Shown here: positions 1 through 15,144 of the stretch, piece after piece | Numbering within the stretch: the stretch's first letter is position 1 | How the letters are laid out: every line of letters starts with the position of its first letter | UHGV virus genome: UHGV-2113352 | DNA length: 15,144 nt | Source of the DNA: a virus | Direction: 5' to 3' (one strand) | Notes under the pieces: generated by a model | Told to the model about the DNA's origin: nothing | Database searches by the model: none | Seen by the model: the letters and a program-made list of their open reading frames with translations, nothing else | Position numbers and translations under genes: made by a program

Positions 1-202
1 GCTTACCGCTCATGGGCACCTCTCTTTAAGTCATCTTAAATGACTCTGAGGTGTCTGTTAAACCTGTGGCGATTCATCCCAGATGAACGCTACCAACTTC
101 GACAAGAAAAAACATTGCCTATCTTAGCAAAGTTCAAAGCTTGGCTCGATTCTGTATTCCAACTTATTGATTACAACTAAAAACTGAATGACAATCTGAA
201 AA

Positions 203-694
203 TTAAAGAAAAATATTCATAGCCAAGAATCCGACACCTCCAGCCAACACCAAGATACCTAAAACAACTATGGTTCGTAGCCCGCTTATCGATCTTTGCT
301 GAGACTCCGCCGCCGCCTCTAACTTGCTTTTCAATTCCGCTAATTGTTTAGCAATGCGGCTATCACTTGCTGTGCAGCCTTGTTCAAACTGCTCAGGTGT
401 TACAAACTTCAAGGCTGCAACCTCACGCCTTAGTTTCAACTGTTCATCTTTGATCTGGCCTAGAAGATCATTTAGTGACATAAGGCGACCGTCAAACTCT
501 TCAAATTTATTCGAGTTCTTCGTAAACAATTCAGCGTGTTCATAAGCTAGATTTACGAGCGTTGATTTCGCAGCCTCTATCTCAGTTCTTGCATCGCTGA
601 CGGCGCTCAACAGGCCATTAAACTGTGCCACTTGCGTCGATTGCTCTTCGAGTGAATCGATTACCCGGTGTAGTTTCTGTATGTCATTCACCAA
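203..694 (-). CDS. Small coiled-coil protein with C-terminal transmembrane anchor; third gene of the candidate defence operon
   Basis: 163-aa ORF. Charged, Leu-rich, heptad-like central region followed by a hydrophobic C-terminal segment (TIVVLGILVLAGGVGFLAMNIFL). Its start (TTG 692-694 or GTG 689-691) overlaps the stop of the upstream giant gene (TGA 688-690). A Shine-Dalgarno-like AAGGGG lies on the minus strand at about 700-705. No family recognised. Confidence 0.6.
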   Translation of the reverse strand: MVNDIQKLHRVIDSLEEQSTQVAQFNGLLSAVSDARTEIEAAKSTLVNLAYEHAELFTKNSNKFEEFDGRLMSLNDLLGQIKDEQLKLRREVAALKFVTPEQFEQGCTASDSRIAKQLAELKSKLEAAAESQQRSISGLRTIVVLGILVLAGGVGFLAMNIFL

Positions 695-3600
695 TTAATC
701 CCCTTGTATAGGCTGGTAAGTTTTTCAAGTCTAATTGCCAGTGGAGCTAACAAAGTGTGATAGGAGAACGGATCTCCTAGCTCTTCATTTACTTCCCCAA
801 GAAAATCCAAATCTTCAAATTTCTCATGGACCAAACGAGCAAAGCGACTTCGCGCATTTTCAGAAAATATTGGTTTTAACTGCATAGTTTTTCGGACCAG
901 CTCTAGTGCTTCATCCCTATTATCACTGATCAACCGATCAAATGACGATGCCATTCTTCGCTCTCCATCTGCATCATCAAACTCATCGGAAGCTAGTCGC
1001 AGCACACCACTCAAGTAGTTCAAGAATGCATTATCTTTGTATGACTCTAGGAATCGAGAAATCTGACCTCGTAGGATCGTCATCTTCTCGCTGCTTACTA
1101 AATGTTCCGAGCCCTCTTCTTCATCAGTTTCAAAAAAAACTGATGGCCATAACCTCACCGACACAGAATTCTCAGCCATATTGAGCAAAAGTTGGCTCGA
1201 CTTGTCGTGTCTGAAATAACCCTCTAACTTCTCCTTAAATTCTTTACCATCCATCCTGCCTTCAGCAAATAAACTACAGTGTTCATAAACATTCTTCTGT
1301 GACTGGCGGCGGTTGTAGACAAAATGGTCATAGGACCAAAGTAAAAGAACAAGAAAGATAAATTGCGATTTATCGATAGACCCTTTTCTCAGCTTGTCGC
1401 AGAGAATTTTGTAGTACTGGTTATCACTACTGAACACATCAGCGAGCTTAAACTCAGGATCATACTTTCTGACGGTATGCTCAATTTTCTTTTCCAGGCC
1501 TTCTTCCGATAGGCACTGGAACTCGACAGAGAGCGTTCCATTAAAAAAGTCTTCGATTACCCAGTCAGAGACAATACCTAATTGAGAAAGGCGGTAGATA
1601 GCCTTTTCCAATTTAAACTTTTCCGTACCAAACTGCCTGGCAGTAATGGTCACCGTGTTGTGTTCCTGATTGTACTTAAAAAATTCGTATACATTTGCCA
1701 TCAACTTGAACTCATCATTGATTGTGTCCAAGCCGTTTGTCATCAGGAATAGATTTGTGTTCAGGTCGCTATCGCGACTCAATGACTTCACGTACTCCTT
1801 CAGATCTTTGACGTTCGTGCTAGCGTCCCAAATCTTGTCGAGAATAGCTGAATTGGGCTCTTTTGTGAGAAGCACATAGCAATCTGCGGGTACTTCCTTG
1901 AATAGTTTTTTATCTCGCCCTGCCCTGCCAGCTTCCTGATACAAGGCCTCCATCGACCCAGGTATTCCGAAGTGAACCGTATAGGCAATATTTCCCTTAT
2001 TCACGCCCATTCCGAATGCCTTAGTGGCAGTAAGTAGGCGGTATTTATTTTCTTTAAAATCGTCTTGAACTTGGCGCTTATATCTATCGAAAGCCTCTCC
2101 CTGCAATCCACCCATTTTCGGAGCCGACCCCGAAAAATATCTAACATCCATCTTCAAGAGTGTTGATATTCGGCCCGCTAAGCTATAACACCCCTTAGCT
2201 CCGTTGACGGTAGAAGTGAATATGATCCCCGCCTTATTGCCGTCTTCCCCATCTGAATTCCATTTACCCTCCATTTCAGAAACAAGCTCGACGACTGCAT
2301 CACCTTTACGGCCTTTATCGTCAATGACGTGGAATGATAGTTCCTCGCGAGTGAAGTCCATGGGGGTACGGACAAAATCATCTGGGATATCAAACTCTGT
2401 TTGAATATCCTTTAGGACGTTAACTGATGCTGTTGCCGTTAGACCTATATAACTCGCACTGGGAGCAAACCGTTCGATTGTATTTGCCAGGTTCAGATAA
2501 GAAGTCCTGAAATCATGTCCCCACTCAGACAAACAGTGAGCTTCATCGATCACCGCGTAGGCAAATGAGAGATCTAGTCCGATAGCCAACATCTCTTTTC
2601 TAAACGCATGGGTTTGGAATCGCTCAGGCGATATAAAAACGAAGAAGTACTTACCACGTCCGAAATCTCTCTGAACTTTGGCCTTCTCTCCTGCCTTCAA
2701 ATCACTTGTAATAAAATTGCTTCGAGTGAAGCCGATGCTATCCAAATCTGCTTTCTGGTCATACATCAAACTTTTTATCGGGCACACGACAAAGCTAACG
2801 GCTGGTTGCAGGACCGCAGACAGCTGGTAACAAATCGACTTACCCGAACCTGTAGGCAGCAATCCTATTGTGCCGTTTTTCGAAAGTGCAGATCCTATGA
2901 TACCAACCTGCCCTTCCCTGAAATCTACATCCTCTAGGTATGGTAGAAACAGGTTGCTGAGGAAGTATCTCAGCGACTCTCTCTGCTCGCTGCCTGGGCT
3001 AAGATCTAGCTTGTAGGTAATGGGGTTACTACATGAAAGCTCGAAAAAGTCATAGTCAATCAATTGACTGGTTTCTATTGAAACAGCATCAGAATCTTCG
3101 AAGTTTCGATAGAAATCGAAGTAATCCGTACGTGAATATATGACGTCTTGGTTAACTTGAAAGGAATCGTCATAACGCTCCAGTAAGCTGAAGTCGATGA
3201 ATATATTTTCACCAGACCGTTCGCTCGGAAGCTCATCTGATTCGATCAGCGCAACCTCAATTCGCTTTTCTTCAATGCCGATGAGACGAAAGATATTCGA
3301 TAACAAATCGTTCAGGTCGTCCAGTGCCGCTTCAGCAAAATCAGTTCCATCACGATTGACTATGAATAGTTTTTTCAACTCCCCTAGTCTGATCTGACCG
3401 CGTTCAAGAAGCTCTAATAACAGTATCTGGAAACGCAACGCCGAGGTCAGCCTCAATCGCGAGTCAGTAACATCGACTCCATTTTCATAAGCCTCTTGGT
3501 AATTCAATAAAGAAATACCATTAGGAGGCGTTAGGACACCATTTCGCTCTAGACTATCAACGAGCTGAATTTGAGAAATAATCGAATTTATCTTACTGAT

Positions 3601-5364
3601 AAATGACTGATTCTCAGATGCCACTTCTCGAACAGTGAAACGAACTGTCTTCAGTCCCAAGGTTTCAGTAAACGCATCCCTCATCTCATCTAAATGCTGA
3701 GAATTTTGGTGCTGTTGACCATCTATCTCAATAATTAAACCAACTTGAGGAATGTAAAAATCTACCTGTCGGTTCTGGAATTGTTCAACGTAGACCTGAG
3801 TCATATCGTAAATCTGAACTTCAGGGAGCATTAGTTGTTTTACAAAAATGTACTCACCGAAATACTTTGGAATCAGCTCATCAAAAAACCTTTTCGCTGG
3901 GTAGTACCCAGAATGCTTGTTGCCTCGAATCAATCTATTCCAAAAAACTGGCTTATCTGACACAAGAGCCTGAGCTGATGTATTAAGACCGCTCTTCTCC
4001 AGTTCAATGCCAAATGCCTTCCTCAGTTTCCGCGAGGCTATTGTTGGCTTCCCTCTCTGAAGCATATTCTTAAGAACTTGAATTGCTGCAAATAGCTGTC
4101 CAGACGCCGCTTCAGACGAGATAGAATACTGGAGAAGATTGTGGAAAATGAAGTTATGGTTGGTTCTCGCGTAGTTAGCAGAAAACTTCTTGCTTACAAG
4201 CCTGCTACTAGACTTCGACCTGACATGTCTAGATAGTTCACTTTCGTCCGCCAGCGAGTCGATGATTGGGTTGTACAAATCTGAAAACAGTTGGTTATTG
4301 TGTTGTTGTTCTTGGCTGTCAGTGCCTAGCTCCAATCTATAGAGAGTTTTAACCAACGTAAAAATGTAAATACTTGAATTCGGAAAAGCTTGAGATAGAC
4401 AGCGTGTTATCTCATCAGTTGTAGCCCCCGAAGTTAATACGTCGTCAATGATCAGAAATGTCGGATTTGAATTAGCTTCTATTGAATCAAAATCGGCTTT
4501 ATAGGCACCTCTGACCTGGTGGAGTCTTTGTGCTGCAGTGCAATTAGTCGATTTATCTAATACGTGATCTTTCTCTAATATCTTAGGTTGGTAAGAAGCC
4601 CCTAAAGCAACAGCCAGCGATTTGCCCAAGGTATCTAATGCTTTATCGTCATCTTCAGCCCTAAGCTCAGCGTGACCTAACGCTCGAACAACTATATCTA
4701 TGGCTGGGAATGAAGGAGCTAGCTCAACAGTCTTGTTAACCCAGCGGCGAACAGAAGTATTCTTGTTATCCTTGAAAGACCAAACTTCCTGTTTGATACC
4801 ATCTAAATAGAATCCCAGATGAAGTTTATTCCCAGATTGTATTAACTCAGAACGTCCAGTTCTTGCGGAGCTCCGCGTCGAGTTTTTTCCAATAAGCTCG
4901 GAGAGACTGCTTATTCCCTTATGTGACGAATCGATCTCCGAGGCAGAACCCCAATCTACTGAGAAAAACTCAACTCCTGCATTGGAAGCAGCGTCTCGAT
5001 CTAGGTTACTATCTCCTAAATAAATTGACTCGTCGGCGCTAACACCGAAGTACTCGAGAATACGAGTAACGCCCTCAGGGCTCGGCTTATGCTGCGTTAC
5101 ATCATGGTAGGCTACTACATAATCAACAGTGATACTGAAGTGTTTGAGTAGCCCCTGAACGTAGTTCGAAGGCGCATTCGAGAAGATAGCAACCTTGATT
5201 CCAACCGACCGAGCCGTTGTAACAAGGCCGACAACGTCCTGATTGATGACACAACCATTAAAGTACCTGGGTATGTCTCTCCATCGGCCAGCTGACCGAA
5301 GTGGTTCGAGGCTTGATGTATCAATAAGCGTGTCATCAAGATCGAGGACGATGACCTTTATCAC
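688..5364 (-). CDS. Giant multidomain protein: N-terminal HAD-type phosphatase, phosphoribosyltransferase (PRTase), DUF559 (Vsr-like) endonuclease-like domain, RecQ-like SF2 helicase, and an unassigned ~400-aa C-terminal region
   Basis: 1558-aa uninterrupted ORF. HAD motif I LDLDDTL (aa 7-13) and motif IV GDSNLD (aa 117-122), nt about 4945-5364. PRTase PRPP-binding motif FLIIDDVLTSGATT (aa 303-316, nt 4417-4458). DUF559-type motif VDFYIPQVGLIIEIDGQQH followed by ..RD..L..G..RF (aa 534-577, nt about 3565-3957). RecQ-type helicase motifs: Walker A LPTGSGKS (aa 836-843, nt 2836-2859, checked against DNA), VIDEAHCLSEWGHDFR (aa 938-953, checked), LTATA (aa 975-979), YQEAGRAGRD (aa 1142-1151). GTG start at 5362-5364 overlaps the TGA stop of the upstream DprA-like gene (GTGA); SD-like AAGGTGG sits 6 nt upstream. 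Confidence 0.85.
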   Translation of the reverse strand: MIKVIVLDLDDTLIDTSSLEPLRSAGRWRDIPRYFNGCVINQDVVGLVTTARSVGIKVAIFSNAPSNYVQGLLKHFSITVDYVVAYHDVTQHKPSPEGVTRILEYFGVSADESIYLGDSNLDRDAASNAGVEFFSVDWGSASEIDSSHKGISSLSELIGKNSTRSSARTGRSELIQSGNKLHLGFYLDGIKQEVWSFKDNKNTSVRRWVNKTVELAPSFPAIDIVVRALGHAELRAEDDDKALDTLGKSLAVALGASYQPKILEKDHVLDKSTNCTAAQRLHQVRGAYKADFDSIEANSNPTFLIIDDVLTSGATTDEITRCLSQAFPNSSIYIFTLVKTLYRLELGTDSQEQQHNNQLFSDLYNPIIDSLADESELSRHVRSKSSSRLVSKKFSANYARTNHNFIFHNLLQYSISSEAASGQLFAAIQVLKNMLQRGKPTIASRKLRKAFGIELEKSGLNTSAQALVSDKPVFWNRLIRGNKHSGYYPAKRFFDELIPKYFGEYIFVKQLMLPEVQIYDMTQVYVEQFQNRQVDFYIPQVGLIIEIDGQQHQNSQHLDEMRDAFTETLGLKTVRFTVREVASENQSFISKINSIISQIQLVDSLERNGVLTPPNGISLLNYQEAYENGVDVTDSRLRLTSALRFQILLLELLERGQIRLGELKKLFIVNRDGTDFAEAALDDLNDLLSNIFRLIGIEEKRIEVALIESDELPSERSGENIFIDFSLLERYDDSFQVNQDVIYSRTDYFDFYRNFEDSDAVSIETSQLIDYDFFELSCSNPITYKLDLSPGSEQRESLRYFLSNLFLPYLEDVDFREGQVGIIGSALSKNGTIGLLPTGSGKSICYQLSAVLQPAVSFVVCPIKSLMYDQKADLDSIGFTRSNFITSDLKAGEKAKVQRDFGRGKYFFVFISPERFQTHAFRKEMLAIGLDLSFAYAVIDEAHCLSEWGHDFRTSYLNLANTIERFAPSASYIGLTATASVNVLKDIQTEFDIPDDFVRTPMDFTREELSFHVIDDKGRKGDAVVELVSEMEGKWNSDGEDGNKAGIIFTSTVNGAKGCYSLAGRISTLLKMDVRYFSGSAPKMGGLQGEAFDRYKRQVQDDFKENKYRLLTATKAFGMGVNKGNIAYTVHFGIPGSMEALYQEAGRAGRDKKLFKEVPADCYVLLTKEPNSAILDKIWDASTNVKDLKEYVKSLSRDSDLNTNLFLMTNGLDTINDEFKLMANVYEFFKYNQEHNTVTITARQFGTEKFKLEKAIYRLSQLGIVSDWVIEDFFNGTLSVEFQCLSEEGLEKKIEHTVRKYDPEFKLADVFSSDNQYYKILCDKLRKGSIDKSQFIFLVLLLWSYDHFVYNRRQSQKNVYEHCSLFAEGRMDGKEFKEKLEGYFRHDKSSQLLLNMAENSVSVRLWPSVFFETDEEEGSEHLVSSEKMTILRGQISRFLESYKDNAFLNYLSGVLRLASDEFDDADGERRMASSFDRLISDNRDEALELVRKTMQLKPIFSENARSRFARLVHEKFEDLDFLGEVNEELGDPFSYHTLLAPLAIRLEKLTSLYKGINW

Positions 5365-6347
5365 AGCAGGCCACCTTTTGCTTTCAATGACCCAAATGAA
5401 CTCGCGATATCTTCTAATTGAAGACGAATATCTTCATAAGATTCGCTCGTGTATGGTATCGCCCTCCCTTCGTTAACTAGCTGTTGAGTTCCTGAAATTG
5501 CCTTGATAGTAAGATCTGGATACTTAGCTTTATGTACGTCAGGAACGAAGACAGGACGCATCATAGAGATAGCAGATTTGACTGCGTGCATCGTCCCACC
5601 ATCTATCGAAGTTTCAATAGCAAAGACGGCAGTAGATAAACCTGCTTGTATCCTGTCTCGCTTAGCAAAGAACGCAGGTATTGCTTTGGTTCCTGGTGCA
5701 TTCTCTGCAACTAGAAGTCCGCCCTCGTCCAATATTTCCTTAGCGAGTTCCCGATTACTTGCGGGAGAAATAGACTCCACATCGACAAGAACAGAAATCG
5801 TTGGTGTTTTGGCATCTAATGCCGCGCGATGAGCAATTGTATCGATACCCAGTGCAAGTCCACTGACTATCGTGAAGCCATAAGTCGCAAACTTTTGAAT
5901 AGTTTTAATCGTTAGGGTTTCACCCTTGGGGGTATTTTCACGAGTTCCTACAACAGCTAATGAAAGCCTATTCTCTAAGAGATTTAGATTGCCTTTACAG
6001 TAAAGAAAGGGTGGAGGTTTTGGGAGATCATATAACGAAATTGGATAGTTTTTCGAACCGAAGATAACAATCTCAACTCCTTTATTTTTGAACGAATCAA
6101 TCTCTGTTTTTACTTCGTCCCTGAGAGCCTGGAAGTTCGCAGCGTCGAAGAAACTTTCGAGAGTTGCTCGAGATTTACCATTTGAGATTTTCAGATTGGA
6201 GGAGTTACGTACCAGTTCTTCGAGTGTTGACACTCCGCTGTACGCTGAAAACTTTAAGATTGACAGAACAGTTTCATCACCAACGCTCATTAACTTCTTG
6301 AGAACAAGAGCATCTACAATGTTCACTTCTCCCCCAAAGAACGACAA
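5361..6347 (-). CDS. DprA/Smf-like (SLOG superfamily) Rossmann-fold protein; first gene of the candidate defence operon
   Basis: 328-aa ORF. The central region (LAVVGTRENTPKGE..IVSGLALGIDTIAHRAAL..TISVLV..GGLLVAENAPGT..FFAKRDRIQAGLS..VFAIETSIDGGTMHAV) follows the conserved pattern of the DprA Rossmann domain (GxR.., SGLAxGID..AH..AL, FxxRNRiIaGLS, ..SG). The first start on the track is TTG at 6345-6347; the true start may be the downstream GTG (codon 8) or ATG (codon 20). Confidence 0.75.
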   Translation of the reverse strand: MSFFGGEVNIVDALVLKKLMSVGDETVLSILKFSAYSGVSTLEELVRNSSNLKISNGKSRATLESFFDAANFQALRDEVKTEIDSFKNKGVEIVIFGSKNYPISLYDLPKPPPFLYCKGNLNLLENRLSLAVVGTRENTPKGETLTIKTIQKFATYGFTIVSGLALGIDTIAHRAALDAKTPTISVLVDVESISPASNRELAKEILDEGGLLVAENAPGTKAIPAFFAKRDRIQAGLSTAVFAIETSIDGGTMHAVKSAISMMRPVFVPDVHKAKYPDLTIKAISGTQQLVNEGRAIPYTSESYEDIRLQLEDIASSFGSLKAKGGLL

Positions 6348-6460
6348 TTTTTAGTCCATTTACCATGCAGATTAATTGTATTCGACCAAGAACACAACAC
6401 AAACAAATATAGAATCGCCACGGATAATTTAGACACTTCCGAGCCGTTGATAATACTGGT

Positions 6461-7672
6461 TCAAACTAATGCAGCTATGCCTTTTACCTTGCTTAAAAGT
6501 TCAAGCTGTCGTGAATAAGGTTTTGCGCAATAGTAGGCTTTGATAATCTGCCCCGGTGTCGCATCGCCGGGGTCGAGTCCTTCCTCGCCCAAACACGCTA
6601 CTTTGACATTAAGACCGATACTGGTCAGTCGCCTGGCTGCGGCCATCGTGTTGCGTATAGCTTGCTTTTCACTATCCCACATCATAATCACATTACGTAA
6701 TCCACGCGCCTTGAGCGTCAGGAACGCGCCCAACTGATCTTCTGCATCCTGAGTGGTGTTACCAGATAGATGCATCCCGAACGTTCCTATCGGTTCCACG
6801 TAATCGCGTAATGTTTCTTCATCAAAAATAGCTCGTTTAACCCCCATAACATCGAACGCCCCCTCACAGACAACTACAGTCTGTTTGCCGACTGCATTGT
6901 GGCCGTTGTAGAGAAATTTACCCGATGCTGGCAGCTGCATGGGGAACAGATACCGGCGTTCTGCTGCACCGGTAATGTCACGACCCTGGAAGGTCTTCAT
7001 CACGCCATCCAGATCGTAAACCGGTATCAGTATTCGCATATCGAATACCTGTCCTTTGACCTGGTCTGTGTACGGATCGACGTATGCGTGCTTGCCTTCG
7101 ACGCAGTAACGCAGATCAAAGTATTTGGCCAGCTCCGGGGAAATCTGGCGCTCCACCAGATAATCAGGAAGACGACCGTCAATGGGGAGTTCGTAATGGC
7201 GCGGGAGAGCTACCGGTCCTTCCAGTTCAACCTTGCTGGCCAGTACGATCTCTTCCTTCTTCGGTGCCCATCCTTGTGAGATCAGCGCGTTCTGGACGTA
7301 CTCTTCAAAATCGCGACGAGATTTGCCGCTGTAATGCTTTAGGAAGACCAGCTTGTTGAACTGAATCTTTTCGGGATGATCACCTGCAAAGCATTTGCCG
7401 ACACCACTGGTCAGGTTGAAATAAACCTTCCAGTTTGAGCTGCCGCATACCGGACACTCTTTAATGTTGACCTCTCGTCCGCGAGTACTGACTCCACCAC
7501 GACGGTAGATGATCCCTTCCATATCGAGCCATTGCTCAAAATCCAGCTCGGTCAGTAATTCTTTCAAGTCGCTCACGTTCTTACCCCTATTTTTTGCAGG
7601 TAATATCTTGATAAGCCTCGGTATTTGAATATCATAAAGGCTCATGTGTTTTTTCTTTTGTGGTTTTGGCAA
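6461..7672 (-). CDS. DNA primase, phage T4 gp61-like (zinc ribbon plus TOPRIM)
   Basis: 403-aa ORF. Zinc-ribbon motif CPVCGSSNWKV..C..DH; the stretch ILIPVYDLDGVMKTFQGRDI..VVVCEGAFDVMGV resembles the T4 gp61 primase core (..IPIYN..G....FQGRAL..VYVLEGPIDSLF) as I remember it. Lies directly downstream of the helicase gene, as gene 61 follows gene 41 in T4. The track start is TTG 7670-7672; an in-frame ATG at 7643-7645 (MSLYDIQ..) is a plausible alternative start. Confidence 0.7.
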   Translation of the reverse strand: MPKPQKKKHMSLYDIQIPRLIKILPAKNRGKNVSDLKELLTELDFEQWLDMEGIIYRRGGVSTRGREVNIKECPVCGSSNWKVYFNLTSGVGKCFAGDHPEKIQFNKLVFLKHYSGKSRRDFEEYVQNALISQGWAPKKEEIVLASKVELEGPVALPRHYELPIDGRLPDYLVERQISPELAKYFDLRYCVEGKHAYVDPYTDQVKGQVFDMRILIPVYDLDGVMKTFQGRDITGAAERRYLFPMQLPASGKFLYNGHNAVGKQTVVVCEGAFDVMGVKRAIFDEETLRDYVEPIGTFGMHLSGNTTQDAEDQLGAFLTLKARGLRNVIMMWDSEKQAIRNTMAAARRLTSIGLNVKVACLGEEGLDPGDATPGQIIKAYYCAKPYSRQLELLSKVKGIAALV

Positions 7673-7700
7673 AAGAGAAATTTGTTCTCTTCTGGAGACA

Positions 7701-7736
7701 GGCGTGGAGAGTGTTTCCCCACGCCTTCTTTTTTAG
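7701..7736 (+). terminator. Hairpin plus T-run between helicase and primase genes, oriented as a plus-strand intrinsic terminator
   Basis: GGCGTGG (7701-7707), 11-nt loop, CCACGCC (7719-7725), then TTCTTTTTT. The T-run follows the stem only on the plus strand; on the minus (coding) strand it is an A-run preceding the stem. The T-run overlaps the helicase stop codon (7733-7735). Confidence 0.3.
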
Positions 7737-9073
7737 AGGACGTCCATAATGCGTTCGATGAATCGCATTTGTTCGAGGTTCTGCTTAACGCGGATGCTTA
7801 CGCCGCCTTTCTGGTTACGTGAACCAGCGAAGTAAAGACGCGCTTCGCCTTTCGCTTCTTCTTCTTCCGTTTTGTTGATAGTGATAACGAGGTCAGCGAT
7901 ACGCACCTTCTCGATGTTGTCCGCTGCGTGCATCATTGTAGCCACCTCAGAAGCGCCACCTTCTCTGTTAGTCTGCGATGCCGTGATGCCGGCAACGTTG
8001 TGTTTGTCGTACAGCGCACGCAGGTCAGTGTAGATGCTGCGAATGTTAGCGCGGTCGTCGCGGAGGTCGTAGCTGGCACGCATCAGGTCAGCGTAGTCGA
8101 CCACAACCATATCGGGGACCATACCGTTGGCTTTCATGCTGCCCAACATACGGTCCAGATCTGCGGGCGACATGCTTCCGGACGGTCGTTCAACAATCCA
8201 CAAACTTCCCACGCCTTTCGTCGCACCCAGCTCCGCCAGTTTGCGATGGACGTCATCGCGACGTTCCACCAGCCTGGACATTTCGGTCTCAGACAGACGG
8301 GCGTCAAAGCGATCTGACAGAATGGAGGTGTGAACTTCCAGCGACAGATACAGGACGTTGTAACCGGCAAGCGTGGCGTTGATGGAAAACTCCCCCATCG
8401 CCGTCGATTTACCAGACTTAGCGAAGCCCATAAATAGCACCATTTCACGCTTTGCCCAGCCTTTCTGGTAAAGCAGCTTGTCGAGCAGCGGGAGGCCGGT
8501 AGTGATGCTGTTTGGCACGTAATCGTCGGACGCTTCGTACTCACGGGCCTTGTAACGCTCCGCTGATTCTGCGAAGTAATCGTAAATGCCGGTCGCTTCG
8601 TTAGAGCCAATTTGCTGGACCTTAGCCATGATTGCCATCGCGCCCTGGAAATCGCCCTTCTCTTTCATCTCAGCCGCTTTAATTAGCGCATCGTCGAAAG
8701 CTACGCTTTTAGCAAATGTCGCGACCTGGTCGACCATGTACGCCGTATCTGACAGCTTCTCAGCGAGAATGCGCTTAAACGCCTCAACAACGTCAGGGAA
8801 CAGCTCTTCGCGGATCGTCTTATCGCGTTTGGCGCGTTTGAGCATGTCGAGGATGGCTGATGATGATGGTGCGCTCTTATACATTCTGTAGTAGCCCGAC
8901 ACCATGTTAACCAGAATGGAGTTAGCCGCATTAGAGAACTGGTTTGGGGCAACCAGATCGCCTGCGCGAGTCAGAAACTCATGGTCGCGACAGAAGTAGG
9001 CAGCGAGTCTATTCTGGAAGTCGTCGTCGAACTCTTCAGACAACCCTCGTCCTGTGTGGCAAAGTTCGGTCAT
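7733..9073 (-). CDS. Replicative DNA helicase, DnaB family, phage T4 gp41-like
   Basis: 446-aa ORF. Walker A GFAKSGKST; NVLYLSLEV and VVVDYADLM segments and the C-terminal region parallel T4 gp41 (NVLYISMEM, IIIVDYLGI) as I remember it. ATG start at 9071-9073 with SD-like AAGGAAAG 6-7 nt upstream on the minus strand. Confidence 0.8.
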   Translation of the reverse strand: MTELCHTGRGLSEEFDDDFQNRLAAYFCRDHEFLTRAGDLVAPNQFSNAANSILVNMVSGYYRMYKSAPSSSAILDMLKRAKRDKTIREELFPDVVEAFKRILAEKLSDTAYMVDQVATFAKSVAFDDALIKAAEMKEKGDFQGAMAIMAKVQQIGSNEATGIYDYFAESAERYKAREYEASDDYVPNSITTGLPLLDKLLYQKGWAKREMVLFMGFAKSGKSTAMGEFSINATLAGYNVLYLSLEVHTSILSDRFDARLSETEMSRLVERRDDVHRKLAELGATKGVGSLWIVERPSGSMSPADLDRMLGSMKANGMVPDMVVVDYADLMRASYDLRDDRANIRSIYTDLRALYDKHNVAGITASQTNREGGASEVATMMHAADNIEKVRIADLVITINKTEEEEAKGEARLYFAGSRNQKGGVSIRVKQNLEQMRFIERIMDVL

Positions 9074-9092
9074 GTGCTTTCCTTTGATACTT

Positions 9093-9112
9093 AAACAAAT
9101 TGTTTTCTAATA
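9093..9112 (-). promoter_or_regulatory. Candidate promoter/operator upstream of the helicase gene (motif B, copy 1)
   Basis: Plus-strand AAACAAATTGTTTTCTAATA; read on the minus strand it is TATTAGAAAACAATTTGTTT. It contains the inverted repeat AACAA-N-TTGTT, lies 20-39 nt upstream of the helicase ATG, and has a -10-like TAGTAT/TATTAG with a -35-like TTGATC 17 bp further upstream (plus 9132-9137). It matches 18 of 20 positions with 12013-12032. Confidence 0.4.
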
Positions 9113-9133
9113 CTAGAAAATCCAGATAGGGGA

Positions 9134-9859
9134 TCAACAGAATCGCCGTGCTTCTTCCAGTTCTTCCGGGAAATGCGCATAAATTACACGCTCAGGTACG
9201 ATTTCCATCAACCAGACTGCGGAGAAGATGATGCGGATGCGTTTATCTCGGGTAATGCCACGCAGACGCTCCAGAATCCACTCAAAATAGCGTTCTTGAA
9301 TCGGGTCGTGCTGCATGTCTCCCAGATACTTAAAACTCACCAGAGAGTCATCCAGACGGGTTACAGCGCGTTTGGCTAACTTCTCTTCGAATATCTCGAT
9401 CAGCTCGGGCTGCCAGAGATGCTGGGGGCGAGGCAATTTGTCCCACAGACGGCGCGCAGCTGCGGACAGAACGGTAGAAATGAAGTAGTCATAAGAGCAG
9501 CAGTACTGGTCGGCAAACTGGCGTGCTTTCCAGAGAGACGTTTTGTTGACCGTCGACAACTCCTGATATGGCACACGCTTCAGACCGGTTGTGAATGGAG
9601 CCGTCTCATAGTGTTCACGACCATGCGACAGCATGATGTATGAGTACTGGCGCTTGTATGCCTCAGTGAAAAGGCATGTGGCCATGAGCGGGTGCATATC
9701 GCGATAGTCAAACCATTTGGTTTCGAACAGTTCCGCCTCGTCCTTGCAACGTGACAGGCCAATGTTCTCCGCGACCCACTTATCCATGACTGCGGTGTTC
9801 CACTCTGTCATGAAATCGTACTGGTCATTGTCGATAGTGTTGAAGAAGATCTGGCTCAC
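9134..9859 (-). CDS. Hypothetical protein, first gene of the helicase-primase operon
   Basis: 241-aa ORF with GTG start at 9857-9859 and SD-like AAAGGGAA upstream. Co-directional and closely spaced with the helicase gene. No family recognised by eye. Confidence 0.55.
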   Translation of the reverse strand: MSQIFFNTIDNDQYDFMTEWNTAVMDKWVAENIGLSRCKDEAELFETKWFDYRDMHPLMATCLFTEAYKRQYSYIMLSHGREHYETAPFTTGLKRVPYQELSTVNKTSLWKARQFADQYCCSYDYFISTVLSAAARRLWDKLPRPQHLWQPELIEIFEEKLAKRAVTRLDDSLVSFKYLGDMQHDPIQERYFEWILERLRGITRDKRIRIIFSAVWLMEIVPERVIYAHFPEELEEARRFC

Positions 9860-9871
9860 ATGATTCCCTTT

Positions 9872-9893
9872 AATAGGTATGTACTTACTTATC
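9872..9893 (-). promoter_or_regulatory. Candidate operator (motif A, copy 1) upstream of the 241-aa gene and replication operon
   Basis: AATAGGTATGTACTTACTTATC; the 15-mer TAGGTATGTACTTAC (9874-9888) is identical to 14611-14625. Imperfect inverted repeat around the central TGTACT. Lies 13-34 nt upstream of the GTG start at 9859. Confidence 0.4.
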
Positions 9894-9964
9894 TAAGTGA
9901 GCGAATCATAGCGACTGGAGATATTTTTGGGAAGTGGAAACGGAAGGGAGTTGTTCTGGTGGGT

Positions 9965-9978
9965 GTCTTTTAAAAGAC
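9965..9978. promoter_or_regulatory. Perfect 14-bp palindrome GTCTTTTAAAAGAC in the divergent intergenic region
   Basis: Self-complementary 14-mer, flanked by CGGAAG (left) and CTTCCG (right) inverted segments and followed by an AT-rich tract (about 9990-10035). Lies between the divergently transcribed replication operon and the GIY-YIG-like gene. Confidence 0.35.
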
Positions 9979-10159
9979 CTGCTTCCGTATATATTTAATA
10001 AGTTACTTATTATTTATATACAGAAACAGGCATAACTTGTCGTCTTAGACACCCAGAAGCTCTACACTTTGAGCCTGTAAAATTGATTAAAAACTTATGT
10101 GTAAAATAGAACGCATTAGTCAGTAGCTAAGAGATGATTTATCGGTATACGCGAGATCA

Positions 10160-10897
10160 TTGGATAAGGCTAAATACTATGTTTACTGTCTCTATGATAC
10201 AGAAGACAAGATGAAAAGACCGTTTTACATAGGAAAAGGCAAATCGACTCGTTGTCTCGATCACATCAAGTATCCCGATGACTCTCCCAAATCCATGCGG
10301 ATCAAAGAACTTTTGGCTAATAAAAAATTAGGCATAGATATTCTTCGTCATGGTATGGATGAAACCACAGCCAAACTTGTTGAGGCGACATGCATCGACC
10401 TTATGGGGGTCGGAGAGCTTACGAATAAGGTACGAGGAAGTGGTTCCATGATGGGCAGAATATCACTGGACGCCTACCATCACTTAGTGCTGCAAGAGGA
10501 AACTGAAATTGCTCCTGAGCACGCCGGTCTTGCCTTCCTGCTAAACAGCACCTACAAGTCAGGAATGTCCGCTCTGGCATTATATGAAGCTACGCGTGGC
10601 GTATGGGCAAAGGTTCCAAGAGACGAGAATCTCAAATATGCCTACGCTACATATGGGGGCCTGATAATGGAAGTTTATCAGATTGAATGCTGGGTCAAAG
10701 CCGGTTCTCAGCAGTACTTTACAAGGGATATAGCTCTTGGCCCCGACACAAAACGTTATGAATTTGTTGGCAGAATAGCCGATGAGCATATTAGAAAACT
10801 GTATGTAGGCAAATTAATCAAGAAGCCACCAAGCTACGGCAGCCCTTTTGTGAAGGTTGGGGTGGTTAGGAATGAACATAGTGTTAGCGCGGCATAA
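10160..10897 (+). CDS. Hypothetical protein with an N-terminal GIY-YIG-like nuclease motif
   Basis: 245-aa ORF, the only long plus-strand gene in this region and divergent from the replication operon. N-terminus YYVYCLYD..KRPFYIGKGKSTRCLDH fits the GIY-(10-11)-YIG-..R..H pattern of GIY-YIG nucleases. The C-terminal ~150 aa is unassigned. Confidence 0.4.
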   Translation: MDKAKYYVYCLYDTEDKMKRPFYIGKGKSTRCLDHIKYPDDSPKSMRIKELLANKKLGIDILRHGMDETTAKLVEATCIDLMGVGELTNKVRGSGSMMGRISLDAYHHLVLQEETEIAPEHAGLAFLLNSTYKSGMSALALYEATRGVWAKVPRDENLKYAYATYGGLIMEVYQIECWVKAGSQQYFTRDIALGPDTKRYEFVGRIADEHIRKLYVGKLIKKPPSYGSPFVKVGVVRNEHSVSAA

Positions 10898-10949
10898 AGC
10901 TGACACTGTACTTATGCATTGGCGCGTACATTGCGCCAATGCATAATTT

Positions 10950-11309
10950 TTAACCTTTCTTCATCAACTCTCGTTTGATTTCATCGGTACGCATCGTGAC
11001 ATCGGCAGCTGTGATCGCCTCGTTAAGTTTCACGATGTCCTCGATTTCCTGCGGTGACTTCTCTGCCAGATGGAAAATGGCTGCGCGAATCACGTCAGAA
11101 CGGGTGAACTTCTCGAAACGAGGGATGAACTTCATCATTTCCAGCAGTTCGAAGTATTCGTCCTCCAGTGACATTGTGCGGCTTTTAATTTTCTCTTTGC
11201 CACGAGTCGGGCGTCCCTGTGGTCTGACTGGTTGGCGCAAAGGAGTTGTGTTCTTGGCCGGTGCATCAGGCTCTTTGCGCTTTGCTAGGTCACCCATTTT
11301 CATGGACAT
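10950..11309 (-). CDS. Putative partition adaptor / centromere-binding protein (ParG/ParB-like small partner of ParA)
   Basis: 119-aa ORF immediately downstream of the ParA-like gene; its ATG (11307-11309) overlaps the ParA TAA by 1 nt. Basic, Pro-rich N-terminal tail and a helical C-terminal half, as in small type Ib partition partners. Assignment is by position and composition only. Confidence 0.45.
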   Translation of the reverse strand: MSMKMGDLAKRKEPDAPAKNTTPLRQPVRPQGRPTRGKEKIKSRTMSLEDEYFELLEMMKFIPRFEKFTRSDVIRAAIFHLAEKSPQEIEDIVKLNEAITAADVTMRTDEIKRELMKKG

Positions 11310-11977
11310 TATTCTTCTTCCTCCAGACTCAACAGATAATCTACAAATTCTTCAAACTCGGCTTCCGCCTTTTTGTCGCGCTCGCTACCGGTCATTTCAA
11401 AGATAGAACGACCAGACTCTTCCGCATCATCATAGACGTTGCGGTTATATAAATTGACTGGCGCAGACTCGATGCCAAACGTCTCGACAATCTCTTTAGC
11501 CGCCAAAATGCGAGACACTTGTGATGGCAAAGCCGGGCACTGGTTCATGACCGCGCGGACCTTCACTTTATCGTTTACATTACGAACATTGTCGATAATA
11601 GGATCGATGTCACGCAGAGATTTCAAATCACGACGCTTAGGACGAAGCGGGATAATGATAACGTCGGCCATCAGCATCGCTTGTCGCTGAATTTCGGAGT
11701 CAAAGCCACCAGCATCTACCACTACAAACTCAGCTCTACCCTGAAGCGATTTTAGGTGCTTAATGATGTCATCCTGAACGTATGCAAAAGGAATCAGCTC
11801 AAGGTCTTCGTTCTGTCGACGGTCTTCACACCAGCTTGTTGTCGTGCGCTGAATATCTATATCAGTGATATAAACCTTCTTCTTCTTTTTGACTTTCAGG
11901 CAAACGGCAATTTGCTGGGCAACAGTGGATTTGCCAGGCCCGCCCTTTGTGCCGCCAACCACAAAGATCTTGGTCAT
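11309..11977 (-). CDS. parA: ParA-family partition ATPase (short, type Ib-like)
   Basis: 222-aa ORF. Deviant Walker A IFVVGGTKGGPGKST near the N-terminus and VVVDAGG (Walker A'/B-like); the size is typical of plasmid ParF/ParA type Ib ATPases. ATG at 11975-11977 with SD-like AAAGGGAA upstream. Confidence 0.65.
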   Translation of the reverse strand: MTKIFVVGGTKGGPGKSTVAQQIAVCLKVKKKKKVYITDIDIQRTTTSWCEDRRQNEDLELIPFAYVQDDIIKHLKSLQGRAEFVVVDAGGFDSEIQRQAMLMADVIIIPLRPKRRDLKSLRDIDPIIDNVRNVNDKVKVRAVMNQCPALPSQVSRILAAKEIVETFGIESAPVNLYNRNVYDDAEESGRSIFEMTGSERDKKAEAEFEEFVDYLLSLEEEE

Positions 11978-12012
11978 TGGAGAGTTCCCTTTGCGTATAT
12001 AATTATCGTCTG

Positions 12013-12032
12013 AAACAACTTGTTTTCTTATA
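12013..12032 (-). promoter_or_regulatory. Candidate promoter/operator upstream of parA (motif B, copy 2)
   Basis: Plus-strand AAACAACTTGTTTTCTTATA; minus-strand sense TATAAGAAAACAAGTTGTTT with a -10-like TATAAG and the inverted repeat AACAA-N-TTGTT. Lies 36-55 nt upstream of the parA ATG. Confidence 0.4.
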
Positions 12033-12256
12033 TGTGATATAGCCTAAATGCCTACGGCTGCGGTGTAAAGGTTATTTAGTAGGTTGTTATTGCCTATTGC
12101 TAGTAACTGTTTTCATTTGTCTGTTGAAAAAAGTGACAATCATCTCTATATTACGAGTACGGTAAATTGCCGTACACAATTTGATGACACATACGCAATG
12201 GGCTATAGCCCAGTTAAATAACCTTTGAGTCGAAAACTCAGTTTAAATAGAGAGCA

Positions 12257-12286
12257 ATGATGGCCTTCCTACATCACCGGCCATCA
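12257..12286 (+). promoter_or_regulatory. Candidate TacA (antitoxin) autoregulatory operator
   Basis: Perfect 8-bp inverted repeat TGATGGCC (12257-12264) and GGCCATCA (12279-12286) with a 14-bp spacer, ending directly before the AGGGGG SD and the ATG at 12297. Confidence 0.4.
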
Positions 12287-12296
12287 GGGGGTACAC

Positions 12297-12566
12297 ATGT
12301 CCGCACTGAAAAAGCAGCGCATCGATTTGAGATTAACCGATGACGATAAAAGCATCATCGAGGAAGCTGCCGCAATGTCTAACCAGAGCATTACCCAGTT
12401 CATGGTTAGCAGTGCATCCGAACGTGCCGTGAAGGTGATAGAGCAACACCGTAGACTGGTTCTAAGTGAAGAGTCCTGGAATCTGGTTATGGATGCTATA
12501 AGCAATCCTCCGGCACCGAACGACAAGCTGAAACGAGCTGCCAATCGTCTGAAAAGCATGGAGTAA
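12297..12566 (+). CDS. DUF1778 (RHH-type) antitoxin of a GNAT toxin-antitoxin pair (TacA/AtaR-like)
   Basis: 89-aa ORF MSALKKQRIDLRLTDDDKSIIEEAAA..SNPPAPNDKLKRAANRLKSME closely matches the TacA/AtaR antitoxin family as I remember it. Sits 7 nt upstream of the GNAT toxin gene. AGGGGG SD before the ATG. Confidence 0.8.
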   Translation: MSALKKQRIDLRLTDDDKSIIEEAAAMSNQSITQFMVSSASERAVKVIEQHRRLVLSEESWNLVMDAISNPPAPNDKLKRAANRLKSME

Positions 12567-12573
12567 TTTACTC

Positions 12574-13095
12574 GTGAGCAATACGACGATCGAGATTTTC
12601 TCTGGAGAGAACGATTATGATCTAAACGGTTTTGATTGCGGCGAAGAGTCACTAAACGCATTTTTGACCAACCACTTAAAAAGACAGCATGAAGGAAAAA
12701 TTCTTCGCGCTTATGTGCTTTGCACTAAAGAAGAAATACCAAAGGTATTAGGTTATTACACTTTGTCAGGCAGCTGCTTTGAGAAAGAAACCTTACCTTC
12801 AAAGAGTCAGCAAAAGAAAGTGCCTTATCGGAATGTCCCAAGTATCACTTTAGGCAGACTGGCTTTGGACAAATCTCTTCAAGGTCAGGGGCTTGGCTCA
12901 ATGCTTGTAACTCACGCAATGCGTGTTGTGTACAATGCATCTCTTGCGGTAGGCATTCATGGGCTTTTCGTTGAGGCGTTGAACGATAAAGCCAGGGCGT
13001 TTTATAAAAGTTTGGGCTTTATCCAGCTGGTTGGTAACAACGATCGTTCTTTGTTCTATCCAACAAAATCTATCGAAAAATTGTTCGAAGAATAA
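12574..13095 (+). CDS. GNAT-family acetyltransferase toxin (TacT/AtaT-like, aminoacyl-tRNA acetylating)
   Basis: 173-aa ORF with GTG start. Acetyl-CoA binding motif QGQGLGSMLV; size and the upstream DUF1778 antitoxin are typical of TacAT/AtaRT/KacAT modules. Confidence 0.8.
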   Translation: MSNTTIEIFSGENDYDLNGFDCGEESLNAFLTNHLKRQHEGKILRAYVLCTKEEIPKVLGYYTLSGSCFEKETLPSKSQQKKVPYRNVPSITLGRLALDKSLQGQGLGSMLVTHAMRVVYNASLAVGIHGLFVEALNDKARAFYKSLGFIQLVGNNDRSLFYPTKSIEKLFEE

Positions 13096-13101
13096 TGTGT
13101 C

Positions 13102-13117
13102 CCCCTCATTTGAGGGG
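13102..13117 (+). terminator. GC-rich hairpin immediately after the tacT stop codon (possible terminator or stabilising stem-loop in the convergent gap)
   Basis: CCCCTC (13102-13107), loop ATTT, GAGGGG (13112-13117), starting 7 nt after TAA (13093-13095). No clear U-tract on the plus strand; modestly T-rich on the minus-strand side. Confidence 0.25.
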
Positions 13118-13127
13118 AACTTGGACA

Positions 13128-13343
13128 TCACCAACCGCAAACTCTCTCTCCCATCGTATTGTGAAAAAGGATTTGGCGTTCGGTTTCTTCGGTCATTACA
13201 TCGTCATTGCTGATATAAATAGGTTCAGCGCCATCGCAGAACAACACGCTGGTGGTCTGTGGCTTAATTACGCACCCACTTATCATGCAGCTCACGATGA
13301 ATGGCAGAAGCATCTTTCTGACGTATTTCACTGTTCGTCTCAT
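13128..13343 (-). CDS. Putative o-spanin (Rz1-like outer-membrane lipoprotein), overlapping the 3' end of the i-spanin-like gene in another frame
   Basis: 71-aa ORF with ATG at 13341-13343. Lipoprotein-type signal peptide: basic n-region MRRTVKYVRK, hydrophobic MLLPFIVSCMIS and lipobox ISGC. The short mature part has further Cys residues. Overlaps 13264-13343 of the upstream gene and extends beyond its stop, the overlapped spanin architecture. Confidence 0.4.
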   Translation of the reverse strand: MRRTVKYVRKMLLPFIVSCMISGCVIKPQTTSVLFCDGAEPIYISNDDVMTEETERQILFHNTMGERVCGW

Positions 13344-13515
13344 TCACCACTTCCACTGTGCTTTGAAGACGCTTGTTATCTTCCCGCCGTTCTTTCTCTT
13401 CCATACTGCGTCTGGCCATATACCCGCCATAGGAGTATGCGCCGACAAGGACTAGAATGACGGCGGCCAGAGTGAACAAAGCGGATTTCATTTTGAACAA
13501 CAGGCCGTCGAACAT
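13264..13515 (-). CDS. Putative i-spanin (Rz-like) or holin-like small membrane protein
   Basis: 83-aa ORF. N-terminal transmembrane segment ALFTLAAVILVLVGAYSYGGY followed by a highly charged periplasmic-type tail. ATG at 13513-13515 is only 2 nt downstream of the stop of the preceding gene. Contains the overlapping lipoprotein ORF. Confidence 0.4.
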   Translation of the reverse strand: MFDGLLFKMKSALFTLAAVILVLVGAYSYGGYMARRSMEEKERREDNKRLQSTVEVVNETNSEIRQKDASAIHRELHDKWVRN

Positions 13516-13517
13516 AC

Positions 13518-14237
13518 TTACACTAATCCTTTCTGGTGCTTGCGAACCTGGGACCAGGCAATGAATGCTGCCACAAGAATGGTAGCTACGCCAAAGATGA
13601 TGCGTACCGTATCTCCACTGGAGATATTGCCTTGCGCTTTATCCATTGCGGCAGAAACTTGAGGCATAACGTCAGCAATTTGTGCAAGGCCAATACCTGC
13701 AGTGACTGTAGCACCTGTGGTTTCTTTTGTTACTGGAACGGCTTTTACAGCCTTTACCGGTTTGACAATGCCGGCACGTCGCAGACCTTCTTCGATAAGT
13801 TCTGGTGTATACCAGCTATTGGGAGTTTTCAGCGGACCTCGGCCATTTTCATGTCTAATGATCGCCTCTACCAGCGGTCTTAAGGTCTCGTAGTCATGCA
13901 GATCGATAATCATATCTGGTGCTACTCCAACGGCTTTGGATACCTCGTTCACATAAGCCAAAGTGTTGTTCTCATGTGGAGGCGCCCAGCGTTCGATGAC
14001 TTCGCGGATCGTATCAATGCTGGAGCCATCTTTTGCGCGGCGCTTGTCGTGGTAAGTAATGAGTGTCACTGCCAATGCCCGAATCCCCCACACGGGGTCT
14101 TTAAACGTGCAGAAGCGCGGTTCTGAAGAGTTGTTGACTAAGCCCTGCCACGGCGCTCCTTTATCAAGATTACCGGGGTTGTTATTACGAATGCCTCTCG
14201 GAGTTTTCATCCTTGATCTCCTGTTATTGCAATCCAT
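13518..14237 (-). CDS. Hypothetical membrane-anchored protein; candidate lysis enzyme (endolysin-like) by position only
   Basis: 239-aa ORF with ATG at 14235-14237. Conserved-looking N-terminal motif RGIRNNNPGNL; C-terminal hydrophobic helix VRIIFGVATILVAAFIAWSQV. Located between a small membrane protein gene and the spanin-like pair. No catalytic family could be assigned by eye. Confidence 0.5.
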   Translation of the reverse strand: MDCNNRRSRMKTPRGIRNNNPGNLDKGAPWQGLVNNSSEPRFCTFKDPVWGIRALAVTLITYHDKRRAKDGSSIDTIREVIERWAPPHENNTLAYVNEVSKAVGVAPDMIIDLHDYETLRPLVEAIIRHENGRGPLKTPNSWYTPELIEEGLRRAGIVKPVKAVKAVPVTKETTGATVTAGIGLAQIADVMPQVSAAMDKAQGNISSGDTVRIIFGVATILVAAFIAWSQVRKHQKGLV

Positions 14238-14559
14238 TTTTTACGCCATACGCGGCCAATCCTAAAAGCAGTACGGTAATAATGAACGACGTTATTTTCG
14301 AAACAATGCCGCCAAAGAACCCACTGGAGATGGTGTCGAGCCGGTTAAGAAGTTTGTCCAGATTGGAGTGCTGAATGCTGTATTGTGCGGGCGTCATATC
14401 GCCAAAGTAGGTTTTGAGCTGGTCATTGACCTCCTGACCAATTTCCTCGCGTATTTCTTTACCTAATTTGCCTACGACTTCCCGAGCAACGATTGAGGCG
14501 ATGCGCTCAACCTGTTCAGTTGTGACTCCCGCCATCTCGTTCGACATGTTTTCCTCCAT
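14224..14559 (-). CDS. Small membrane protein, candidate holin or antiholin (positional inference)
   Basis: 111-aa ORF with ATG at 14557-14559. Hydrophilic N-terminal ~75 aa and a single C-terminal transmembrane helix ITSFIITVLLLGLAAYGV. Overlaps the next gene by 14 nt. Confidence 0.45.
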   Translation of the reverse strand: MEENMSNEMAGVTTEQVERIASIVAREVVGKLGKEIREEIGQEVNDQLKTYFGDMTPAQYSIQHSNLDKLLNRLDTISSGFFGGIVSKITSFIITVLLLGLAAYGVKNGLQ

Positions 14560-14607
14560 GAAAAGTCAAATCGGGATGGCGTGTTTATATCATATTTTAA
14601 CCATTTG

Positions 14608-14631
14608 TAGTAGGTATGTACTTACCTACTA
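14608..14631 (-). promoter_or_regulatory. Candidate operator (motif A, copy 2) upstream of the lysis-like operon
   Basis: TAGTAGGTA-TGTACT-TACCTACTA: a perfect 9-bp inverted repeat with 6-bp spacer. Lies 49-72 nt upstream of the ATG at 14559 and shares the 15-mer TAGGTATGTACTTAC with copy 1. Confidence 0.45.
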
Positions 14632-14680
14632 TATATCTTGCAAACTAATCGTTGTTAATAATGCAGATATAATCTGCCCC

Positions 14681-15028
14681 TTACTCTGCTGGTATTGTTG
14701 GCCAGTCAATATCCGGTGCCGTTGATGTGTCAATGCGGTTCAATAAAACTCTATACTTCTTCCATGCAGTCAGCAACGATGCTTCTTCCTCCGTTGCAAT
14801 CTCCAAATCTACAGCATCCTGAAGTGGCGCAATGTGCTCGCTGGCTACCTGCATCAGACTTTTTTTTGTTTCTTCCGCTTCCCGTACCTGAAACAATTTT
14901 TCTGTTTCCTTATCCTTCTCCCAGGATGTGCCGTCCCACTTCTGATATTCCCCATCCGGTGATAACCAGGTGACATTTTCCGGTAATGGCCCAAGTTCAG
15001 AAATAAACAACGCGTCCCCTGATTCCAC
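14681..15028 (-). CDS. Tail fibre assembly protein (Tfa family), apparently lacking an N-terminal domain
   Basis: 115-aa ORF ending ..[32 protein letters not shown], the conserved C-terminal signature of enterobacterial phage Tfa proteins (TfaE, Mu U, P1 U type). The track start is GTG at 15026-15028. The same frame stays open upstream to a stop at 15128-15130 and encodes ..[11 protein letters not shown].., which looks like continued Tfa homology, with no ATG/GTG/TTG in between. Confidence 0.7.
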
Positions 15029-15144
15029 GTCATAGACCGTTTTACCCCTGTGGTCTTCAACGAGACTCCGGTAATGACTCCAACTTATTGATAGTGTTTT
15101 ATGTTCAGATAATGCCCGATGACTTTGTCATGCAGCTCCACCGA

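Follow-up and report, generated by a model that had tools for sequence, protein, structure and literature searches.

An AT-rich stretch beside the primase gene of an SSU5-like phage-plasmid is foreign cargo at a known swap site, probably a three-gene relative of the ShosTA and PsyrTA anti-phage systems

The stretch of DNA that we have analysed (the window) spans 15,144 nucleotides of the virus genome UHGV-2113352. Its first part hosts a 6.3-kb island in which three ORFs, all in the same direction on the minus strand, occupy positions 203-6347 (Table 1). A first-pass annotation placed the start of this operon 113 bp past the primase stop, and this is the length of the spacer between them (6348-6460, stop codon at 6461-6463). 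It also described the operon as running to the window edge. This needs correction, as bases 1-76 are the end of an ISEhe3 element and bases 77-184 are an IS66 scar. A scan for consensus promoters upstream of the operon gave nothing above chance, nor did the same scan detect a terminator separating the primase gene from the operon.

Table 1. Coordinates of the cargo island, its genes, the domains of the giant protein and the border remnants within the window.
Feature	Position	Strand	Details
ISEhe3 (IS3-family) terminal remnant, left border of the island	1..76	-	ends ...GTGGCGATTCA at base 76
Whole cargo island	77..6410	-	basis: homology breaks and recurrence elsewhere
IS66-family TnpC pseudogene fragment, first part of the imported module	77..184	+	Pfam DDE_Tnp_IS66
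Third gene: coiled-coil protein with C-terminal transmembrane helix (tail-anchored)	203..691	-	162 aa
Giant gene	688..5364	-	1558 aa
Conserved all-helical C-terminal domain	691..1509	-	residues ~1286-1558, model pLDDT 85-95
RecQ-family helicase core	1510..2934	-	residues ~811-1285: two RecA lobes, helical hairpin, winged helix
Conserved alpha/beta domain	2935..3564	-	residues ~601-810, model pLDDT ~90
DUF559/Vsr-like endonuclease domain	3565..3900	-	residues ~489-600, Pfam DUF559 1.4e-9
ShosT/ComF-type phosphoribosyltransferase (PRTase)	4195..4857	-	residues ~170-390
HAD-type hydrolase, counterpart of the ShosT pyrophosphatase domain	4885..5364	-	residues 1-160, Pfam HAD_2 3.6e-17
First gene: DprA-like protein, ShosA/PsyrA type	5361..6347	-	Pfam, PADLOC and PDB matches
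Operon upstream region, AT-rich	6348..6410	-	promoter presumed; full spacer 6348-6460 36% GC
Other ISEhe3 terminus remnant, right border of the island	6411..6461	+	first ~51 bp, abuts the primase stop

The longest ORF of the first gene begins at a TTG (6347) and encodes 328 aa. The true start is likely the GTG at 6326, which gives 321 aa; the N-termini of homologues (MNIxDAL) align to this codon and GGGGGAG lies just upstream of it. The sole Pfam match of the protein is DNA_processg_A (1.9e-53), and Pfam reports no HTH. PADLOC assigns it to ShosA (6.8e-68, 36-283) and to PsyrA (1.5e-28), and the best PDB matches are the ShosA entries 8zva and 9vzo (6e-34). Its score for the dprA equivalog is below the cut-off (159.7 vs 191.15).

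The giant gene fuses a ShosT-like module, a HAD pyrophosphatase and a PRTase, to a Vsr/DUF559 nuclease and a RecQ-family helicase. In the HAD domain, the fold of which matches ShosT (8zvc), the DxDxT residues D8, D10 and T12 are kept in at least 90% of the family, as are K93, D118 and D122. The PRTase domain is matched by the PADLOC ShosT model (1.3e-7, over half of the profile) and by NCBIfam GntX/ComF (2.8e-7). Its PRPP loop (DD...TxGxT) is invariant at D307, D308, T311, G313 and T315 and corresponds to the D331/D332 pair of ShosT, which is essential for ShosT toxicity. The best PDB matches found by Foldseek for the N-terminal 400 residues are ShosT 8zvc, 8zvd and 8zvb (E=2.5e-11), aligned over ~400 columns that cover both domains of the whole ShosT protein. 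The sequence identity to ShosT is remote, at 13-16%, and phmmer against the ShosT chains gave no match at 1e-3.

For the nuclease domain, in which D535, E546, D548 and H552 are invariant, the family profile matches an ‘endonuclease-like protein’ in the PDB (3hrl, 2e-8). The alpha/beta domain that follows has no Pfam match, and its invariant residues include D683, S726, R730, D733, R745, Y748 and D772. The helicase core belongs to the RecQ helicase family. It scores 223.6 bits for NCBIfam recQ_fam TIGR00614 against a cut-off of 219.8, and its DExH/RecQ motifs are invariant, namely Walker A (GxGKS, 839-843), the DEAH box (940-943) and motif VI (QEAGRAGR). In the PDB it is best matched by RecQ 4tmu and 1oyw (~1e-41), and Foldseek matches it to 6crm and 1oyw (~5e-20). 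We rejected the housekeeping RecQ equivalog as an identity for this gene (TIGR01389, 240 vs 640), and no four-cysteine zinc cluster was seen on reading its sequence. The C-terminal domain is likewise without a Pfam match; W1343, Y1345, H1347, N1351, R1352 and an RFLESY block are invariant or near-invariant.

The cargo is one translationally coupled three-gene operon. The stop of the first gene overlaps the GTG start of the giant gene as GTGA, as does the stop of the giant gene with the GTG start of the third (691). The third-gene protein reaches a Kyte-Doolittle maximum of 2.47 at residues 140-158. Its homologues (155-201 aa) have an N-terminal motif in common and all end in a hydrophobic helix; in 11 of the 11 contexts examined they come after the helicase gene. 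The DprA-like gene co-varies with the PRTase: it is present with a 4-nt overlap in all PRTase-bearing contexts (7/7) and missing in all PRTase-less short forms (4/4). The short form is commoner and more diverse among 50%-identity representatives, and the HAD-PRTase module is also found fused to other partners. The operon looks like a fusion of two modules. The first would be ShosTA-like, with the HAD pyrophosphatase-PRTase ‘toxin’ (residues 1-390) and its DprA-like partner. The second would be a more widespread two-gene core, in which the Vsr/DUF559 nuclease-RecQ helicase is accompanied by the small tail-anchored coiled-coil membrane protein.

The island had been described as more AT-rich than the replication genes at 6461-9073, and the calculations agree. 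The GC content of 1-6460 is 43.1%, as is that of 77-6410, compared with 51.4% in the primase and DnaB genes (6461-9073) and 45.9% in 9074-15144. In non-overlapping 500-bp windows, the GC of the island is lower than that of the replication genes (p=0.0009) and of the rest of the window (p=0.012, both one-sided Mann-Whitney). Codon usage is not uniform either, with a bias relative to the backbone of 0.361 for the giant gene vs 0.16-0.20 for backbone genes of at least 1000 codons. A near-identical complete replicon, pLAO18 (111,874 bp), has a GC content of 48.3% and an island of 43.15%. Only 5.7% of its 6,371-bp windows have a GC content equal to or below that of the island, all of these within one other accessory block. 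The per-gene z-scores are modest (GC -1.3 to -1.6, GC3 -1.3 to -2.35).

The borders of the island carry the remains of insertion sequences. Bases 1-77 are 100% identical to the ‘ISEhe3 orfA’ region of Shigella phage SfIV. L018 contains an intact IS3-family copy of 1.24 kb, the right end of which (3680-3750) corresponds to the left remnant, and directly upstream of this remnant pLAO18 has an IS3 orfA fragment (HTH_Tnp_1, 5.8e-18). The right remnant, a TG end without its terminal T, matches the left end of the same intact copy (2507-2557), and ‘IS3 family transposase’ is the annotation that many records give where this match falls. In Klebsiella phage Kp4865-2 the matches to the two remnants lie 1,231 bp apart. 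The DDE_Tnp_IS66 match at the start of the module (3.1e-5) scores 23.9 bits vs a cut-off of 23.1; this fragment extends further left in chromosomal and Klebsiella copies and is cut exactly at the IS end here. Furthermore, there is an inverted repeat (39-75/6412-6448) and an IS1 end at 15070-15144. Two decayed, directly oriented ISEhe3 copies thus delimit the module to the base pair, with their ends facing inward. The first-pass annotation saw no integrase or transposase, which holds for intact genes, as the window has none; the traces of insertion are nonetheless visible in the ISEhe3 termini, the IS66 TnpC fragment and the IS1 end.

As in a composite transposon, an ISEhe3 right end (at 76) and left end (at 6411) lie in direct orientation, both facing the cargo. 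Complete IS copies are absent, with only ~218 bp (in pLAO18) and ~51 bp left, and no target-site duplication was seen at the island borders. Simple composite transposition does not account for the finding that the same IS stubs flank different cargoes in relatives. The features of an integrase-type island are absent as well (no tRNA in the window, no integrase ORF, no direct repeats at the borders), and no integrase is involved in the arrival of the island. Since ISEhe3 termini mark both borders, together with the IS66 scar, we conclude that delivery was IS-mediated. The candidate routes would be composite-transposon-like transfer, cointegrate formation followed by deletion, or recombination. 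The IS-end borders, and an IS66 scar that is longer in chromosomal copies, indicate that a defence island elsewhere was the source of the module and that IS-mediated events brought it here.

The distribution of the island among replicons is informative. The primase-helicase (DnaB) pair is found in 662 PLSDB plasmids, and the island adjoins it in only 4. The slot has the ligase-side backbone on one side and the primase gene on the other. Homology to relatives with other cargo ends at 76 and picks up again at 6408/6448, and these flanks (1-76, and from 6408/6448 onward) are 97-99% identical in the relatives. Between them the relatives host, for example, a fimbrial operon (yehD) together with phd/doc, a TPR gene alongside IS1, or sulfatase genes alongside IS5; IS-only and single-gene cargo also occur, and in phage SSU5 the slot holds one 966-bp gene. 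Bases 78-6397 in turn are found again, at 97.5-97.7% identity, in unrelated plasmids and E. coli chromosomes. The ~97.6%-identity copies are found in Klebsiella and Raoultella plasmids and in three E. coli chromosomes, where they sit in defence islands and adjoin Mza, restriction and type I RM genes. The protein cluster (at least 90% identity) covers Escherichia, Enterobacter, Klebsiella, Citrobacter, Aeromonas and Vibrio. The earlier suggestion of horizontally acquired cargo in a variable hotspot is therefore supported, as related replicons generally lack the operon at the primase-adjacent site and the same flanks hold other cargo. The AT-rich stretch is foreign cargo at a known swap site of an SSU5-like phage-plasmid.

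Could the island instead be native, its AT-richness being the ordinary compositional heterogeneity of the backbone? The per-gene GC z-scores of only -1.3 to -1.6 would allow this, as other backbone genes are as AT-rich, and the rest of the window, at 45.9% GC, dips to 38.6%. Composition taken alone is only suggestive of foreign cargo. It is the comparison with related replicons that is decisive, and it has already refuted the native reading, to which we give almost no credence: the island is missing in 658 of the 662 replicons with the same primase-helicase pair, which carry unrelated cargo, its ~97.6%-identical copies lie in unrelated replicons, and IS termini bound it.

As to function, ShosTA and PsyrTA/RqlHI are defence systems in which a PRTase toxin is paired with a DprA-like antitoxin (PMC11961720, PMC12961424, PMC4670107, PMC9122126). 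The cargo is probably a three-gene relative of these anti-phage toxin-antitoxin systems, and it most likely acts as a system of the toxin-antitoxin or abortive-infection type. To the whole explanation, an imported, IS-placed module in a plastic locus that encodes a two-module defence operon of this type, we assign a probability of roughly 0.75. In an uninfected cell the DprA-like protein, via ssDNA and RecA, would offset a genotoxic, PRPP-dependent activity of the PRTase. During infection, phage replication intermediates may engage the helicase-nuclease part, titrate the DprA-like protein, or both, and the released PRTase activity would then block DNA replication in phage and host. What the analysis shows is the composition, borders and distribution of the island, the domain homology, the intact catalytic motifs, the synteny and the co-variation; from these we infer the toxicity, its trigger, the defence phenotype and a role for the membrane protein. 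A search of the literature found no published experimental test of the operon or of any family member. The genes near homologues include Zorya with BrxR, McrBC, type I RM with GmrSD and Mrr, AIPR, and GmrSD with HEPN. Location alone does not imply defence, because the hotspot also holds fimbrial and sulfatase cargo.

The operon could mainly serve plasmid addiction, that is post-segregational killing that stabilises the phage-plasmid, with phage defence secondary or absent. ShosTA and PsyrTA were first identified as toxin-antitoxin pairs, ShosA is intrinsically unstable, phd/doc occupies the same hotspot in relatives and the window backbone already has a DUF1778/GNAT toxin-antitoxin pair. We nevertheless consider this unlikely, as the identical module is also found in defence islands on chromosomes, where addiction means little, homologues lie amid Zorya, McrBC, RM and GmrSD genes, and three copies have been interrupted by IS elements in replicons that persist nonetheless. 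Addiction and defence roles are not mutually exclusive. Less probable still is an accessory for DNA recombination, repair or uptake, an analogue of the DprA-ComFA-ComFC trio that serves phage-plasmid replication or recombination. The same three activities act in natural transformation, a parallel noted by Russell and Mulvey, the PRTase domain matches GntX/ComF, ShosA promotes homologous recombination, and the replication genes lie immediately upstream of the operon. However, related replicons do not need the operon to replicate, since just 4 of the 662 carry it. Furthermore, the DprA-like protein falls under the dprA equivalog cut-off and is closest to ShosA, the Vsr-type nuclease and the HAD pyrophosphatase are not competence components, and the genomic neighbours are defence genes.

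How does this defence-type operon compare with known systems? With respect to its location, a survey of SSU5-like phage-plasmids found that resistance-gene insertions cluster in one locus beside a DNA ligase family (10.1101/2022.06.24.497495). Judged by position, the island most likely occupies this single locus, in which IS elements build up as well as resistance genes. The cargo here differs in being a defence-type operon rather than resistance genes, and the flanking IS copies are reduced to terminal stubs.

The PADLOC DpdF model PDLC02868, from the Dpd 7-deazaguanine DNA-modification system, covers residues 469-1471 of the giant protein (7.7e-113). We rejected membership, as the curated NCBIfam NF041063 gives 139.4 bits vs a cut-off of 550; the window contains no dpd genes, and neither do the homologous loci that we examined. 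The label seems to stem from a single cluster inside the PADLOC DpdF model set. The competence proteins DprA, ComFA and ComFC offer a DprA-fold ssDNA-binding protein, an SF2 helicase and a ComF-type PRTase, as found here. However, the gene families differ at the equivalog level, the helicase is RecQ-type rather than ComFA-type, and the operon resides on mobile elements in defence islands, in hosts not known to need it for DNA uptake.

PsyrTA/RqlHI also joins a RecQ-family helicase and a PRTase in one polypeptide, paired with a DprA-like protein, and the PADLOC PsyrT model matches the giant gene at 6.2e-61. RqlH (~690 aa), however, begins with the helicase, ends with the PRTase and lacks both HAD and nuclease domains; the giant protein has the opposite order and over twice the length. 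RqlI (~400 aa) has a C-terminal HTH, whereas the partner here (321-328 aa) is closer to ShosA, and PsyrTA has no third gene. ShosTA differs in that ShosT is a stand-alone protein of 424 aa in a two-gene system, whereas here the ShosT-like module makes up only the first quarter of a protein of 1558 aa, with ~1,170 further residues, and a conserved third gene encodes the tail-anchored membrane protein. The likeness lies in a DprA-like putative antitoxin (SAM and Rossmann fold) that is closest to ShosA in both PADLOC and the PDB, and in an N-terminal 390 residues with the two-domain layout of ShosT, a HAD pyrophosphatase and then a PRTase with its PRPP loop intact. The sequence-level agreement with the toxin is weak (PADLOC 1.3e-7, 13-16% identity) and the layout is matched by structure.

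By sequence, the window belongs to an SSU5-like phage-plasmid of Escherichia coli. Plasmid pLAO18 (NZ_OP242248.1, 111,874 bp, IncFIB typing) matches window 1-15069 at 98.3% identity, and the primase-helicase pair of the window shares 91% identity with its counterpart in Salmonella phage SSU5. The operon to the left of this pair had been read as horizontally acquired cargo in a variable hotspot of the replicon, and comparison with related replicons supports this reading. The left flank of the island (window 1-76, and further left in pLAO18) and its right flank (from 6408 or 6448) are found in many relatives at 97-99% identity, and between the same flanks these relatives hold a yehD fimbrial operon with phd/doc, an IS1 with a TPR gene, or an IS5 with a sulfatase and its maturase, with or without hok. 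In SSU5 the slot contains one 966-bp gene. The island lies beside the primase-helicase pair in only 4 of the 662 PLSDB plasmids that bear the pair at a coverage of at least 80%, so the same operon is not generally present at this position.

The module also recurs in unrelated contexts. Four plasmids of Klebsiella or Raoultella and three E. coli chromosomes carry window 78-6397 at 97.5-97.7% identity; the chromosomal copies have Mza genes, restriction-type nuclease genes and a type I RM system nearby. For the product of the second, large gene, proteins with an identity of 90% or more are on record from Escherichia, Enterobacter, Klebsiella, Citrobacter, Aeromonas and Vibrio. It is the other cargo in the slot, the small share of replicons with the island and the unrelated contexts of the module that together bear out the first-pass annotation. 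At megablast sensitivity, no deposited phage genome carries the island; the matches there cover the SSU5-type backbone only.

According to a published survey, insertions of resistance genes in SSU5-like phage-plasmids cluster in one locus that adjoins the DNA ligase family (10.1101/2022.06.24.497495). Judged by position, the island slot is most likely this same locus. The genome feature itself is ordinary, as the hotspot is already known, and adds one further case of IS-driven cargo turnover in the single plastic locus of these phage-plasmids. The interest lies in the cargo: a temperate phage-plasmid carries a defence-type operon of which near-identical copies occur on plasmids and chromosomes of several genera. 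An IS1 interrupts the large gene in two related phage-plasmids (NZ_CP086388.1 and NZ_MG516909.1), an IS5 interrupts it in plasmid NZ_JBSAOW010000004.1, and three Klebsiella plasmids (H49-H51) retain only truncated remnants. These split and truncated copies suggest that the operon is inactivated recurrently.

The composition of the island is not uniform with its surroundings. Its three minus-strand ORFs occupy 203-6347, with 113 bp between the first ORF and the primase stop. The impression that it is more AT-rich than the replication genes holds on calculation, with a GC content of 43.1% (1-6460) against 51.4% (6461-9073) and 45.9% in the remaining window (non-overlapping 500-bp windows; p=0.0009 for island versus replication genes, p=0.012 for island versus rest). 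In pLAO18 the island has 43.15% GC against a replicon mean of 48.3%; just 5.7% of windows of island length are as low, all of them within one other accessory block. The codon bias of the large gene relative to the backbone is 0.361, compared with 0.16-0.20 for backbone genes of similar length. Per-gene GC z-scores of the island genes are modest (-1.3 to -1.6), and a foreign origin is not provable from composition alone.

How the cargo arrived can be read in part from its borders. An imperfect inverted repeat of 37 nt lies exactly at both of them (39-75 and 6412-6448). A border repeat of this kind could be an Xer/pdif-, Tn7- or attC-type site, which is ruled out here because the arms are identified as opposite ends of a single IS3-family element (ISEhe3). 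This identification comes from sequence matches: window 1-77 is identical to an 'ISEhe3 orfA' annotation in Shigella phage SfIV; the first ~51 bp of an intact 1.24-kb IS3-family copy (locus L018) are the right arm of the window and its last 76 bp are the left flank; and in a Klebsiella phage record the two arms lie 1,231 bp apart. The cargo is therefore enclosed by the inner ends of two ISEhe3 copies in direct orientation, which survive only as stubs: on the left ~218 bp and some fragments (in pLAO18), and on the right ~51 bp that abut the primase stop codon. An integrase- or tRNA-targeted island is likewise ruled out, as there is no integrase, tRNA or border direct repeat. In line with the earlier remark, the window contains no intact gene for an integrase or a transposase; the remark needs correcting in that traces of insertion are present, namely the ISEhe3 stubs at both borders, a fragment of an IS66-family transposase and an IS1 end at 15070-15144.

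Between two directly oriented IS copies, a single composite transposition might be considered. Recombination, or cointegrate formation followed by deletion, fits better, because the IS-cargo junctions show no target-site duplication, either in the window or in locus L002, the terminal T of the right ISEhe3 end is absent in the window, and the same stubs border the fimbrial cargo in relatives. The IS66 fragment extends further left in the chromosomal and Klebsiella copies of the module and is cut at the IS end in the window, which points to capture of the module from a context of that type. In those copies (L015-L017), the sequence upstream of the DprA-like gene reaches TGAAGTGGTCAACAAAAACTGGCCACC ~40 bp past the right end of the module; we take this to resemble an IS911-type terminus, and it would be another IS3-family end adjoining the module. 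The 13-mer CCGTGGCGATTCA, identical to the ISEhe3 terminus, also occurs beside an IS5/IS903-type fragment at the right hotspot junction of two sulfatase-carrying relatives (L004 and L005), ~45 bp before the shared backbone and in direct orientation relative to the left arm. There it may be a rearranged IS end, or partly a coincidence. In 1-6600, a promoter and terminator scan gave nothing above shuffled expectation and no tandem repeats were found.

To the right of the island lie, besides the replication genes, a ParA-type ATPase, a DUF1778/GNAT toxin-antitoxin pair, lysis genes and a tail-fibre assembly gene. The toxin-antitoxin pair belongs to the backbone and not to the island. A plus-strand gene at 10160-10897 encodes a GIY-YIG (LEM-3-like) protein with a PADLOC match to the defence candidate PD-T4-3 (1.9e-23). 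The place of this gene is taken by a DUF2971 gene in SSU5 and pRHB03-C12_2, which makes this a second, small variable slot; the adjoining stretch 9751-10250 has a GC content of only 38.6%. Window 15070-15144 is the end of an IS1 copy that breaks the tail-fibre assembly gene, intact in pLAO18 (582 bp), so the phage-plasmid of the window may be defective for tail-fibre assembly. Outside the window, pLAO18 3154-12215 holds SNF2-related, DUF4391, DNA methyltransferase and DEAD/DEAH helicase genes. This is the lowest-GC region of the replicon (~41%), its codon usage deviates as much as that of the island, and it is probably a second defence-type cargo.

Features of the window and domains of the operon's second and third gene products
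Feature	Position or length	Strand	Remark
IS66-family transposase fragment	77-184		Start of cargo; Pfam 3.1e-5
Primase	6461-7672	minus	Right of island
DnaB-like helicase	7733-9073		Right of island
DUF1778 antitoxin and GNAT acetyltransferase toxin (TacAT-like)	12297-13095	plus	Kept in relatives
Second gene product	1558 residues		Domains in order below
HAD hydrolase	residues 1-160
PRTase	residues about 170-390
Short stretch	between PRTase and nuclease		No assigned domain
DUF559/Vsr-like nuclease	residues about 489-600
Conserved alpha/beta domain	residues about 601-810		No family
RecQ-family helicase core with winged helix	residues about 811-1285
Conserved helical C-terminal domain	residues about 1286-1558
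Third gene product	162 aa		Coiled-coil, C-terminal transmembrane helix

Both gene junctions of the operon are 4-base overlaps (GTGA). The first gene, which likely starts at the GTG at 6326 and not at the TTG at 6347, encodes a DprA-fold protein whose best PADLOC match is ShosA (6.8e-68) and whose best matches among solved structures are ShosA 8zva and 9vzo (6e-34). For the second gene product, a structure model of residues 1-820 (pLDDT 86) has ShosT as its best PDB match (E=2.5e-11, about 400 columns); ShosT consists of an N-terminal HAD-type pyrophosphatase followed by a PRTase (PMC11961720). Catalytic signatures are conserved in the family alignments for all four enzymatic domains. Neither Pfam nor a family-profile search of PDB sequences assigns residues 601-810 and 1286-1558, and fold searches of two half-models, dominated by RecQ, HAD and ShosT matches, do not place them.

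Clustered at 90% identity, the full-length form (1540-1590 aa) gives about 105 clusters, with 41-68% identity and for the most part from bacteria of marine or other environmental origin. In a search of 50%-identity representatives, a short form that begins at about residue 392 was commoner and more diverse, core variants with other N-terminal extensions were found, and the HAD-PRTase module was also fused to other partners, e.g. HEAT repeats. The PRTase-bearing form has a DprA-like gene upstream with a 4-nt overlap in all seven independent contexts, window included, and the short form (1130-1190 aa, without HAD-PRTase) has none in four of four. A homologue of the small coiled-coil/transmembrane gene follows the helicase gene throughout (11/11). 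The simplest reading is a fusion of a ShosTA-like pair with a nuclease-helicase/membrane-protein core. That the DprA-like gene tracks the PRTase module is a clean co-variation that gives a testable partner assignment. The homologues have known defence genes beside them: Zorya with BrxR, McrBC, type I RM with GmrSD and Mrr, AIPR, and GmrSD with HEPN. Within this conserved family, which connects the two studied systems ShosTA and PsyrTA/RqlHI with a nuclease-helicase and a membrane protein, the window operon is an example from E. coli that is both intact and compact.

How such an operon most likely works is inferred from its homology, synteny and co-variation. The PRTase part would be a PRPP-dependent genotoxic effector, by analogy with ShosTA and PsyrTA/RqlHI (PMC11961720, PMC12961424, PMC4670107), and the DprA-like protein would restrain the consequences of the effector via RecA and the binding of ssDNA. 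The effector would be set free by phage replication intermediates or by host shut-off, and the nuclease and RecQ helicase, covalently joined to it, would probably provide DNA recognition or processing.

A bolder proposal, which we consider rather unlikely, is that the operon is a distinct three-component defence system and not a decorated ShosTA. Here a widespread two-gene core, the Vsr-nuclease/RecQ-helicase protein and the tail-anchored membrane protein, would have taken up a ShosT-like PRTase effector with its DprA-like guardian. This capture would physically tie phosphoribosyl transfer to a DNA-translocating enzyme, and so let the chemistry act at phage replication intermediates or on them. 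A PRTase, a RecQ-type helicase and DprA are found together in RqlHI and, with the order reversed, here, as well as in ComFA/ComFC/DprA; if the proposal is true, their repeated independent joining would point to a shared, yet unidentified DNA or ssDNA reaction. To our knowledge, no acceptor substrate has so far been identified for the PRTase of ShosT or RqlH, and the present protein, with its PRTase joined to a RecQ helicase and a nuclease, gives a direct way to ask whether DNA is the target of this chemistry.

Among known systems, a strong match to one PADLOC model labelled DpdF might suggest that protein, which is ruled out by the score of the curated model (139 bits; cut-off 550) and by the lack of a dpd context. 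Housekeeping RecQ or DprA is ruled out too, with both proteins under the equivalog cut-offs. In a literature search, no paper was found that describes a HAD-PRTase-nuclease-RecQ fusion with a DprA-like partner gene. The DprA-like protein of the operon corresponds to the ShosTA antitoxin and the 1558-aa protein contains the two-domain core of the toxin, HAD and PRTase, but the ShosTA toxin stands alone in a two-gene system, whereas here it is part of a larger protein. PsyrT has the same domain types as the large protein, which differs in their reversed order and its extra domains, and PsyrA has an HTH that the DprA-like partner lacks.

Follow-up and report, generated by a model that had tools for sequence, protein, structure and literature searches.

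The three-gene operon at positions 203–6347 of the window (the whole analysed stretch of viral DNA, 15,144 nt) is probably an anti-phage toxin-antitoxin-type system of the ShosTA/PsyrTA(RqlHI) kind, in which two units have been fused. We infer phage defence as its function. The sequence-only reading described it as a candidate novel defence operon; the architecture is indeed new, but the novelty was overstated, since defence by PsyrTA/RqlHI, a RecQ-like helicase-phosphoribosyltransferase (PRTase) fusion with a DprA-like antitoxin, has already been validated (PMC4670107; 10.1101/2022.05.11.491447).

Gene organisation and genomic context

The genes of the operon and the flanking insertion-sequence remnants are arranged as follows:

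5361–6347, minus strand: DprA-like gene, open reading frame of 328 aa from TTG 6347
688–5364, minus strand: giant gene, open reading frame of 1558 aa, GTG start at 5364, stop at 688–690
203–694, minus strand: small gene, open reading frame of 162–163 aa
1–77, minus strand: IS3-family terminal inverted repeat (inverted repeat I1) and orfA start, tip at 77, facing the cargo
78–150, plus strand: IS66-family transposase gene remnant that travels with the operon (weak Pfam match to DDE_Tnp_IS66, E 0.027)
6405–6461, plus strand: second terminal inverted repeat of the IS3-family element at 1–77 (inverted repeat I1), tip facing the cargo, aligned with the intact IS in locus L003

The coupling of three co-directional minus-strand genes was verified in its coordinates and in the overlaps at both junctions. 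The DprA-like and giant genes share a 4-nt GTGA overlap (5361–5364), where the GTG start of the giant gene lies within ...CTG CTG TGA and is preceded by AAGGTGG. At the giant/small junction (...AAT TGG TGA) the overlap comprises 7 nt if TTG (694) is the start of the small gene or 4 nt if it is GTG (691), with AAGGGG upstream. Start/stop overlaps of -4 to -38 nt recur in homologous loci of other phyla, showing that the coupling is conserved rather than accidental. Promoter or terminator signals above chance were not found for the operon. RefSeq homologues of the DprA-like protein are also annotated from the start corresponding to ATG 6290 (309 aa).

The operon had been read as cargo of a phage-plasmid backbone, and it indeed occupies a variable slot of an E. 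coli SSU5-like phage-plasmid, between inward-facing IS3-family ends. In plasmid pLAO18, which is nearly identical, the IS3-family remnant extends upstream for ~440 bp; the repeat at 6405–6461 breaks off after ~57 bp, abutting the primase stop codon. The GC content is 0.43 in the operon versus 0.475 in the backbone. The 6.3-kb operon block is ~95% identical to the cargo of a Vibrio integrative conjugative element (ICE), alongside which an IS66 fragment was called as well. The distribution is patchy: SSU5 and most phage-plasmid relatives lack the operon, and among 5426 complete E. coli genomes, 7 carry it.

The neighbourhood survey of giant-protein homologues found the three genes together, with overlapping starts and stops, in all fused loci examined (L004/L013, L006, L009, L014, L015, L096, L098). 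Operon copies and homologues adjoin type I restriction-modification (R-M), Zorya, McrBC and Druantia genes. Among individual loci, ICE transfer genes accompany L004 and L096, Zorya, BrxR and nSTAND genes lie near L006, reverse transcriptase and SSB genes near L009, type I R-M near L011, L093 and L095, and HipA and radical-SAM genes near L098.

The giant gene is broken by IS1/IS5 insertion or truncation in at least 6 copies and the DprA-like gene is intact in all (11 plasmid and 7 E. coli copies; a small sample with several non-independent copies). This asymmetry is expected of a toxin and its antitoxin. It also fits a plasmid/ICE addiction (post-segregational killing) module, in which a PRTase toxin paired with an unstable DprA-like antitoxin would stabilise the carrier element, phage defence being absent or incidental. 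Consistent with addiction, all copies reside on plasmids, a phage-plasmid, ICEs or IS-rich islands, the window holds a second toxin-antitoxin pair (DUF1778/GNAT), and ShosTA and PsyrTA were originally discovered as toxin-antitoxin pairs. Nevertheless, addiction as the main role is unlikely: it leaves unexplained a conserved 1200-aa nuclease-helicase half and its membrane partner, which also occur without the toxin-antitoxin pair; both characterised relatives, ShosTA and PsyrTA, protect against phages; and chromosomal copies of the operon are adjoined by R-M systems. The two roles can coexist.

The ShosTA-like pair

The DprA-like protein and the N-terminal part of the giant protein contain the following features:

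5466–6089, minus strand: Rossmann-type DprA core (Pfam match to aa 87–294 of the DprA-like protein)
4885–5364, minus strand: HAD-IA phosphatase/pyrophosphatase-like domain, aa 1–160 of the giant protein (D8xD10xT12, K93, D118, D122)
4330–4842, minus strand: ComF/ShosT-type PRTase domain, aa ~175–345 (PRPP loop LIIDDVLTSGAT, D307/D308)
4198–4329, minus strand: linker of low model confidence that joins the ShosT-like part to the helicase module, aa ~346–389

The DprA-like protein could be assigned by sequence comparison to the ShosA type as a putative antitoxin. It matches PF02481 (DNA_processg_A, 1.9e-53) in Pfam and, in PADLOC, ShosA (PDLC03961, 6.8e-68) and PsyrA (1.5e-28); its best PDB sequence matches are ShosA structures (8ZVA/9VZO, 6e-34). 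The score against the canonical dprA equivalog of NCBIfam stays below the cut-off (159.7 vs 191.15 bits). In the PDB-match alignment the ssDNA-binding arginines R139 and R234 of ShosA correspond to R136 and R230, and R261 to K257, as read off by hand with an assumed 5-residue tag offset.

Residues 1–350 of the giant protein are a ShosT-like HAD/pyrophosphatase-PRTase toxin part. The HAD domain is recognised by Pfam (PF13419, 3.6e-17). The PRTase domain is marginal there (PRTase_2, E 0.076); homologues of the giant protein give PF00156 matches. Further PRTase matches include PADLOC ShosT (2e-8, profile positions 110–215 of 237), the PRTase part of PsyrT (profile 592–684 of 689, 5.6e-5) and GntX/ComF as the best NCBIfam PRTase model (2.8e-7). 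Since under half of the ShosT profile is covered, an automated caller may miss "Shosta" at this operon. The motif DDxxTxGxT (D307, D308, T311, G313, T315) is invariant among homologues. PRTase fragments of the giant protein are annotated by NCBI as "ComF family".

An AF2 model of aa 1–470 (pLDDT 80.7, below 50 at aa 372–416) retrieved the three ShosT structures 8ZVC/8ZVD/8ZVB as top Foldseek hits in the PDB (~2e-13), followed by the next match at 1.7e-8. The HAD-then-PRTase order is that of published ShosT (hydrolase 1–164, PRTase 165–424; PMC11961720). The DprA plus PRTase anti-phage pair of prophage/satellite hotspots, to which the locus had been related, is ShosTA (Rousset 2022, PMC9122126; Millman 2022 preprint 10.1101/2022.05.11.491447). 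The operon is a ShosTA relative as proposed, but not simply a much expanded one, because its helicase half, together with the third gene, makes up an autonomous module of two genes.

The nuclease-helicase module and its tail-anchored partner

The remainder of the giant protein (aa ~390–1558) and the small protein comprise:

3835–4197, minus strand: N-terminal conserved region of the helicase module, aa ~390–510 (FSANYxxTNHNF and QRGKPT motifs), assigned to no family
3562–3828, minus strand: DUF559 (Vsr/PD-(D/E)xK-like) endonuclease domain, aa 513–601 (E546, D548, Q551, H552, D535)
1867–2940, minus strand: RecQ-like SF2 helicase core, aa ~809–1166 (Walker A GSGKS K842; DEAH D940/E941; motif VI Q1143–R1150)
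1519–1722, minus strand: winged-helix domain, aa ~1215–1282
691–1518, minus strand: all-helical TPR-like C-terminal domain specific to the giant-protein family, aa ~1283–1558
218–274, minus strand: C-terminal transmembrane helix of the small protein (hydrophobic 19-mer, aa 141–159 of 163, mean Kyte-Doolittle 2.47)

Profile searches and conserved motifs confirmed four enzymatic modules (HAD, PRTase, DUF559, RecQ-like helicase) in the giant protein, and all domains searched for, including DprA, were found, with PRTase alone marginal in Pfam. Catalytic residues are conserved in both the DprA-like and giant proteins, the motifs being invariant or nearly so among 36 homologues (41–68% identity). 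The catalytic numbering given earlier holds for K842, D307/D308, D8/D10 and E546/D548, but the DEAH residues are D940/E941 and not D939/E940. The DUF559 domain matches PF04480 (1.4e-9), PvuRts1I-like_N (3e-4) and PADLOC mREase_II (2.3e-9), with invariant core residues. The helicase core matches DEAD (2.3e-17) and Helicase_C (9.2e-11) in Pfam, RecQ in the PDB (4e-41) and PADLOC PsyrT (6e-61); it passes the NCBIfam RecQ-family subfamily model (223.6 vs cut-off 219.8) and falls below the recQ equivalog cut-off (240 vs 640).

As a two-gene module, the helicase half plus third gene is far commoner without DprA and PRTase. The nuclease-helicase protein is mostly stand-alone (~1100–1300 aa), with ~75 full-length stand-alone representatives against ~7 fused ones. 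The short homologues contain the N-terminal region of the module, in which Y398, N402, N404, F405, N409, N433, Q436, R437, G438 and P440 are invariant, and their alignment starts at aa ~390–392 of the giant protein. DprA and HAD-PRTase are confined to the fused subclade. The giant architecture recurs, at 41–68% identity, in over 100 clusters (90% identity) of 1540–1590 aa; the fusion is thus genuine and conserved.

The small protein has no family in Pfam, NCBIfam or PADLOC. Its C-terminal membrane anchor, as first read, stands: in all homologues the hydrophobic segment ends 1–13 residues before the C-terminus. The coiled coil is based on weak SMC-type matches and helix-favouring composition. 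In 15 distinct loci, the gene directly after the helicase-module gene is matched by an HMM built from six homologues; for L024 and L027 the HMM gives no match, yet the ORF that follows the module gene has the same tail-anchored shape. In total, a tail-anchored protein of 156–211 aa follows the module gene in 17 of 18 loci. The third gene, whose product had been likened in shape to abortive-infection effectors or sensors, is a conserved partner of the helicase module and not evidently such an effector of the ShosTA part.

The completeness of this module, and its prevalence alone, could point to a restriction-like nuclease-helicase degrading foreign DNA by itself, to which the ShosT-like part and DprA are attached as an uncoupled passenger toxin-antitoxin pair; DUF559 is also similar to the nuclease domains found in modification-dependent restriction enzymes. 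This explanation is very unlikely, given that the in-frame fusion persists throughout the >100 clusters, even at 41% identity, DprA is inherited strictly together with the fused protein, homologue searches found no close unfused relative of the ShosT-like part, and the domains of RqlH, an independent PRTase-helicase fusion, are genetically coupled (PMC4670107).

Relation to known systems and proposed mechanism

ShosTA and PsyrTA provide phage defence; their toxicity is lost on PRTase mutation and is neutralised by the DprA-like protein of each pair (PMC11961720, PMC12961424, PMC4670107, 10.1101/2022.05.11.491447). ShosA, of type IV, acts without binding to ShosT; RqlI, in contrast, binds RqlH. 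Helicase mutations in RqlH unleash PRTase-dependent toxicity (PMC4670107). The fusion reported as unseen is partly familiar, as HAD plus PRTase is the ShosT architecture and helicase, PRTase and DprA-like protein together are PsyrTA/RqlHI.

With ShosTA of E. coli APEC O1 (PDB 8ZVA–8ZVD, 9VZO) the operon shares its closest DprA-like match and a toxin that begins with a HAD-like hydrolase/pyrophosphatase and continues with a PRTase bearing a DD PRPP loop. However, ShosT has ~424 aa, whereas here the toxin part takes up the N-terminal ~350 residues in a chain of 1558 aa, which continues as DUF559 nuclease, RecQ-like helicase, winged helix and helical-repeat domain; sequence identity to solved ShosT is only ~14%, the HAD here is a canonical DxDxT HAD-IA, and a third gene, for the tail-anchored protein, is added. 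In PsyrTA/RqlHI, too, a single chain holds a RecQ-like SF2 helicase together with a ComF-type PRTase and is paired with a DprA-like protein. The PRTase is, however, C-terminal in the 690-aa RqlH and N-terminal in the giant protein, which is more than twice the size with additional HAD, DUF559 and WH/TPR-like domains; the antitoxin is nearer ShosA than PsyrA, and a membrane-protein gene is present. These differences indicate an independent origin of the giant-protein fusion.

Unnamed pairs of a DUF559-RecQ-like helicase and a tail-anchored protein align over their full length with aa ~390–1558 and the third gene; the helicases correspond to PADLOC PDLC02868, labelled "DpdF", which matches aa 469–1471 at 7.7e-113. 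The stand-alone loci (P0108–P0119, L005, L007, L016–L023) are 36–45% identical to the operon module, start/stop overlap included, but lack DprA and HAD-PRTase and belong mainly to Bacteroidota and other phyla. No function of these pairs has been reported.

DpdF of the Dpd 7-deazaguanine DNA-modification/restriction island is a related SF2 helicase, and several PADLOC "DpdF" models match the helicase region. Identity with DpdF was rejected at 139 bits against the NCBIfam equivalog cut-off of 550, and no dpdA/B/C or other dpd genes lie near the operon or its homologues in any locus examined.

ComFA, ComFC and DprA also link an SF2 helicase, a ComF-type PRTase and DprA functionally, acting on ssDNA at the membrane, and the operon could accordingly be a DNA-processing/recombination accessory of mobile elements, not immunity, which handles incoming or transferred ssDNA at the membrane during, for example, establishment after conjugation or phage-plasmid entry. 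The "ComF family" and GntX/ComF assignments, the membrane anchor, ICE copies between tra genes and ssb/bet/exo recombination genes, and the comparison of the helicase-PRTase-DprA trio with competence proteins made for RqlHI (PMC4670107, PMC5512222) are in line with such a role. Its probability is nonetheless low. In naturally competent bacteria the competence proteins are separate housekeeping proteins without toxin behaviour, while the operon, absent from SSU5, most relatives and all but seven of the E. coli genomes, is rare, dispensable mobile cargo, and its DprA-like protein is under the dprA threshold. Unopposed RqlH and ShosT are toxic, not beneficial, and short-module loci lack tra/competence genes, their neighbours being McrBC, Druantia DruH, WYL or Fic.

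In the preferred toxin-antitoxin-type defence system, the first unit would be a ShosTA pair of the DprA-like ssDNA/RecA-binding antitoxin (5361–6347) and the ShosT-like toxin (giant aa 1–350), and the second the nuclease-helicase protein (aa ~390–1558) with its tail-anchored helical partner (203–694). The observed translational coupling could keep the three proteins in fixed proportion. In uninfected cells the DprA-like protein, by analogy with ShosA, would neutralise the toxin by ssDNA binding and RecA recruitment. The nuclease-helicase half would engage DNA, the likely targets being replication intermediates or phage DNA, and the anchored small protein may hold it at the inner membrane. By analogy with RqlH, the helicase half may gate the attached PRTase; this gating and the role of the small protein are purely conjectural. 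As the ShosT and RqlH experiments suggest, the released PRTase would consume PRPP, a reaction driven forward by the HAD/pyrophosphatase, and cause replication stress and DNA damage, halting both phage and cell.

The exact three-gene system is not named in the literature searched. PRTase/helicase/DprA-like defence is a known kind; what is new is a ShosTA-type pair merged with an unnamed two-gene nuclease-helicase module.

Gene coupling and domain composition

The sequence-only reading had described three co-directional, tightly coupled minus-strand genes, and their coordinates and start/stop overlaps are confirmed by the junction sequences:

5361-6347, minus strand: DprA-like gene, 328 aa
688-5364, minus strand: giant gene, 1558 aa
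203-694, minus strand: small gene, 163 aa

In the GTGA at 5361-5364, TGA ends the DprA-like gene and GTG begins the giant gene (4-nt overlap, AAGGTGG upstream). The start of the small gene, GTG (691) or TTG (694), is overlapped by the TGA of the giant gene, with AAGGGG upstream. Per these junctions the three genes are translationally coupled, and overlaps of -4 to -38 nt are also present at homologous loci from other phyla. The length of the giant ORF (1558 aa) agrees with that of more than 100 homologous clusters (1540-1590 aa); the ORF is therefore intact and real. The GC content of the operon is 0.43 vs 0.475 elsewhere in the window. Scanned for promoters and terminators, positions 1-6600 yielded no more candidates than shuffled sequence did, and none in 6348-6460 was convincing; no Rfam family was found in or adjoining the operon.

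The product of the first gene belongs to the DprA family, as had been read from the sequence (Pfam DNA_processg_A, 1.9e-53). Its top PADLOC model is ShosA (PDLC03961, 6.8e-68, profile positions 33-272 of 303), followed at a distance by PsyrA (1.5e-28); here and below, the PADLOC HMMs were scanned as profiles. The top PDB sequence matches are the ShosA structures 8ZVA/9VZO (6e-34). In this alignment, assuming a 5-residue tag offset, R136 and R230 correspond to ShosA R139 and R234, which are required for ssDNA binding and antitoxin activity (PMC12961424). Canonical dprA is ruled out (TIGR00732, 159.7 vs a cut-off of 191.15; PRK10736, 130.6 vs 495).

The giant protein comprises a toxin part and a helicase module, separated by a disordered linker (aa 346-389). 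The module, which aligns end to end with short homologues over aa 390-1558, is composed as follows:

from aa ~390: conserved N-terminal region, no family assigned
aa 513-601: DUF559, with E546, D548 and H552 invariant
aa 809-1166: RecQ-like helicase core, with K842, D940/E941 and R1147/R1150
aa ~1215-1282: winged helix
up to aa 1558: helical-repeat domain, family-specific

Profile searches of this half recover DUF559, the DEAD-type core and Helicase_C with conserved catalytic residues, in agreement with the domains proposed from the sequence. The protein passes the broad NCBI RecQ-family subfamily model (223.6 vs 219.8), and its aa 813-1153 match positions 20-337 of the PADLOC PsyrT profile (6.2e-61). 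Canonical RecQ is ruled out by TIGR01389 (240 vs 640), by the lack of an HRDC match and by the C-terminus, which consists of the winged helix and the family-specific helical repeat. Membership in Dpd/DpdF is ruled out as well (NF041063, 139.4 bits vs a cut-off of 550), and no dpd neighbours were found in the window or in the comparison loci inspected (L004-L009, L096, L098).

In the toxin part, aa 175-345 form a ComF-type phosphoribosyltransferase (PRTase) carrying LIIDDVLTSGAT, and aa 244-340 match positions 592-684 of the PsyrT profile (5.6e-5). The best Foldseek PDB matches of an AlphaFold model of aa 1-470 (pLDDT 80.7) are three ShosT crystal structures (~2e-13), in which both domains align at a global TM of only 0.26-0.30. 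By sequence, aa 1-472 retrieved only generic HAD hydrolases from the PDB and no ShosT chain even at E<=10, so the link to ShosT consists of profile and fold evidence.

Known systems and the stand-alone helicase module

ShosTA and PsyrTA (= RqlHI) are anti-phage toxin-antitoxin systems with a PRTase in the toxin and a DprA-like antitoxin (10.1101/2022.05.11.491447; Rousset 2022, PMC9122126). In ShosT a hydrolase/pyrophosphatase domain (1-164) precedes the PRTase (165-424) (PMC11961720); the protein is a PRPP-binding pyrophosphatase that brings about replication stress, and ShosA binds ssDNA and RecA (PMC11961720; PMC12961424). In RqlH (690 aa) a RecQ-like helicase precedes a PRTase at the C-terminus; toxicity depends on the PRTase, helicase-dead mutants are more harmful, and RqlI counteracts the protein (PMC4670107). 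The RqlH helicase mutation K49A alters toxicity.

The operon shares with ShosTA the ShosA-type DprA-like antitoxin and a toxin in which an N-terminal hydrolase/pyrophosphatase is followed by a PRTase with a PRPP-binding DD loop. However, the ShosTA toxin is a stand-alone protein of ~400-430 aa in a two-gene system, whereas here it is fused to a 1200-aa nuclease-helicase and accompanied by a conserved third gene. With PsyrTA/RqlHI it shares the joining of a RecQ-like helicase and a PRTase in a single protein and a DprA-like antitoxin in the operon (4-nt overlap with the giant gene), although the antitoxin profile favours ShosA over PsyrA (6.8e-68 vs 1.5e-28). In PsyrTA/RqlHI the helicase is N-terminal and the PRTase C-terminal within ~690 aa; here the order is reversed, the protein has 1558 aa, and HAD, DUF559, winged-helix and helical-repeat domains are added. 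With its helicase, ComF-type PRTase and DprA-like protein, the operon could also be read as a ComFA/ComFC/DprA-like DNA-processing accessory, a role that seems improbable.

The earlier proposal of a novel defence operon holds for the architecture, the gene coupling and the conserved catalytic residues, but in kind this candidate belongs with the already known ShosTA/PsyrTA systems. Likewise, half of the enzymatic combination regarded as unseen is represented by RqlH and ShosT; the order HAD-PRTase-DUF559-helicase, the C-terminal domain, the third gene and the stand-alone module were not described in the literature searched, which was mostly open-access.

The small protein is helical, with a transmembrane helix at residues 141-159 of 163, and no Pfam, PADLOC or NCBI family matched it; its N-terminal DIxKLxxVIxxLEEQS helix is conserved. 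Homologues of the helicase module alone, ~1100-1300 aa long and alignable from aa ~390 to the end, greatly outnumber the fused ones. A search with the C-terminal 406 aa of the giant protein against 1.84 billion representatives gave 314 representatives, mostly of 1100-1300 aa; among the full-length proteins in the best 150 of the 314, about 75 were of the short type (helicase module alone) and about 7 of fused length. DUF559, DEAD and Helicase_C are kept in every family member tested. A tail-anchored protein of 156-211 aa is encoded directly downstream of the helicase-module gene in 17 of the 18 distinct loci with downstream sequence; 15 of these are matched by an HMM of the small protein (1e-5 to 1e-58), and the other two share only the shape. 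With these unnamed pairs of a DUF559-RecQ-like helicase and a tail-anchored protein, the operon shares DUF559, the SF2 core, the winged helix and the helical C-terminal domain in one protein, and the tail-anchored product encoded directly after it.

No DprA or HAD-PRTase gene lies within 6 kb at the short loci. At the loci of all fused full-length homologues (41-68% identity), a DprA-like gene precedes the giant gene and the small gene follows it. A survey of neighbourhoods thus bears out the co-conservation of the three genes at every fused locus and extends it: the third gene also follows the helicase module without DprA. From this difference in synteny between fused and short loci, the third gene belongs with the helicase module and DprA with the ShosT-like part. 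By gene content and order, the operon is probably a merger of a ShosTA/PsyrTA-type pair with an uncharacterised helicase module. That the helicase module and the ShosT-like part with DprA are functionally uncoupled units is given a low probability. A search for unfused close relatives of the HAD-PRTase part gave only contig-end or IS-cut pieces of the same fusion and revealed no "split" four-gene ancestor.

The fused form occurs in only 3 species-representative genomes, all of marine Oceanospirillales-type Gammaproteobacteria, and the short form in about a dozen, mostly Bacteroidota. In a subgroup of homologues (P0168, P0182, P0202, P0273; ~1300 aa) an extra N-terminal region of ~170 residues has no Pfam match. 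Possibly this region is a further effector or sensor domain, attached where the fused form carries the ShosT-like part.

Genomic setting and mobility

The window shares 99.3% identity with pLAO18, a non-mobilisable IncFIB plasmid of E. coli, and its backbone genes follow the order seen in the Salmonella phage-plasmid SSU5 (DNA ligase, primase, DnaB-like helicase, ParA, tail-fibre assembly). SSU5 has a different, 321-aa gene in the slot between primase and the SSU5_042 homologue; therefore, the operon sits at a variable backbone position. This SSU5 gene, SSU5_041 (3973-4938 of the SSU5 locus), matches no Pfam or PADLOC family and, as the occupant of a variable slot, may itself serve an accessory or defence function.

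Block 78-6397 lies between the two terminal repeats of one IS3-family element (inverted repeat I1, arms 39-75 and 6412-6448):

1-77: IS3-family terminal inverted repeat, ~440-bp remnant in pLAO18, tip toward the cargo
6405-6461: the other IS3-family terminal inverted repeat, cut after 57 bp at the primase stop, tip toward the cargo

The element is intact in plasmid pNT1F10-102k, and both window copies are truncated. Such ends look like what is left of a composite transposon by which the operon was brought in. Fixed ends of the block in every replicon are ruled out: in other copies homology extends ~40-120 bp further, so the block ends in the window where the local IS3 scars lie, rather than at an intrinsic boundary of the cassette. 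An IS66-family transposase remnant at 78-150 travels with the operon (Pfam E 0.027), and DDE_Tnp_IS66 is also called next to the Vibrio alginolyticus ICE copy (10542-10804 of L096).

Plasmids of Klebsiella and Raoultella and three E. coli chromosomes contain the block at 97.5% identity, close to type I restriction genes and numerous IS elements; of 5426 complete E. coli genomes, only 7 have the operon. Vibrio alginolyticus has it at 95-96% DNA identity, between traN and ssb/bet/exo of an element which, from its gene content, is a putative SXT/R391-like ICE. In the Vibrio loci (L096/L097) and in Marinobacterium weihaiense (L004) the operon lies between traU/traN or traG and ssb/bet(RecT)/exo(YqaJ), the layout of variable hotspots in SXT/R391-type ICEs. 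The 95-96% identity points to a recent move from aquatic Gammaproteobacteria into enterobacteria. Such a defence cassette would have passed from an SXT/R391-like marine ICE to plasmids and chromosomes of Enterobacteriaceae, and via IS3-family ends into the slot of an SSU5-like phage-plasmid.

Fused and short loci lie in defence-rich neighbourhoods: Zorya, BrxR, nSTAND, McrBC, Druantia DruH, WYL, Fic and type I R-M, as well as reverse transcriptase, HipA and radical-SAM genes. Natural damage by IS1 or IS5 insertion or by truncation affects the giant gene in at least 6 copies; the DprA-like gene is undamaged in each of the 18 copies seen. The disruptions include IS1B at about codon 1110 in p1585m1_B, IS5 at about codon 1270 in p21AR0133C and three truncations among the operon copies (H20-H22). 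Disruption of the giant gene only fits a toxin-antitoxin relation, though the copies are few and related. Such a relation could also serve plasmid addiction only, which is considered unlikely for this operon.

Other accessory genes were observed in the window. The 245-aa product of 10160-10897 (plus strand) is matched by the PADLOC model of PD-T4-3, a single-gene defence system (1.9e-23), and contains a LEM-3-like GIY-YIG nuclease domain (5.1e-7). At this place SSU5 carries a DUF2971 gene on the opposite strand, so the phage-plasmid seems to have here a second variable slot that bears defence genes. A second toxin-antitoxin module at ~12306-13095 (plus strand) consists of DUF1778 antitoxin and GNAT acetyltransferase toxin genes with a few-base overlap (TacAT-type pair; pLAO18 annotation; ORF 12574-13095). 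The only Rfam match, full length to IS009 (RF02111; 190.6 bits vs a gathering score of 117), is at 14721-14919 (minus strand), overlapping the tail-fibre-assembly-like ORF region in its 5' part.

Possible mode of action

By analogy with ShosTA and PsyrTA/RqlHI, the PRTase, aided by the HAD/pyrophosphatase, would be the toxic effector and the DprA-like protein its antidote. The fusion itself and the genetics of RqlH suggest that the nuclease-helicase half could sense or track DNA and gate the PRTase. More speculatively, the tail-anchored partner could tether the complex to the inner membrane, at the site of entry of foreign DNA.

A more far-reaching reading is tentative. The stand-alone helicase and tail-anchored pair would be an unnamed anti-phage system acting on incoming DNA at the membrane, the fused form would be a natural merger wiring a PRTase effector of ShosT type, with its DprA-like antidote, to that DNA sensor, and the PRTase toxins of the clade would act on or alongside DNA. 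Were this so, the toxins would, taken with the independent RqlH fusion, do more than upset the purine pool, e.g., by phosphoribosylating DNA bases or by acting on unwound ssDNA.

ShosTA and PsyrTA/RqlHI are validated systems, and the operon bears on two questions about them, namely the substrate of the PRTase and the reason for a DprA-like antidote that binds ssDNA and RecA. Since PRTase, helicase and nuclease are present in one chain, a DNA-linked mechanism could be tested directly in a single polypeptide. The main interest of the operon is twofold: it is a second, independent fusion of a PRTase with a RecQ-like helicase, here with a nuclease, and it exposes a candidate two-gene system. The latter, a stand-alone helicase and membrane-anchor module, comprises about 300 clusters at 50% identity without assigned function, near McrBC, Druantia and Fic.

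Follow-up and report, generated by a model that had tools for sequence, protein, structure and literature searches.

The window, by which we mean the whole 15,144-nucleotide stretch of DNA analyzed here (UHGV virus genome UHGV-2113352), is an SSU5-like phage-plasmid, as seen from its primase, DnaB-like, ParA, tail-fibre-assembly and endolysin genes, which have their matches in SSU5-type phages and in E. coli IncFIB "plasmids". Embedded in it is a cassette (approximately 78..6400) with a GC content of 41-45%, against 48-52% in the adjoining backbone, in which a DprA-like gene, a giant multidomain gene and a small gene follow one another on the minus strand (Table 1).

Table 1. Features of the cassette, in window coordinates
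Feature	Position	Strand	Details
DprA-like gene, ShosA/PsyrA-like putative antitoxin	5361..6347	minus	4-nt overlap onto giant-gene start; long-form loci only
HAD-type phosphatase domain, giant protein aa 3-145	4930..5358	minus	long form only
PRTase domain, aa 240-349, ShosT/ComFC-like	4318..4647	minus	ShosT 1.3e-7, GntX 2.8e-7; long form only
DUF559/Vsr-like endonuclease domain, aa 513-601	3562..3828	minus	Pfam 1.4e-9; mREase_II 2.3e-9; also in short forms
RecQ-family SF2 helicase core, aa 813-1153	1906..2928	minus	PsyrT 6e-61; recQ_fam 223.6 bits vs cut-off 219.8
C-terminal domain of giant protein, aa 1161-1558	691..1884	minus	winged helix and all-helical region; family-specific; always adjoins small gene
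AAGGGG, Shine-Dalgarno-like	700..705	minus	inside giant gene, 8 nt before GTG
Alternative TTG start of small gene	694	minus	163-aa product
GTGA start/stop overlap, giant gene/small gene	688..691	minus	GTG 691..689 over TGA 690..688, 4 nt
Gene of 162-aa tail-anchored coiled-coil protein	203..691	minus	GTG start at 691, stop TAA 205..203; RefSeq CDS in pLAO18
Conserved N-terminal head, codons 1-40	572..691	minus	M-x-D-I-x-K-L-x-x-V-I-x-x-L-E-E-Q-S...E-F-N-G-V-L; candidate docking surface
FVTPEQFEQG hinge motif, codons 96-105	377..406	minus	helix break; 1-3 copies in relatives
C-terminal transmembrane anchor, codons 140-162	206..274	minus	KD 2.47; ends at final residue

The small open reading frame (203..694) was confirmed on the minus strand, and the initial annotation was right that it starts at the stop codon of the giant gene and has a Shine-Dalgarno sequence of its own within the upstream coding sequence. 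The junction reads TAC AAG GGG ATT AAT TGG TGA at the end of the 1558-codon giant gene and TTG GTG AAT GAC in the −1 frame at the start of the small one, and proteobacterial relatives carry SD-like purine runs at the same place. The same annotation gave the product as 163 residues, which holds for the reality of the reading frame but not for its length. The upstream TTG would make a 7-nt overlap with the giant gene, whereas the GTG is the start in relatives and in RefSeq (WP_023135651.1, 162 aa, "hypothetical protein"), including the coding sequence in plasmid pLAO18, which is 99.4% identical to the window; in distant relatives, a GTG or ATG is the sole start option at the equivalent position. 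Since RefSeq uses the GTG and the distant relatives do not have the TTG option, we take the protein to be 162 residues long. The overlap between the dprA-like and giant genes (5361..5364) likewise measures 4 nt, and because such overlaps occur at both junctions, all three genes are coupled. Across loci, the start of the small gene overlaps the helicase stop codon by 4-38 nt in 41 of 42 cases; Marinomonas primoryensis has a gap of 56 nt instead. The retention of this overlap argues for coproduction of the two proteins and for a stable complex between them. Promoter and terminator scans around the small gene returned chance-level signals only.

The small protein had been described as a long coiled coil followed by a single C-terminal transmembrane helix, and the heptad score, the hydropathy profile and a structure model all agree with this description. 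Hydrophobic residues occupy heptad a/d positions with a score of 0.50, compared to 0.26 ± 0.04 in shuffled sequences (1000 shuffles, none of which reaches the observed value; z 5.6), and the 19-residue Kyte-Doolittle mean peaks at 2.47 over residues 140-158, with no window above 1.0 before residue 131 and a hydrophobic run that extends to the last residue. The AlphaFold2 model (13 homologues, pLDDT 73.5) consists of two helices, residues 3-92 and 99-161, which are separated by a break at 93-98 and of which the second enters the anchor. The traits of C-tail-anchored proteins are all present, namely one transmembrane helix at the extreme C terminus, with neither a signal peptide nor a further hydrophobic stretch. 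On average, family members have 2.2 Lys/Arg in the ten residues preceding the anchor against 0.45 after it, and because this bias follows the positive-inside rule, the N terminus is placed in the cytoplasm. Beyond the anchor, 0-11 residues remain across the family (mean 1.4). The protein is thus assigned an N-in, C-tail-anchored topology, with membrane insertion predicted from these features.

Conservation is distributed unevenly along the protein. In 51 diverse members, which share 16-47% identity with the window protein, L7 of the N-terminal head is invariant and L14, E15 and F24 are retained in 90% or more, and the head as a whole averages 2.57 bits per column, compared to 1.3-1.6 elsewhere, 1.3-1.9 in the stalk taken by itself and 1.47 in the anchor, where hydrophobicity alone is kept. 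Both the sequence and the length of the middle part are variable, and [FL]xTPEQ[FY] occurs there one to three times; total length ranges from 105 to 379 residues across loci, and the anchor always comes last.

When 1.84 billion cluster representatives (50% identity) were searched with a profile, 82 sequences came up at E≤1e-3, of which 63 also pass E≤1e-10, mostly proteins of 155-225 residues with end-to-end matches, and essentially all full-length members end in the anchor. A word-indexed search gave 56 relatives, most of them 70-93% identical and, where the source was named, all gammaproteobacterial; a metagenome scan with the gammaproteobacterial alignment yielded no matches and a scan of viral contigs a single, near-identical locus. 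For most gammaproteobacterial copies dN/dS is 0.25-0.6, against 0.15-0.26 for the helicase, so the small protein evolves faster than its neighbour. Conservation in more than 100 loci, the dN/dS values and the RefSeq coding sequence rule out a spurious open reading frame. Between the window lineage and the Klebsiella copy, the small protein has accumulated 12 amino acid changes at a dS of ~0.03 (omega ~1.2, from few sites), compared to an omega of 0.26 for the giant gene. That no family could be recognized, as the initial annotation stated, is true for Pfam, NCBIfam and PADLOC, where the protein matched only coiled-coil noise (e.g., JetC, 4.7e-5), but not for PHROGs, in which it corresponds to phrog_28492 (function unknown), the giant protein to phrog_33220 and the DprA-like protein to phrog_4299. 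A sequence-profile search of the PDB found only apolipoprotein and haemagglutinin coiled coils (E>0.02) and Foldseek against the PDB nothing below E=1.

The giant protein combines HAD, PRTase, DUF559 nuclease and helicase domains with a C-terminal domain of its own. Its translation contains the catalytic signatures DLDDT (HAD), IIDDVLTSGAT (PRTase) and PTGSGKS plus DEAH...WGHDFR (helicase); the region with the RecQ motifs DEAH and SxWGHDFR reads VIDEAHCLSEWGHDFR, and the score against TIGR00614 (223.6 bits, cut-off 219.8) places the core in the RecQ family. The C-terminal domain is predicted to fold into a winged helix followed by ~270 residues of helices, for which a structural search returned no specific match. 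The DprA-like protein is recognized by Pfam DNA_processg_A (1.9e-53) and by the PADLOC models ShosA (6.8e-68) and PsyrA (1.5e-28).

The small gene is closely linked to this helicase. A forward scan with the C-terminal 398 residues encoded by the giant gene, restricted to one genome per species, returned 45 loci from Gamma-, Beta- and Alphaproteobacteria, Desulfobacterota, Campylobacterota, Bacteroidota, Ignavibacteriota, Chlorobiota and Bacillota. In 43 of these the next gene on the same strand encodes a member of the small-protein family, 42 times with the C-terminal anchor, and in the remaining two the contig stops within 500 nt of the helicase stop codon, which means that the gene is present in all 43 scorable loci. 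The reverse search, using a Bacteroidota-type alignment of the small protein, produced 80 metagenome loci, 69 of them with enough upstream sequence. Under a strict rule, the helicase C-terminal domain lies directly upstream in 61 of the 69, and admitting partial matches as well as longer variants (280-309 aa) adds six, for a total of 67. The two exceptions are a locus with an IS4-type transposase inserted upstream of the small gene (L093) and a remnant (L128). No fusion of the helicase with the small protein was seen among the forward or reverse loci. The idea of a conserved operon component is therefore upheld, and absence of the gene from homologous operons, which would have spoken against it, was found in no scorable locus. 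The small protein is a near-obligate, translationally coupled partner of a core made up of a DUF559 nuclease and a RecQ-like helicase. It is not a component specific to the ShosTA/PsyrTA-like part of the operon, and we reject that pairing, given that most relatives are without PRTase, HAD and DprA.

The loci fall into two architectures. In the long form, a protein of ~1560 residues joins HAD, PRTase, DUF559, RecQ-like helicase and C-terminal domain and is preceded by the DprA-like gene; it is carried by gammaproteobacteria, Advenella, Desulfopila, a Chloroherpeton MAG and one other MAG. The short form (~1090-1200 aa) has DUF559, helicase and C-terminal domain without HAD, PRTase or DprA, and retains the small gene; to it belong all loci from Bacteroidota, Ignavibacteriota, Bacillota and alphaproteobacteria as well as all 80 metagenome loci. 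Apart from the small gene, only DprA is conserved as a neighbour, and in long-form loci alone. In a crude, midpoint-rooted neighbour-joining tree of ~1080 shared columns, the short forms branch deepest and the long forms, with their HAD-PRTase extension and DprA-like gene, lie inside the tree and are confined to one part of it, which indicates that the ancestral unit was the nuclease-helicase together with the anchored protein. On this tree and the domain content, the ShosT-like HAD-PRTase region and the DprA-like gene appear as later additions to the nuclease-helicase/anchor pair. Because its domain order, size and composition fit neither the definition of ShosTA nor that of PsyrTA/RqlHI, we read the window cassette as a three-gene hybrid of a ShosTA/PsyrTA-type module with the helicase/anchor pair.

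The closest described systems are, by homology, ShosTA and PsyrTA/RqlHI and, by analogy of logic, Zorya. Both ShosTA and PsyrTA/RqlHI consist of two genes and have no membrane component (bioRxiv 10.1101/2022.05.11.491447; PMC11961720; PMC12961424). With ShosTA the cassette shares the DprA-like first gene, a PRTase domain, encoded by the following gene, whose PRPP-binding motif is intact, and overlapping genes. However, ShosT is a small, stand-alone PRTase/pyrophosphatase toxin that is paired with ShosA, a DNA-binding antitoxin (PMC11961720, PMC12961424), whereas the PRTase of the window, which aligns to positions 110-215 of the 237 in the PADLOC ShosT model, makes up ~7% of a 1558-aa protein that also holds HAD, nuclease, helicase and C-terminal domains. 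Moreover, the two genes of ShosTA stand against three overlapping genes here, the third of which is conserved in all scorable relatives, and the word "transmembrane" is absent from the text of the ShosTA papers (PMC11961720, PMC12961424). With PsyrTA/RqlHI the cassette has in common a RecQ-like helicase and a PRTase in one polypeptide, as well as the DprA-like partner. RqlH, however, is a protein of 690 residues that begins with the helicase and ends with the PRTase, and its gene lies before rqlI (PMC4670107), while in the window the PRTase comes before the helicase, the DprA gene comes first, HAD, DUF559 and C-terminal domains are added and there is a tail-anchored third protein. The likeness to Zorya, a membrane complex whose long cytoplasmic coiled-coil tail recruits the DNA-binding and nuclease effectors ZorC and ZorD (PMC11946911), is a functional analogy only: in both, an enzyme that acts on nucleic acids goes with a membrane component that has a long cytoplasmic coiled coil. 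ZorAB works as a proton-driven motor of 5:2 composition and has a domain that binds peptidoglycan, in contrast to the one transmembrane helix of the small protein, which has no periplasmic part, and PADLOC gave no match to the MotAB-like ZorA/ZorB or to KwaA for the small protein or its relatives. ElaB, YqjD and YgaM share the topology of the small protein, being helical in the cytoplasm, without a signal peptide, and crossing the membrane once at the C terminus (PMC6389858), but are chromosomal stress proteins and not partners in a helicase operon; homology to DUF883 (ElaB/YqjD) was absent from a Pfam search at E≤0.1, which gave only weak, chance-level matches.

The DpdF model of PADLOC (PDLC02868) matches residues 469-1471 of the giant protein (7.7e-113), and the short form almost end to end. 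The Dpd system was nevertheless rejected, with NCBIfam NF041063 scoring 139 bits against a cut-off of 550 and no dpd genes in the window or conserved near the loci. In full-text searches covering a minority of subscription-journal papers, no paper joined DUF559, RecQ and anti-phage function, nor did any join tail-anchored proteins with anti-phage helicases. The components are familiar, and the small-protein family and its conserved pairing are undescribed.

The 115 neighbours of 31 loci include BrxC, pAgo with SIR2, AbiEi/AbiEii, type I R-M subunits, four PADLOC candidate families, DarT/NADAR and integrases, in a set that also holds many housekeeping genes and comes with no matched background, and some short-form loci adjoin type I R-M, BrxC, pAgo-SIR2, AbiE or DarTG genes. 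These neighbours are suggestive of defence islands, an association that is only moderate in view of the many housekeeping genes.

Given a conserved head, a variable spacer and a generic anchor, together with the conserved overlap and the presence of the enzymes in the large protein already, we favour a tentative model, to which we would give somewhat less than an even chance, in which the small protein is a membrane tether or adaptor of the nuclease-helicase. It would be a tail-anchored inner-membrane protein with a cytoplasmic N terminus and just 0-4 residues past the membrane, translated together with the protein that carries the Vsr-like nuclease and RecQ-like helicase. The conserved 40 N-terminal residues would be the docking site for the helicase protein, whose contact is most plausibly, as a guess, its family-specific helical C-terminal domain, the coding sequence of which immediately precedes the overlap; a stalk of variable length, probably oligomeric, would be built from the heptad-repeat helices; and the generic hydrophobic tail would fix the complex at the cytoplasmic face of the membrane, where phage or conjugative DNA enters. 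In the window, the helicase protein has additionally acquired a toxin module of ShosT type, made up of HAD and PRTase, and a DprA-like antitoxin gene has joined the operon. Physical binding of the two proteins, membrane localization of the helicase and a function in defence are what we infer here, and the two-gene module, probably anti-phage, would act at the cell membrane. It is tempting to speculate further, although we regard this as possible rather than probable, that the nuclease-helicase and its tail-anchored partner constitute an undescribed two-gene immune module spanning phyla, in which the anchor positions and possibly gates the helicase to intercept entering DNA, and which in one lineage captured the ShosT-like PRTase/HAD and DprA. 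If so, it would be a minimal counterpart of Zorya. In the long form, the combination of DprA, a ComFC-like PRTase and a helicase recalls the competence trio that acts on incoming DNA; the parallel with DprA, ComFC and ComFA has been noted for RqlHI (PMC4670107, PMC5512222) and, as an analogy only, agrees with action on entering DNA.

The initial annotation had instead likened the architecture to membrane-targeting effectors of abortive infection. For the present protein, an effector reading would mean that phage DNA is sensed by the helicase and the small protein is thereupon released or activated, oligomerizes through its coiled coil and permeabilizes the inner membrane. Small single-pass membrane proteins of other defence systems are often killers, and the likeness stands as far as the tail anchor and the oligomerization-prone coiled coil are concerned; gammaproteobacterial anchors moreover contain a small-xxx-small stretch (LAGGVGF), and the short-form pair comes without a separate antitoxin gene. 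However, the sequence of the anchor is poorly conserved, there is no periplasmic or second membrane segment, the stalk varies more than threefold in length, which is odd for a defined pore, and the partner protein already has a nuclease (here also a PRTase). With the cytoplasmic head as the conserved part, the pattern fits a tether or adaptor better than a pore-former, and we consider an effector unlikely.

A membrane-resident sensor or trigger, in effect a pared-down ZorAB or KwaA that would perceive envelope perturbation or DNA entry and switch on the nuclease-helicase by a signal through the coiled coil, seems to us similarly improbable. The membrane location and long coiled coil beside a nuclease/helicase parallel Zorya (PMC11946911), the conserved hinge motif could serve as a switch, and the small protein evolves faster than its partner; the excess of amino acid change in the window lineage could also indicate a phage-exposed sensor or effector. 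Nevertheless, with so few residues beyond the membrane the protein has no periplasmic sensing domain, PADLOC finds no ZorA/B or KwaA homology, and the proposal overlaps with the tether model to a degree that sequence cannot separate.

The chances are poorer still for an inhibitory partner, a sequestration-type antitoxin that would hold the nuclease-helicase inactive at the membrane until its loss or turnover during infection freed the enzyme. Tight translational coupling and the two-gene layout resemble toxin-antitoxin pairs, and nothing else in the short form is a candidate for an immunity gene, but neither instability nor a protease-target tail is apparent in the protein, the DprA-like gene is already an antitoxin candidate in the long form, and L093 keeps the small gene after interruption by the upstream insertion sequence, albeit as a single case. 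Finally, we give very little credence to an apparatus for DNA uptake or repair rather than immunity, in which DprA, the ComFC-like PRTase and the helicase would process incoming single-stranded DNA at the membrane for the mobile element: the PRTase region does match the ComFC homologue GntX (2.8e-7), the DprA domain is strong, the RqlHI parallel (PMC4670107, PMC5512222) exists and the cassette travels on conjugative and phage-plasmid elements, but most family members are without DprA and PRTase, the Vsr-like nuclease domain is always present, and the related two-gene systems ShosTA and PsyrTA have been shown to defend against phages (bioRxiv 10.1101/2022.05.11.491447; PMC11961720).

ShosTA and PsyrTA have been treated as two-gene cytosolic toxin-antitoxin defences, and here a related PRTase/DprA module is joined to a nuclease-helicase that is always accompanied by a membrane anchor. 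The unnamed helicase/anchor pair occurs widely on its own, in Proteobacteria, Bacteroidota, Ignavibacteriota and Bacillota. Should the tether model hold, the pair would offer a very simple system for how helicase-nuclease defences localize at the site of DNA entry, based on one 160-residue protein that can be shortened, lengthened or re-anchored. Annotation pipelines, for their part, gain a new defined family and a gene-pair signature.

The cassette itself appears on several kinds of mobile element. Most SSU5-like/IncFIB plasmids are without it, and their match to the window begins at 6408. In Klebsiella plasmids it is ~97.5% identical and flanked by insertion sequences, and in a Vibrio element of the SXT/R391 type it lies between traN and the ssb-bet-exo genes (traN-s063), a position that corresponds to hotspot 4 of SXT/R391-type ICEs (PMC2791158). 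Among 5426 complete E. coli genomes, seven carry the cassette.

The stalk length of the tail-anchored coiled-coil small protein evolves freely within its family: members of 229-379 aa occur, far longer than usual, with the anchor still at the extreme end, and others (e.g., P0093, P0097, and P0123) carry two or three copies of an [FL]xTPEQ[FY] motif. An anchorless member of 150 aa is found in a Campylobacterota MAG (L047, 2325..2777), where a 21-nt gap separates the helicase gene from the small gene, which may be truncated or decaying. At closer range, the small proteins of the window (203..691) and of Klebsiella locus L002 (5126..5614) differ at 12 amino acids with a dS of only about 0.03. The resulting omega of ~1.2-1.8, which is based on few sites and contrasts with 0.22-0.26 in the adjacent giant gene, could reflect relaxed or diversifying selection.

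The PADLOC model PDLC02868 (1078 positions), labelled DpdF, covers the short-form nuclease-helicase (locus L035) nearly end to end (3.7e-116). Despite this match, no dpd genes were found near the nuclease-helicase, and the protein does not pass the NCBIfam DpdF model. This nuclease-helicase family probably belongs to the cluster from which PDLC02868 was derived.

The mobile unit has its right-hand edge at window 1..180, where an IS66-family transposase gene remnant accompanies the cassette. Bases 1..77 appear to be IS-derived because they are 100% identical to a sequence of Shigella phage SfIV annotated as ISEhe3 orfA. In the Vibrio ICE loci L004-L006, the small gene is followed by a 42-aa PF03050 fragment shared with the window.

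Elsewhere on the phage-plasmid that carries the cassette, the gene of a GIY-YIG protein that matches the PD-T4-3 defence protein in PADLOC is a second defence-gene candidate. A TacA-like antitoxin gene and the acetyltransferase gene behind it look like a TacAT-type toxin-antitoxin pair. Finally, two genes are likely lysis genes belonging to the SSU5-type backbone: the endolysin-like protein has a hydrophobic C-terminal segment, and the 111-aa protein, whose gene precedes and overlaps that of the former, is likewise hydrophobic at its end.

Coordinates of the genes and gene remnants discussed
Feature	Location	Strand	Remarks
PDLC02868-matching gene	L035 5664..9185		
PDLC02868-matching gene	window 688..5364		
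Long family member	L045 9163..10302		
Long family member	L106 619..1548		
Long family member	L107 536..1378		
Long family member	L031 9161..9850		
IS66-family transposase gene remnant	window ~78..180		abuts bases 1..77
GIY-YIG protein, 245 aa	window 10160..10897	+	PADLOC PD-T4-3 1.9e-23; Pfam LEM-3_GIY-YIG 5e-7
TacA-like antitoxin gene	window 12297..12566	+	Pfam TacA1 3.5e-26
GNAT acetyltransferase gene	window 12574..13095	+	directly after TacA-like antitoxin gene
Endolysin-like protein gene	window 13518..14237	-	phrog_873, 3e-86
111-aa protein gene	window 14224..14559	-	phrog_5093

What the first reader, a model, noticed from the sequence alone, without database searches (positions are those of the whole stretch)
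4330..5364. HAD phosphatase and PRTase modules in tandem at the N-terminus suggest nucleotide or nucleoside chemistry
PRTases form or cleave the N-glycosidic bond between a base and PRPP-derived ribose 5-phosphate, and HAD enzymes commonly dephosphorylate sugar phosphates or nucleotides. SLOG/LOG-type folds (the DprA-like partner belongs to that superfamily) include nucleotide-binding and phosphoribohydrolase enzymes. Three nucleotide-processing modules in one operon point to synthesis or destruction of a nucleotide-derived molecule, either a signal or depletion of a pool, rather than plain DNA restriction. The motifs are seen directly; the mechanism is inference.
Basis: inference. Interest (0 to 1): 0.7.

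Follow-up and report, generated by a model that had tools for sequence, protein, structure and literature searches.

The report
ShosT-like toxin module fused to helicase
The HAD-plus-PRTase tandem is real and has the two-domain layout of the known anti-phage toxin ShosT, but here it is fused to a nuclease-helicase protein inside a rare, mobile three-gene cassette that very probably serves phage defence.

Summary
Observation confirmed. Window 4330-5364 (-) encodes aa 1-345 of a 1558-aa protein (688-5364). It holds a canonical HAD hydrolase domain (D8/D10/T12, S62, K93, D118/D122) followed by a type I PRTase domain (D307 D308 ... T311 G313).

This tandem is not new. It is the domain layout of ShosT, the toxin of the ShosTA toxin-antitoxin anti-phage system, whose structures were published in 2025-26. 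The upstream DprA-like gene is a clear ShosA homologue (37% identity) and lies in the same gene order.

Three things are new:
- The ShosT-like module is fused to a Vsr-like endonuclease (DUF559), a RecQ-family helicase and a family-specific C-terminal domain.
- A third, translationally coupled gene encodes a tail-anchored coiled-coil protein.
- The helicase "backbone" plus that small protein occurs by itself in Bacteroidota and other phyla, often beside defence genes.

Across relatives, the PRTase and helicase motifs are kept wherever those regions are present. The HAD motifs are lost in two relatives and the domain is missing in a third, so HAD looks accessory.

The 6.3-kb cassette is rare (7 of 5426 complete E. 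coli genomes). It moves between phage-plasmids, conjugative plasmids and chromosomal defence islands.

Verdict: a new variant of a known kind (a ShosTA/PsyrTA hybrid).

The parts
78..6397 (.). Mobile 6.3-kb cassette (three genes) inserted in a variable slot of an SSU5-like phage-plasmid
   Evidence: This block is 97.6% identical to an E. coli chromosome (L089) and a K. quasipneumoniae conjugative plasmid (L090). Homology to a sister phage-plasmid (L008) resumes only at 6412. In sister plasmids the slot holds a yeh fimbrial operon plus Phd/Doc.
5361..6347 (-). DprA-like gene, ShosA-type putative antitoxin (328 aa)
   Evidence: Pfam DNA_processg_A 1.9e-53. PADLOC ShosA 6.8e-68 and PsyrA 1.5e-28. 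37% identical to ShosA of Peduovirus P2_4C9, E 4e-42. Its TGA stop overlaps the GTG start of the next gene (GTGA).
688..5364 (-). 1558-aa fusion protein: HAD - PRTase - linker - DUF559 - middle region - RecQ-like helicase - C-terminal domain
   Evidence: The exact protein is found on at least 24 public contigs. PGAP annotates it as 'RecQ family ATP-dependent DNA helicase' with the same boundaries.
4885..5364 (-). HAD-IA hydrolase domain (aa 1-160), canonical motifs I-IV
   Evidence: Pfam HAD_2 2.9e-19. NCBIfam PpaX pyrophosphatase 1.3e-11 and phosphoglycolate phosphatase 3.3e-12. D8, D10, T12, K93, G117, D118 and D122 are invariant in a 13-sequence alignment with ShosT-class proteins.
4330..4872 (-). 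Type I PRTase domain (aa 165-345), ComF/ShosT-like
   Evidence: PRPP loop FLIIDDVLTSGATT. PADLOC ShosT 1.3e-7. AF2 model pLDDT 82.7. Foldseek top hits are ComF 7P0H, ShosT 8ZVC/D/B and APRTs. The motif is kept in 9 of 9 family members.
3835..4329 (-). Linker (aa 346-510). From about aa 392 (SANY..TNHNF, ILKNxLQRGKPT motifs) it belongs to the helicase 'backbone'.
   Evidence: Backbone-only relatives start at the residue that aligns with about aa 392 (query residues 226-228 of A2).
3550..3834 (-). DUF559 / Vsr-like endonuclease domain (aa 511-605); D535, E546, D548, H552
   Evidence: Pfam DUF559 1.4e-9 and 2.4e-10. PADLOC mREase_II 2.3e-9. The motif is kept in 8 of 9 family members.
2935..3549 (-). 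Family-specific middle region (aa 606-810), no known domain
   Evidence: Conserved in full-length and backbone-only relatives. No Pfam hit.
1870..2934 (-). RecQ-family SF2 helicase core (aa 811-1165); GSGKS (K842), DEAH (940-943), QEAGRAGR
   Evidence: PDB RecQ 4TMU 4.1e-41. TIGR00614 recQ_fam 223.6 bits against a cut-off of 219.8. PADLOC PsyrT 6.2e-61. Motifs are invariant in the family wherever the region is present.
691..1869 (-). Family-specific C-terminal domain (aa 1166-1558)
   Evidence: Covered only by PADLOC model PDLC02868 ('DpdF', aa 469-1471). Conserved in all relatives. No RQC or HRDC match.
203..691 (-). Small coiled-coil protein with a C-terminal transmembrane helix (162 aa); conserved third gene
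   Evidence: Its GTG start overlaps the TGA stop of the big gene. A hydrophobic tail starts at about aa 141. Conserved after the big gene in Marinobacterium and an Oceanospirillaceae MAG (E 3e-24 and 8e-34). Homologous to the small gene that follows backbone-only helicases (HMM E 1.1e-6, reciprocal 5.6e-8, hhalign probability 94%).

Best explanation
The region encodes the effector module of a toxin-antitoxin-type anti-phage cassette that is a hybrid of two known systems, ShosTA and PsyrTA/RqlHI.

Proposed mechanism, step by step:
- aa 1-345 form a ShosT-like unit. A ComF/ShosT-type PRTase uses PRPP to phosphoribosylate a still unknown acceptor, and this activity is the toxic one (inferred from ShosT and RqlH).
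- The HAD domain in front of it most likely removes a phosphate-containing product. PPi is the reported substrate for ShosT; a 5'-phosphate of the product is the alternative. This would pull the reaction forward. It is an accessory function.
- The upstream, translationally coupled DprA-like protein (ShosA homologue) is the antitoxin. By analogy with ShosA it would work through ssDNA and RecA binding rather than by binding the toxin.
- Unlike ShosT, the module is covalently attached to a Vsr-like endonuclease, a RecQ-family helicase and a private C-terminal domain.
- That 'backbone' has its own tail-anchored coiled-coil partner. It exists as an independent two-gene module in other phyla and probably senses or attacks foreign or replicating DNA.

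Shown here: domain identities, motif conservation, gene linkage, mobility and defence-island context.
Inferred: toxicity, antitoxin role, HAD substrate, trigger, and how the helicase couples to the PRTase.
For: Architecture:
- HAD plus PRTase tandem.
- An AF2 model of aa 1-420 has ShosT structures 8ZVC/8ZVD/8ZVB as the top three PDB matches. The lower-ranked matches are single-domain-length HAD alignments, whereas the ShosT alignments run about 400-426 columns across both domains (E 2.4e-10).
- The PRTase-only model matches ComF and ShosT best.
- A profile of the family plus ShosT-class proteins finds ShosT in the PDB at E 4.4e-6.

Partner and gene order:
- The partner matches PADLOC ShosA at 6.8e-68 and is 37% identical to ShosA.
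- The order DprA then toxin is the same as in the P2_4C9 shosA-shosT locus.
- GTGA start/stop overlaps link all three genes.

Published function of the known relatives:
- The ShosT PRTase binds PRPP and is required for toxicity. A mutation in the PPase domain reduces toxicity only marginally. Purine metabolism is perturbed (PMC11961720).
- RqlH toxicity maps to its PRTase and is countered by the DprA-like RqlI (PMC4670107).

Conservation:
- PRTase motifs are kept in 9 of 9 family members, and helicase motifs in every member where that region is present.
- HAD is kept in 6 of 9, degenerate in 2 and absent in 1. This matches the 'PRTase essential, hydrolase accessory' pattern.

Linkage:
- The same three genes occur in Marinobacterium weihaiense and an Oceanospirillaceae MAG, where the large protein is about 57% identical over the region compared (aa 165-810).

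Mobility and context:
- The cassette is rare: 12 of 72,556 plasmids and 7 of 5426 E. coli genomes.
- It moves as one block between replicon types.
- It lies between MzaABC plus nucleases and a type I R-M system on an E. coli chromosome, and between Hhe and a type I R-M system on a Klebsiella plasmid.
- Some copies are disrupted by IS1 or IS5, and some remnants keep only DprA.
Against: - No experiment exists on this protein.
- Sequence similarity to the validated ShosT is remote. BLASTP gives 20% identity over the HAD region only (E 1e-4), and phmmer against the PDB does not find ShosT.
- The two-domain AF2 model is modest (pLDDT 66), and its TM-score to ShosT is 0.28 because the domain orientation differs.
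- The HAD domain here has canonical catalytic aspartates. In validated ShosT, motif I (AVIFSIADVV) and motif IV (GRSQED) are degenerate. The biochemical role of the two N-terminal domains may therefore differ.
- The PRTase acceptor is unknown even for ShosT.
- The nuclease-helicase part could be the real effector, with the PRTase as a regulator.
- On the phage-plasmid the cassette sits next to replication genes (primase, DnaB-like), so a role in plasmid DNA metabolism is not excluded.
Confidence: 0.65

Rival explanations
1. DNA-directed PRTase. Because the PRTase is tethered to a DNA translocase and nuclease, its acceptor is DNA itself or a base exposed on ssDNA. Examples would be phosphoribosylation of bases, abasic sites or ends. 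The canonical HAD domain then trims the 5'-phosphate of the adduct. Toxicity and defence come from modified or damaged DNA, not from changes in nucleotide pools.
For: - Helicase and PRTase have been fused at least twice independently and in opposite orders: RqlH has the helicase N-terminal and the PRTase C-terminal (PMC4670107), and here the order is reversed.
- Russell and Mulvey speculated that RqlH adds PRPP to DNA.
- ShosT bound none of the free purines tested.
- The closest solved PRTase fold is ComF, a DNA-uptake protein. The SF2 helicase, ComF-type PRTase and DprA triad parallels the competence machinery (PMC5512222).
- ShosT and RqlH cause DNA damage, duplications and SOS induction.
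- The HAD domain here keeps a full phosphatase catalytic set, unlike the ShosT hydrolase domain.
Against: - No DNA-modifying PRTase has been demonstrated.
- ShosT is toxic without any helicase.
- ShosT metabolomics point to purine metabolism.
- HAD-PRTase modules are also fused to non-DNA domains such as TPR, MORN, HEAT, Sel1 and Hsp70.
Confidence: 0.15
2. A DNA-metabolism accessory of the mobile element, for recombination, repair or replication restart, and not an immune system. DprA loads RecA, the RecQ-like helicase-nuclease processes intermediates, and the PRTase/HAD domains have a regulatory or salvage role.
For: - The cassette lies directly beside the phage-plasmid primase and DnaB-like helicase genes.
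- PGAP names the products RecQ-family helicase and DprA.
- ShosA interacts with RecA and recombination proteins (PMC12961424 abstract; PMC11961720).
Against: - The cassette is absent from most sister phage-plasmids, which carry fimbrial and Phd/Doc genes in the same slot.
- It travels as a unit into chromosomal and plasmid defence islands.
- It is rare and often disrupted by IS elements.
- The helicase lacks RQC and HRDC domains and scores far below the RecQ equivalog cut-off (240 bits against 640).
Confidence: 0.08
3. A signalling system. The PRTase plus HAD synthesise a nucleotide-derived second messenger. This is sensed or degraded by the SLOG-fold DprA-like protein, which then controls the nuclease-helicase.
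For: - DprA belongs to the SLOG superfamily, which includes nucleotide-binding proteins (established classification, from my own knowledge).
- The combination of PRTase and phosphatase could in principle build a nucleoside or nucleotide product (inference).
Against: - The partner matches DprA/ShosA models over almost their full length.
- ShosA is reported to act through ssDNA and RecA binding, with no ligand described (PMC12961424).
- No messenger is known for ShosTA or PsyrTA.
- The backbone-only relatives work without PRTase or DprA.
Confidence: 0.05

Closest known systems
ShosTA (ShosT toxin plus ShosA antitoxin; E. coli APEC O1 and P2-like phages; PDB 8ZVB/8ZVC/8ZVD)
   Same: - The toxin has an N-terminal HAD-fold hydrolase and a C-terminal PRTase (ShosT 1-164 and 165-424; PMC11961720).
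- A DprA-like gene lies immediately upstream on the same strand.
- The partner is 37% identical to ShosA.
- The PRTase DD motif is present.
- ShosT structures are the best two-domain PDB match.
   Different: - Here the module is the first 345-390 residues of a 1558-aa protein that also carries DUF559, a RecQ-like helicase and a C-terminal domain, and a third gene follows.
- Toxin sequence similarity is remote (20% identity in the HAD region, E 1e-4).
- The ShosT hydrolase domain lacks the DxDxT and GDxxxD motifs, while this one has them all.
- The ShosT PRPP loop reads VIDDFCTEGN; here it is the canonical IIDDVLTSGATT.
PsyrTA / RqlHI (RecQ-like helicase-PRTase toxin plus DprA-like antitoxin)
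   Same: - A RecQ-family helicase and a PRTase in one polypeptide, paired with a DprA-like protein.
- PADLOC PsyrT 6.2e-61 on the helicase core and PsyrA 1.5e-28 on the partner.
- RqlH toxicity maps to the PRTase (PMC4670107).
   Different: - The domain order is reversed: RqlH has the helicase N-terminal and the PRTase at aa 509-690 of 698.
- RqlH has no HAD, no DUF559 and no long C-terminal domain.
- rqlI lies downstream of rqlH, whereas here DprA is upstream.
- RqlHI has no third gene.
Backbone family: DUF559-RecQ-like-CTD proteins of about 1100-1200 aa (PADLOC model PDLC02868, labelled 'DpdF') with a downstream tail-anchored coiled-coil gene
   Same: - Window aa ~392-1558 align end to end with these proteins.
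- The small downstream gene is homologous.
- Several of these loci sit beside defence genes: GmrSD, DruH-like, Tiamat TmtA, HEC-06 and SoFic-like.
   Different: - They have no HAD-PRTase module and no DprA neighbour.
- They occur mainly in Bacteroidota, and also in Gastranaerophilales, Succinivibrionaceae, Polynucleobacter and Cedecea.
- I found no description of this module in the literature searched.
Competence triad ComFA (helicase) / ComFC (PRTase) / DprA
   Same: - The same three protein types. ComF (7P0H) is the best solved match of the PRTase domain.
- NCBIfam GntX/ComF matches at 2.8e-7.
- The parallel was noted by Iyer et al. 2017 (PMC5512222).
   Different: - The helicase family differs (RecQ-like, not ComFA).
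- The context is a mobile cassette in defence islands, not a competence operon.
- HAD, DUF559 and the tail-anchored protein have no counterpart in the competence machinery.

Membership tests
ShosTA | Toxin built of an N-terminal HAD-fold hydrolase domain followed by a PRTase domain | tested here: met
   Pfam HAD_2 2.9e-19 plus the PRTase motif. Foldseek matches ShosT 8ZVC/D/B over about 400-426 columns. The PRTase-only model matches ShosT at E 4.7e-6.
ShosTA | Adjacent DprA-like antitoxin gene (ShosA), upstream on the same strand | tested here: met
   PADLOC ShosA 6.8e-68. 37% identity to ShosA, E 4e-42. Same gene order as the P2_4C9 shosA-shosT locus. GTGA overlap.
ShosTA | Toxin is a stand-alone two-domain protein of about 424 aa in a two-gene system | tested here: not met
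   The toxin candidate is 1558 aa with four further regions, and a conserved third gene follows it.
ShosTA | Toxin sequence belongs to the ShosT family | tested here: inconclusive
   PADLOC ShosT matches at E 1.3e-7 but only over aa 240-349. BLASTP against ShosT gives 20% identity and E 1e-4 in the HAD region only. A profile finds ShosT at 4.4e-6. phmmer does not find it.
ShosTA | PRPP-binding acidic pair (D331/D332 in ShosT) required for toxicity | tested here: met
   D307/D308 are present and invariant in the alignments. The requirement for toxicity itself cannot be tested here.
ShosTA | Toxin kills cells, the DprA-like protein rescues them, and the system protects against phage | not testable with these tools
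   Needs expression and plaque assays.
PsyrTA / RqlHI | RecQ-like helicase and PRTase in one polypeptide with a DprA-like partner | tested here: met
   PADLOC PsyrT 6.2e-61 and PsyrA 1.5e-28. RecQ PDB match 4.1e-41.
PsyrTA / RqlHI | Architecture with the helicase N-terminal and the PRTase C-terminal (about 690-700 aa), antitoxin gene downstream | tested here: not met
   Here the PRTase is at aa 165-345, the helicase at aa 811-1165, the protein is 1558 aa and DprA is upstream. The RqlH layout is taken from PMC4670107.
Dpd system (DpdF) | Meets the NCBIfam DpdF equivalog and lies in a dpd gene cluster | tested here: not met
   NF041063 DpdF scores 139.4 bits against a cut-off of 550. There are no dpd genes in the window or around the PDLC02868-type protein of Cedecea.
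RecQ (bona fide) | RecQ equivalog score and RQC/HRDC domains | tested here: not met
   TIGR01389 scores 240 bits against 640. Only the broad recQ_fam subfamily model passes (223.6 against 219.8). No RQC or HRDC hit.
HAD superfamily phosphatase | Motifs I-IV: DxDxT, S/T, K, (G)DxxxD | tested here: met
   D8, D10, T12, S62, K93, D118 and D122. Pfam score is above the cut-off.
Type I PRTase | PRPP-binding loop and PRTase fold | tested here: met
   The motif is at aa 303-316. The AF2 model (pLDDT 82.7) matches ComF, ShosT, APRT and HGPRT. The window protein's own Pfam score is below the cut-off, but relative P0016 passes it.

The most novel reading that the evidence does not exclude
The window shows a merger of two immune modules: an undescribed, phylogenetically wide two-gene system and a ShosTA pair.
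- The undescribed system consists of a Vsr-like nuclease-RecQ-like helicase-CTD protein plus a tail-anchored coiled-coil membrane protein. PADLOC currently mislabels the large protein as 'DpdF'.
- Covalent tethering of the PRTase to a DNA translocase would mean that the long-sought acceptor of ShosT/RqlH-type PRTases is DNA, or a DNA-bound base. That would be a new kind of nucleic-acid phosphoribosylation used in immunity.
Probability: 0.15. Interest if true: 0.8.

Novelty: new variant of a known kind. Interest (0 to 1): 0.5.

Why it matters
- The physiological substrate of the PRTase toxins of ShosTA and PsyrTA/RqlHI is still unknown (PMC11961720 discussion).
- This protein is a natural construct in which a ShosT-type module with fully canonical HAD and PRTase catalytic sets is wired to a nuclease-helicase. 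It links ShosTA and PsyrTA into one continuum and suggests the PRTase works at or near DNA.
- It also exposes a conserved helicase plus tail-anchored-protein pair that may be a defence system in its own right.
- It shows that SSU5-like phage-plasmids of E. coli carry exchangeable defence cargo in the slot beside their replication genes.
- Practically, annotation pipelines call this protein 'RecQ family helicase' or 'HAD-IA hydrolase', and PADLOC's best match for it is a 'DpdF' model (PDLC02868). All three labels are misleading.

Tried and rejected
- Sequence search of the PDB with the full protein and with aa 1-420 did not retrieve ShosT. Only fold comparison and a family profile did.
- I took the 424-aa HAD-PRTase protein P0063 for ShosT. 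It is not: it gave no PDB ShosT hit and its residue numbering differs. The real ShosT sequence was recovered from the Peduovirus P2_4C9 locus.
- The strong PADLOC 'DpdF' hit (7.7e-113) was followed up and rejected as evidence for a Dpd system. Model PDLC02868 is essentially the Cedecea neteri backbone protein (2359 bits), its neighbours are not dpd genes, and the NCBIfam DpdF cut-off is missed by far.
- The promoter/terminator scan of 1-6700 was uninformative: 11 promoter-like sites against 11.2 expected.
Counts of relatives are therefore not exhaustive, and many hits (L027-L088) are unrelated DUF559 proteins.
- Literature searches for the fusion or the backbone module found nothing specific. 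The library lacks most subscription journals, so absence is weak evidence.
- The first AF2 model (aa 1-420) was only moderate (pLDDT 66), and the linker after aa 339 is disordered.


Full report
**Observation**

The finding covers window 4330-5364 on the minus strand. This is exactly codons 1-345 of a 4677-nt ORF (688-5364, GTG start, 1558 aa). PGAP annotates the same boundaries in a near-identical plasmid.

Residues 1-160 are a HAD-IA hydrolase domain:
- Pfam HAD_2 gives E 3.6e-17 for the whole protein and 2.9e-19 for the fragment, well above the gathering score.
- All four catalytic motifs are readable in the sequence: DLDDT (D8, D10, T12), S62, K93 and GDSNLD (D118, D122).

Residues 165-345 carry the type I PRTase PRPP loop FLIIDDVLTSGATT.
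- The window protein's own Pfam PRTase scores are below threshold.
- Independent support comes from the PADLOC ShosT model (1.3e-7) and NCBIfam GntX/ComF (2.8e-7).
- One relative (P0016) passes the Pfam cut-off.
- An AlphaFold model of aa 165-350 (pLDDT 82.7, pTM 0.81) has as best solved matches H. pylori ComF (7P0H, E 5.7e-7), ShosT (8ZVC/8ZVD/8ZVB) and adenine/hypoxanthine PRTases.

**What the tandem is**

Two recent papers solved the structure of ShosT, the toxin of the ShosTA toxin-antitoxin anti-phage system. ShosT has an N-terminal Rossmann-fold hydrolase domain of the HAD-type pyrophosphatase fold (residues 1-164) and a C-terminal PRTase domain (165-424).
- ShosT binds PRPP, and D331A/D332A abolishes toxicity.
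- A mutation in the hydrolase domain reduces toxicity only marginally.
- ShosT expression perturbs purine metabolism and causes filamentation and DNA duplications.
- The DprA-like ShosA neutralises it without binding it, through ssDNA and RecA binding (PMC11961720, PMC12961424).

An AlphaFold model of window aa 1-420 is moderate overall (pLDDT 66), with domain cores around 80. Its top three PDB matches are the ShosT structures, with alignments of about 400-426 columns across both domains. The lower-ranked matches are single-domain-length HAD hydrolase alignments (E 2.4e-10).

The upstream gene (5361-6347) matches the PADLOC ShosA model at 6.8e-68.

I recovered a bona fide shosA-shosT locus from Peduovirus P2_4C9. 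Its 424-aa product carries the published residues N53, K54, R56, K92 and D331/D332.
- The window DprA is 37% identical to that ShosA (E 4e-42).
- The gene order, DprA then toxin, is the same.

The relation of the toxin modules is remote at sequence level:
- BLASTP gives 20% identity over the HAD region only, E 1e-4.
- phmmer against the PDB misses ShosT.
- A family profile finds it at 4.4e-6.

There is one notable difference. Validated ShosT lacks the HAD nucleophile motifs: motif I reads AVIFSIADVV and motif IV reads GRSQED. The window protein, and most of the several thousand HAD-PRTase relatives found in the exhaustive search, keep canonical DxDxT.

**What else is in the protein and operon**

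After the ShosT-like module come four further regions:
- A linker (aa 346-510).
- A DUF559/Vsr-like endonuclease domain (aa 511-605; Pfam 1.4e-9; D535, E546, D548 and H552 intact).
- A family-specific middle region (aa 606-810).
- A RecQ-family SF2 helicase core (aa 811-1165), with PDB RecQ 4.1e-41, a pass on the recQ_fam subfamily cut-off, and PADLOC PsyrT 6.2e-61. A 390-residue C-terminal domain with no known relatives follows.

This combination of a RecQ-like helicase, a PRTase and a DprA-like partner is that of PsyrTA/RqlHI. There, toxicity also maps to the PRTase (PMC4670107). RqlH, however, has the opposite domain order, its antitoxin is downstream, and it has no HAD or DUF559. The window protein is therefore a hybrid of the two known DprA/PRTase systems, not a member of either as defined.

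All three genes of the cassette are linked by GTGA start/stop overlaps with Shine-Dalgarno-like sequences upstream. The third gene (203-691) encodes a 162-aa coiled-coil protein with a C-terminal transmembrane helix.

**Relatives**

The exhaustive HMMER search with aa 1-420 returned 4561 hits. They fall into three groups:
- Full-length relatives of about 1560 aa at 36-50% identity.
- Many two-domain HAD-PRTase proteins of about 400-425 aa (the ShosT class).
- HAD-PRTase modules fused to TPR, MORN, Sel1, HEAT, Hsp70-like or even DprA domains.

The module therefore behaves as a portable effector.

Motif conservation in nine aligned members of the large family:

| Element | Status |
|---|---|
| PRTase motifs | kept in 9 of 9 |
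| Helicase motifs I, II, VI | kept wherever the region is present |
| DUF559 motif | kept in 8 of 9 |
| HAD motifs | kept in 6 of 9; degenerate in all four motifs in 2; domain absent in 1 |

The PRTase is not a pseudoenzyme. The HAD domain is dispensable in evolution, which matches the minor effect of the ShosT hydrolase-domain mutant.

A scan of one genome per species plus my own ORF/phmmer analysis gave two results:
- The same three genes, in the same order, occur in Marinobacterium weihaiense and an Oceanospirillaceae MAG. The small protein is conserved there (E 3e-24 and 8e-34).
- A 'backbone' protein of about 1100-1200 aa, equivalent to window aa ~392-1558, occurs without HAD-PRTase and without DprA. 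It is found in Bacteroidota, Gastranaerophilales, Succinivibrionaceae, Polynucleobacter and Cedecea neteri.

Almost every backbone gene is followed by a small coiled-coil gene that overlaps its stop codon or starts within about 10 nt of it, and most of these carry a C-terminal TM helix. These small proteins are homologous to the window's third gene (HMM E 1.1e-6, best of 435 ORFs; reciprocal 5.6e-8; hhalign probability 94%).

The Cedecea backbone protein is in effect the PADLOC 'DpdF' model PDLC02868 (2359 bits). Its neighbours are not dpd genes, and the NCBIfam DpdF cut-off is missed by far (139 bits against 550), so the Dpd label is rejected.

Several backbone loci lie next to defence genes: GmrSD, DruH-like, Tiamat TmtA, HEC-06/DUF262 and SoFic-like.

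The most economical history is that a helicase plus tail-anchored-protein module captured a ShosTA pair in a gammaproteobacterial lineage.

**Genomic context**

The window is an SSU5/pHCM2-like phage-plasmid of E. coli. It is 98.3% identical to pLAO18 over its full length, and 87% identical to phage SSU5 over the replication, partition and tail-fibre part only.

The cassette (window 78-6397) fills a slot between the primase gene and the ligase-side genes. In most sister plasmids this slot holds a yeh-type fimbrial operon and Phd/Doc.

The cassette is rare:
- 12 of 72,556 plasmids.
- 7 of 5426 complete E. coli genomes, three of them chromosomal.

It moves as one block at 97.6-97.9% identity:
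- On an E. coli chromosome it lies between MzaABC plus two nucleases and an IS1 plus a type I R-M system.
- On a Klebsiella conjugative plasmid it lies between Hhe and a type I R-M system.

Some copies are split by IS1 or IS5, and some remnants keep only DprA, with or without the HAD end. That pattern is expected for a costly toxin with a protective antitoxin.

**Mechanism**

Best-supported model (confidence about 0.65): a toxin-antitoxin-type defence cassette.
- The PRPP-dependent PRTase is the toxic activity.
- The HAD domain helps by removing a phosphate-containing product.
- The DprA-like protein is the antitoxin.
- The nuclease-helicase, together with its membrane-anchored partner, contributes DNA sensing or attack.

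Only domain identity, conservation, linkage and context are shown here. Toxicity, rescue, substrate and trigger are inferred from ShosT and RqlH.

The main rival (about 0.15) is that tethering to a helicase means the acceptor is DNA. The points in its favour are:
- Helicase and PRTase have been fused twice independently.
- ShosT bound none of the purines tested.
- The closest fold relative, ComF, is a DNA-uptake protein.
- ShosT and RqlH produce DNA-damage phenotypes.

A plasmid DNA-metabolism role and a second-messenger role are less likely, for the reasons given under the rival explanations.

**Verdict**

However, the tandem is the known ShosT layout, and the DprA partner is an antitoxin-type ssDNA/RecA-binding protein rather than a third nucleotide-processing enzyme.

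The new content is the fusion architecture, the canonical HAD catalytic set, the conserved third gene and the stand-alone backbone module. I rate it a new variant of a known kind, with interest 0.5.

Noticed in passing
window 12297-13095 (+): A TacA/TacT-like toxin-antitoxin pair: an 89-aa DUF1778 antitoxin (12297-12566) followed by a 173-aa GNAT acetyltransferase (12574-13095). It is conserved in the sister phage-plasmids.
   Followed up: partly
window 1-6411 versus L008 (pEC21Z137-115K): The slot between the primase gene and the ligase-side genes of SSU5-like phage-plasmids is a cargo hotspot. Most E. coli relatives carry a yeh-type fimbrial operon plus Phd/Doc there instead of the cassette.
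   Followed up: partly
L011-L026 (for example L014 1946-5861, L026 5851-9757): A stand-alone two-gene module: a DUF559-RecQ-like-CTD protein (about 1100-1200 aa) plus a small coiled-coil protein, usually tail-anchored, whose gene overlaps or directly abuts the helicase stop codon. It occurs in Bacteroidota and other phyla, often next to defence genes. PADLOC labels the large protein 'DpdF', apparently wrongly.
   Followed up: partly
L091 1199-2473 (ShosT of Peduovirus P2_4C9): The experimentally studied ShosT lacks the canonical HAD catalytic motifs. Motif I reads AVIFSIADVV instead of DxDxT, and motif IV reads GRSQED. Most HAD-PRTase relatives, including the window protein, keep them. The reported Mg2+-independent PPase activity of ShosT may therefore not represent the wider family.
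   Followed up: partly
proteins P0034, P0061, P0088, P0102, P0121, P0145, P0030, P0077 (one search hits): The HAD-PRTase module is fused to very different partners: an Hsp70-like ATPase, TPR, Sel1, MORN, HEAT repeats, and in one case a weak, sub-threshold DprA-like region (P0077). This suggests a portable effector coupled to many sensors.
   Followed up: partly
proteins P0058, P0076, P0081, P0084, P0095, P0111, P0126, P0137, P0150, P0157, P0159: A subclass of HAD-PRTase proteins of about 404-416 aa ends in a conserved Cys-rich motif (CPxCG...FWGC.GYP.C) that looks like a zinc ribbon of the topoisomerase type. This hints at nucleic-acid binding by stand-alone ShosT-like toxins.
   Followed up: no
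plasmid hits H32, H33, H49, H39-H41: Some copies of the cassette are interrupted by IS1B or IS5 inside the large gene. Three Klebsiella plasmids keep only the DprA gene, with or without the HAD-encoding end. This is consistent with decay of a toxin while the antitoxin is retained.
   Followed up: no
window 10160-10897 (+): A 245-aa ORF between the replication and partition genes has a weak LEM-3-type GIY-YIG nuclease match in the precomputed Pfam hits of identical loci. It was not examined further.
   Followed up: no

Follow-up and report, generated by a model that had tools for sequence, protein, structure and literature searches.

A backbone segment of a probable Escherichia coli SSU5-supergroup phage-plasmid in a 15-kb window of viral DNA

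The temperate phage P1 is carried as a low-copy plasmid and has both a partition system (type Ia ParAB) and an addiction module (Phd/Doc) set among its phage genes; it is a myovirus whose operators are scattered over the genome. The SSU5 supergroup (pHCM2/pSLy3/pKpn) consists of siphovirus phage-plasmids, temperate phages whose lysogenic form is a low-copy IncFIB plasmid. IncFIB typing characterizes this supergroup, toxin-antitoxin (TA) systems and pili belong to its shell genome, and tyrosine recombinases are persistent in it (PMC7969092). Escherichia phage Cyrano (pLF82, OV696614) was reported to be a phage-plasmid, with about 5.5 plasmid copies per cell and SSU5-like virions (PMC9928086).

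We analyzed a window of 15,144 nucleotides of viral DNA and found that positions 6461-15068 belong, with a probability of roughly 93%, to the backbone of an SSU5-supergroup element from E. coli. A sequence-only reading had suggested that the segment belongs to a phage-plasmid, which our data support as correct but already known, the segment being an ordinary piece of a well-known E. coli kind. The elements which that reading had named, i.e., helicase, primase, ParA pair, TA pair, lysis genes and tail-fibre assembly gene, were all recovered in place, together with two genes that it had not described, those for a 241-aa protein and a GIY-YIG nuclease. Conserved modules for replication, partition and lysis/tail are separated by variable slots, with a G+C content of 0.43-0.44 in the slots and a higher one, about 0.50-0.54, in the replication module. 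The features are as follows.

6461-7645, minus: DNA primase, DnaG family, with zinc ribbon and Toprim (PHROG 47, 3.5e-62)
7733-9073, minus: replicative helicase, DnaB/gp41 family (Pfam DnaB_C, 6.5e-13; PHROG 19, 4.3e-87)
9134-9859, minus: conserved 241-aa protein, encoded at the head of the leftward replication operon (PHROG 2500, 1.7e-109; homologue of SSU5_038)
9873-9892: 20-bp palindrome, site 1, ATAGGTATGTACTTACTTAT, 14-33 bp upstream of the replication operon start
9978-10030: AT-rich inverted repeat (arms of 26 nt) resembling a terminator on the minus strand, left border of variable slot 2
10160-10897, plus: LEM-3-like GIY-YIG nuclease, PD-T4-3-type defence gene (Pfam PF22945, 5.1e-7; PADLOC PD-T4-3, 1.9e-23)
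10912-10946: perfect 14-15-bp hairpin where two genes converge (a scan flagged a T-run on the plus strand alone)
10950-11309, minus: 119-aa ParA partner, candidate centromere-binding protein, ParG-like (PHROG 5111)
11309-11977, minus: small ParA partition ATPase of 222 aa, ParF-like, type Ib (Pfam MipZ, AAA_31, CbiA)
12006-12075: nearly invariant stretch upstream of parA; promoter, operator or centromere candidate
12297-12566, plus: DUF1778/TacA-family antitoxin, AtaR/KacA subtype (Pfam TacA1, 3.5e-26; PDB KacA 5zgn_A, 2.5e-41)
12574-13095, plus: GNAT acetyltransferase toxin, AtaT/KacT subtype (Pfam GNAT families)
13128-13343, minus: o-spanin, Rz1-like lipoprotein with lipobox ISGC, overlapping the i-spanin gene (from translation; SSU5_029/030 and the Cyrano Rz1 lie in the same place)
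13264-13515, minus: i-spanin, Rz-like, with an N-terminal transmembrane segment (PHROG 1026, 4.2e-22)
13518-14210, minus: endolysin with a C-terminal hydrophobic segment (PHROG 873, 3.2e-86; PDB 7q47, 3.3e-56)
14224-14547, minus: putative holin with a single C-terminal transmembrane segment (PHROG 5093, 7.1e-67, function not named; homologue of SSU5_026, 'putative holin')
14610-14629: 20-bp palindrome, site 2, GTAGGTATGTACTTACCTAC, upstream of the lysis cassette
14681-15068, minus: tail-fibre assembly gene, first 64 codons missing (Pfam Caudo_TAP, 4.6e-42)
15069-15144: terminal part of IS1 (InsB end) interrupting the tail-fibre assembly gene; not backbone

Comparison with known phage-plasmid groups showed the segment to be collinear with two virion-forming relatives. 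The supergroup type member, Salmonella phage SSU5 (NC_018843), is 87.5% identical in nucleotides over the shared parts and has the primase, helicase, 241-aa gene, ParA partner, ParA, spanins, endolysin and holin in the same order and orientation. It differs in its slots, in which SSU5_031/032 replace the GNAT TA pair, three other genes (SSU5_035-037) replace the PD-T4-3-like gene and another gene lies left of the primase, as well as in its tail-fibre tip, which is of another type and lacks a lambda-gpK-type assembly gene. Cyrano, at 86.0% identity, has an identical module order and carries a KacT-type TA pair between parA and the spanins, whereas the space between its ligase-side genes and its primase is free of cargo, another gene fills the PD-T4-3 slot, and its tail fibre is P1 S-like, not of the Tfa/Stf type. 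Klebsiella SSU5-like elements matched more weakly (about 80%), in the replication-partition part only. No sequence relationship was seen with P1, a functional analogue, from which the ParF-like small ParA and the GNAT TA pair also distinguish the segment.

The replication initiator, capsid and terminase genes were not found within the window, and both window ends are IS fragments; hence, the circularity and completeness of this replicon rest on its relatives. The nearest complete replicon is E. coli plasmid pLAO18 (NZ_OP242248.1), with 98.3% identity across window positions 1-15069, including the DprA/helicase cargo. This circular, non-mobilizable IncFIB plasmid of 111,874 bp encodes the major capsid protein, the large terminase, the tape measure and tail proteins. 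It also has an integrase-family gene, the kind of gene that the sequence-only reading had proposed as an argument for an integrated prophage. Since tyrosine recombinases are persistent in the SSU5 supergroup (PMC7969092), this gene is not evidence for integration.

The location of the relatives was counted in complete E. coli genomes (n=5,426). The replication module occurred at 266 places on plasmids and 3 on chromosomes, the lysis cassette at 245 and 0, and the TA pair, at megablast sensitivity, at 152 and 0, respectively. The 12 TA-bearing plasmid records listed measured 95-214 kb, most of them about 106-115 kb. An integrated chromosomal prophage, with the partition and TA genes as relics, would fit the 3 chromosomal places out of 269 and the integrase-family gene of pLAO18; however, those 3 matches are without the lysis cassette, the remaining 266 replication-module places and every lysis and TA place are on plasmids, and tyrosine recombinases are persistent in these elements, which are extrachromosomal. 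Chromosomal integration is accordingly very improbable.

Within the replication operon, the longest primase frame reaches 7672, with M10, at 7645, as the RefSeq-style start. The zinc ribbon (CxxC...CxxxxH) and Toprim (CEG) motifs were read from the sequence, with Pfam scores at or just under the cut-off (DNAG_N 24 bits versus 26, Toprim_2 22 versus 22.1). This protein is a homologue of SSU5_040. The "T4-type helicase-primase" of the sequence-only reading was weakly upheld for the helicase, whose best solved relative is T4 gp41 (8dtp/8due, about 3e-10; the T4 origin of 8dtp was confirmed), with chains named only 'Replicative DNA helicase' at about 2e-3 and a Walker A motif of GFAKSGKST. It did not extend to the primase, which is "gp61-like" at the family level only: its best solved match is 5guj (9e-6), and T4 gp61 (8dvf_H) follows at about 4e-3. 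Searches of Pfam, NCBIfam and PDB gave no match for the 241-aa protein. Together, the 241-aa gene, the gp41/DnaB-type helicase and the DnaG-type primase would serve phage-type DNA replication. pLAO18 has a DnaE-type polymerase (Pol III alpha) rather than a T4-type one.

The short ParA pair (10950-11977) was confirmed as a ParA with a deviant Walker A motif (KGGPGKST) and a 119-aa partner whose start overlaps the parA stop codon. The nearest solved relative of ParA is ParF (4dzz, 1.2e-10), and its match to NCBIfam ParA_partition (1.9e-33) lies under the equivalog cut-off. The partner matched the aCcr1 family weakly (2.3e-4) and is predicted to have a disordered basic N-terminus followed by helices (AF2 pLDDT 67); it is a candidate ParG-like centromere-binding protein, although the analysis did not demonstrate a ribbon-helix-helix fold. 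ParA and its translationally coupled partner may serve to segregate copies of the plasmid. The nearly invariant stretch that directly precedes parA may be the promoter/operator of the pair and possibly its centromere; a search for a repeated centromere motif found none. ParA and the partner are 91% and 98% identical to SSU5_033 and SSU5_034, respectively. In SSU5, as in Cyrano and pJN2-26, they lie in the same position, with the replication module on one side and the lysis module on the other, and they are thus backbone rather than an adjoining plasmid segment.

Homology to SSU5 stops at about 12076 and restarts at about 13128, and the TA pair (12297-13095) is therefore a cassette of about 1 kb in a variable slot inside the backbone. 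The description "TacAT-like" held for the DUF1778/GNAT pair and not for the subtype: by its solved matches, the toxin is much nearer to AtaT (6gts, 1.5e-78) and KacT (5zgn_C, 5.9e-76) than to Salmonella TacT (5fvj, only 7e-12), which places the pair in the AtaRT/KacAT subtype. It may act in post-segregational killing and possibly also in defence. The absence of the pair from SSU5 and pJN2-26, its lower G+C and the IS elements close by could be taken to mean that the ParA and TA genes came from a separate plasmid segment, joined by chance or IS-mediated fusion. This chimera or cointegrate is very improbable, given the shared position of the ParA genes, the small size of the TA cassette, with backbone on both sides and the pair at the same place in Cyrano, and the restriction of the TA sequence in E. 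coli to plasmid records at megablast sensitivity.

The genes for a putative holin, the endolysin and the overlapping spanins form a predicted lysis cassette (13128-14547), and tail-fibre genes come after it. The tail-fibre assembly gene was correctly named, and is incomplete: IS1 cuts it at 15068/15069, whereas the pLAO18 copy is intact, with 193 aa and without IS1 at the site. An Rfam IS009 match lies inside the gene. With this gene disrupted, the element may have lost the ability to make fully infectious virions. A degraded, domesticated phage-plasmid, which replicates and partitions without producing infectious virions and in which IS erosion of the tail module has begun, is possible, if rather unlikely. 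It is favored by the IS1 deletion, by the lack of any PLSDB plasmid with the same IS1 junction, by IS3-family ends at 1-77 and about 6407-6455 and by the hybrid or defective elements among phage-plasmids that are described in PMC12977533. However, the window's other backbone frames are all intact, with 97-99% identity to relatives whose structural modules are complete, and pLAO18 also has a long J-like tail protein, which bears on whether the assembly chaperone is essential.

An IS-flanked cargo slot lies left of the primase, and the GIY-YIG gene (PDB 9u7u, 3.4e-15) is cargo in a further slot. The AT-rich inverted repeat bordering it is kept in SSU5, Cyrano and pJN2-26, and the hairpin beyond the gene may, from its position, be a bidirectional terminator. 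The 20-bp palindrome is common to the regions upstream of the replication and lysis operons, and its half-sites are found at the same two promoter regions in SSU5; the dispersed operators of P1 are a possible parallel.

Read from its sequence alone, the right-hand part of the window had been taken for a phage-plasmid backbone, in which a T4-type helicase-primase was combined with plasmid-type partition and toxin-antitoxin genes as well as lysis and tail genes. The phage-plasmid interpretation was upheld by collinearity with the known elements SSU5 and Cyrano, by the structural genes of the nearest complete replicon, pLAO18 (NZ_OP242248.1), and by the plasmid location of relatives. By megablast against phage records, the DNA was collinear with Salmonella phage SSU5 (NC_018843; 87.5% identity) and Escherichia phage Cyrano (pLF82, OV696614; 86.0%), and Klebsiella SSU5-like phages matched its replication-partition part at ~80% identity; the Klebsiella SSU5-like element pJN2-26 showed ~80% over the same part, with the same annotated gene order. 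The annotation of SSU5 runs primase, helicase, SSU5_038, SSU5_034, ParA-like SSU5_033, spanins, endolysin and holin, an order that recurs in the annotations of Cyrano and pJN2-26. Among plasmids, pLAO18 was 98.3% identical over window 1-15069, and window 6448-15069 matched dozens of plasmids from E. coli and E. fergusonii at 97-99% identity. By sequence similarity and gene order, the DNA can thus be classed as a member of the SSU5-type phage-plasmids. The arrangement is already known: it is textbook for the SSU5 group and represents no new biology, and the whole gene order, KacT-type toxin included, was already annotated in Cyrano. SSU5 was obtained as a phage isolate (PMC7969092), and Cyrano has been reported with SSU5-like virions and ~5.5 plasmid copies per cell (PMC9928086). 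Phage-plasmids of the SSU5 supergroup are mostly IncFIB and siphovirus-type, have Escherichia, Klebsiella, Salmonella and Yersinia as hosts, and combine a conserved phage core with plasmid-like genes that vary, among them toxin-antitoxin systems and PapC/PapD pili (PMC7969092).

Comparison with known elements showed that SSU5, Cyrano, pJN2-26 and pLAO18 share this backbone segment. The phage structural and lysis content of the window is confined to the lysis cassette and a tail-fibre assembly gene, and capsid, terminase and repA lie outside it. The entire pLAO18 record is a circular, non-mobilizable IncFIB replicon of 111,874 bp with repA at 1-1056, and a search of this relative recovered both capsid and terminase, its structural genes comprising major capsid protein, large terminase, tape measure and tail proteins. 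pLAO18 also encodes a tyrosine "site-specific integrase", a gene that could argue for an integrated prophage; in the SSU5 supergroup, however, tyrosine recombinases count as persistent genes (PMC7969092), and the integrase therefore gives no sign of integration. The location of relatives was counted in 5,426 complete E. coli genomes.

Location of three window modules in complete E. coli genomes
6461-9859, replication module: 263 genomes; 266 places on plasmids, 3 on chromosomes
13100-14650, lysis cassette: 243 genomes; 245 places on plasmids, 0 on chromosomes
12297-13095, toxin-antitoxin pair: 152 genomes; 152 places on plasmids, 0 on chromosomes

Such counts argue against a chromosomally integrated prophage, and all 3 chromosomal matches to the replication module were without the lysis cassette. 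Alternatively, the partition and toxin-antitoxin genes might belong to a separate, adjacent plasmid segment, but ParA and its partner occupy the identical backbone position in SSU5, which was isolated as virions, and in Cyrano. MAFFT alignments with SSU5 around parA and the o-spanin gene revealed homology from parA to ~12075, a break, and a restart where the o-spanin gene ends, at ~13128; the toxin-antitoxin pair therefore forms a ~1.05-kb cassette in a hotspot, which holds two other genes in SSU5 and, in exactly this place, a KacT-type pair in Cyrano. Chromosomal integration and a separate segment are both excluded for the relatives, and we infer the same for the window's own replicon. The element type is a common one: SSU5-type phage-plasmids, IncFIB-typed in the nearest relative of the window, are present in ~5% of complete E. 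coli genomes.

The gene inventory was compiled from the ORF map and domain scans, and the replication module consists of the following genes.

6461-7645, minus strand: primase (PHROG 47 "DNA primase", 3.5e-62)
7733-9073, minus strand: helicase (PHROG 19, 4.3e-87)
9134-9859, minus strand: 241-aa gene, function not assigned (PHROG 2500)

The helicase possesses a DnaB_C RecA-like domain (Pfam DnaB_C 6.5e-13; score 49.1 bits, cut-off 27), and Walker A and B motifs can be read in the translation. Its best PDB match was the 475-aa chain of 8dtp/8due (~3e-10), chains named only "Replicative DNA helicase" scoring ~2e-3, and a paper search confirmed that 8dtp is an entry of a study of the T4 gp41-gp61 primosome; the description of the helicase as gp41-like is thus fair. 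The primase translation shows the zinc ribbon CxxC...CxxxxH and the Toprim motif CEG, and its Pfam scores fell just below the cut-offs (DNAG_N, 24 against 26; Toprim_2, 22.0 against 22.1). Because its best solved match was 5guj (9e-6) and the 342-aa primase chain (gp61) of the T4 entries matched only weakly (~4e-3), the label "gp61-like" holds insofar as the enzyme is of the DnaG family, as gp61 is, and not in any more specific sense. The term "T4-type" applies to the helicase only: pLAO18 encodes a DnaE-type Pol III alpha, ligase and exonucleases, and judged by this gene content the complete replisome is not of the T4 kind. Thymidylate synthase is encoded in pLAO18 as well. The 241-aa gene had zero matches in Pfam, NCBIfam and PDB sequence searches, and its AF2 single-sequence model (mean pLDDT 39.7) was too poor for use.

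The short ParA partition pair of the sequence-only reading was found at 10950-11977 as ParA and a coupled gene.

11309-11977, minus strand: ParA, 222 aa
10950-11309, minus strand: 119-aa ParA partner, start overlapping the parA stop codon

ParA is small, carries a deviant Walker A motif (KGGPGKST, residues 11-18), and is without an N-terminal DNA-binding domain, as is characteristic of type Ib (ParF/ParG-like) ParA proteins. It matches Pfam MipZ, AAA_31 and CbiA; its nearest solved relative was ParF (4dzz, 1.2e-10), and its score against NCBIfam ParA_partition was 115.7 bits, under the equivalog cut-off of 180. The partner gene is conserved together with parA, identity to the SSU5 counterparts being 98% for the 119-aa protein and 91% for ParA. 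Proteins of the aCcr1 family have a ribbon-helix-helix fold, and the 119-aa protein matched this family weakly (2.3e-4, under the cut-off); a Pfam search up to E 10 yielded no match and no ribbon-helix-helix family. An AF2 single-sequence model of moderate confidence (pLDDT 67) predicted a basic, probably disordered N-terminal stretch of 47 residues followed by three helices. These features fit a candidate ParG-like partner without proving it. In the Cyrano locus L007 (6357-6716), the homologue of the 119-aa protein is annotated "RelE/ParE putative toxin", which looks like a mis-annotation, because the gene is coupled to parA and the window protein has no RelE/ParE match.

A block upstream of parA (12006-12075) matches SSU5 at 100% identity and is almost unchanged in Cyrano and in the Klebsiella element, the latter despite its ~80% overall identity. 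The near-invariant part measures ~66-70 nt across the four elements and occurs as a single copy per replicon, and we infer that the block may act as the parA promoter/operator, and possibly as the centromere. Around parA, no repeated centromere boxes and no ParG-type repeat array were detected, only short two-copy matches that were chance-like. An RNA element in the conserved parA leader was considered and rejected, since the RNA fold was ordinary (z = +1.09).

The proposed TacAT-like addiction module corresponds to two genes.

12297-12566, plus strand: DUF1778 antitoxin (Pfam TacA1 3.5e-26, 91.4 bits against a cut-off of 21)
12574-13095, plus strand: GNAT toxin (GNAT Pfam families above cut-offs)

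The antitoxin gene lies directly upstream of the toxin gene with 7 nt between them, the arrangement of type II GNAT/DUF1778 modules. At the family level the assignment to TacAT-like modules was correct, but the subtype is AtaRT/KacAT: the toxin matched PDB entries 6gts and 6ajm, AtaT of E. coli O157, at ~1e-78 and KacT (5zgn) at 6e-76, whereas the match to 5fvj, Salmonella TacT, was weaker (7e-12). The antitoxin matched KacA in the PDB at 2.5e-41. The close similarity to the solved AtaT and KacT suggests that the toxin would act via aminoacyl-tRNA acetylation and be neutralised by the antitoxin. Antisense ORFs at 12284-12661 (minus strand) and 13095-13460 (plus strand) matched no family and face genes with good support; they were treated as spurious.

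The lysis genes that had been proposed are present at 13128-14547 on the minus strand, with an endolysin and a spanin pair of the Rz type and the lipoprotein Rz1 type.

13128-13343, minus strand: o-spanin (lipobox ISGC; ORF overlaps that of the i-spanin)
13264-13515, minus strand: i-spanin (PHROG 1026, Rz-like spanin)
13518-14210, minus strand: endolysin (PHROG 873; PDB 7q47, 3.3e-56)
14224-14547, minus strand: putative holin (PHROG 5093, no assigned function; "putative holin" by position in SSU5 only)

The endolysin, whose RefSeq name is "membrane protein", has a C-terminal hydrophobic segment (IIFGVATILVAAFIAW), and the single transmembrane (hydrophobic) segment of the putative holin is likewise C-terminal; C-terminal segments of this kind in both proteins are an unusual lysis-cassette architecture.

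Tail-fibre assembly, also claimed in the sequence-only reading, is represented by one truncated gene.

14681-15068, minus strand: tail-fibre assembly gene (lambda gpK/Tfa; Pfam Caudo_TAP 4.6e-42, 143.7 bits)

The start codon and first 64 codons are missing, so that the gene does not encode a complete Caudo_TAP protein: the pLAO18 counterpart has 193 aa, the window copy begins at residue 65, and an IS1 end, GGTAATGACTCCAACTTATTGATAG, takes over from 15069. The exact junction of the gene with IS1 was found in no PLSDB plasmid. Since IS1 cuts this gene, virion production is doubtful for the window copy, which may be impaired in virion infectivity. An Rfam IS009 match (190.6 bits; 14721-14919, minus strand) lies wholly within the tail-fibre assembly coding sequence and most likely reflects a family defined on tfa-like prophage DNA, not a separate RNA gene.

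A 20-bp palindrome with the consensus ATAGGTAAGTACTTACCTAT is found at two window sites, which share the exact 15-mer TAGGTATGTACTTAC.

9873-9892: palindrome just upstream of the leftward replication operon, which starts at 9859 (15-mer at 9874-9888)
14610-14629: palindrome just upstream of the leftward lysis operon, in which the holin starts at 14547 (15-mer at 14611-14625)

Counted on both strands with up to 3 mismatches, the two sites give four matches, a number reached in 0 of 200 shuffles. pLAO18 contains eight more sites, all of them intergenic and upstream of leftward genes (L004 of pLAO18 at 4321, 24172, 43073 and 47823; L005 at 22, 1077, 5923 and 12211). The half-sites TAGGTA and CTTAC(C/T)TA recur at the same two places in SSU5, Cyrano and pJN2-26, around a centre that differs; the pJN2-26 holin site has one further base different. 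The outer half-sites are thus largely kept between genomes at the two window sites and show single-base changes among the pLAO18 sites, and the central spacer varies from genome to genome. The differences between sites are not compensatory, which favours a protein-binding operator and makes an RNA hairpin less likely. The palindrome is probably the operator of a regulator. That this is a hitherto undescribed master regulator of SSU5-type phage-plasmids is a tentative proposal, to which we give somewhat less than an even chance; if it is true, replication, nucleotide metabolism, packaging and lysis would all come under one switch through a dispersed set of operators, by analogy with the C1 operators in P1. 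No description of the palindrome sequence or of an SSU5 repressor or operator was found in the searchable literature.

The main use of these findings is to provide the context of three cargo slots within a conserved backbone. Because the DNA belongs to an SSU5-type phage-plasmid, the DprA/giant-helicase operon, the GIY-YIG gene and the GNAT toxin-antitoxin pair are read as exchangeable cargo in defined hotspots of the phage backbone. Between the replication module and the partition module, the variable slot is occupied by one gene.

10160-10897, plus strand: LEM-3-like GIY-YIG gene (PADLOC anti-phage model PD-T4-3, 1.9e-23; solved GIY-YIG protein 9u7u, 3.4e-15)

SSU5, in contrast, has three unrelated genes in this slot. 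The G+C content is ~0.50-0.54 in the helicase region and drops to 0.43-0.44 in the GIY-YIG and toxin-antitoxin slots, and between the convergent GIY-YIG and partition genes lies a perfect hairpin (10912-10946). An AT-rich inverted repeat at 9978-10030, with 26-nt arms, is common to the four elements compared. Its SSU5 copy stands directly 3' of a gene in the same orientation, with a minus-strand T-run after it, as in a terminator; in the window the repeat is retained though the adjoining gene is now oppositely oriented.

To the left of the primase, the cargo operon (203-6347, minus strand) was found on only ~4 plasmids; in most relatives the slot is filled by a fimbrial operon. Its DprA-like gene matches ShosA (6.8e-68) and also PsyrA, and its 1558-aa protein brings together HAD, a stretch resembling ShosT, a DUF559/Vsr-like nuclease and a RecQ helicase similar to DpdF/PsyrT; by these similarities, the operon looks like a fused Shosta/PsyrTA-type defence system. 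Bases 1-77 are an ISEhe3-like end of the IS3 family, and a short inverted-repeat remnant (GAATCGCCACGGATAATTTAGACAC...) of a different IS3-family element at ~6407-6455 lies directly against the stop codon of the primase. Both ends of the contig appear to be repeats. The cargo slot is thus bracketed by two different IS3-family ends, which suggests that cargo to the left of the primase is exchanged through IS elements.

What the first reader, a model, noticed from the sequence alone, without database searches (positions are those of the whole stretch)
9093..9112. Shared promoter/operator-like motif B upstream of the helicase gene and parA
The 20-mers at 9093-9112 and 12013-12032 match at 18 positions. 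Read in the minus-strand sense each is TAT(T/A)AG-AAAACAA-N-TTGTTT: a -10-like hexamer followed by a short inverted repeat (AACAA-N-TTGTT), placed 20-55 nt upstream of the start codon. For the helicase copy a -35-like TTGATC sits 17 bp upstream of TAGTAT. This looks like a promoter with an operator overlapping the transcription start, shared by the replication and partition operons.
Basis: seen in the sequence. Interest (0 to 1): 0.55.

Follow-up and report, generated by a model that had tools for sequence, protein, structure and literature searches.

The report
Genome-wide operator of SSU5-type phage-plasmids
The two matching 20-mers are real and conserved, but they are two of about twenty copies of a palindromic regulatory site placed just after the promoters of many genes in SSU5-type phage-plasmids, so they mark a genome-wide control circuit and not a private link between replication and partition.

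Summary
9093-9112 and 12013-12032 match at 18/20 positions (20/23 over 9090-9112 vs 12010-12032), and no shuffle gave two copies. The window comes from an SSU5-like phage-plasmid.

Both sites persist upstream of the helicase gene and parA in seven of eight lineages. In several of these the flanking non-coding DNA has diverged almost completely.

The motif, AGAAAACAA-N-TTGTTTA, is the most over-represented word in these genomes. SSU5 has 11 perfect and 20 near-perfect copies, all intergenic, against about 0 and 0.4 expected. Copies typically lie 12 nt after a (TGn)GATAAT -10, in front of early, late, nucleotide-metabolism, helicase and parA genes.

The likely promoters are:
- P_parA: TTTACA-N17-TAGGCT, operator at about +6 to +24.
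- P_hel: TTGATC-N16-TAGTAT, operator over the start site.

The best reading is a DNA operator for a global repressor encoded by the element, comparable to the P1 C1 operator set. The binder is unresolved. Candidates are the RHH-like protein encoded after parA, or an FljA-family protein.

I found no description of this motif in the searchable literature. It is a new member of a known kind.

The parts
9090..9112 (-). Operator copy at the helicase promoter. Read on the minus strand: TATTAGAAAACAATTTGTTTAAG. Perfect palindromic core AAACAA-N-TTGTTT at 9093-9105.
   Evidence: Conserved in 7 of 8 lineages.
12010..12032 (-). Operator copy at the parA promoter. Read on the minus strand: TATAAGAAAACAAGTTGTTTCAG. 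Perfect core at 12013-12025.
   Evidence: Conserved in all 8 lineages, with the right half degenerate in L144.
9110..9137 (-). Inferred helicase promoter P_hel: -35 TTGATC (9137-9132), 16-nt spacer, -10 TAGTAT (9115-9110). Predicted start is near 9103, so the operator spans about -6 to +14. The -35 overlaps the stop codon (9134-9136) of the upstream 241-aa ORF.
   Evidence: The architecture is retained as TTGAGC-N16-CATAAT-N4-AAAACAA in L133/L137. It scores 8/12 to consensus and was not called by the simple scan.
12041..12069 (-). Inferred parA promoter P_parA: -35 TTTACA (12069-12064), 17-nt spacer, -10 TAGGCT (12046-12041). Predicted start is near 12034, so the operator spans about +6 to +24.
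   Evidence: TAGGCT keeps a fixed 14-nt distance from AAAACA in L133, L136 and L137, with -35 TTGTCA/TTTACA at 17-18 nt.
7733..9073 (-). DnaB-like helicase gene, the first gene downstream of the 9090-9112 site.
   Evidence: Pfam DnaB_C, E=6.5e-13. Annotations in relatives.
11309..11977 (-). Small (222 aa) ParA/MipZ-type partition ATPase.
   Evidence: Pfam MipZ/AAA_31/CbiA. PHROG 164, ParA-like.
10950..11309 (-). 119-aa gene overlapping the parA stop codon. Inferred ribbon-helix-helix-like partition adaptor and a candidate binder of the motif. It has a disordered basic N-terminus, an invariant IKSRTMS-EDE stretch and an invariant FTRSDVIRAAI helix.
   Evidence: There is no Pfam, PDB or hhalign support for the fold, so the fold assignment is an inference from sequence pattern.
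10912..10946 (.). G+C-rich hairpin, terminator-like on the + strand, lying between the convergent 119-aa gene and the GIY-YIG gene. It closes the two-gene par operon.

Best explanation
Both 20-mers are copies of one operator, AGAAAACAA-N-TTGTTTA. This is the signature regulatory site of SSU5-type phage-plasmids of Enterobacteriaceae.

Proposed mechanism. A sequence-specific DNA-binding protein encoded by the element binds the palindrome, either as a dimer or as two dimers one helical turn apart. The site lies immediately downstream of, or across, the transcription start of sigma-70-type promoters. Binding would block open-complex formation or promoter escape. About 20 promoters per genome carry the site. 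They drive small early genes, the terminase/structural operon, nrdB, cobT, Ant, a methylase, the helicase operon and parA. Several promoters have a second, inverted copy or half-copy over the -35, 51 bp upstream, which would allow cooperative binding.

In this window. At P_parA (TTTACA-N17-TAGGCT) the operator lies at about +6 to +24 and throttles the par operon, which stays moderately expressed in lysogens. At P_hel (TTGATC-N16-TAGTAT) it lies across the start site and keeps the phage helicase/primase low in the plasmid state.

Shown:
- The family exists and is statistically enriched.
- Its members are exclusively intergenic (all 20 in SSU5, 15 of 18 in Cyrano).
- It keeps a fixed spacing to -10 elements.
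- The two window sites are conserved across diverged lineages.

Inferred:
- The transcription start positions.
- That the site represses, and the direction of the effect.
- The identity of the binder.

My ranking of binders: the RHH-like protein encoded after parA, about 0.35 (autoregulation plus global control, like omega or KorB); another protein of the element, about 0.3; the FljA-family protein, about 0.15; a host factor, about 0.1.
For: Family and enrichment:
- SSU5 has 11 perfect and 20 copies with at most 1 mismatch, against 0.0 and 0.4 in first-order Markov simulations. All 20 lie in the 11.5% of the genome that is non-coding, and 17 lie within 120 nt upstream of an annotated start.
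- Cyrano has 9 perfect copies (expected 0.03) and 18 with at most 1 mismatch (expected 0.7).
- AGAAAACAA is the top 9-mer in SSU5 in an unbiased word count.

Fixed architecture:
- The (TGn)GATAAT/TATTAT/GAAAAT -10 lies 12-13 nt upstream of AAAACAA in about 9 SSU5 and 8 Cyrano promoters. The distance from the site to the start codon varies between 9 and 49 nt. The site is therefore tied to the promoter, not to the ribosome-binding site.

DNA level:
- The core is a perfect palindrome with an unconstrained centre and equally conserved C(-3)/G(+3).
- Inverted distal copies or half-copies overlap the -35, 51 bp from the proximal copy.
- The RNA hairpin is negligible (-0.7 kcal/mol, z=0.74) and there is no Rfam match.

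Conservation:
- The motif and its architecture are unchanged in elements from Klebsiella, Enterobacter wuhouensis and Nissabacter and in metagenomic lineages whose proteins are only 48-79% identical.

Repression:
- In the Cyrano lysogen RNA-seq data (PMC9928086, supplementary table), genes behind motif-bearing promoters sit at background, 5-13 against a median of 9.8, although their -10 elements look good. Exceptions are parA at 50, its downstream gene at 89, the helicase at 21 and CYRAN_111 at 25.5.

Binder candidates:
- The motif is the only non-promoter element conserved in the parA promoter across lineages.
- The predicted DNA-reading stretch of the 119-aa protein is invariant wherever the motif is intact. 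It is altered (IKSRSLS) in the one lineage where both sites are degenerate.
Against: - No transcription start, binding or reporter data exist for any of these sites. The -10/-35 assignments score only 8/12 to consensus, and the simple promoter scan did not call them.
- Most phage genes are silent in a lysogen anyway, so the RNA-seq correlation is weak.
- The motif is asymmetric outside the core (AGA on the left, A on the right) and almost always in the sense orientation. This fits a leader or RNA role for at least the left half.
- In the Moellerella phage-plasmid the left half, AAGAAAA(A)CAA, persists 12 nt after extended -10 elements without the right half. Part of the motif may therefore be an intrinsic leader element.
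- Against the parA-linked protein as binder: a single palindrome is unlike the multi-repeat arrays typical of small-ParA systems. A distant homologue (L142) does have such arrays on both sides of its operon. Moellerella keeps the protein but lacks the motif family.
- The fold of that protein could not be confirmed.
Confidence: 0.6

Rival explanations
1. This is a private operator shared only by the replication (helicase) and partition (parA) operons, with TAT(T/A)AG serving as the -10 hexamer and the inverted repeat overlapping the start site.
For: Within this 15-kb window only these two copies exist. Both precede the named genes.
Against: There are about 20 copies per genome in front of unrelated genes. 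Family consensus at the supposed -10 is AAYAAG, with G at position 6, and it reads CATAAG in diverged parA promoters. Better-placed, positionally conserved -10 elements lie upstream.
Confidence: 0.03
2. The sites are primarily centromere-like loading sites for the partition system. The small protein encoded after parA binds the palindromes to build partition complexes, dispersed over the genome as in N15 sopC or chromosomal parS. Effects on transcription would be secondary.
For: One copy lies where small-ParA systems keep their centromere/operator, upstream of parA, in every lineage. The adjacent 119-aa protein has the layout of such adaptors, with a flexible basic N-terminus and an RHH-like core. 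It is expressed in lysogens. No other repeat array is conserved around the par operon.
Against: The fixed 12-13 nt spacing to -10 elements and the paired -35/+10 arrangement point to transcription control, not segregation. A single palindrome at parA contrasts with the repeat arrays flanking the operon of the distant homologue L142. Moellerella has the adaptor but no motif family.
Confidence: 0.1
3. The motif acts in the mRNA leader. It would be a translational operator bound by the element's FljA-family protein (PF03614), whose Salmonella relative blocks translation of fliC by acting on its mRNA. This would resemble global early-gene shut-off by T4 RegA.
For: - An FljA-family protein (E=1e-80) is encoded by every Enterobacteriaceae SSU5-like element examined, including those of non-motile Klebsiella. 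It is expressed in lysogens under several conditions.
- It is absent from the Moellerella element, which also lacks the palindrome family.
- The motif lies between promoter and Shine-Dalgarno, nearly always in sense.
- The Salmonella/Citrobacter fliC leader, GCCCAATAACATCAAGTTGTAATTGATAAGGA, shares CCAATAA and CAAGTTGT with the cassette CCAATAAGAAAACAAGTTGTTTAAGGA.
- FljA-like regulators are reported to prevent fliC mRNA translation (PMC2652032).
Against: - Exact reverse-complement symmetry and the inverted copies over -35 regions, which would not be in the downstream gene's mRNA, are unexplained by single-stranded RNA recognition.
- Spacing is fixed to the -10, not to the ribosome-binding site.
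- The fliC resemblance is 8/12 in the core and was noticed after the fact. The E. coli fliC leader fits worse.
- Thirteen other SSU5 genes share the profile present in Cyrano and pMT1 but absent from Moellerella.
- No motif lies upstream of the FljA-like gene itself.
Confidence: 0.12
4. The palindrome is the binding site of a conserved host transcription factor of Enterobacteriaceae and Yersiniaceae, which the phage-plasmid exploits to tie its promoters to host physiology.
For: The motif is invariant across elements living in Escherichia, Salmonella, Klebsiella, Enterobacter, Cronobacter, Nissabacter and Yersinia. It is missing from the element of a Morganellaceae host.
Against: It does not resemble any enterobacterial factor consensus I can recall (memory only). 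Twenty copies at a fixed promoter position in a 100-kb element is the pattern of element-encoded repressors. Host chromosomes were not scanned.
Confidence: 0.08
5. There is no dedicated binder. The sequence would be an intrinsic promoter or leader module copied along with a mobile promoter cassette, for example an A-rich initial transcribed region or translation enhancer followed by a U-rich tract. The palindromy would be incidental.
For: The left half alone is retained at the same position in Moellerella promoters. Whole cassettes (terminator, -35, extended -10, motif, SD) look duplicated.
Against: At parA and the helicase gene the motif is conserved while the surrounding cassette differs entirely. 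C(-3)/G(+3) symmetry is maintained in about 38 sites. Inverted copies occur over -35 regions.
Confidence: 0.05

Closest known systems
Phage-plasmid P1 C1 repressor and its dispersed operators, including the operator controlling ban, the DnaB-like helicase (recalled from the literature, not tested here)
   Same: A plasmid-prophage has many copies of one operator scattered at promoters of unrelated operons, including a phage-encoded replicative helicase. This fits one master repressor holding the lytic programme off.
   Different: The P1 operator is, as I recall, an asymmetric 17-mer, whereas this is a 13-bp palindrome with an asymmetric AGA flank. No C1 homologue was looked for or seen. In P1 the par operon is regulated by its own proteins, whereas here parA carries the common operator.
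RK2/IncP KorB (and KorA) global regulon: 13-bp palindromic OB sites at 12 places, linking replication, partition and transfer (recalled)
   Same: A short palindrome recurs at many promoters of one replicon, and a partition-operon-encoded protein is a plausible binder.
   Different: KorB is a ParB-family HTH protein that often acts at a distance. The candidate here is a 119-aa RHH-like protein with no ParB domain. The sites sit at a fixed place next to the -10, and the sequences are unrelated.
Omega of pSM19035 and ParG of TP228: RHH centromere-binding proteins that also repress copy-number, partition and toxin-antitoxin promoters (recalled)
   Same: A small ParA is followed by a small protein with a flexible N-terminus and an RHH-like core. 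The binding site lies upstream of parA. One protein co-regulates replication-related and partition promoters.
   Different: Omega and ParG bind arrays of 7-10 heptads or 8 tetramer boxes, whereas this is one palindrome per promoter but about 20 promoters.
N15 SopB and its dispersed sopC centromeres lying in phage promoter regions (recalled)
   Same: A phage-plasmid in which palindromic sites linked to the partition system are scattered through phage genes and influence their expression.
   Different: N15 has four sites with no fixed promoter geometry. Here there are about 20 sites at a fixed offset from the -10.
Salmonella FljA acting on the fliC leader (PMC2652032 cites Bonifield & Hughes 2003 and Yamamoto & Kutsukake 2006)
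   Same: A PF03614 protein is core to these elements. The target lies between promoter and Shine-Dalgarno. There is partial sequence resemblance to the fliC leader.
   Different: FljA is described as blocking translation of one mRNA. This site has the symmetry and -35 copies of a DNA operator and about 20 targets. The binding sequence of FljA was not available to me.

Membership tests
   Family consensus at these positions is AAYAAG, with G in 17/20 SSU5 and 17/18 Cyrano sites at position 6. It reads CATAAG in diverged parA promoters.
Sigma-70 promoter (P_hel TTGATC-N16-TAGTAT; P_parA TTTACA-N17-TAGGCT) | Two hexamers close to consensus at 16-18 bp spacing, with positions conserved in relatives and a mapped start site | tested here: inconclusive
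   Each scores 8/12 to consensus, below the scan's 9/12 threshold. The hexamer positions and spacings are kept in lineages whose flanks have diverged. No start-site data are available.
Multi-copy operator set of a phage or plasmid global repressor | The same site recurs, far above chance, at many promoters of one replicon | tested here: met
   11 perfect and 20 near-perfect copies in SSU5 against 0 and 0.4 expected, all intergenic. 9 and 18 in Cyrano. Top 9-mer in SSU5.
Multi-copy operator set of a phage or plasmid global repressor | Site overlaps or abuts core promoter elements at a fixed distance | tested here: met
   The -10 lies 12-13 nt upstream in about 17 promoters. Inverted copies or half-copies lie over the -35, 51 bp away.
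Multi-copy operator set of a phage or plasmid global repressor | A cognate repressor binds the site and lowers transcription | not testable with these tools
   The only evidence is indirect. Genes behind the site are at background in the Cyrano lysogen.
Small-ParA (type Ib) centromere/operator, ParG/omega type | Located immediately upstream of parA | tested here: met
   The site lies 36-55 nt upstream of the parA start in the window and at the same place in 8 lineages.
Small-ParA (type Ib) centromere/operator, ParG/omega type | Array of several (4 or more) short direct or inverted repeats | tested here: not met
   There is one palindrome, equal to two half-sites, in the window lineage. The distant homologue L142 does have GCTTAC/GCTTGC arrays on both sides of its operon.
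Small-ParA (type Ib) centromere/operator, ParG/omega type | Sites confined to the par locus | tested here: not met
   About 20 copies are spread across the genome.
Ribbon-helix-helix fold for the 119-aa protein | Detectable similarity to RHH families or structures | tested here: not met
   No Pfam hit even at E<=10. No PDB sequence hit. The AF2 model has pLDDT 63 with no Foldseek match. hhalign to ParG and omega gives probability 0.1. The assignment rests only on the strand-helix-helix sequence pattern.
FljA (PF03614) target site | The element encodes a PF03614 protein | tested here: met
   E=1e-80 in Cyrano. The protein is present in all 12 full-length SSU5-like phage records and 831 plasmids. 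The gene lies outside this window.
FljA (PF03614) target site | Sequence resemblance to the known target, the fliC leader | tested here: inconclusive
   The Salmonella/Citrobacter leader shares CCAATAA and CAAGTTGT, giving 8/12 in the core. The E. coli leader fits worse.
Structured RNA element or known RNA family | Stable conserved fold or an Rfam match | tested here: not met
   MFE -0.7 and -4.2 kcal/mol, z-scores 0.74 and 0.18. No Rfam match at E<=1.

The most novel reading that the evidence does not exclude
The master regulator that reads this palindrome is the element's FljA-family protein. SSU5-type phage-plasmids would then run their whole lytic programme, plus helicase and parA, through an FljA-type repressor. 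The Salmonella FljA/fliC phase-variation switch would be a domesticated copy of that phage circuit, with the fliC leader mimicking the phage operator (CCAATAA...CAAGTTGT).

A second reading is nearly as unusual. The RHH-like partition adaptor encoded after parA could double as the prophage's global silencer.
Probability: 0.15. Interest if true: 0.8.

Novelty: new member of a known kind. Interest (0 to 1): 0.55.

Why it matters
SSU5-like phage-plasmids are common in clinical and animal Enterobacteriaceae. About 800 PLSDB plasmids carry this par module, and the group includes Salmonella Typhi pHCM2 and Yersinia pestis pMT1. How these elements hold the lytic programme off while replicating and segregating as plasmids appears undescribed in the literature I could search.

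A single operator in front of about 20 promoters, including the helicase, parA and the terminase operon, defines the regulon of the missing master regulator. It also gives a direct handle for finding that regulator, by DNA-affinity pull-down, EMSA or DAP-seq with a 19-bp probe. It offers a simple sequence marker for typing these elements and for predicting which cargo genes escape control.

If the binder is the partition adaptor or the FljA-family protein, the result would connect plasmid maintenance, lysogeny control and possibly flagellar phase variation.

Tried and rejected
It was not informative.
- Klebsiella phage ST13-OXA48phi12.3 looked like a natural case with the FljA-like gene but without the parA-linked protein. 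The record is a truncated prophage extract that ends before the par region.
- pMT1 lacks parA, the 119-aa gene and the helicase yet keeps 6 intact motif copies. It is 98-100% identical to SSU5 in most shared proteins, so there has been no time for decay. It gives only weak evidence.
- The Raoultella lineage (L144) has an altered strand motif and degenerate sites. I tried to obtain its full genome and found no close relative in PLSDB or IMG/VR.
- Fold of the 119-aa protein. The AF2 model was low-confidence, Foldseek found nothing, the PDB profile search gave only chance hits, Pfam gave nothing at E<=10, and hhalign to ParG and omega found nothing.
- The FljA mechanism papers (PMC1347349, PMC156219) are not held in the library.
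- Clustering of half-sites and word counts in the Moellerella plasmid revealed no replacement operator.
- CYRAN_117/SSU5_123 is RHH-like and expressed in lysogens. I considered it as binder but ranked it low, because its own operon promoter carries a different conserved palindrome, TAAGTA-N6-TACTTA.
- Literature searches for SSU5 or pHCM2 with operator, promoter, repressor or partition terms found no description of the motif.
Full report
**What the window is.** The 15,144-bp window matches E. coli plasmids of about 110 kb at 98-99% identity. It matches Salmonella phage SSU5 at about 89% and Klebsiella phage-plasmids such as pJN2-26 at about 80%. It is therefore a stretch of an SSU5-type phage-plasmid.

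On the minus strand it carries:
- a DnaB-like helicase (7733-9073)
- a primase (6461-7672)
- DprA and a 1558-aa helicase fusion
- a conserved 241-aa ORF (9134-9859)
- a 222-aa ParA/MipZ-type ATPase (11309-11977)
- a 119-aa gene (10950-11309) overlapping the parA stop codon

On the plus strand it carries a GIY-YIG protein and a DUF1778/GNAT toxin-antitoxin pair.

**Checking the observation.** The two 20-mers are AAACAAATTGTTTTCTAATA (9093-9112) and AAACAACTTGTTTTCTTATA (12013-12032), which match at 18/20 positions. The repeat finder extends the match to 20/23 over 9090-9112 and 12010-12032. Allowing three mismatches there are exactly two matches in the window. 200 dinucleotide-preserving shuffles gave a mean of 0.04 and never two. 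Each copy holds a perfect 13-bp palindrome, AAACAA-N-TTGTTT. The only correction is that the TTGATC-TAGTAT spacer is 16 bp, not 17.

**Conservation at the two positions.** Both copies are present at the orthologous places in pEC21Z137-115K, SSU5, Cyrano and pJN2-26. I also recovered more distant lineages through homologues of the 119-aa protein. In these, ParA, helicase and primase are only 63-79% identical to the window proteins, and the 119-aa protein is 48-63% identical. Their non-coding flanks are essentially unalignable, yet the motif remains:
- CATAAGAAAACAnnTTGTTTTCA before parA
- TAAGAAAACAAGTTGTTTAAAA before the helicase gene

The exception is a Raoultella lineage (L144). There the parA copy keeps only its left half and the helicase copy has decayed.

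**The motif is genome-wide.** Scanning the whole SSU5 genome gave 11 perfect and 20 single-mismatch copies of the core. First-order Markov simulations gave 0.0 and 0.4. All 20 lie in the 11.5% of the genome that is non-coding, and 17 lie within 120 nt upstream of an annotated start. Cyrano has 9 perfect copies (expected 0.03) and 18 near-perfect (expected 0.7). In an unbiased word count AGAAAACAA is the most frequent 9-mer in SSU5.

The extended consensus is AAG-AAAACAA-N-TTGTTT-A(AGG). The centre base is free, and C(-3)/G(+3) are equally conserved.

Genes behind the sites include:
- the terminase/structural operon (two copies)
- cobT, nrdB, Ant and a DNA methylase
- a run of small early genes at 81-95 kb
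- the helicase gene and parA

The same motif and layout occur in elements from Enterobacter wuhouensis, Nissabacter and other metagenomic lineages, and in Yersinia pestis pMT1.

**Promoter geometry.** In about 17 promoters of SSU5 and Cyrano, a -10 element (GATAAT, TATTAT, GAAAAT or CACAAT, mostly with an upstream TG) lies exactly 12-13 nt before AAAACAA. The distance from the motif to the start codon ranges from 9 to 49 nt. The motif is therefore positioned relative to the promoter, at about +6 to +22 of the inferred transcript.

Several promoters also carry an inverted full copy 51 bp upstream. Others carry an inverted half-copy (GTTTTCT) that coincides with the -35.

It is not a -10.

For parA, the hexamer that keeps its place is TAGGCT (12046-12041), 14 nt before AAAACA in four independent lineages. 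A TTTACA/TTGTCA -35 lies 17-18 nt away. L144 uses TTGACC-N17-TAACAT-N12 instead (read).

For the helicase gene, TTGATC-N16-TAGTAT-N3 in the window corresponds to TTGAGC-N16-CATAAT-N4 in L133/L137. There the operator lies across the start site.

These promoters score 8/12 to consensus and were not called by the simple scan. They rest on positional conservation, not on start-site data.

**DNA or RNA?** The points favouring a double-stranded DNA site bound by a symmetric protein are:
- The palindrome cannot form a meaningful hairpin (-0.7 kcal/mol, z=0.74).
- Nothing in Rfam matches.
- The symmetry is exact.
- Inverted copies sit over -35 regions, where they would not be part of the regulated mRNA.

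Two points cut the other way. The conserved AGA flank is asymmetric and the copies are almost always in sense. In the Moellerella wisconsensis phage-plasmid, early promoters keep extended -10, N12 and AAGAAAA(A)CAA but lack the right half. The left half may therefore also be an older leader element.

**Direction of control.** Public RNA-seq of the Cyrano lysogen (PMC9928086, supplementary table) shows genes behind motif-bearing promoters at background, 5-13 against a median of 9.8. Exceptions are parA at 50, the 119-aa gene at 89, the helicase at 21 and CYRAN_111 at 25.5. Good-looking promoters that are silent in the lysogen fit repression. An operon that carries the operator yet stays moderately on fits autoregulation or a weaker operator position. 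This is correlative only.

**Who binds?** There are three candidates.

(i) The 119-aa protein encoded after parA.
- It has a disordered basic N-terminus with an invariant MGDLAK motif, an invariant IKSRTMS-EDE stretch and an invariant FTRSDVIRAAI helix. This is the layout of ribbon-helix-helix partition adaptors such as ParG and omega (recalled knowledge).
- The fold could not be confirmed by any tool.
- In its favour, the motif is the only non-promoter element conserved in its own operon's promoter.
- Its putative DNA-reading stretch is invariant wherever the motif is intact, and it is altered (IKSRSLS) in L144, where both local sites are degenerate.
- It is expressed in lysogens.
- Against it, one palindrome is unlike the repeat arrays that a distant homologue (L142) has on both sides of its operon.
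- Moellerella keeps the protein (IKSRTVS) with only a degenerate site before parA and no motif family.

(ii) A PF03614 (FljA-family) protein, SSU5_121/CYRAN_114.
- It is core to all Enterobacteriaceae SSU5-like elements, including those of Klebsiella.
- It is missing from Moellerella along with the motif family.
- Its Salmonella relative is reported to prevent fliC mRNA translation.
- I verified that the Salmonella/Citrobacter fliC leader shares CCAATAA and CAAGTTGT with the cassette. The E. coli leader fits less well.
- The symmetry argument, the lack of a site at its own gene and thirteen other SSU5 genes with the same presence/absence profile keep this a lead only.

(iii) SSU5_123/CYRAN_117.
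- It is RHH-like and highly expressed.
- It has a different palindrome at its own promoter.

A host factor cannot be excluded, because host chromosomes were not scanned.

**Comparison with known systems.** Functionally this most resembles the dispersed operator set of the P1 C1 repressor, which also controls a phage DnaB-like helicase. It also resembles the global regulons of KorB (RK2) and omega (pSM19035), which tie replication and partition together. It is not a sequence member of any of these. It fails two defining features of a small-ParA centromere, namely a repeat array and restriction to the par locus. Searches of the held literature found no description of this motif or of lysogeny control in SSU5-like elements.

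**Verdict.** The promoter-plus-operator idea survives. The proposed -10 and the claimed exclusivity to replication and partition do not. What is present is one instance of a genome-wide operator family whose regulator is still unidentified. It is a new member of a known kind, of moderate interest, and the experiments needed to resolve it are clear and inexpensive.

Noticed in passing
window 9978-10030 (also SSU5 33.46-33.51 kb, 78.30-78.35 kb and the genome ends; Cyrano 31.16-31.21 kb, 78.08-78.14 kb and ends; pMT1 28.57-28.63 kb): A second shared element: a divergent cassette with arms TATACGGAAGCAGG around an AT-rich palindrome (TTTAATAAGTnACTTATTA). Each arm is followed about 20 nt later by CCCAGAC. 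There are three copies per genome. One lies upstream of terS at the cos junction and one lies in this window between the 241-aa/helicase operon and the GIY-YIG gene.
   Followed up: partly
window 10950-11309 (-): The 119-aa gene after parA is annotated 'RelE/ParE putative toxin' in phage Cyrano and 'hypothetical' elsewhere. Its sequence pattern and position fit a partition adaptor, not a toxin. In the SSU5 RefSeq record its start is annotated too far downstream, since tblastn aligns the full length at 31162-31518.
   Followed up: partly
outside the window: Cyrano 100780-101301, SSU5 96897-97415, pMT1 34465-34992: Every Enterobacteriaceae SSU5-like phage-plasmid, including those of non-motile Klebsiella, encodes a full-length FljA-family protein (phase-1 flagellin repressor, PF03614). 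The sequence looks like two Sm/Hfq-like repeats. It is absent from the Moellerella relative.
   Followed up: partly
Cyrano 105062-105143; L146 7951-8017: A different conserved palindrome, TAAGTA-N6-TACTTA, sits in the divergent promoter region between the UvsW-like helicase operon and the ParB-nuclease-like genes. The UvsW-like operon includes the RHH-like 92-aa protein CYRAN_117. This suggests a second regulatory circuit. The related word ACTTACTTA occurs 13 times in SSU5.
   Followed up: no
window 9132-9137: The -35 hexamer of the inferred helicase promoter overlaps the stop codon (9134-9136) of the upstream 241-aa ORF. The helicase can therefore be transcribed both by read-through from upstream and from its own operator-controlled promoter.
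   Followed up: no
window 12124-12152 (+) and 12297-13095 (+): A strong consensus promoter (TTGAAA-N17-TATATT, 10/12) drives the DUF1778/GNAT (TacAT/KacAT-like) toxin-antitoxin pair divergently from parA. This pair is among the most highly expressed Cyrano genes in the lysogen (344-592 against a background of 9.8). SSU5 has a different gene at this position.
   Followed up: partly
window 688-6347 (-): A 1558-aa fusion protein (HAD hydrolase, DUF559/endonuclease-like and DEAD/Helicase_C domains) plus DprA form a variable island. The nearest plasmids carry fimbrial genes and a Phd/Doc pair at the same place.
   Followed up: no
Moellerella wisconsensis plasmid NZ_CP093251.1 (L159-L162), e.g. 51.6-54.0 kb and 60.7 kb: This is a distant SSU5-like phage-plasmid from Morganellaceae, with proteins 35-85% identical and the same synteny. 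Its early promoters keep TGnCATAAT-N12-AAGAAAA(A)CAA but not the TTGTTT half. It also carries an 8-copy element, GCCTAGCTCCCATAGTATTTA.
   Followed up: partly
Yersinia pestis pMT1 (NC_003134.1; L157-L158): pMT1 is 98-100% identical at the protein level to SSU5 in most of the genes they share. It has lost the helicase, primase, small parA and the 119-aa gene, using a P1-type ParAB instead, as well as the nrd-to-methylase block and most early genes. It keeps six intact copies of the operator.
   Followed up: yes

Follow-up and report, generated by a model that had tools for sequence, protein, structure and literature searches.

The window, a 15,144-nt stretch of DNA that originates from an SSU5-like phage-plasmid, carries on its minus strand two overlapping ORFs that are very probably an i-spanin gene and an o-spanin gene, the last two genes of a lysis operon that runs in the order holin-position gene, Enc34-type endolysin, i-spanin, o-spanin and hairpin. 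Both ORFs are shown to code for protein and to be under purifying selection; the spanin function of the pair we infer by analogy with described systems. The pair is already known, since its equivalent in phage SSU5, whose genes have been annotated since 2012, was catalogued by Kongari et al. in 2018.

The putative i-spanin gene (13264..13515, minus strand, read from 13515 to 13264) comprises 83 codons and a stop, and the putative o-spanin gene (13128..13343, minus strand, read from 13343 to 13128) comprises 71 codons and a stop and would specify the precursor of an outer-membrane lipoprotein. An earlier note had pointed to these two ORFs, omitting their strand, and had claimed that the lipoprotein ORF begins within the 83-aa gene, in another frame, and passes its stop. 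Both are present there with exactly this arrangement: the 71-aa ORF starts inside the 83-aa gene and runs on for 136 nt beyond its stop, and (13515-13343) mod 3 = 1, which places it in the +1 frame. The overlap of 80 nt (13264..13343, minus strand) is dual-coding, containing codons 58-83 and the stop of the i-spanin gene together with codons 1-27 of the o-spanin gene; the o-spanin part encodes the signal peptide, the lipobox and the first mature residues.

The length of the o-spanin ORF is not significant in itself because the window contains 41 ORFs of at least 70 aa. What is decisive for its being more than a chance frame is its conservation in relatives, along with the codon-position pattern of their substitutions. 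Related loci diverge from the window by up to about 33% at the nucleotide level, and in every one of them (100 of 100) the o-spanin ATG lies at i-start+172 in the +1 frame, the lipobox falls on codons 21-24 and the frame stays open over 71-80 aa. An i-spanin profile search gave 4 loci from genome contigs and 80 loci from viral contigs, used for the statistics, and substitutions were counted by parsimony on 59 distinct sequences. In the i-spanin gene, changes are dominated by the wobble position (3.38 changes/site at position 3 versus 1.50, p = 2e-9), and the same holds for the o-spanin frame in its non-overlapped part (5.86 at position 3 versus 1.29 at positions 1/2, p = 1e-15). Inside the overlap, the wobble rate of the i-spanin frame falls from 3.38 to 1.88 changes/site (p = 0.0014), and the overall rate there is 1.5 as against 2.43 changes/site (p = 0.003). 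The frozen wobble bases of the i-spanin frame coincide with the start ATG, F15, I16, C24 and I26 of the o-spanin. Asn58 of the i-spanin, for example, is AAT in 59 of 59 sequences and never AAC, which preserves the o-spanin ATG, while in i-spanin codon 81 the first base varies (G/C/T/A) and the third is a fixed G, the middle base of the Cys24 codon TGC. The earlier note would have abandoned its reading if the lipobox ORF had lacked conservation or a dual-coding pattern in relatives; it is in fact conserved and bears the marks of dual coding, and the geometry of the overlap is invariant across the relatives.

How much of the family is recovered depends on the method of search. Single-sequence searches of a 5.8-billion-protein set returned close relatives only, all named "hypothetical protein", and neither small protein matched a Pfam or NCBIfam family above the curated threshold, the 71-aa protein having no NCBIfam match at all. 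A profile of diverse o-spanins reached a wider family, with more than 328 homologous protein clusters, and tblastn found the o-spanin in 260 phage records, many of them annotated as o-spanin, Rz1 or Rz-like spanin. In Bordetella and Burkholderia prophages and in a Xanthomonas phage, the same pair stands behind an endolysin gene too, and the endolysins there belong to three enzyme types that are unrelated.

The 83-aa protein matches the PHROG family phrog_1026, "Rz-like spanin" (4e-22), and weakly the holin family phrog_1350 (E 0.0099). It has a single hydrophobic segment, with a Kyte-Doolittle 19-residue maximum of 2.09 at residues 6-24 and all windows above 1.6 within residues 4-34. The predicted transmembrane segment, SALFTLAAVILVLVGAYSYGG (13423..13485, minus strand; codons ~11-31, the boundaries being our reading), contains residues that are invariant among relatives, namely T15, A17, A18, V19, V22, L23, G25, A26, Y27, G30 and G31. 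The 52 residues that follow it are 44% charged and end in ...HRELHDKWVRN; i-spanin ends vary among loci. AF2 models the protein as one uninterrupted helix from residue 2 to 82, with no hinged hairpin. These features, with a predicted N-in topology, are those by which Kongari et al. (2018) recognise an i-spanin: small size, one transmembrane domain at the N-terminus and a C-terminal domain that lies in the periplasm.

The 71-aa protein matches phrog_1275, also "Rz-like spanin" (3e-25), and the textbook lipoprotein signal that had been claimed for it is there in all its parts: an n-region with five basic residues (MRRTVKYVRK), a hydrophobic core (MLLPFIVSCM), the lipobox ISGC and Val at +2. The lipobox codons I21-S22-G23-C24 lie at 13272..13283 (minus strand), Cys24 being the predicted lipidated first mature residue. 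When a lipoprotein-signal rule was applied to the six frames of the window, this ORF was the sole fit, the average for simulated 15-kb sequences being 0.195. Among relatives, the lipobox is [IVT][SN]GC in 100 of 100 loci, and some have an unusual Asn at position -2 (INGC, TNGC); in one locus, Phe directly follows the lipobox Cys. The Lol pathway keeps lipoproteins with Asp at +2 in the inner membrane, and the Val at this position predicts sorting to the outer membrane. An SPII signal with a lipobox Cys and no Asp at +2 is what Kongari et al. (2018) look for in an o-spanin, and all of this is found here, lipidation being predicted. The start is best placed at Met1, which is present in all 100 loci (59/59 distinct sequences) and is preceded at 6 nt by a Shine-Dalgarno-like GGAAG; Met11 (13313) is a less likely start, being less conserved (ATG in 51/59), poorer in context (GAAAG directly abutting the ATG) and leaving a signal peptide without a basic n-region.

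The mature o-spanin contains only two prolines and two cysteines, C36 and C69, which together with C24 are invariant across 43 diverse family members. AF2 folds residues 31-71 confidently (block pLDDT 84-98), and in a BFVD structural search the top matches bearing a functional name were O-spanins. Kongari et al. (2018) expect at least one periplasmic cysteine in a pair, for homotypic disulfides; the i-spanin here has none and the o-spanin two, and this 0 + 2 arrangement is the commonest combination in their database (PMC6139136).

The neighbouring genes form the lysis cassette that the earlier note had read from them. The endolysin gene (13518..14210, minus strand; 230 aa from Met10, in an ORF open up to 14237) starts where PGAP places the start in plasmid pTAir-3. 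Its product matches the PDB entry 7q47, "Endolysin", of the Enc34 type (E 5.9e-56) and the endolysin family phrog_873 (3e-86), and is 56% identical to the Season12 homologue. Enc34-type endolysins are a validated class. This one has a C-terminal transmembrane segment (hydrophobic maximum at residues 213-231), and the enzyme with which the spanin pair is linked is thus of an unusual, membrane-anchored kind. Two nt separate the endolysin stop from the i-spanin ATG, in keeping with the lysis-cassette location described for spanin genes by Kongari et al. (2018). Upstream, the holin-position gene (14224..14559, minus strand; 111 aa, or 107 aa from the PGAP start) encodes a protein with a single C-terminal hydrophobic segment (Kyte-Doolittle maximum 2.14 at residues 85-103) that matches phrog_5093, "unknown function" (7e-67); this putative holin is annotated "holin" in phages Cyrano and SSU5, and the Season12 gene at the corresponding place is not similar to it. 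At the other end, a hairpin with a 9-bp stem and 6 G-C pairs (13099..13120, minus strand) starts 8 nt past the o-spanin stop, between the lysis operon and the convergent tacT gene. The hairpin scan is not significant by itself because it found 1 site in 12900-15144 where shuffled sequences give 2.5, and the position of the hairpin is what points to a terminator role. A consensus scan detected no promoter-like site in 12900-15144; this, with the embedded o-spanin start and the 2-nt gap after the endolysin gene, suggests co-transcription of the o-spanin with the lysis genes. The order endolysin, i-spanin, o-spanin is likewise annotated in Chi-like phages, and the Enc34 paper reports a module of the same four genes, in which the Rz/Rz1-like ORFs overlap.

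The closest catalogued relative is the SSU5 pair, which Kongari et al. (2018; PMC6139136) list as an overlapped, +1-frame two-component spanin, with an i-spanin at 28585-28837 (83 aa), a singleton with 0 coiled-coil segments in the database table, and an o-spanin at 28769-29000 (76 aa) in the "Chi" o-spanin family. The earlier note had proposed comparison with curated spanin sets as a check on its spanin-like pair, and the listing of these orthologues, together with the PHROG matches, bears it out. SSU5_028 and SSU5_029 are 65% and 69% identical to the i- and o-spanin of the window, respectively. SSU5 belongs to the same phage-plasmid group, and the likeness extends to the 83-aa i-spanin, the +1 frame, the lipobox position, the upstream endolysin and the motifs of the mature o-spanin. 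The SSU5 o-spanin is annotated from a Met at -19 (76 aa, 68-nt overlap), whereas that of the window has no Met at -19 but has one at -23 and one at -13; all relatives, SSU5 included, have the ATG at -23, from which the 80-nt overlap results. The SSU5 o-spanin also has a 9-residue C-terminal extension, and its downstream genes are hypothetical, in contrast to the TacA/TacT pair of the window.

More distant are the spanins of the Chi-like siphophages Chi, iEPS5, FSL SP-030, Season12, Enc34 and Redjac. The o-spanin of Season12 (species Chivirus FSLSP030) is 40.6% identical to that of the window over 69 residues (E 1e-17); with identity computed on the whole protein, this places the window o-spanin in the "Chi" family, whose threshold is an identity of 40% or more across no less than 40% of the periplasmic domain. 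Chi-type o-spanins have in common with it the invariant Cys pair and a block P-I-Y...D...T...H-N...G...C-G-W. Their i-spanins are short, that of Season12 having 84 aa, are overlapped, end in W-x-R-D and, as in the window, follow an Enc34-type endolysin. Here the likeness to the window i-spanin is detected by profile comparison only (hhalign probability 97.7%, E 1.9e-12; the alignment includes the C-terminal motif), the Season12 protein giving no BLASTP match, and the holin-position gene is unrelated.

The prototype of the overlapped class, as Kongari et al. (PMC6139136) define it, is LysB/LysC of P2: there too, the o-spanin reading frame opens within the 3' portion of the i-spanin gene, is shifted by +1 and extends beyond the i-spanin stop. 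However, no sequence similarity to it was detected (NCBIfam gave no match of any sort for the 71-aa protein), P2 stands in a separate family in the tables of Kongari et al. (PMC6139136), and the i-spanin periplasmic domains of the P2-like phages PsP3, ST79 and RE_2010 have 119-124 residues, whereas the whole window i-spanin has 83. With Rz/Rz1 of lambda, the one spanin pair whose mechanism has been explored in depth, the window pair has in common a predicted type II inner-membrane protein, an outer-membrane lipoprotein, a position at the end of the cassette and periplasmic cysteines. Rz1 is nevertheless wholly embedded in Rz, whereas the window genes overlap only partly; Rz has two coiled-coil segments and two Cys, against no Cys and one unbroken predicted helix; and mature Rz1 is proline-rich and unstructured, against two Pro and a confidently predicted folded domain of ~40 residues. 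In Pfam and NCBIfam, no homology to Rz/Rz1 rises above the curated threshold, and the tables of Kongari et al. put SSU5 in separate families; the window and lambda pairs have architecture and predicted topology in common, with no common sequence family detected. The 0 + 2 cysteine arrangement resembles that of PseT.3/PseT.2 of T4. The combined periplasmic length of ~100 residues is at the short end of the reported range of 62-300 (PMC6139136). This short span counts against the spanin reading, as do the 0 coiled-coil segments of the SSU5 i-spanin, the unbroken AF2 helix, the scarcity of prolines in the mature o-spanin and the Asn at lipobox position -2 of some relatives.

Could the 83-aa protein instead be a holin, an antiholin or a membrane-timing protein, with a fortuitous lipoprotein overlap? 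It is small, has one transmembrane segment in a topology that is predicted, lies in a lysis cassette and has the weak match to phrog_1350; moreover, the upstream "holin" is itself putative, and Enc34-type endolysins are able to lyse cells without a holin (Enc34 paper), so the roles within the cassette might be assigned otherwise. This reading is nonetheless very improbable, and we reject it on the grounds of the PHROG spanin match, which surpasses the holin match by ~20 orders of magnitude, the fixed geometry of the 83-aa and lipoprotein genes in all 100 relatives and the long charged tail. Typical small holins have short C-terminal tails, which the helical tail of the 83-aa protein far exceeds. 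Distant phages, too, have the same pairing and the C-terminal W-x-R-D motif, and in them another small gene takes the place upstream of the endolysin where a holin gene usually lies. The objection that the earlier note had raised against itself, a holin with no spanin function, therefore does not hold, a separate holin-position gene lying upstream in the window as well.

A further reading starts from the 71-aa lipoprotein, which might be a lysogeny or exclusion factor (Cor-, Bor- or entry-exclusion-like) of the resident phage-plasmid rather than a lysis protein. SSU5-like elements have lipoproteins of this kind close by, as shown by SSU5_025 with its annotation as a Cor superinfection-exclusion protein, and the mature domain is compact, cysteine-bearing and not proline-rich. 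However, members of the family are also encoded by Chi-like and other siphophages (Season12, Shy and Langgrundblatt2), again behind the endolysin gene and in the same overlapped arrangement. Chi-like phages are virulent and would gain little from an exclusion gene. The embedded start and the signs of co-transcription also argue for a lysis gene, as does the o-spanin status given by Kongari et al. (PMC6139136), and we regard an exclusion factor as improbable. That the 71-aa frame is open by chance and resembles a lipobox gene by accident has a negligible probability: most of the long ORFs in the window are indeed spurious, Pfam and NCBIfam give no match for this one and PGAP omits it from plasmids that are nearly identical, but the substitution pattern that fits the lipoprotein frame, the intact ORF in every locus, the three invariant Cys and the breadth of the homologous clusters refute it.

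If the two proteins are a spanin pair, a mechanism may be proposed by analogy with lambda Rz/Rz1. The 83-aa protein would insert into the inner membrane via its N-terminal helix (N-in, C-out) and extend a helix of ~52 residues into the periplasm, while the 71-aa precursor would be exported, lipidated on Cys24, cut by signal peptidase II and taken by the Lol pathway to the outer membrane. The mature o-spanin of 48 residues would then consist of a ~10-residue linker and the compact domain with C36 and C69. The C-terminal regions of the two proteins would bind across the periplasm, the candidate contacts being L-H/R-x-x-W-x-R-D/N in the i-spanin and P-I-Y-x-S...D...T...H-N...G...C-x-W in the o-spanin. 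Once the endolysin had cleared the peptidoglycan mesh, the complex would disrupt the outer membrane or fuse it, and virions would be released. According to Kongari et al. (PMC6139136), essentially all experimental spanin work used lambda Rz/Rz1; a literature search for spanin-specific functional tests of SSU5- or Chi-type spanins found none, and in the BSPM4 work the whole cassette or a "putative spanin" was expressed without a spanin-specific assay. An unbroken helix of ~52 residues with neither coiled coil nor hinge predicted, a compact two-Cys domain and ~100 periplasmic residues in all seem poor material for a hairpin-collapse fusion machine such as has been proposed for Rz/Rz1. It is conceivable, though rather unlikely, that Chi/SSU5-type spanins work by a mechanism unlike the lambda model; they might act as a short tether where the membranes are closely apposed or as an outer-membrane-destabilising complex.

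The scientific weight of the finding is small, the overlapped architecture and the family having been catalogued in 2018, and its practical value lies in annotation. The earlier note had warned that gene callers easily miss the embedded ORF, and it is indeed missing or truncated in most of the records inspected: it is unlisted in the 99.8%-identical plasmid pTAir-3 and in 9 of 13 other plasmid records, it starts after the lipobox Cys in 3 more, and in phage Cyrano the annotated start is later still, at Val33. The consequence is a lost gene or a lost lipoprotein signal in SSU5-like phage-plasmids, which are common among clinical Enterobacteriaceae (the segment has matches in 723 plasmid records). 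Judging the completeness of their lysis modules needs a manual ORF check, for which the rule is simple: the o-spanin ATG is 172 nt into the 83-aa gene, and the codon for the lipobox Cys begins 11 nt before that gene ends, its stop codon included.

Two small ORFs lie on the minus strand of the window where the earlier note had placed an overlapped spanin-like pair: an 83-aa ORF running from the ATG at 13515 to the stop at 13266-13264, and a 71-aa ORF running from the ATG at 13343 to the stop at 13130-13128. The latter, the lipoprotein (o-spanin) gene, starts 172 nt into the former, the inner-membrane (i-spanin) gene, in the +1 frame, shares 80 nt with it (13264-13343), and extends 136 nt past its stop. 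The length of the 71-aa ORF is by itself uninformative because the window holds 41 ORFs of at least 70 aa. A lipoprotein-signal rule applied to all ORFs in the six frames of the window matched this ORF only, with 0.195 ORFs per window expected by chance from simulated sequences of the same composition. The N-terminus, MRRTVKYVRK (five basic residues), is followed by MLLPFIVSCM and the lipobox ISGC, with Val at +2, and the mature part, 48 residues long, contains two more cysteines as well as two prolines. Translation may start at either of two candidate codons: Met1 (13343), which is universal among relatives, gives the basic n-region, and has GGAAG 6 nt upstream, or Met11 (13313), which is found in 51 of the 59 distinct sequences. 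The 83-aa protein has a single hydrophobic segment near its N-terminus (Kyte-Doolittle 19-residue maximum of 2.09 at residues 6-24), with the transmembrane domain predicted at about residues 11-31; the 52 residues after it are 44% charged and contain neither Cys nor Pro.

This geometry was compared across 100 related loci carrying the same gene pair (15 annotated phage or plasmid records, the window, 4 bacterial genomes, and 80 IMG/VR contigs). In all 100, the 83-aa gene contains an ATG at exactly 172 nt from its start, in the +1 frame, the lipoprotein ORF is open for 71-80 codons, and a lipobox of the form [IVT][SN]GC occupies codons 21-24, some relatives having Asn at position -2. Individual inspection of 16 sequences put the start of the lipobox Cys codon 11 nt before the end of the 83-aa stop codon. 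The 83-aa gene itself is intact in 99/100 loci. The exception is an E. albertii plasmid (NZ_CP099896, 3190-4340), in which the i-spanin gene is frameshifted and the overlapping o-spanin ORF is intact; this may reflect a decaying lysis module of a phage-plasmid or a sequencing error.

The signature of dual coding, to which the earlier note had looked as a check on the overlap, is present both in the codon-position pattern of substitutions and in frozen wobble bases. Substitutions per site were counted by Fitch parsimony on a neighbour-joining tree of the 59 distinct sequences, whose divergence from the window reaches ~33%, and were compared by the Mann-Whitney test. Past the overlap, the lipoprotein ORF shows in its own frame 5.86 changes per site at third positions versus 1.29 at positions 1 and 2 (p 1e-15); ahead of the overlap, the corresponding values for the 83-aa gene are 3.38 versus 1.50 (p 2e-9). 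The wobble positions of the 83-aa gene drop from 3.38 changes per site before the overlap to 1.88 inside it (p 0.0014), and all positions taken together show 1.5 in the overlap versus 2.43 elsewhere (p 0.003). A site-by-site check showed that where wobble bases of the 83-aa gene are frozen, they coincide with the middle positions of key lipoprotein codons: Asn58 is encoded by AAT in 59/59 sequences, AAC being absent throughout, and this keeps the lipoprotein ATG; codon 81 has a free first base (G, C, T, or A) and a last base that is always G, the middle of Cys24 (TGC); and the fixed wobbles of Ile72, His73, and residue 83 correspond to the middle bases of Phe15, Ile16, and Ile26. Both ORFs are real genes with a fixed geometry.

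The 83-aa and 71-aa proteins match, over nearly the full profiles, phrog_1026 (4.2e-22) and phrog_1275 (2.9e-25), both 'Rz-like spanin'; Pfam and NCBIfam gave nothing above threshold for either. Their orthologues in Salmonella phage SSU5, to which they are 65% (i-spanin) and 69% (o-spanin) identical, are labelled putative Rz1 or Rz-like spanins in GenBank and RefSeq, and the spanin database of Kongari et al. 2018 (PMC6139136) lists the SSU5 pair as overlapped in the +1 frame. There, the i-spanin (28585-28837, 83 aa, with 50 periplasmic residues, a predicted helix content of 72%, and 0 coiled coils) forms a singleton family, and the o-spanin (28769-29000, 76 aa) is placed alongside Chi, Enc34, iEPS5, FSL SP-030/088/124, and Redjac in the 'Chi' family. 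Although a singleton under a 40% rule, the SSU5-type i-spanin aligns at full length to Chi-type i-spanins (hhalign, 97.7%, E 1.9e-12), with the C-terminal motif in register, although part of this score may be due to the transmembrane segment.

The o-spanin family is widespread: tblastn found it in 260 phage records, many annotated as o-spanin, Rz1, or Rz-like spanin, and a profile search found at least 328 protein clusters from phages and prophages of gamma- and betaproteobacteria, to none of which a Pfam domain was assigned. Across 43 diverse members, the invariant positions are the lipobox Cys, C36, D48, T54, and C69; those that are nearly invariant are I42, Y43, I58, H61, G65, and W71. In a Bordetella prophage, a Burkholderia prophage, and a Xanthomonas phage, the o-spanin homologue overlaps the end of a small gene; the product of that gene carries a hydrophobic segment at the N-terminus, and its tail closes with L-R-x-x-W-x-R-D. 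The endolysin directly upstream is of the Enc34 type in the first, Phage_lysozyme in the second, and Amidase_3 in the third; the same pair after three endolysin types therefore indicates that the spanins travel as a module regardless of enzyme type.

Sequence identity of the region is 84% to Escherichia phage Cyrano, 80% to SSU5, and 99.8% to plasmids, pTAir-3 among them; matches to the segment occur in 723 plasmid records, and the window is therefore a piece of an SSU5-like phage-plasmid. The remainder encodes a primase, a DnaB-like helicase, ParA, and a TacA/TacT pair. A large uncharacterised protein of 1558 aa (688-5364, minus strand), encoded next to the replication genes in SSU5-like elements, matches phrog_33220 (unknown function) over its whole length and has weaker helicase-like (residues 819-1172) and HAD-hydrolase-like (36-157) stretches. 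The pair follows, in minus-strand order, a tail-fibre assembly gene (14681-15028), a 111-aa gene in the holin position (14224-14559; phrog_5093, 'unknown function'), and an endolysin ORF (13518-14237), the ATG of the 83-aa gene lying 2 nt after the endolysin stop. The single hydrophobic segment of the holin-position protein lies at the extreme C-terminus, after a soluble stretch of ~80 N-terminal residues; the 'holin' label in the Cyrano and SSU5 annotation is putative. No similarity was found between it and the product of the same-position gene of the Chi-like phage Season12, though the endolysin and o-spanin of Season12 are homologous to those of the window.

The endolysin has a match in the catalytic domain solved for the phage Enc34 enzyme (PDB 7q47, E 5.9e-56), with which it also shares a C-terminal hydrophobic anchor (maximum at residues 213-231), and by sequence it belongs to the unusual Enc34/M4Lys type. 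This four-gene module is also described in the Enc34 paper, and endolysins of this type are reported to lyse cells without the help of a holin. The start used by PGAP in the 99.8%-identical plasmid is Met10 (14210), the ORF being open for 9 codons further upstream. Eight nt past the 71-aa gene, a hairpin with a 9-bp stem (13120-13099, minus strand) is the sole terminator-like site found by a scan of 12900-15144, where 2.5 are expected by chance; its position suggests that it could act as a terminator. The TacA (DUF1778) antitoxin and TacT-like GNAT acetyltransferase toxin genes (12297-13095, plus strand) converge on the lysis operon across a 32-nt gap containing this one hairpin, which could terminate both. 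SSU5 has other genes at this position, and the TacA/TacT pair is therefore a variable insert beside a conserved lysis module.

On the lambda Rz/Rz1 model and lipoprotein-sorting rules, from which the following steps are drawn, the 83-aa protein would be anchored N-in in the inner membrane with one helix in the periplasm. AF2 predicts a helix over residues 2-82 (mean pLDDT 75), and a 52-residue helix at 1.5 Å per residue would reach an estimated ~78 Å. The lipoprotein would be lipidated on Cys24 and then sent to the outer membrane; for its residues 31-71, AF2 gives a confident small domain (block pLDDT 84-98) with a short helix (35-38) and a second helix (52-69), and its best functionally named BFVD structural matches are annotated O-spanins. 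The obvious candidate contact is between the i-spanin tail and the o-spanin domain, both of them conserved, and once the endolysin opens the peptidoglycan, the complex would break or fuse the outer membrane. The cysteine pattern of the pair (0 in the i-spanin, 2 in the mature o-spanin) is the commonest in the 2018 database, and in T4, where this pattern was tested, both o-spanin cysteines are essential. The pair is short, its combined periplasmic length being ~100 residues against a reported range of 62-300. It also has no predicted coiled coils and is not rich in proline, so details of the lambda mechanism may not carry over; that this short, structured type works differently from Rz/Rz1 seems rather unlikely. 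No spanin-specific experiment on the SSU5/Chi-type family turned up in the literature searched.

The fixed geometry, the PHROG spanin families, the catalogued SSU5 homologues, and the position in the operon all favour the overlapped spanin pair originally proposed. The pair is homologous to catalogued spanins and stands at the end of a lysis operon. The expectation that gene callers miss the lipoprotein ORF was also borne out: it is unlisted in pTAir-3 and in 9 of the 13 other plasmid records inspected, some of these absences being possible artefacts of gene tables stated to be incomplete. In pHCM2, pE70-A, and a K. oxytoca plasmid, the o-spanin CDS starts at a GTG right after the lipobox Cys, and the Cyrano 'Rz1 spanin', a 39-aa fragment, and SSU5_030, a fragment much like it, start there or further downstream; such starts remove the signal peptide and make the entries unrecognisable as lipoproteins. 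Kongari et al. (PMC6139136) found 196/528 o-spanins without a CDS and 64 with a wrong start. The i-spanin too can escape, as seen in the Burkholderia prophage contig (Logan SRR1956047), where an uncalled ORF (2253-2570) between the Phage_lysozyme gene and the o-spanin homologue encodes an i-spanin-like product in which an N-terminal hydrophobic segment is followed by an Ala/Gln-rich middle and a tail reading ...LRDGWSRD. The pair is an ordinary, already known member of a catalogued spanin family in a well-known phage-plasmid group, and the main use of the finding is to correct its annotation.

What the first reader, a model, noticed from the sequence alone, without database searches (positions are those of the whole stretch)
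13518..14559. Atypical lysis-gene candidates: both proteins carry C-terminal rather than N-terminal membrane helices
The 111-aa protein has a soluble N-terminal domain and a single C-terminal transmembrane helix. The 239-aa protein has the motif RGIRNNNPGNL near its N-terminus and also ends in a transmembrane helix. Canonical holins and signal-anchor-release endolysins are membrane-anchored at the N-terminus, so if these are the holin and endolysin of the cassette their topology is unusual. Alternatively they are a different kind of membrane-associated pair.
Basis: inference. Interest (0 to 1): 0.45.

Follow-up and report, generated by a model that had tools for sequence, protein, structure and literature searches.

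The report
C-terminally anchored endolysin with tail-anchored partner
These are the first two genes of the cell-bursting (lysis) cassette of an SSU5-like phage-plasmid of E. coli: a wall-degrading enzyme of an already described type that carries its membrane anchor at the C-terminal end, and a small uncharacterised membrane protein anchored the same way that probably helps to trigger or time lysis.

Summary
Both ORFs end in a real transmembrane helix and neither has one at the N-terminus. The true products are probably 107 and 230 aa, because strong Shine-Dalgarno sites precede Met5 and Met10.

The window is an SSU5-like phage-plasmid. The minus-strand cassette reads 107-aa protein, 230-aa endolysin, Rz, then overlapping Rz1.

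The 230-aa protein is a full-length member of the Enc34/M4Lys family, now called C-terminal-anchor (CTA) endolysins. It matches PDB 7Q47 at E=3e-56 and keeps the catalytic Glu plus Trp and Tyr. It is 54% identical to the Redjac endolysin, C-terminal membrane module included. That part is already known.

The 107-aa protein is unrelated to the N-terminally anchored "holin" of chi-like phages. It belongs to phrog_5093, an uncharacterised family with no Pfam model. All 45 diverse members examined share a helical N-domain, an FGDM..H...H motif and a C-terminal TM. Members head lysis cassettes that carry four unrelated endolysin types.

Where the endolysin has no anchor, a separate multi-TM small protein was always present (10 of 10 loci). 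This mirrors the two-component holins SPP1 gp24.1/gp26 and PBSX XhlA/XhlB, with no sequence homology. Whether the protein acts as holin component or antiholin is unresolved.

Interest is moderate.

The parts
14224..14547 (-). Gene for the 107-aa tail-anchored membrane protein (phrog_5093 family). The maximal ORF runs to 14559 (111 aa).
   Evidence: ORF. GGAGG lies 5 nt before the Met5 ATG. Homologues are annotated as 107 aa in SSU5, Cyrano and PGAP. phrog_5093 match E=7e-67. No Pfam or NCBIfam hit.
14553..14557 (-). Shine-Dalgarno GGAGG for the 107-aa gene
   Evidence: Read directly from the sequence.
14335..14409 (-). Family signature YFGDMTPAQ(Y)SIQHSNLDKLLNRLD. This is the most conserved part of phrog_5093 (consensus FGxM..xxHxxQHxR...L...D).
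   Evidence: Alignments A2 and A4: G49 and H60 are invariant; H56, R62 and D71 are nearly invariant.
14380..14382 (-). Codon 56, TAC (Tyr). It replaces the nearly invariant His of the signature and is a rare allele.
   Evidence: 89 of 89 close relatives have His. It is the only residue that differs from the nearest relatives. The exact Tyr56 protein occurs on 5 contigs, against at least 1000 for the His56 form.
14242..14295 (-). C-terminal transmembrane helix of the 107-aa protein (residues 85-102). Only 5 residues follow it.
   Evidence: Hydropathy. AF2 helix 81-103. Conserved across the family.
13518..14210 (-). Gene for the 230-aa C-terminally anchored endolysin (Enc34/M4Lys type). The maximal ORF runs to 14237 (239 aa).
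   Evidence: phrog_873 endolysin E=3e-86. PDB 7q47 E=3e-56. 54% identity over the full length to the Redjac endolysin. AGGAG lies 7 nt before Met10.
14218..14222 (-). Shine-Dalgarno AGGAG for the endolysin gene, inside the 13-nt gap after the upstream stop codon
   Evidence: Read directly from the sequence.
13761..14201 (-). Muralytic domain (PHA02564 type, residues 4-150). Trp75 is at 13986-13988, Tyr86 at 13953-13955 and the catalytic Glu121 at 13848-13850.
   Evidence: Alignment to 7q47 maps these residues to Enc34 Trp79, Tyr95 and Glu131 (PMC8943055). They are invariant in 20 homologues. AF2 pLDDT is about 90, and Foldseek finds 7q47 with TM-score 0.79.
13719..13760 (-). Lys-rich flexible linker PVKAVKAVPVTKET (net charge +3)
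   Evidence: AF2 pLDDT below 50. Sequence.
13635..13718 (-). Proximal, weakly hydrophobic helix of the C-terminal module (residues 165-192). Gly, Pro and Ala positions are conserved.
   Evidence: Hessa sum +8.1, family median 8.0. AF2 helix 175-192. G174, P183 and A188 are invariant.
13554..13601 (-). Distal transmembrane helix of the endolysin (residues 204-219)
   Evidence: Hessa sum +0.58. Hydropathy. AF2 helix 199-229.
13521..13553 (-). Basic C-terminal tail SQVRKHQKGLV (net +3), predicted cytoplasmic
   Evidence: Charge count. Family consensus is SQVKKHQxG.
13264..13515 (-). Rz-like i-spanin, 83 aa, with an N-terminal TM helix
   Evidence: phrog_1026 E=4e-22. Hydropathy. Weak similarity to Redjac Rz.
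13128..13343 (-). Rz1-like o-spanin lipoprotein, 71 aa. The lipobox ISGC is at 13272-13283. The gene overlaps the 3' end of Rz in another frame.
   Evidence: phrog_1275 E=3e-25. 57% identity to Redjac Rz1 over the C-terminal 37 residues. Lipobox.
13099..13120 (-). Terminator-like GC-rich hairpin just after the Rz1 stop codon; probable end of the cassette transcript
   Evidence: This is a consensus match only.

Best explanation
Window 13128-14547 (minus strand) is the four-gene lysis cassette of an SSU5-like phage-plasmid.

Shown:
- The 230-aa protein is a C-terminally anchored (CTA) endolysin of the Enc34/M4Lys family. It has a lysozyme-alpha-lobe-like muralytic domain with catalytic Glu121, a basic flexible linker, and a conserved two-helix membrane module.
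- That module is one marginally hydrophobic helix followed by one true TM helix with a +3 tail.

Inferred from charge distribution:
- The module is an N-in/C-in hairpin. The enzyme therefore waits on the cytoplasmic face of the inner membrane.

Taken from experiments on homologues (not this protein):
- The full-length protein lyses E. coli by itself when overproduced.
- Deleting the membrane module abolishes this lysis.
- Azide does not block it.

Inferred for the 107-aa protein:
- It is tail-anchored. Its roughly 80-residue charged helical domain stays in the cytoplasm, a single TM helix spans the membrane, and only 5 residues lie outside.
- It is the first gene of the lysis operon.
- It acts like XhlA of PBSX or gp24.1 of SPP1, the C-terminally anchored half of a two-component holin. 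Here the second membrane component would be the endolysin's own two-helix module.
- Together the two would permeabilise the inner membrane at a set time, so that the tethered enzyme reaches the murein.

Rz and Rz1 then break the outer membrane.

Sub-confidences:
- Cassette and endolysin identity: 0.95.
- The small protein is a lysis protein: 0.8.
- It is a positive holin component that cooperates with the endolysin's anchor: about 0.4.
For: Element identity:
- The DNA is 99.8% identical to E. coli plasmids and 80-83% identical to phages SSU5 and Cyrano. All 246 matching places in E. coli genomes are on plasmids.

Cassette:
- PHROG assignments give endolysin, Rz and Rz1.
- Gaps between genes are 13 nt or less, and a terminator-like hairpin follows Rz1.

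Endolysin:
- 7q47 match at E=3e-56 and fold match with TM-score 0.79.
- W75, Y86 and E121 are conserved.
- 54% identity to the Redjac endolysin, C-terminal module included.
- Published biochemistry on Enc34 ORF39 and M4Lys (PMC8943055; PMC7143992).

Topology:
- The linker is +3, the loop between the helices is 0 and the tail is +3.
- TMHMM predicted the same N-in/C-in topology for Siskin (PMC6498227).

Small protein:
- All 45 diverse members match phrog_5093 and keep the C-terminal TM.
- Members head lysis cassettes next to a CTA endolysin (window, L005, L092).
- Others sit next to Peptidase_M15_3 (L173, L176, L235, L238, L242), Peptidase_M15_4 (L089), or a phrog_669 endolysin with an N-terminal SAR-like hydrophobic segment (L174/L175).
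- All 10 independent loci without a CTA endolysin carry an extra small multi-TM protein within three genes. Loci with a CTA endolysin carry none.
- The order family member, endolysin, 2-TM protein copies SPP1 gp24.1-gp25-gp26.
- gp24.1 and XhlA have a C-terminal TM. They are harmless alone and lethal together with the 2-TM holin (PMC6316719).
- XhlA is essential for PBSX lysis (PMC6834076).
- Endolysin and Rz1 are shared with chi-like phages, but the first gene has been swapped (PMC6139136).
Against: - There is no experiment on any phrog_5093 member.
- There is no sequence homology to XhlA. Pfam finds 0 of 45 members and hhalign gives 0.7% probability.
- The endolysin's membrane module shows no homology to the 2-TM partner proteins (hhalign 0.12%). 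The idea that the anchor replaces the second holin rests only on co-occurrence in about 13 locus types.
- M4Lys lyses cells without its own upstream gene. Co-expression delayed lysis slightly. That fits a regulator as well as it fits a holin, although that upstream protein is unrelated to the one studied here.
- Most partner proteins are called holins from architecture only. The single family match is weak (phrog_8226, E=5e-7).
- The proximal helix scores +8 kcal/mol, so the hairpin topology is uncertain.
- The AF2 model of the small protein has low confidence (pLDDT 56).
Confidence: 0.45

Rival explanations
1. The 107-aa protein is an antiholin or negative timing regulator. The endolysin's C-terminal module (or the separate holin in other phages) makes the lesion, and the small protein binds it in the membrane and delays triggering.
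For: - The family always occurs with another membrane-active lysis protein.
- In BSPM4, co-expressing the (unrelated) upstream gene slowed M4Lys lysis slightly. M4Lys needs no helper, and its membrane module expressed alone is bacteriostatic.
- The window's rare H56Y change in the signature motif looks like the kind of allele that shifts lysis timing.
Against: - The best-studied proteins with this architecture and position, XhlA and gp24.1, are positive effectors needed for lethality.
- The first gene of a lambda-like cassette is usually the holin.
- There is no dual-start or other antiholin signature conserved across the family.
Confidence: 0.25
2. The 107-aa protein is an autonomous one-TM holin or pinholin, and the endolysin's C-terminal helix is only a releasable anchor. 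The catalytic domain would already be periplasmic (N-out, C-in, as Bai et al. predicted for M4Lys) and would be freed or activated when the holin depolarises the membrane, following SAR-endolysin logic.
For: - It is the only free small membrane protein in this cassette.
- Phobius and Phyre2 predicted N-out for M4Lys, and three basic residues follow its TM helix.
- The Enc34 authors raise a SAR-like release with a pinholin as a possibility.
Against: - No known route exports a folded 200-residue N-terminal domain that lacks a signal sequence.
- The basic linker (+3) ahead of the module argues for a cytoplasmic N-side.
- Relatives of the small protein sit next to soluble M15 endolysins, which need large holes. 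In those loci a second multi-TM protein is present, so the small protein does not look sufficient alone.
Confidence: 0.2
3. The 107-aa protein is not a lysis protein. It would be a moron, a superinfection-exclusion factor or a tail-fibre-associated membrane protein that happens to lie between the tail and lysis modules.
For: - It always follows tail-fibre genes.
- SSU5 carries Cor and other membrane proteins at this junction.
- PHROGs lists the family as unknown function.
Against: - The gene is tightly coupled to the lysis genes. The gap is 13 nt with a Shine-Dalgarno site in the window, and the genes overlap or lie 3-14 nt apart elsewhere. The gap to the tail genes is larger, 133 nt in the window.
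- It keeps its place at the head of lysis cassettes while both the endolysin type and the tail genes change.
Confidence: 0.08
4. The 230-aa protein is a virion-borne cell-wall-piercing enzyme used at infection, not the endolysin.
For: - The same catalytic domain occurs at the N-terminus of the 1295-aa Gp29 chain of PDB entry 9vvp, an entry titled 'Core proteins of the bacteriophage E1004'.
- It also matches PHROGs annotated as tape measure, head protein and tail injection transglycosylase.
- NCBI's name for the domain is 'virion protein'.
Against: - It is a 230-aa stand-alone protein with a membrane anchor, sitting between a holin-like gene and Rz/Rz1.
- The homologues Enc34 ORF39 and M4Lys behave as endolysins.
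- No other lysin candidate lies in the cassette.
Confidence: 0.02

Closest known systems
Enc34 ORF39 and BSPM4 M4Lys endolysins of chi-like and related phages (PHA02564 catalytic domain plus C-terminal membrane module; reportedly named 'CTA endolysins' in 2025)
   Same: - The catalytic domain is 59-60% identical to the Enc34 domain, with the same fold and the same Glu, Trp and Tyr.
- The protein is 54% identical to the Redjac endolysin along its full length, including the linker, the proximal helix, the TM helix and the basic tail.
- It occupies the same place in the cassette and is followed by a homologous Rz1.
   Different: - The host element is a roughly 100-kb phage-plasmid rather than a 60-kb chi-like siphovirus.
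- The upstream partner gene is unrelated.
- The 2022 paper thought the architecture was limited to Chivirus and close relatives. Here it is found on plasmids in 243 of 5426 complete E. coli genomes. It also occurs in a Xenorhabdus phage-plasmid contig, a Pasteurella multocida-named contig, an Alcaligenaceae contig and GC-rich viral contigs.
Two-component holins SPP1 gp24.1/gp26 and PBSX XhlA/XhlB (XhlA is Pfam PF10779)
   Same: - gp24.1 and XhlA are small proteins with a helical N-domain, a single C-terminal TM helix and a very short tail (gp24.1 sequence). They are the first gene of the lysis cluster.
- They need a 2-TM partner.
- Distant phrog_5093 members show the same two gene orders: member, endolysin, 2-TM protein; or member, multi-TM protein, endolysin.
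   Different: - There is no detectable sequence relationship.
- The hosts are Gram-negative, so spanins are present.
- In the window there is no free 2-TM partner, only the endolysin's own membrane module.
- The FGDM..H...H signature is absent from XhlA.
Chi-like 'lysis protein B' or Siskin putative 'class IV' holin
   Same: - About 108 aa, with one TM helix plus a roughly 70-residue charged helical domain.
- It sits immediately upstream of a CTA endolysin.
- With the predicted topologies (N-out/C-in there, N-in/C-out here) the soluble domain is cytoplasmic in both.
   Different: - The TM helix is at the opposite end.
- BLASTP finds no alignment even at E<=100.
- The BSPM4 protein had no effect alone and was dispensable for M4Lys lysis in vitro.
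SAR endolysins (P1 Lyz, phage 21 R21)
   Same: A membrane-tethered muralytic enzyme whose action is coupled to the state of the inner membrane, and which can lyse without a large-hole holin.
   Different: - The anchor is C-terminal, not N-terminal, so it cannot act as a Sec signal for the catalytic domain.
- Azide did not block M4Lys.
- The catalytic fold is different.
Acidovorax phage AP1 LysAP (GH24 lysozyme with a C-terminal TM helix)
   Same: - A C-terminal TM helix followed by basic residues is needed for membrane localisation and for lysis from within.
- It is paired with a one-TM holin.
   Different: - The catalytic domain is unrelated (GH24).
- There is a single TM helix.
- Its holin has the TM near the N-terminus and belongs to a known holin superfamily.
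- Its authors argue for Sec dependence.

Membership tests
Enc34/M4Lys-type C-terminally anchored endolysin (PHA02564, phrog_873) | Sequence homology of the N-terminal domain to the Enc34 ORF39 catalytic domain | tested here: met
   phmmer against PDB 7q47 gives E=3.3e-56 over query residues 10-160 of the 239-aa ORF. phrog_873 match E=3e-86.
Enc34/M4Lys-type C-terminally anchored endolysin (PHA02564, phrog_873) | All-helical lysozyme-alpha-lobe-like fold | tested here: met
   The AF2 model has pLDDT of about 90 over residues 30-150. Foldseek's top hit is 7q47, with E=1.6e-15 and TM-score 0.79 normalised to the target.
Enc34/M4Lys-type C-terminally anchored endolysin (PHA02564, phrog_873) | Catalytic Glu131 and supporting Trp79 and Tyr95 (Enc34 numbering) | tested here: met
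   These align to E121, W75 and Y86 of the 230-aa protein. All three are invariant in 20 homologues. Their roles are taken from PMC8943055.
Enc34/M4Lys-type C-terminally anchored endolysin (PHA02564, phrog_873) | C-terminal membrane module: proximal amphipathic or weakly hydrophobic helix, TM helix and basic tail | tested here: met
   Hydropathy and Hessa sums. AF2 helices 175-192 and 199-229. The module aligns residue by residue with that of Redjac.
Enc34/M4Lys-type C-terminally anchored endolysin (PHA02564, phrog_873) | Muralytic activity, and lysis from within that depends on the membrane module | not testable with these tools
   Shown only for the homologues Enc34 ORF39 and M4Lys.
SAR endolysin | N-terminal weakly hydrophobic signal-anchor-release domain | tested here: not met
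   There is no hydrophobic segment in the first 160 residues. The best windows are all C-terminal.
Chi-like 'lysis protein B' / Siskin class IV holin | Homology to that protein, with an N-terminal TM helix (N-out, C-in) | tested here: not met
   BLASTP against the Redjac 108-aa protein finds no alignment at E<=100. The TM helix is at residues 85-102 of 107.
XhlA / SPP1 gp24.1 (Pfam PF10779) | Match to the PF10779 profile | tested here: not met
   0 of 45 family members match at E<=0.01. gp24.1 itself matches at 3.9e-14. hhalign of the family against gp24.1 gives 0.7% probability.
XhlA / SPP1 gp24.1 (Pfam PF10779) | Architecture and position: small, helical N-domain, single C-terminal TM helix, first gene of the lysis cluster | tested here: met
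   with the literature description.
XhlA / SPP1 gp24.1 (Pfam PF10779) | Works with a separate 2-TM holin encoded in the same cluster | tested here: inconclusive
   A separate multi-TM small protein is present in all 10 independent relatives' loci whose endolysin lacks an anchor. It is absent from the window, where only the endolysin's own module could fill that role. Function was not tested.
Canonical holin classes I-III | Three TM helices (class I), two TM helices (class II), or one TM helix with a large periplasmic C-terminal domain (class III, T4 T) | tested here: not met
   There is one TM helix with only 5 residues after it. No holin family in Pfam, NCBIfam or PHROGs matches.
Two-component spanin (Rz/Rz1) | i-spanin with an N-terminal TM helix, plus an o-spanin lipoprotein encoded in an overlapping frame | tested here: met
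   phrog_1026 and phrog_1275 matches. TM helix and ISGC lipobox. Rz1 is 57% identical to Redjac Rz1 over its C-terminal 37 residues. SSU5 is grouped with Chi, Enc34 and Redjac spanins in PMC6139136.

The most novel reading that the evidence does not exclude
CTA-endolysin cassettes could be two-component holin systems in which one holin half has become the C-terminal module of the endolysin itself. The small C-terminally (or, in chi-like phages, N-terminally) anchored protein would be the other half.

On this reading, phrog_5093, together with DUF6127 and other unrelated families seen upstream of CTA endolysins, would be the Gram-negative counterparts of XhlA/gp24.1. That would define a widespread, convergently evolved class of tail-anchored holin partners. 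It would also explain how a cytoplasmic, tethered enzyme reaches the cell wall.
Probability: 0.25. Interest if true: 0.65.

Novelty: new variant of a known kind. Interest (0 to 1): 0.4.

Why it matters
How C-terminally anchored endolysins cross or breach the inner membrane is still unresolved. [quoted passage not shown]

This cassette is native to E. coli and is common: it sits on plasmids in 243 of 5426 complete E. coli genomes. It has only four genes, so the question can be tested directly with ordinary E. coli genetics.

The comparative result is the useful part. The small partner protein belongs to an unannotated family that heads lysis cassettes with four different endolysin types. A separate multi-TM protein accompanies it exactly when the endolysin lacks its own anchor.

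That pattern gives a concrete hypothesis linking CTA endolysins to the two-component holins known from Bacillus phages. It would also give phrog_5093, and possibly DUF6127, a function. The endolysin identification itself is routine.

Tried and rejected
1. Both proteins carry 'ISSG' exactly 35 residues from the C-terminus, which suggested a shared origin for their anchors. Profile-profile comparison gives 0.95% probability, so I treat it as chance.
2. Homology of the small protein to the chi-like/Redjac upstream protein: none.
3. Homology to XhlA/gp24.1: none.
4. Homology of the endolysin's membrane module to the 2-TM partner proteins of relatives: none, 0.12%. The 'fused holin' idea therefore has no sequence support.
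5. AF2 of the small protein gives pLDDT 56, four helices and no usable fold. A profile search of PDB sequences returns only designed helical repeats.
6. The C-terminally anchored proteins upstream of CTA endolysins in L007, L031 and L037 are not detectably related to phrog_5093, scoring 0 to 7 bits. L037's protein is DUF6127.
7. Searching with the last 81 residues of the endolysin, to look for free-standing or differently fused copies, returned only fragments of the same protein.
8. Wider context surveys added little:
   - The genome contigs pattern scan gave 58 stretches, of which 10 were real. Eight are Enterobacterales contigs and two are MAG contigs labelled Bacillota and Fimivivens, all about as similar as the close SSU5-like relatives.
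   - The metagenome scan returned one locus, from the same source contig as L174.
9. No sigma-70 consensus promoter was found in 12900-15144.
10. PADLOC gave no hits.
11. An apparent 234-aa 'C-terminal TM' protein upstream of soluble PHA02564 lysins in marine contigs looks, from its sequence motifs only (not tested against any profile), like a metallophosphatase-type enzyme. I read its 'TM' as a false positive.
12. I could not obtain Cernooka et al. 2025 on CTA endolysins. It is not in the library, and I know of it only through.
Full report
**What is in the sequence.**
- They are followed, on the same strand, by an 83-aa ORF (13264-13515) and a 71-aa ORF (13128-13343). The 71-aa ORF overlaps the end of the 83-aa ORF in another frame.
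- PHROGs assigns the 239-aa protein to an endolysin family (phrog_873, E=3e-86). It assigns the next two to Rz-like spanins (phrog_1026 and phrog_1275) and the 111-aa protein to phrog_5093, 'unknown function'.
- Pfam and NCBIfam recognise neither of the first two proteins.
- Upstream lies a tail-fibre assembly gene. Downstream, on the other strand, lies a TacA-like antitoxin with a GNAT toxin.

**What the element is.**
- The DNA is 99.8% identical to E. coli plasmids and about 80-83% identical to phages SSU5 and Cyrano.
- In complete E. coli genomes, all 246 matching places are on plasmids, in 243 of 5426 genomes.
- The window therefore comes from an SSU5-like phage-plasmid.

**Gene starts.**
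- GGAGG (14553-14557) lies 5 nt before the ATG of Met5 of the small ORF.
- AGGAG (14218-14222) lies 7 nt before the ATG of Met10 of the large ORF. Neither first ATG has such a site.
- SSU5, Cyrano and PGAP all annotate 107 and 230 aa. The N-terminal extensions are not open in all relatives.
- The products are thus 107 aa (14224-14547) and 230 aa (13518-14210). The genes are 13 nt apart rather than overlapping.

**The C-terminal helices are real.**
- In each protein the only strongly hydrophobic stretch is at the C-terminus.
- Simple Hessa-scale sums over 19 residues give +0.85 kcal/mol for the 107-aa protein and +0.58 for the endolysin. The neighbouring Rz anchor scores +0.59.
- The endolysin also has a weaker helix just before the TM helix, at residues 165-192 (+8.1; family median 8.0).
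- The feature is conserved in 20 of 20 diverse endolysin homologues. All 45 diverse homologues of the small protein carry a C-terminal hydrophobic segment, and no N-terminal segment in that family scores below +9.9.

**The endolysin is a known type.**
- A sequence search of the PDB finds 7q47, the catalytic domain of the Hafnia phage Enc34 endolysin, at E=3e-56.
- The AF2 model is confident over the catalytic domain. Foldseek returns 7q47 first, with TM-score 0.79 and 59-60% identity.
- The published catalytic Glu131 and the supporting Trp79 and Tyr95 align to E121, W75 and Y86. All three are invariant in 20 homologues.
- The protein is 54% identical over its whole length to the endolysin of the chi-like phage Redjac. 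That includes the linker, the proximal helix, the TM helix and the basic tail.

**What the literature says about this type.**
- Siskin (2019) predicted two C-terminal TM domains with N-in/C-in topology and proposed a new endolysin class.
- For M4Lys (2020), the full-length protein lysed E. coli on its own, and azide did not prevent this. Removing the membrane domain abolished lysis, and the membrane domain alone was bacteriostatic. The soluble domain degraded peptidoglycan with glucosaminidase-type products.
- For Enc34 (2022), the truncated domain was muralytic. [quoted passage not shown] The authors stressed that no known route could export the N-terminal domain.
- An unrelated GH24 endolysin with a C-terminal TM helix is known from Acidovorax phage AP1.
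- A 2026 preprint reports that Cernooka et al. (2025) named these 'C-terminal anchor (CTA) endolysins' and that their activation remains unresolved. I could not read that paper.

**Topology inference.**
- The linker before the module is +3, the loop between the two helices is 0 and the tail is +3.
- By the positive-inside rule this favours an N-in/C-in hairpin with the enzyme in the cytoplasm, as predicted for Siskin.
- The weak proximal helix makes this uncertain.

**The small protein.**
- It is not related to the upstream protein of chi-like phages. That protein has its TM helix at the N-terminus, and BLASTP finds no alignment.
- The endolysin and Rz1 are shared with those phages, and Kongari et al. 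group the SSU5 spanin with Chi, Enc34 and Redjac. The first gene of the cassette has therefore been exchanged.
- A word-indexed search found only close relatives in Enterobacterales phage-plasmids.
- A profile search of 1.8 billion representatives found 61 proteins, mostly 100-140 aa.
- The 45 full-length ones all match phrog_5093 and no Pfam family.
- They share an Ala/Glu/Lys-rich helical N-domain and a signature (Y/H)FG(D/E)M..xxHxxQHxR...L...D...(N)F(W)G. G49 and H60 are invariant. A C-terminal hydrophobic helix follows, with a median of 8 residues after it.
- The N-domain carries 8 Lys/Arg, which argues against its translocation. I infer N-in/C-out, that is, a tail-anchored protein.

**Genomic context of the family.** Members always follow tail-fibre genes and head a lysis cluster, but the endolysin type varies.
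- CTA type: window, SSU5-like loci, Xenorhabdus L005 and the distant L092.
- Peptidase_M15_3: L173, L176, L235, L238 and L242.
- Peptidase_M15_4: L089.
- A phrog_669 endolysin with an N-terminal SAR-like segment, preceded by a three-TM protein that weakly matches a holin family: L174/L175.

In all 10 independent loci where the endolysin has no membrane anchor, or is not adjacent, an additional small multi-TM protein lies within three genes. In the CTA loci there is none. Five loci have the order member, M15 endolysin, conserved 2-TM protein, Rz.

**The closest functional parallel.**
- In Bacillus phage SPP1, gp24.1 has a predicted C-terminal TM helix and gp26 is a canonical 2-TM holin. Their genes flank the endolysin gene.
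- Each is harmless alone, and together they kill and lyse. PBSX XhlA/XhlB are their homologues, with both genes preceding the endolysin gene.
- XhlA is essential for PBSX lysis.
- gp24.1 (83 aa) has the same layout as the protein studied here and is a PF10779 member. The phrog_5093 family shows no homology to it.
- I therefore say it works like XhlA, not that it is an XhlA.

**Proposed mechanism and its limits.**
- The small protein is a lysis-operon membrane protein that acts together with a second membrane component.
- In this cassette, the only candidate for that second component is the endolysin's own two-helix module.
- This would explain both why the module is indispensable and why no separate holin is present.
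- The support is indirect: co-occurrence and analogy. The module is not homologous to the 2-TM partners.
- M4Lys lysed cells without its (unrelated) upstream gene, and co-expression slowed lysis slightly. An antiholin role therefore remains a serious rival.
- A stand-alone pinholin with SAR-like release of a pre-exported enzyme is a third possibility.

**Verdict.**
- The endolysin half is an already described kind, in a new and very common host element.
- The partner is an uncharacterised family with an XhlA-like layout.
- Together they form a new variant of a known kind of lysis system. This is of moderate interest, mainly as a tractable E. coli model for the unresolved CTA mechanism.

Noticed in passing
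window 14380-14382 (minus strand), codon 56 of the 107-aa gene: The window's copy has Tyr where the family has a nearly invariant His, in the FGDM..H...H signature. It is the only amino-acid difference from the nearest relatives, and one of three nucleotide differences in 1601 nt against plasmid pYUXYEH3934-1. The exact Tyr56 protein is on 5 contigs, against at least 1000 for the His56 form. It could be a lysis-timing allele or a neutral variant.
   Followed up: partly
window 12297-12566 (+) and 12574-13095 (+): A TacA-like antitoxin (PF08681, E=3.5e-26) and a GNAT acetyltransferase toxin sit convergent with the lysis cassette, between it and ParA. Cyrano annotates the GNAT protein as a KacT-type toxin, and the same pair sits at this spot in a Xenorhabdus phage-plasmid. 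PADLOC has no match.
   Followed up: partly
window 13521-13625 and 14227-14331 (minus strand): Both lysis proteins contain 'ISSG' exactly 35 residues before their C-termini, just ahead of their TM helices. Profile comparison gives 0.95% probability of homology, so this is probably coincidence.
   Followed up: yes
L037:2126-2416 (also L007:2205-2504 and L031:2146-2433): Other CTA-endolysin loci are preceded by small proteins with the same layout (soluble helical N-domain plus C-terminal TM helix) but no detectable similarity to phrog_5093. The one in L037 belongs to DUF6127 (PF19622, E=3.6e-22). This may hint at a lysis function for that domain of unknown function.
   Followed up: partly
L176:3760-3993, L235:3791-4066, L238:3839-4093, L242:3755-3973, L173:718-1059: A conserved, unannotated small protein of 72-91 aa (the L173 copy is read from a longer 113-aa ORF). 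It has one strongly and one moderately hydrophobic segment, read here as two TM helices, with the motif ARPY(L/V)T...FN..C.W....GPTN..I(I/V)GFWFGE. It lies directly after Peptidase_M15_3 endolysins and before Rz-like genes. Its only match is weak, to phrog_6637 (unknown function). It is a likely unrecognised holin family.
   Followed up: partly
L021-L087 (IMG/VR loci): The PHA02564 muralytic domain occurs in two stand-alone forms: about 220-240 aa with a C-terminal membrane module, and about 135-165 aa soluble. It also occurs inside large proteins: the 1295-aa Gp29 chain of PDB 9vvp ('Core proteins of the bacteriophage E1004'), PHROGs annotated as tape measure or head protein, and two loci with ORFs above 800 aa.
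   Followed up: partly
window 688-5364 (minus strand): There is a 1558-aa ORF whose sequence suggests a fusion of several enzymatic domains, ending in a helicase-like region. It is followed by 328-aa, 403-aa and 446-aa ORFs that look like replication proteins by eye only. None of these was analysed.
   Followed up: no
L177 and L201 (genome-contig hits): Two metagenome-assembled genomes, labelled Fimivivens and Bacillota, carry phrog_5093 genes about as similar as those of the close SSU5-like relatives. This looks like mis-binned Enterobacterales phage-plasmid contigs rather than real Firmicutes hosts.
   Followed up: no

What the first reader, a model, noticed from the sequence alone, without database searches (positions are those of the whole stretch)
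14608..14631. Shared palindromic motif A upstream of two different operons (replication and lysis)
The 15-mer TAGGTATGTACTTAC occurs at 9874-9888 and 14611-14625, each time within a roughly 22-24 bp inverted repeat centred on TGTACT (perfect 9-bp arms at 14608-14631). Both copies are in the 5' leader of minus-strand operons, about 4.7 kb apart. Such conservation in non-coding DNA suggests a binding site for one regulator (repressor, activator or late-gene factor) coordinating replication and lysis genes.
Basis: seen in the sequence. Interest (0 to 1): 0.6.

Follow-up and report, generated by a model that had tools for sequence, protein, structure and literature searches.

The report
Dispersed operator palindrome of phage-plasmid
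The two matching palindromes are real and belong to a family of about 20-30 protein-binding sites placed in front of nearly all lytic (virus-producing) gene blocks of SSU5-type phage-plasmids; the sites most likely keep those genes silent, and their sequence also matches the binding site of the host cell-division regulator SlmA.

Summary
TAGGTATGTACTTAC occurs at 9874 and 14611, and the second copy has perfect 9-bp arms. The window is part of an SSU5/pHCM2-type phage-plasmid.

These are not a private pair. They are two members of an 18-26 bp palindrome family, consensus aTRA-TARGTAAGT|ACTTACYTA-TYAt. Copy numbers per genome are about 25 in the closest full replicon, 18 in Cyrano, 22 in Klebsiella pJN2-26, about 24 in pCAV1099-111 and 14 in Yersinia pMT1. 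An Acinetobacter relative carries 29 copies of a variant, TAGTAAGCGCTTACTA. In Cyrano, 17 of 18 copies are intergenic although only 13% of the genome is non-coding.

The halves vary independently, which fits a DNA site for a symmetric protein and not an RNA hairpin. At the replication operon the site lies at about +8..+25 of a conserved sigma-70 promoter. It also overlaps the start of the CI-like repressor gene's promoter.

Best reading: a dispersed repressor operator or roadblock that silences lytic units. The binder is probably phage-encoded but was not identified.

The half-site also fits the published SlmA-binding rule (GTRAGY plus TAA flank) at every position, so host SlmA may bind these sites. 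I found no prior description of this.

The parts
14608..14631 (.). Motif A copy 1. It is a 24-bp palindrome with 18-bp core 14611-14628 (TAGGTATGTACTTACCTA), 1 mismatch to the family consensus, and scores 11 of 12 on the SlmA core rule.
9874..9891 (.). Motif A copy 2. The 18-bp core is TAGGTATGTACTTACTTA, with 2 mismatches to the consensus and 11 of 12 on the SlmA core rule. The extended site is about 9870-9895.
9905..9933 (-). Predicted sigma-70 promoter TTCCCA-17-TATGAT for the 241-aa/helicase/primase unit. It is conserved in four genomes and places copy 2 at about +8..+25.
14584..14592 (-). Extended -10 (TGATATAAA on the minus strand), invariant in four genomes. It puts the centre of copy 1 at about -42 relative to the inferred holin start site (about 14577).
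14224..14547 (-). Holin gene (107 aa from the SD-preceded ATG at 14547). It is the first gene of the lysis cassette.
13264..14237 (-). Endolysin (13518-14237) and Rz spanin (13264-13515), downstream of the holin gene.
9134..9859 (-). 241-aa protein of unknown function (phrog_2500). It is the first gene after copy 2.
6461..9073 (-). DnaB-like helicase (7733-9073) and primase (6461-7672), downstream of the 241-aa gene.

Best explanation
Both copies are operators: double-stranded DNA sites for a symmetric (dimeric or tetrameric) helix-turn-helix protein. They belong to a regulon of about 20-30 such sites that SSU5-type phage-plasmids place at the 5' ends of, and between, their lytic transcription units. 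When occupied, the site blocks RNA polymerase. At the 241-aa/helicase/primase unit it sits just downstream of the start site and acts as a roadblock. At the holin promoter it covers the -35 region. At other units it overlaps the -10 or start site, or sits beside an intercistronic terminator and would stop read-through in a genome where almost all genes point the same way. The result is that replication, structural and lysis genes stay silent while the element lives as a plasmid. The binder is most likely encoded by the element itself. The best candidate is the CI-like XRE-type repressor next to the integrase, which is not in this window. Shown here: the family, its copy number, its intergenic bias, its conservation, the symmetry and independent variation of its halves, and its position relative to conserved promoter elements. 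Inferred: repression, and the identity of the binder.
For: Copy number and significance:
- 25 sites against 0.2 expected in pEC21Z137-115K.
- 18 in Cyrano, 17 of them intergenic with 13% non-coding DNA, binomial p about 1e-14.
- 22 in pJN2-26, about 24 in pCAV1099-111, 14 in pMT1.
- 29 copies of the variant TAGTAAGCGCTTACTA in an Acinetobacter relative.

Orthologous positions are kept while the flanking DNA diverges.

DNA recognition, not RNA recognition:
- The flanks are symmetric, giving a 26-bp palindrome.
- Deviations in the two halves are independent: 25 double deviations against 29.7 expected.
- Of 511 stem cells, 80 are mismatches and 16 are compensatory.

Repressor geometry:
- The conserved TTCCCA-17-TATGAT promoter puts the 9874 copy at +8..+25.
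- The CI-like gene's promoter, TTTACA-N17-TAATAT, is followed at once by GGTAAGYRCTTACC in three genomes.
- pCAV1099-111 has three degenerate copies in its immunity region.

The candidate binder tracks the motif. The CI-like protein is present in all six replicons. Its HTH (NANNLSLIKSGK) is conserved where the motif is conserved, and changed (NQNMVSFIVRGK) where the motif is changed.

Expression: apart from the repressor gene, none of the genes that follow a motif copy in Cyrano is among the genes expressed in lysogens (PMC9928086 Table 1, compared).

Stoichiometry argues against a host factor as the dependable repressor. SlmA is present at about 300-400 molecules per cell and binds as a dimer of dimers (PMC4726725). 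About 22 sites x 5.5 plasmid copies x 4 monomers is about 480.
Against: - No binding experiment exists, and the CI-like protein has no solved or characterised homologue.
- The immunity region also holds other conserved repeats (TGATACA-type). These could be the CI operators instead.
- Several copies sit where no promoter is apparent: in the 26-32 nt gap between terminase and portal, or between a stop codon and a terminator hairpin. This placement fits a site put wherever non-coding space exists.
- The motif matches the host SlmA site so closely that coincidence is uncomfortable.
- No transcription start sites have been mapped.
- The holin copy, at about -42, is also a classical activator position.
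Confidence: 0.55

Rival explanations
1. The sites are SlmA-binding sites (SBS) and host SlmA is their main ligand. The phage-plasmid would carry an array of about 20 SBS that recruits or titrates the nucleoid-occlusion factor. Possible outcomes are protection of plasmid copies from septum closure, SlmA-mediated silencing, or a block to cell division when replicating phage DNA multiplies the sites. The last would work as multicopy SBS plasmids do.
For: - Tonthat 2011 (PMC3020112) gives the SBS as GTGAGTACTCAC, with G1, T2, A4 and G5 strongly preferred, any purine at position 3 (G to A gives the same Kd) and any pyrimidine at position 6.
- Over 82 phage half-sites the counts are T78 A73 R80 | G67 T82 A73 A69 G60 Y81, that is TAR-GTAAGT.
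- The SBS consensus oligo is AAGTAAGTGAGCGCTCACTTACGT, and natural SBS17 contains TAAGTAAAT. All nine positions of the half-site therefore agree, flank included.
- Every phage site scores 9-12 of 12 on the core rule. By hand-scoring the oligo sequences, validated SBS17 and SBS12 score about 9-10.
- The Acinetobacter variant GTAAGCGCTTAC still obeys the rule.
- Site density is about 1 per 5 kb, against about 50 per 4.6 Mb in the chromosome.
- SBS on a multicopy plasmid delocalises SlmA and blocks Z rings at 4-fold instead of 40-fold SlmA (PMC4117426).
- E. coli and Klebsiella hosts encode SlmA, and none of the six replicons encodes a SlmA-like protein.
Against: - Chromosomal SBS are not in promoter regions, whereas these sites are 94% intergenic and positioned like operators.
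- SlmA is too scarce (300-400 molecules per cell) to hold about 120 plasmid sites plus the chromosomal ones.
- The phage sites almost never use G at SBS position 3 (1 of 82) although SlmA accepts it.
- The same core occurs in Acinetobacter phage-plasmids. From memory, and unverified, that host may lack slmA; could not settle this.
- A temperate element needs its own immunity repressor.
- No publication was found linking SlmA to phages or phage-plasmids.
Confidence: 0.25
2. The palindrome is the recognition element of an activator-dependent (middle or late) promoter class, analogous to the P1 late promoters. In those, Lpa recognises a 9-bp palindrome at -22 next to a -10 hexamer.
For: - P1 late promoters read AAGTNACTT-N4-(-10), which resembles the centre AAGTACTT of this motif.
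- In 21-23 of 63 sites a TATYAT hexamer overlaps the downstream end of the palindrome, which would centre the palindrome near -20. In the Acinetobacter version this hexamer is often a perfect TATAAT.
- The holin copy is centred near -42 of a conserved extended -10.
- No canonical -35 is seen at most sites.
Against: - The TATYAT flank is equally frequent on the mirror side, so it is a symmetric extension of the site and not an oriented -10.
- The site lies 11-15 nt from start codons at several genes. At the 241-aa gene it lies downstream of a conserved complete sigma-70 promoter, a position where an activator cannot work.
- No Lpa homologue is present.
- The site also sits on the promoter of the lysogeny-expressed repressor gene.
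Confidence: 0.12
3. The element acts in RNA, as a hairpin in 5' leaders or intercistronic regions. It could be a processing site, a stabiliser, an antiterminator or a translational operator.
For: - The holin copy folds into a 9-bp hairpin (-10.8 kcal/mol, z = -2.7).
- Several copies lie 11-15 nt before start codons or directly before terminator-like hairpins.
Against: - The 9874 copy does not form the hairpin (z = -0.6).
- Across 73 sites there are 80 mismatched, 33 G-U and only 16 compensatory stem cells. Pair 3-16 shows 27 A-C mismatches in the sense strand. Double deviations are no more frequent than chance.
- The sequence itself, not the pairing, is conserved in both arms and in the symmetric flanks.
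Confidence: 0.02

Closest known systems
Dispersed C1 repressor operators of the plasmid prophage P1
   Same: Both are low-copy plasmid prophages in which one repressor is thought to control many operators scattered over a roughly 100-kb genome. The operators overlap promoters of lytic functions and of regulatory genes. The P1 record annotates such operators at ref, mat, ssb, c4, repL and lpa.
   Different: P1 operators are 17-bp asymmetric sites, whereas this motif is an 18-26 bp palindrome. There is no sequence relation: 0 hits in 50 kb of P1. In P1 the late genes are controlled indirectly through Lpa, while here the same site also precedes structural and lysis genes. The binder here is not identified.
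SlmA-binding sites (SBS) of the E. coli chromosome
   Same: The half-site TARGTAAGT fits the published specificity (GTRAGY core plus TAA flank) at every position. Both are palindromic, and the extended footprint is compatible with a dimer of dimers.
   Different: These sites are on a phage-plasmid, about 18-fold denser than in the chromosome, almost exclusively intergenic and at promoters. Chromosomal SBS are not in promoters. Position 3 is nearly always A here. Binding by SlmA has not been tested.
KorB/KorA global operators of IncP plasmid RK2
   Same: In RK2 a plasmid-encoded global repressor acts on a dozen palindromic operators spread over the backbone and coordinates many operons (from established knowledge, not tested here). 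SSU5-type elements also encode two ParB-family proteins.
   Different: No evidence links the ParB-like proteins to this motif, the sequences are unrelated, and the RK2 system controls conjugation and maintenance genes, not a lytic programme.
P1 late promoters (Lpa -22 box)
   Same: Both involve a short palindrome with AAGT/ACTT arms close to a -10-like hexamer, repeated in front of morphogenesis and lysis operons.
   Different: The arm spacing differs (AAGTNACTT against AAGTACTT). There is no oriented -10 and no Lpa homologue, and the position downstream of a complete promoter is incompatible with activation.

Membership tests
Dispersed repressor-operator regulon of a plasmid prophage (P1 C1 type, by function) | Many copies of one site dispersed over the replicon, far above chance | tested here: met
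   There are 25 sites against 0.2 expected, and 14-29 copies in five further replicons.
Dispersed repressor-operator regulon of a plasmid prophage (P1 C1 type, by function) | Sites overlap or directly follow promoters of lytic units | tested here: inconclusive
   This is clear for the 241-aa unit (+8..+25 of a conserved promoter) and for the repressor-gene promoter. At the holin promoter the site is at about -42. Several sites have no recognisable promoter. No TSS data are available.
Dispersed repressor-operator regulon of a plasmid prophage (P1 C1 type, by function) | A copy of the operator in the repressor gene's own control region | tested here: met
   TTTACA-N17-TAATAT is followed by GGTAAGYRCTTACC 29 nt upstream of the CI-like gene, conserved in three genomes. 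pCAV1099-111 has three degenerate copies there.
Dispersed repressor-operator regulon of a plasmid prophage (P1 C1 type, by function) | Demonstrated binding by the element's repressor, and de-repression on its loss | not testable with these tools
   This needs EMSA, ChIP or genetics. The only indirect support is that genes behind the motif are absent from the lysogen-expressed list.
SlmA-binding site (SBS) | 12-bp palindrome with G1 T2 R3 A4 G5 Y6 in each half | tested here: met
   The family consensus GTAAGT|ACTTAC fits fully, and all 41 sites of two genomes score 9-12 of 12. The two window copies score 11 of 12, with T at position 4 of one half.
SlmA-binding site (SBS) | Flank as in the ChIP-derived consensus (TAA-core-TTA) | tested here: met
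   The phage flank is T78 A73 R80 of 82 half-sites, against SBScons TAAGTGAGC and SBS17 TAAGTAAAT.
SlmA-binding site (SBS) | Occupied by SlmA in vivo or in vitro | not testable with these tools
   No data exist, and the library holds no paper that links SlmA with phage-plasmids or temperate phages.
SlmA-binding site (SBS) | Genomic context of known SBS: scattered in the chromosome, not in promoters | tested here: not met
   Of 18 Cyrano sites, 17 are intergenic and sit at gene starts. Chromosomal SBS are reported as not being in promoter regions.
P1-type late promoter (Lpa box) | 9-bp box AAGTNACTT, 4 nt, then an oriented -10 hexamer | tested here: not met
   The P1 boxes were extracted. Here the arms abut (AAGTACTT), and the -10-like flank is symmetric and not oriented.
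P1-type late promoter (Lpa box) | Lpa homologue encoded by the element | tested here: not met
   tblastn of P1 Lpa against three genomes gave nothing better than E = 0.9.
Structured RNA element (hairpin) | Pairing maintained by compensatory changes | tested here: not met
   There are 80 mismatches against 16 compensatory cells, with double deviations at the chance level. One of the two window copies does not fold.

The most novel reading that the evidence does not exclude
The operators of SSU5-type phage-plasmids mimic the binding site of the host nucleoid-occlusion factor SlmA. In the lysogen they would be covered by the phage repressor. On induction they would be unmasked and multiplied by replication, so that thousands of SBS-like sites pull the roughly 300-400 SlmA molecules off the chromosome. 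As delocalised SBS-SlmA complexes, these would shut down FtsZ ring assembly. This would be a DNA-encoded way for a virus to arrest host division, or in the plasmid state to shield plasmid copies from the closing septum, without any dedicated inhibitor protein.
Probability: 0.25. Interest if true: 0.85.

Novelty: new member of a known kind. Interest (0 to 1): 0.6.

Why it matters
SSU5/pHCM2-type phage-plasmids are common in E. coli, Klebsiella, Salmonella, Enterobacter and Yersinia (as pMT1). Hundreds of plasmid records matched. Their lysis-lysogeny control is essentially unstudied. A single 18-26 bp site that marks nearly every lytic transcription unit gives several things:
- a direct handle on that circuit, through operator mutations, reporter fusions and pull-down of the binder;
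- a simple sequence signature for annotating transcription units in this group;
- a testable link to host cell-division control, because the site matches the SlmA consensus.

If SlmA does bind, this would be the first case of a mobile element carrying an array of nucleoid-occlusion sites.

Tried and rejected
1. My first guess, from the IS1 end and the palindrome, was phage P1 and its late promoters. This was rejected. The window is SSU5-like, P1 has no copy of the motif in 50 kb, there is no Lpa homologue, and the geometry differs.
2. The RNA hairpin or terminator reading was rejected on covariation counts and folding.
3. An oriented -10 abutting the palindrome turned out to be a symmetric extension of the site.
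4. A phage-encoded SlmA or TetR-like binder was sought and not found, using tblastn and an HMM built from 80 SlmA orthologues against all ORFs of six replicons.
5. The exact-pattern scan of IMG/VR found multi-copy occurrences only in SSU5-like contigs. Unrelated contigs carry single TAAGTAAGTACTTACTTA strings that look like chance or low-complexity matches.
6. The genome-contig scan with the Acinetobacter 16-mer was uninformative.
7. The SlmA homologue search confirmed my query sequence and the presence of SlmA in Enterobacterales. It lists only the top 120 hits, so it could not show whether Acinetobacter has slmA.
8. Literature searches for SSU5 regulation, and for SlmA with phages or phage-plasmids, found nothing relevant. 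The P1 genome paper and Cho et al. 2011 are not held.
9. The CI-like protein has no Pfam hit and no solved homologue.

Full report
**What the window is.** Megablast places window 9000-15144 in the SSU5 group of phage-plasmids: Escherichia phages CMS-2020a and Cyrano and Salmonella phage SSU5, at 85-89% identity. About 110-kb E. coli plasmids match at up to 99%. By synteny with Cyrano and SSU5 and from the ORF list, the minus strand carries the following:
- holin (real start 14547, after GGAGGAAAAC);
- endolysin and Rz/Rz1;
- a ParA operon (11309-11977 and downstream);
- a 241-aa protein of unknown function (9134-9859, phrog_2500);
- a DnaB-like helicase (7733-9073) and a primase (6461-7672).

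A KacAT toxin-antitoxin pair lies on the plus strand. The window's right end is an IS1 terminus.

**The observation.** The 14608-14631 copy has perfect 9-bp arms. The 9874 copy is a weaker palindrome. Both copies are intergenic and upstream of minus-strand genes.

**It is a family, not a pair.** I assembled the closest complete replicon, pEC21Z137-115K, and scanned it. The 18-bp consensus TAGGTAAGTACTTACCTA has 25 non-overlapping matches with up to 4 mismatches, against 0.2 in shuffled sequence. The counts in other replicons are:

| Replicon | Sites |
|---|---|
| Cyrano | 18 |
| Klebsiella phage pJN2-26 | 22, at orthologous positions |
| pCAV1099-111 (proteins only about 54% identical) | about 24 with up to 5 mismatches |
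| Yersinia pestis pMT1 | 14 |

An Acinetobacter baumannii relative, whose 241-aa protein is only 28% identical to the window's, carries 29 copies of a variant, TAGTAAGCGCTTACTA.

In Cyrano 17 of the 18 sites are intergenic although 87% of the genome is coding. The sites precede portal, the post-capsid genes, major tail, tail fibre, holin, the 241-aa/helicase unit, SSB, SbcCD, RNR, ThyX, Dam and others. None lies in accessory or maintenance modules such as repA, parA, toxin-antitoxin pairs, defence or fimbrial islands. Phage P1 has no copy in 50 kb. In IMG/VR only SSU5-like contigs carry several copies.

**DNA site or RNA structure.** The half-site matrix from 82 halves is T78 A73 R80 G67 T82 A73 A69 G60 Y81. 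The flanks are symmetric, which extends the site to a 26-bp palindrome, aTRA-TARGTAAGT|ACTTACYTA-TYAt. Across 73 sites in sense orientation the putative stem has 80 mismatched, 33 G-U and 16 compensatory cells. Simultaneous deviations in both halves occur 25 times against 29.7 expected under independence. The 9874 copy does not fold. The sequence of each arm is conserved, not the pairing between them. This is the signature of a symmetric DNA-binding protein.

**Geometry.** Upstream of the 241-aa gene a complete sigma-70 promoter, TTCCCA-17-TATGAT (9933-9905), is predicted and is conserved in four genomes. The palindrome starts 13 nt after the -10, at about +8..+25. That is a repressor or roadblock position, and an activator cannot work from there.

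At the holin gene the DNA upstream of the palindrome is not conserved. An invariant extended -10, TGATATAAA (14592-14584), lies 18 nt downstream, so the palindrome covers -51..-34.

The putative CI-like repressor gene is CYRAN_45. It is expressed in lysogens according to PMC9928086. Its promoter is TTTACA-N17-TAATAT, followed immediately by GGTAAGYRCTTACC in three genomes, which is an autoregulation-like arrangement.

Elsewhere the site fills tiny gaps, such as the one between terminase and portal, or sits between a stop codon and a terminator hairpin. This fits a roadblock against read-through in a genome whose genes are almost all co-oriented.

Apart from the repressor gene, none of the genes behind a site is on the list of Cyrano genes expressed in lysogens.

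**Who binds.** The window encodes no candidate. All six replicons encode a homologous XRE/CI-like protein next to the integrase. Its HTH segment, NANNLSLIKSGK, is conserved wherever the motif is TARGTAAGT. It reads NQNMVSFIVRGK in the Acinetobacter element, whose motif differs in flank spacing and centre. This agrees with the CI-like protein being the binder but does not prove it. The immunity region also contains other conserved repeats, and the protein has no characterised homologue.

**The SlmA resemblance.** The core GTAAGTACTTAC recalled the E. coli SlmA site, so I checked the literature.
- Tonthat et al. give GTGAGTACTCAC, with G1, T2, A4 and G5 strongly preferred. Any purine is accepted at position 3, and G to A leaves the Kd unchanged. 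Any pyrimidine is accepted at position 6.
- The ChIP-derived consensus oligo is AAGTAAGTGAGCGCTCACTTACGT, and the natural site SBS17 contains TAAGTAAAT.
- The phage half-site TARGTAAGT therefore agrees at all nine positions. All 41 sites of two genomes score 9-12 of 12 on the core rule.
- The Acinetobacter variant GTAAGCGCTTAC also obeys the rule.
- None of the replicons encodes a SlmA-like protein, and the enterobacterial hosts do encode SlmA.
- SBS on multicopy plasmids delocalise SlmA and block Z rings.

Four points count against SlmA as the working repressor:
- Chromosomal SBS are not in promoters.
- SlmA numbers only 300-400 molecules per cell and binds as a dimer of dimers. This is fewer than the roughly 480 monomers needed for 22 sites on 5.5 plasmid copies.
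- G at position 3 is almost never used.
- The same core occurs in Acinetobacter, which may lack slmA (from memory, not verified).

I therefore rank a phage-encoded repressor first. SlmA cross-binding is a serious and experimentally cheap alternative, or an additional layer on top of the repressor.

**Comparison with known systems.** Functionally the closest system is the dispersed C1 operator set of P1, and, among plasmids, the KorA/KorB operators of RK2. By sequence the closest is the SBS. The P1 late-promoter box AAGTNACTT shares the arms but fails on spacing, on orientation and on the absence of Lpa. I found no publication describing this motif, or any SlmA link, for SSU5-type elements. The library is incomplete, so absence of prior description is not proven.

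**Verdict.** It is a new member of a known kind of system. It carries one unusual feature, identity with the host SlmA consensus, that deserves a direct test.

Noticed in passing
window 9090-9112 and 12010-12032: A second shared element ('motif B'): CTkAAACAAnTTGTTTTCTwATA, with palindromic core AAACAANTTGTTT, lies just upstream of the helicase gene and of the parA gene. It has 9-12 exact copies per enterobacterial SSU5-type genome and none in the Acinetobacter relative. It is oriented with the genes, usually preceded by TTAAACAC..AAGA, and lies 18-80 nt before start codons. Three of the operons it precedes in Cyrano (parA-29-30, 101-102, 108-109) contain genes expressed in lysogens. It may therefore mark a different promoter or regulator class from motif A.
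   Followed up: partly
window 15070-15144 (and 14681-15028): The window ends in an IS1 terminus. Positions 15082-15144 are identical to the IS1 copy annotated in phage P1. The insertion lies next to a tail-fibre-assembly gene remnant. In relatives the tail-fibre genes continue at this point.
   Followed up: yes
window 203-6347, minus strand: An accessory island absent from Cyrano, SSU5 and pEC21Z137. It has a 1558-aa fusion protein (HAD hydrolase + DUF559/PvuRts1I-like nuclease + DEAD/Helicase_C), a DprA-like (DNA_processg_A) 328-aa protein and a 163-aa ORF. It looks like a defence or DNA-processing module. It contains no motif A copy.
   Followed up: partly
window 10160-10897, plus strand: A 245-aa ORF with a LEM-3-like GIY-YIG nuclease domain sits on the opposite strand. 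At this position Cyrano and SSU5 carry co-oriented hypothetical genes, so this is a local gene replacement between parA and the 241-aa gene.
   Followed up: no
window about 9934-9960 (minus strand), upstream of the TTCCCA -35: A TTCC-rich block (TTCCCTTCCGTTTCCACTTCC) is nearly invariant in four genomes whose surrounding DNA diverges. It may be a further binding site or an UP-like element of the replication-operon promoter. A hairpin-like GGAAGCAGGTCTTTT...AAGACC lies just upstream.
   Followed up: no
L093-L095 (A. baumannii p2016LNAB1-1), e.g. 24775, 35429, 38286, 79828: The Acinetobacter relative has 29 copies of ATTAT-TAGTAAGCGCTTACTA-TAAT, often creating a perfect TATAAT at the edge of the palindrome. 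It also encodes a sigma-70 family sigma factor (17898-18563) that the enterobacterial elements lack.
   Followed up: partly
L006 (Cyrano) 5444, 9019, 15530, 22449; L007 17884 (record 67884): Five of 18 motif A copies are followed within about 10 nt by a GC-rich hairpin, several with a T-run (terminator-like). The order is therefore stop codon, palindrome, terminator, next gene. This suggests paired roadblock and terminator insulation between structural gene blocks.
   Followed up: no
window 14545-14559: The mechanical ORF for holin starts at ATG 14559. The conserved Shine-Dalgarno GGAGGAAAAC precedes the second ATG at 14547, which gives the 107-aa length annotated in relatives.
   Followed up: yes
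L091 21729-21855 (pCAV1099-111 record 71729-71855): The immunity region of the divergent Klebsiella oxytoca element holds three degenerate motif A-like sites within 130 bp upstream of its CI-like gene. This resembles a multi-operator switch.
   Followed up: no
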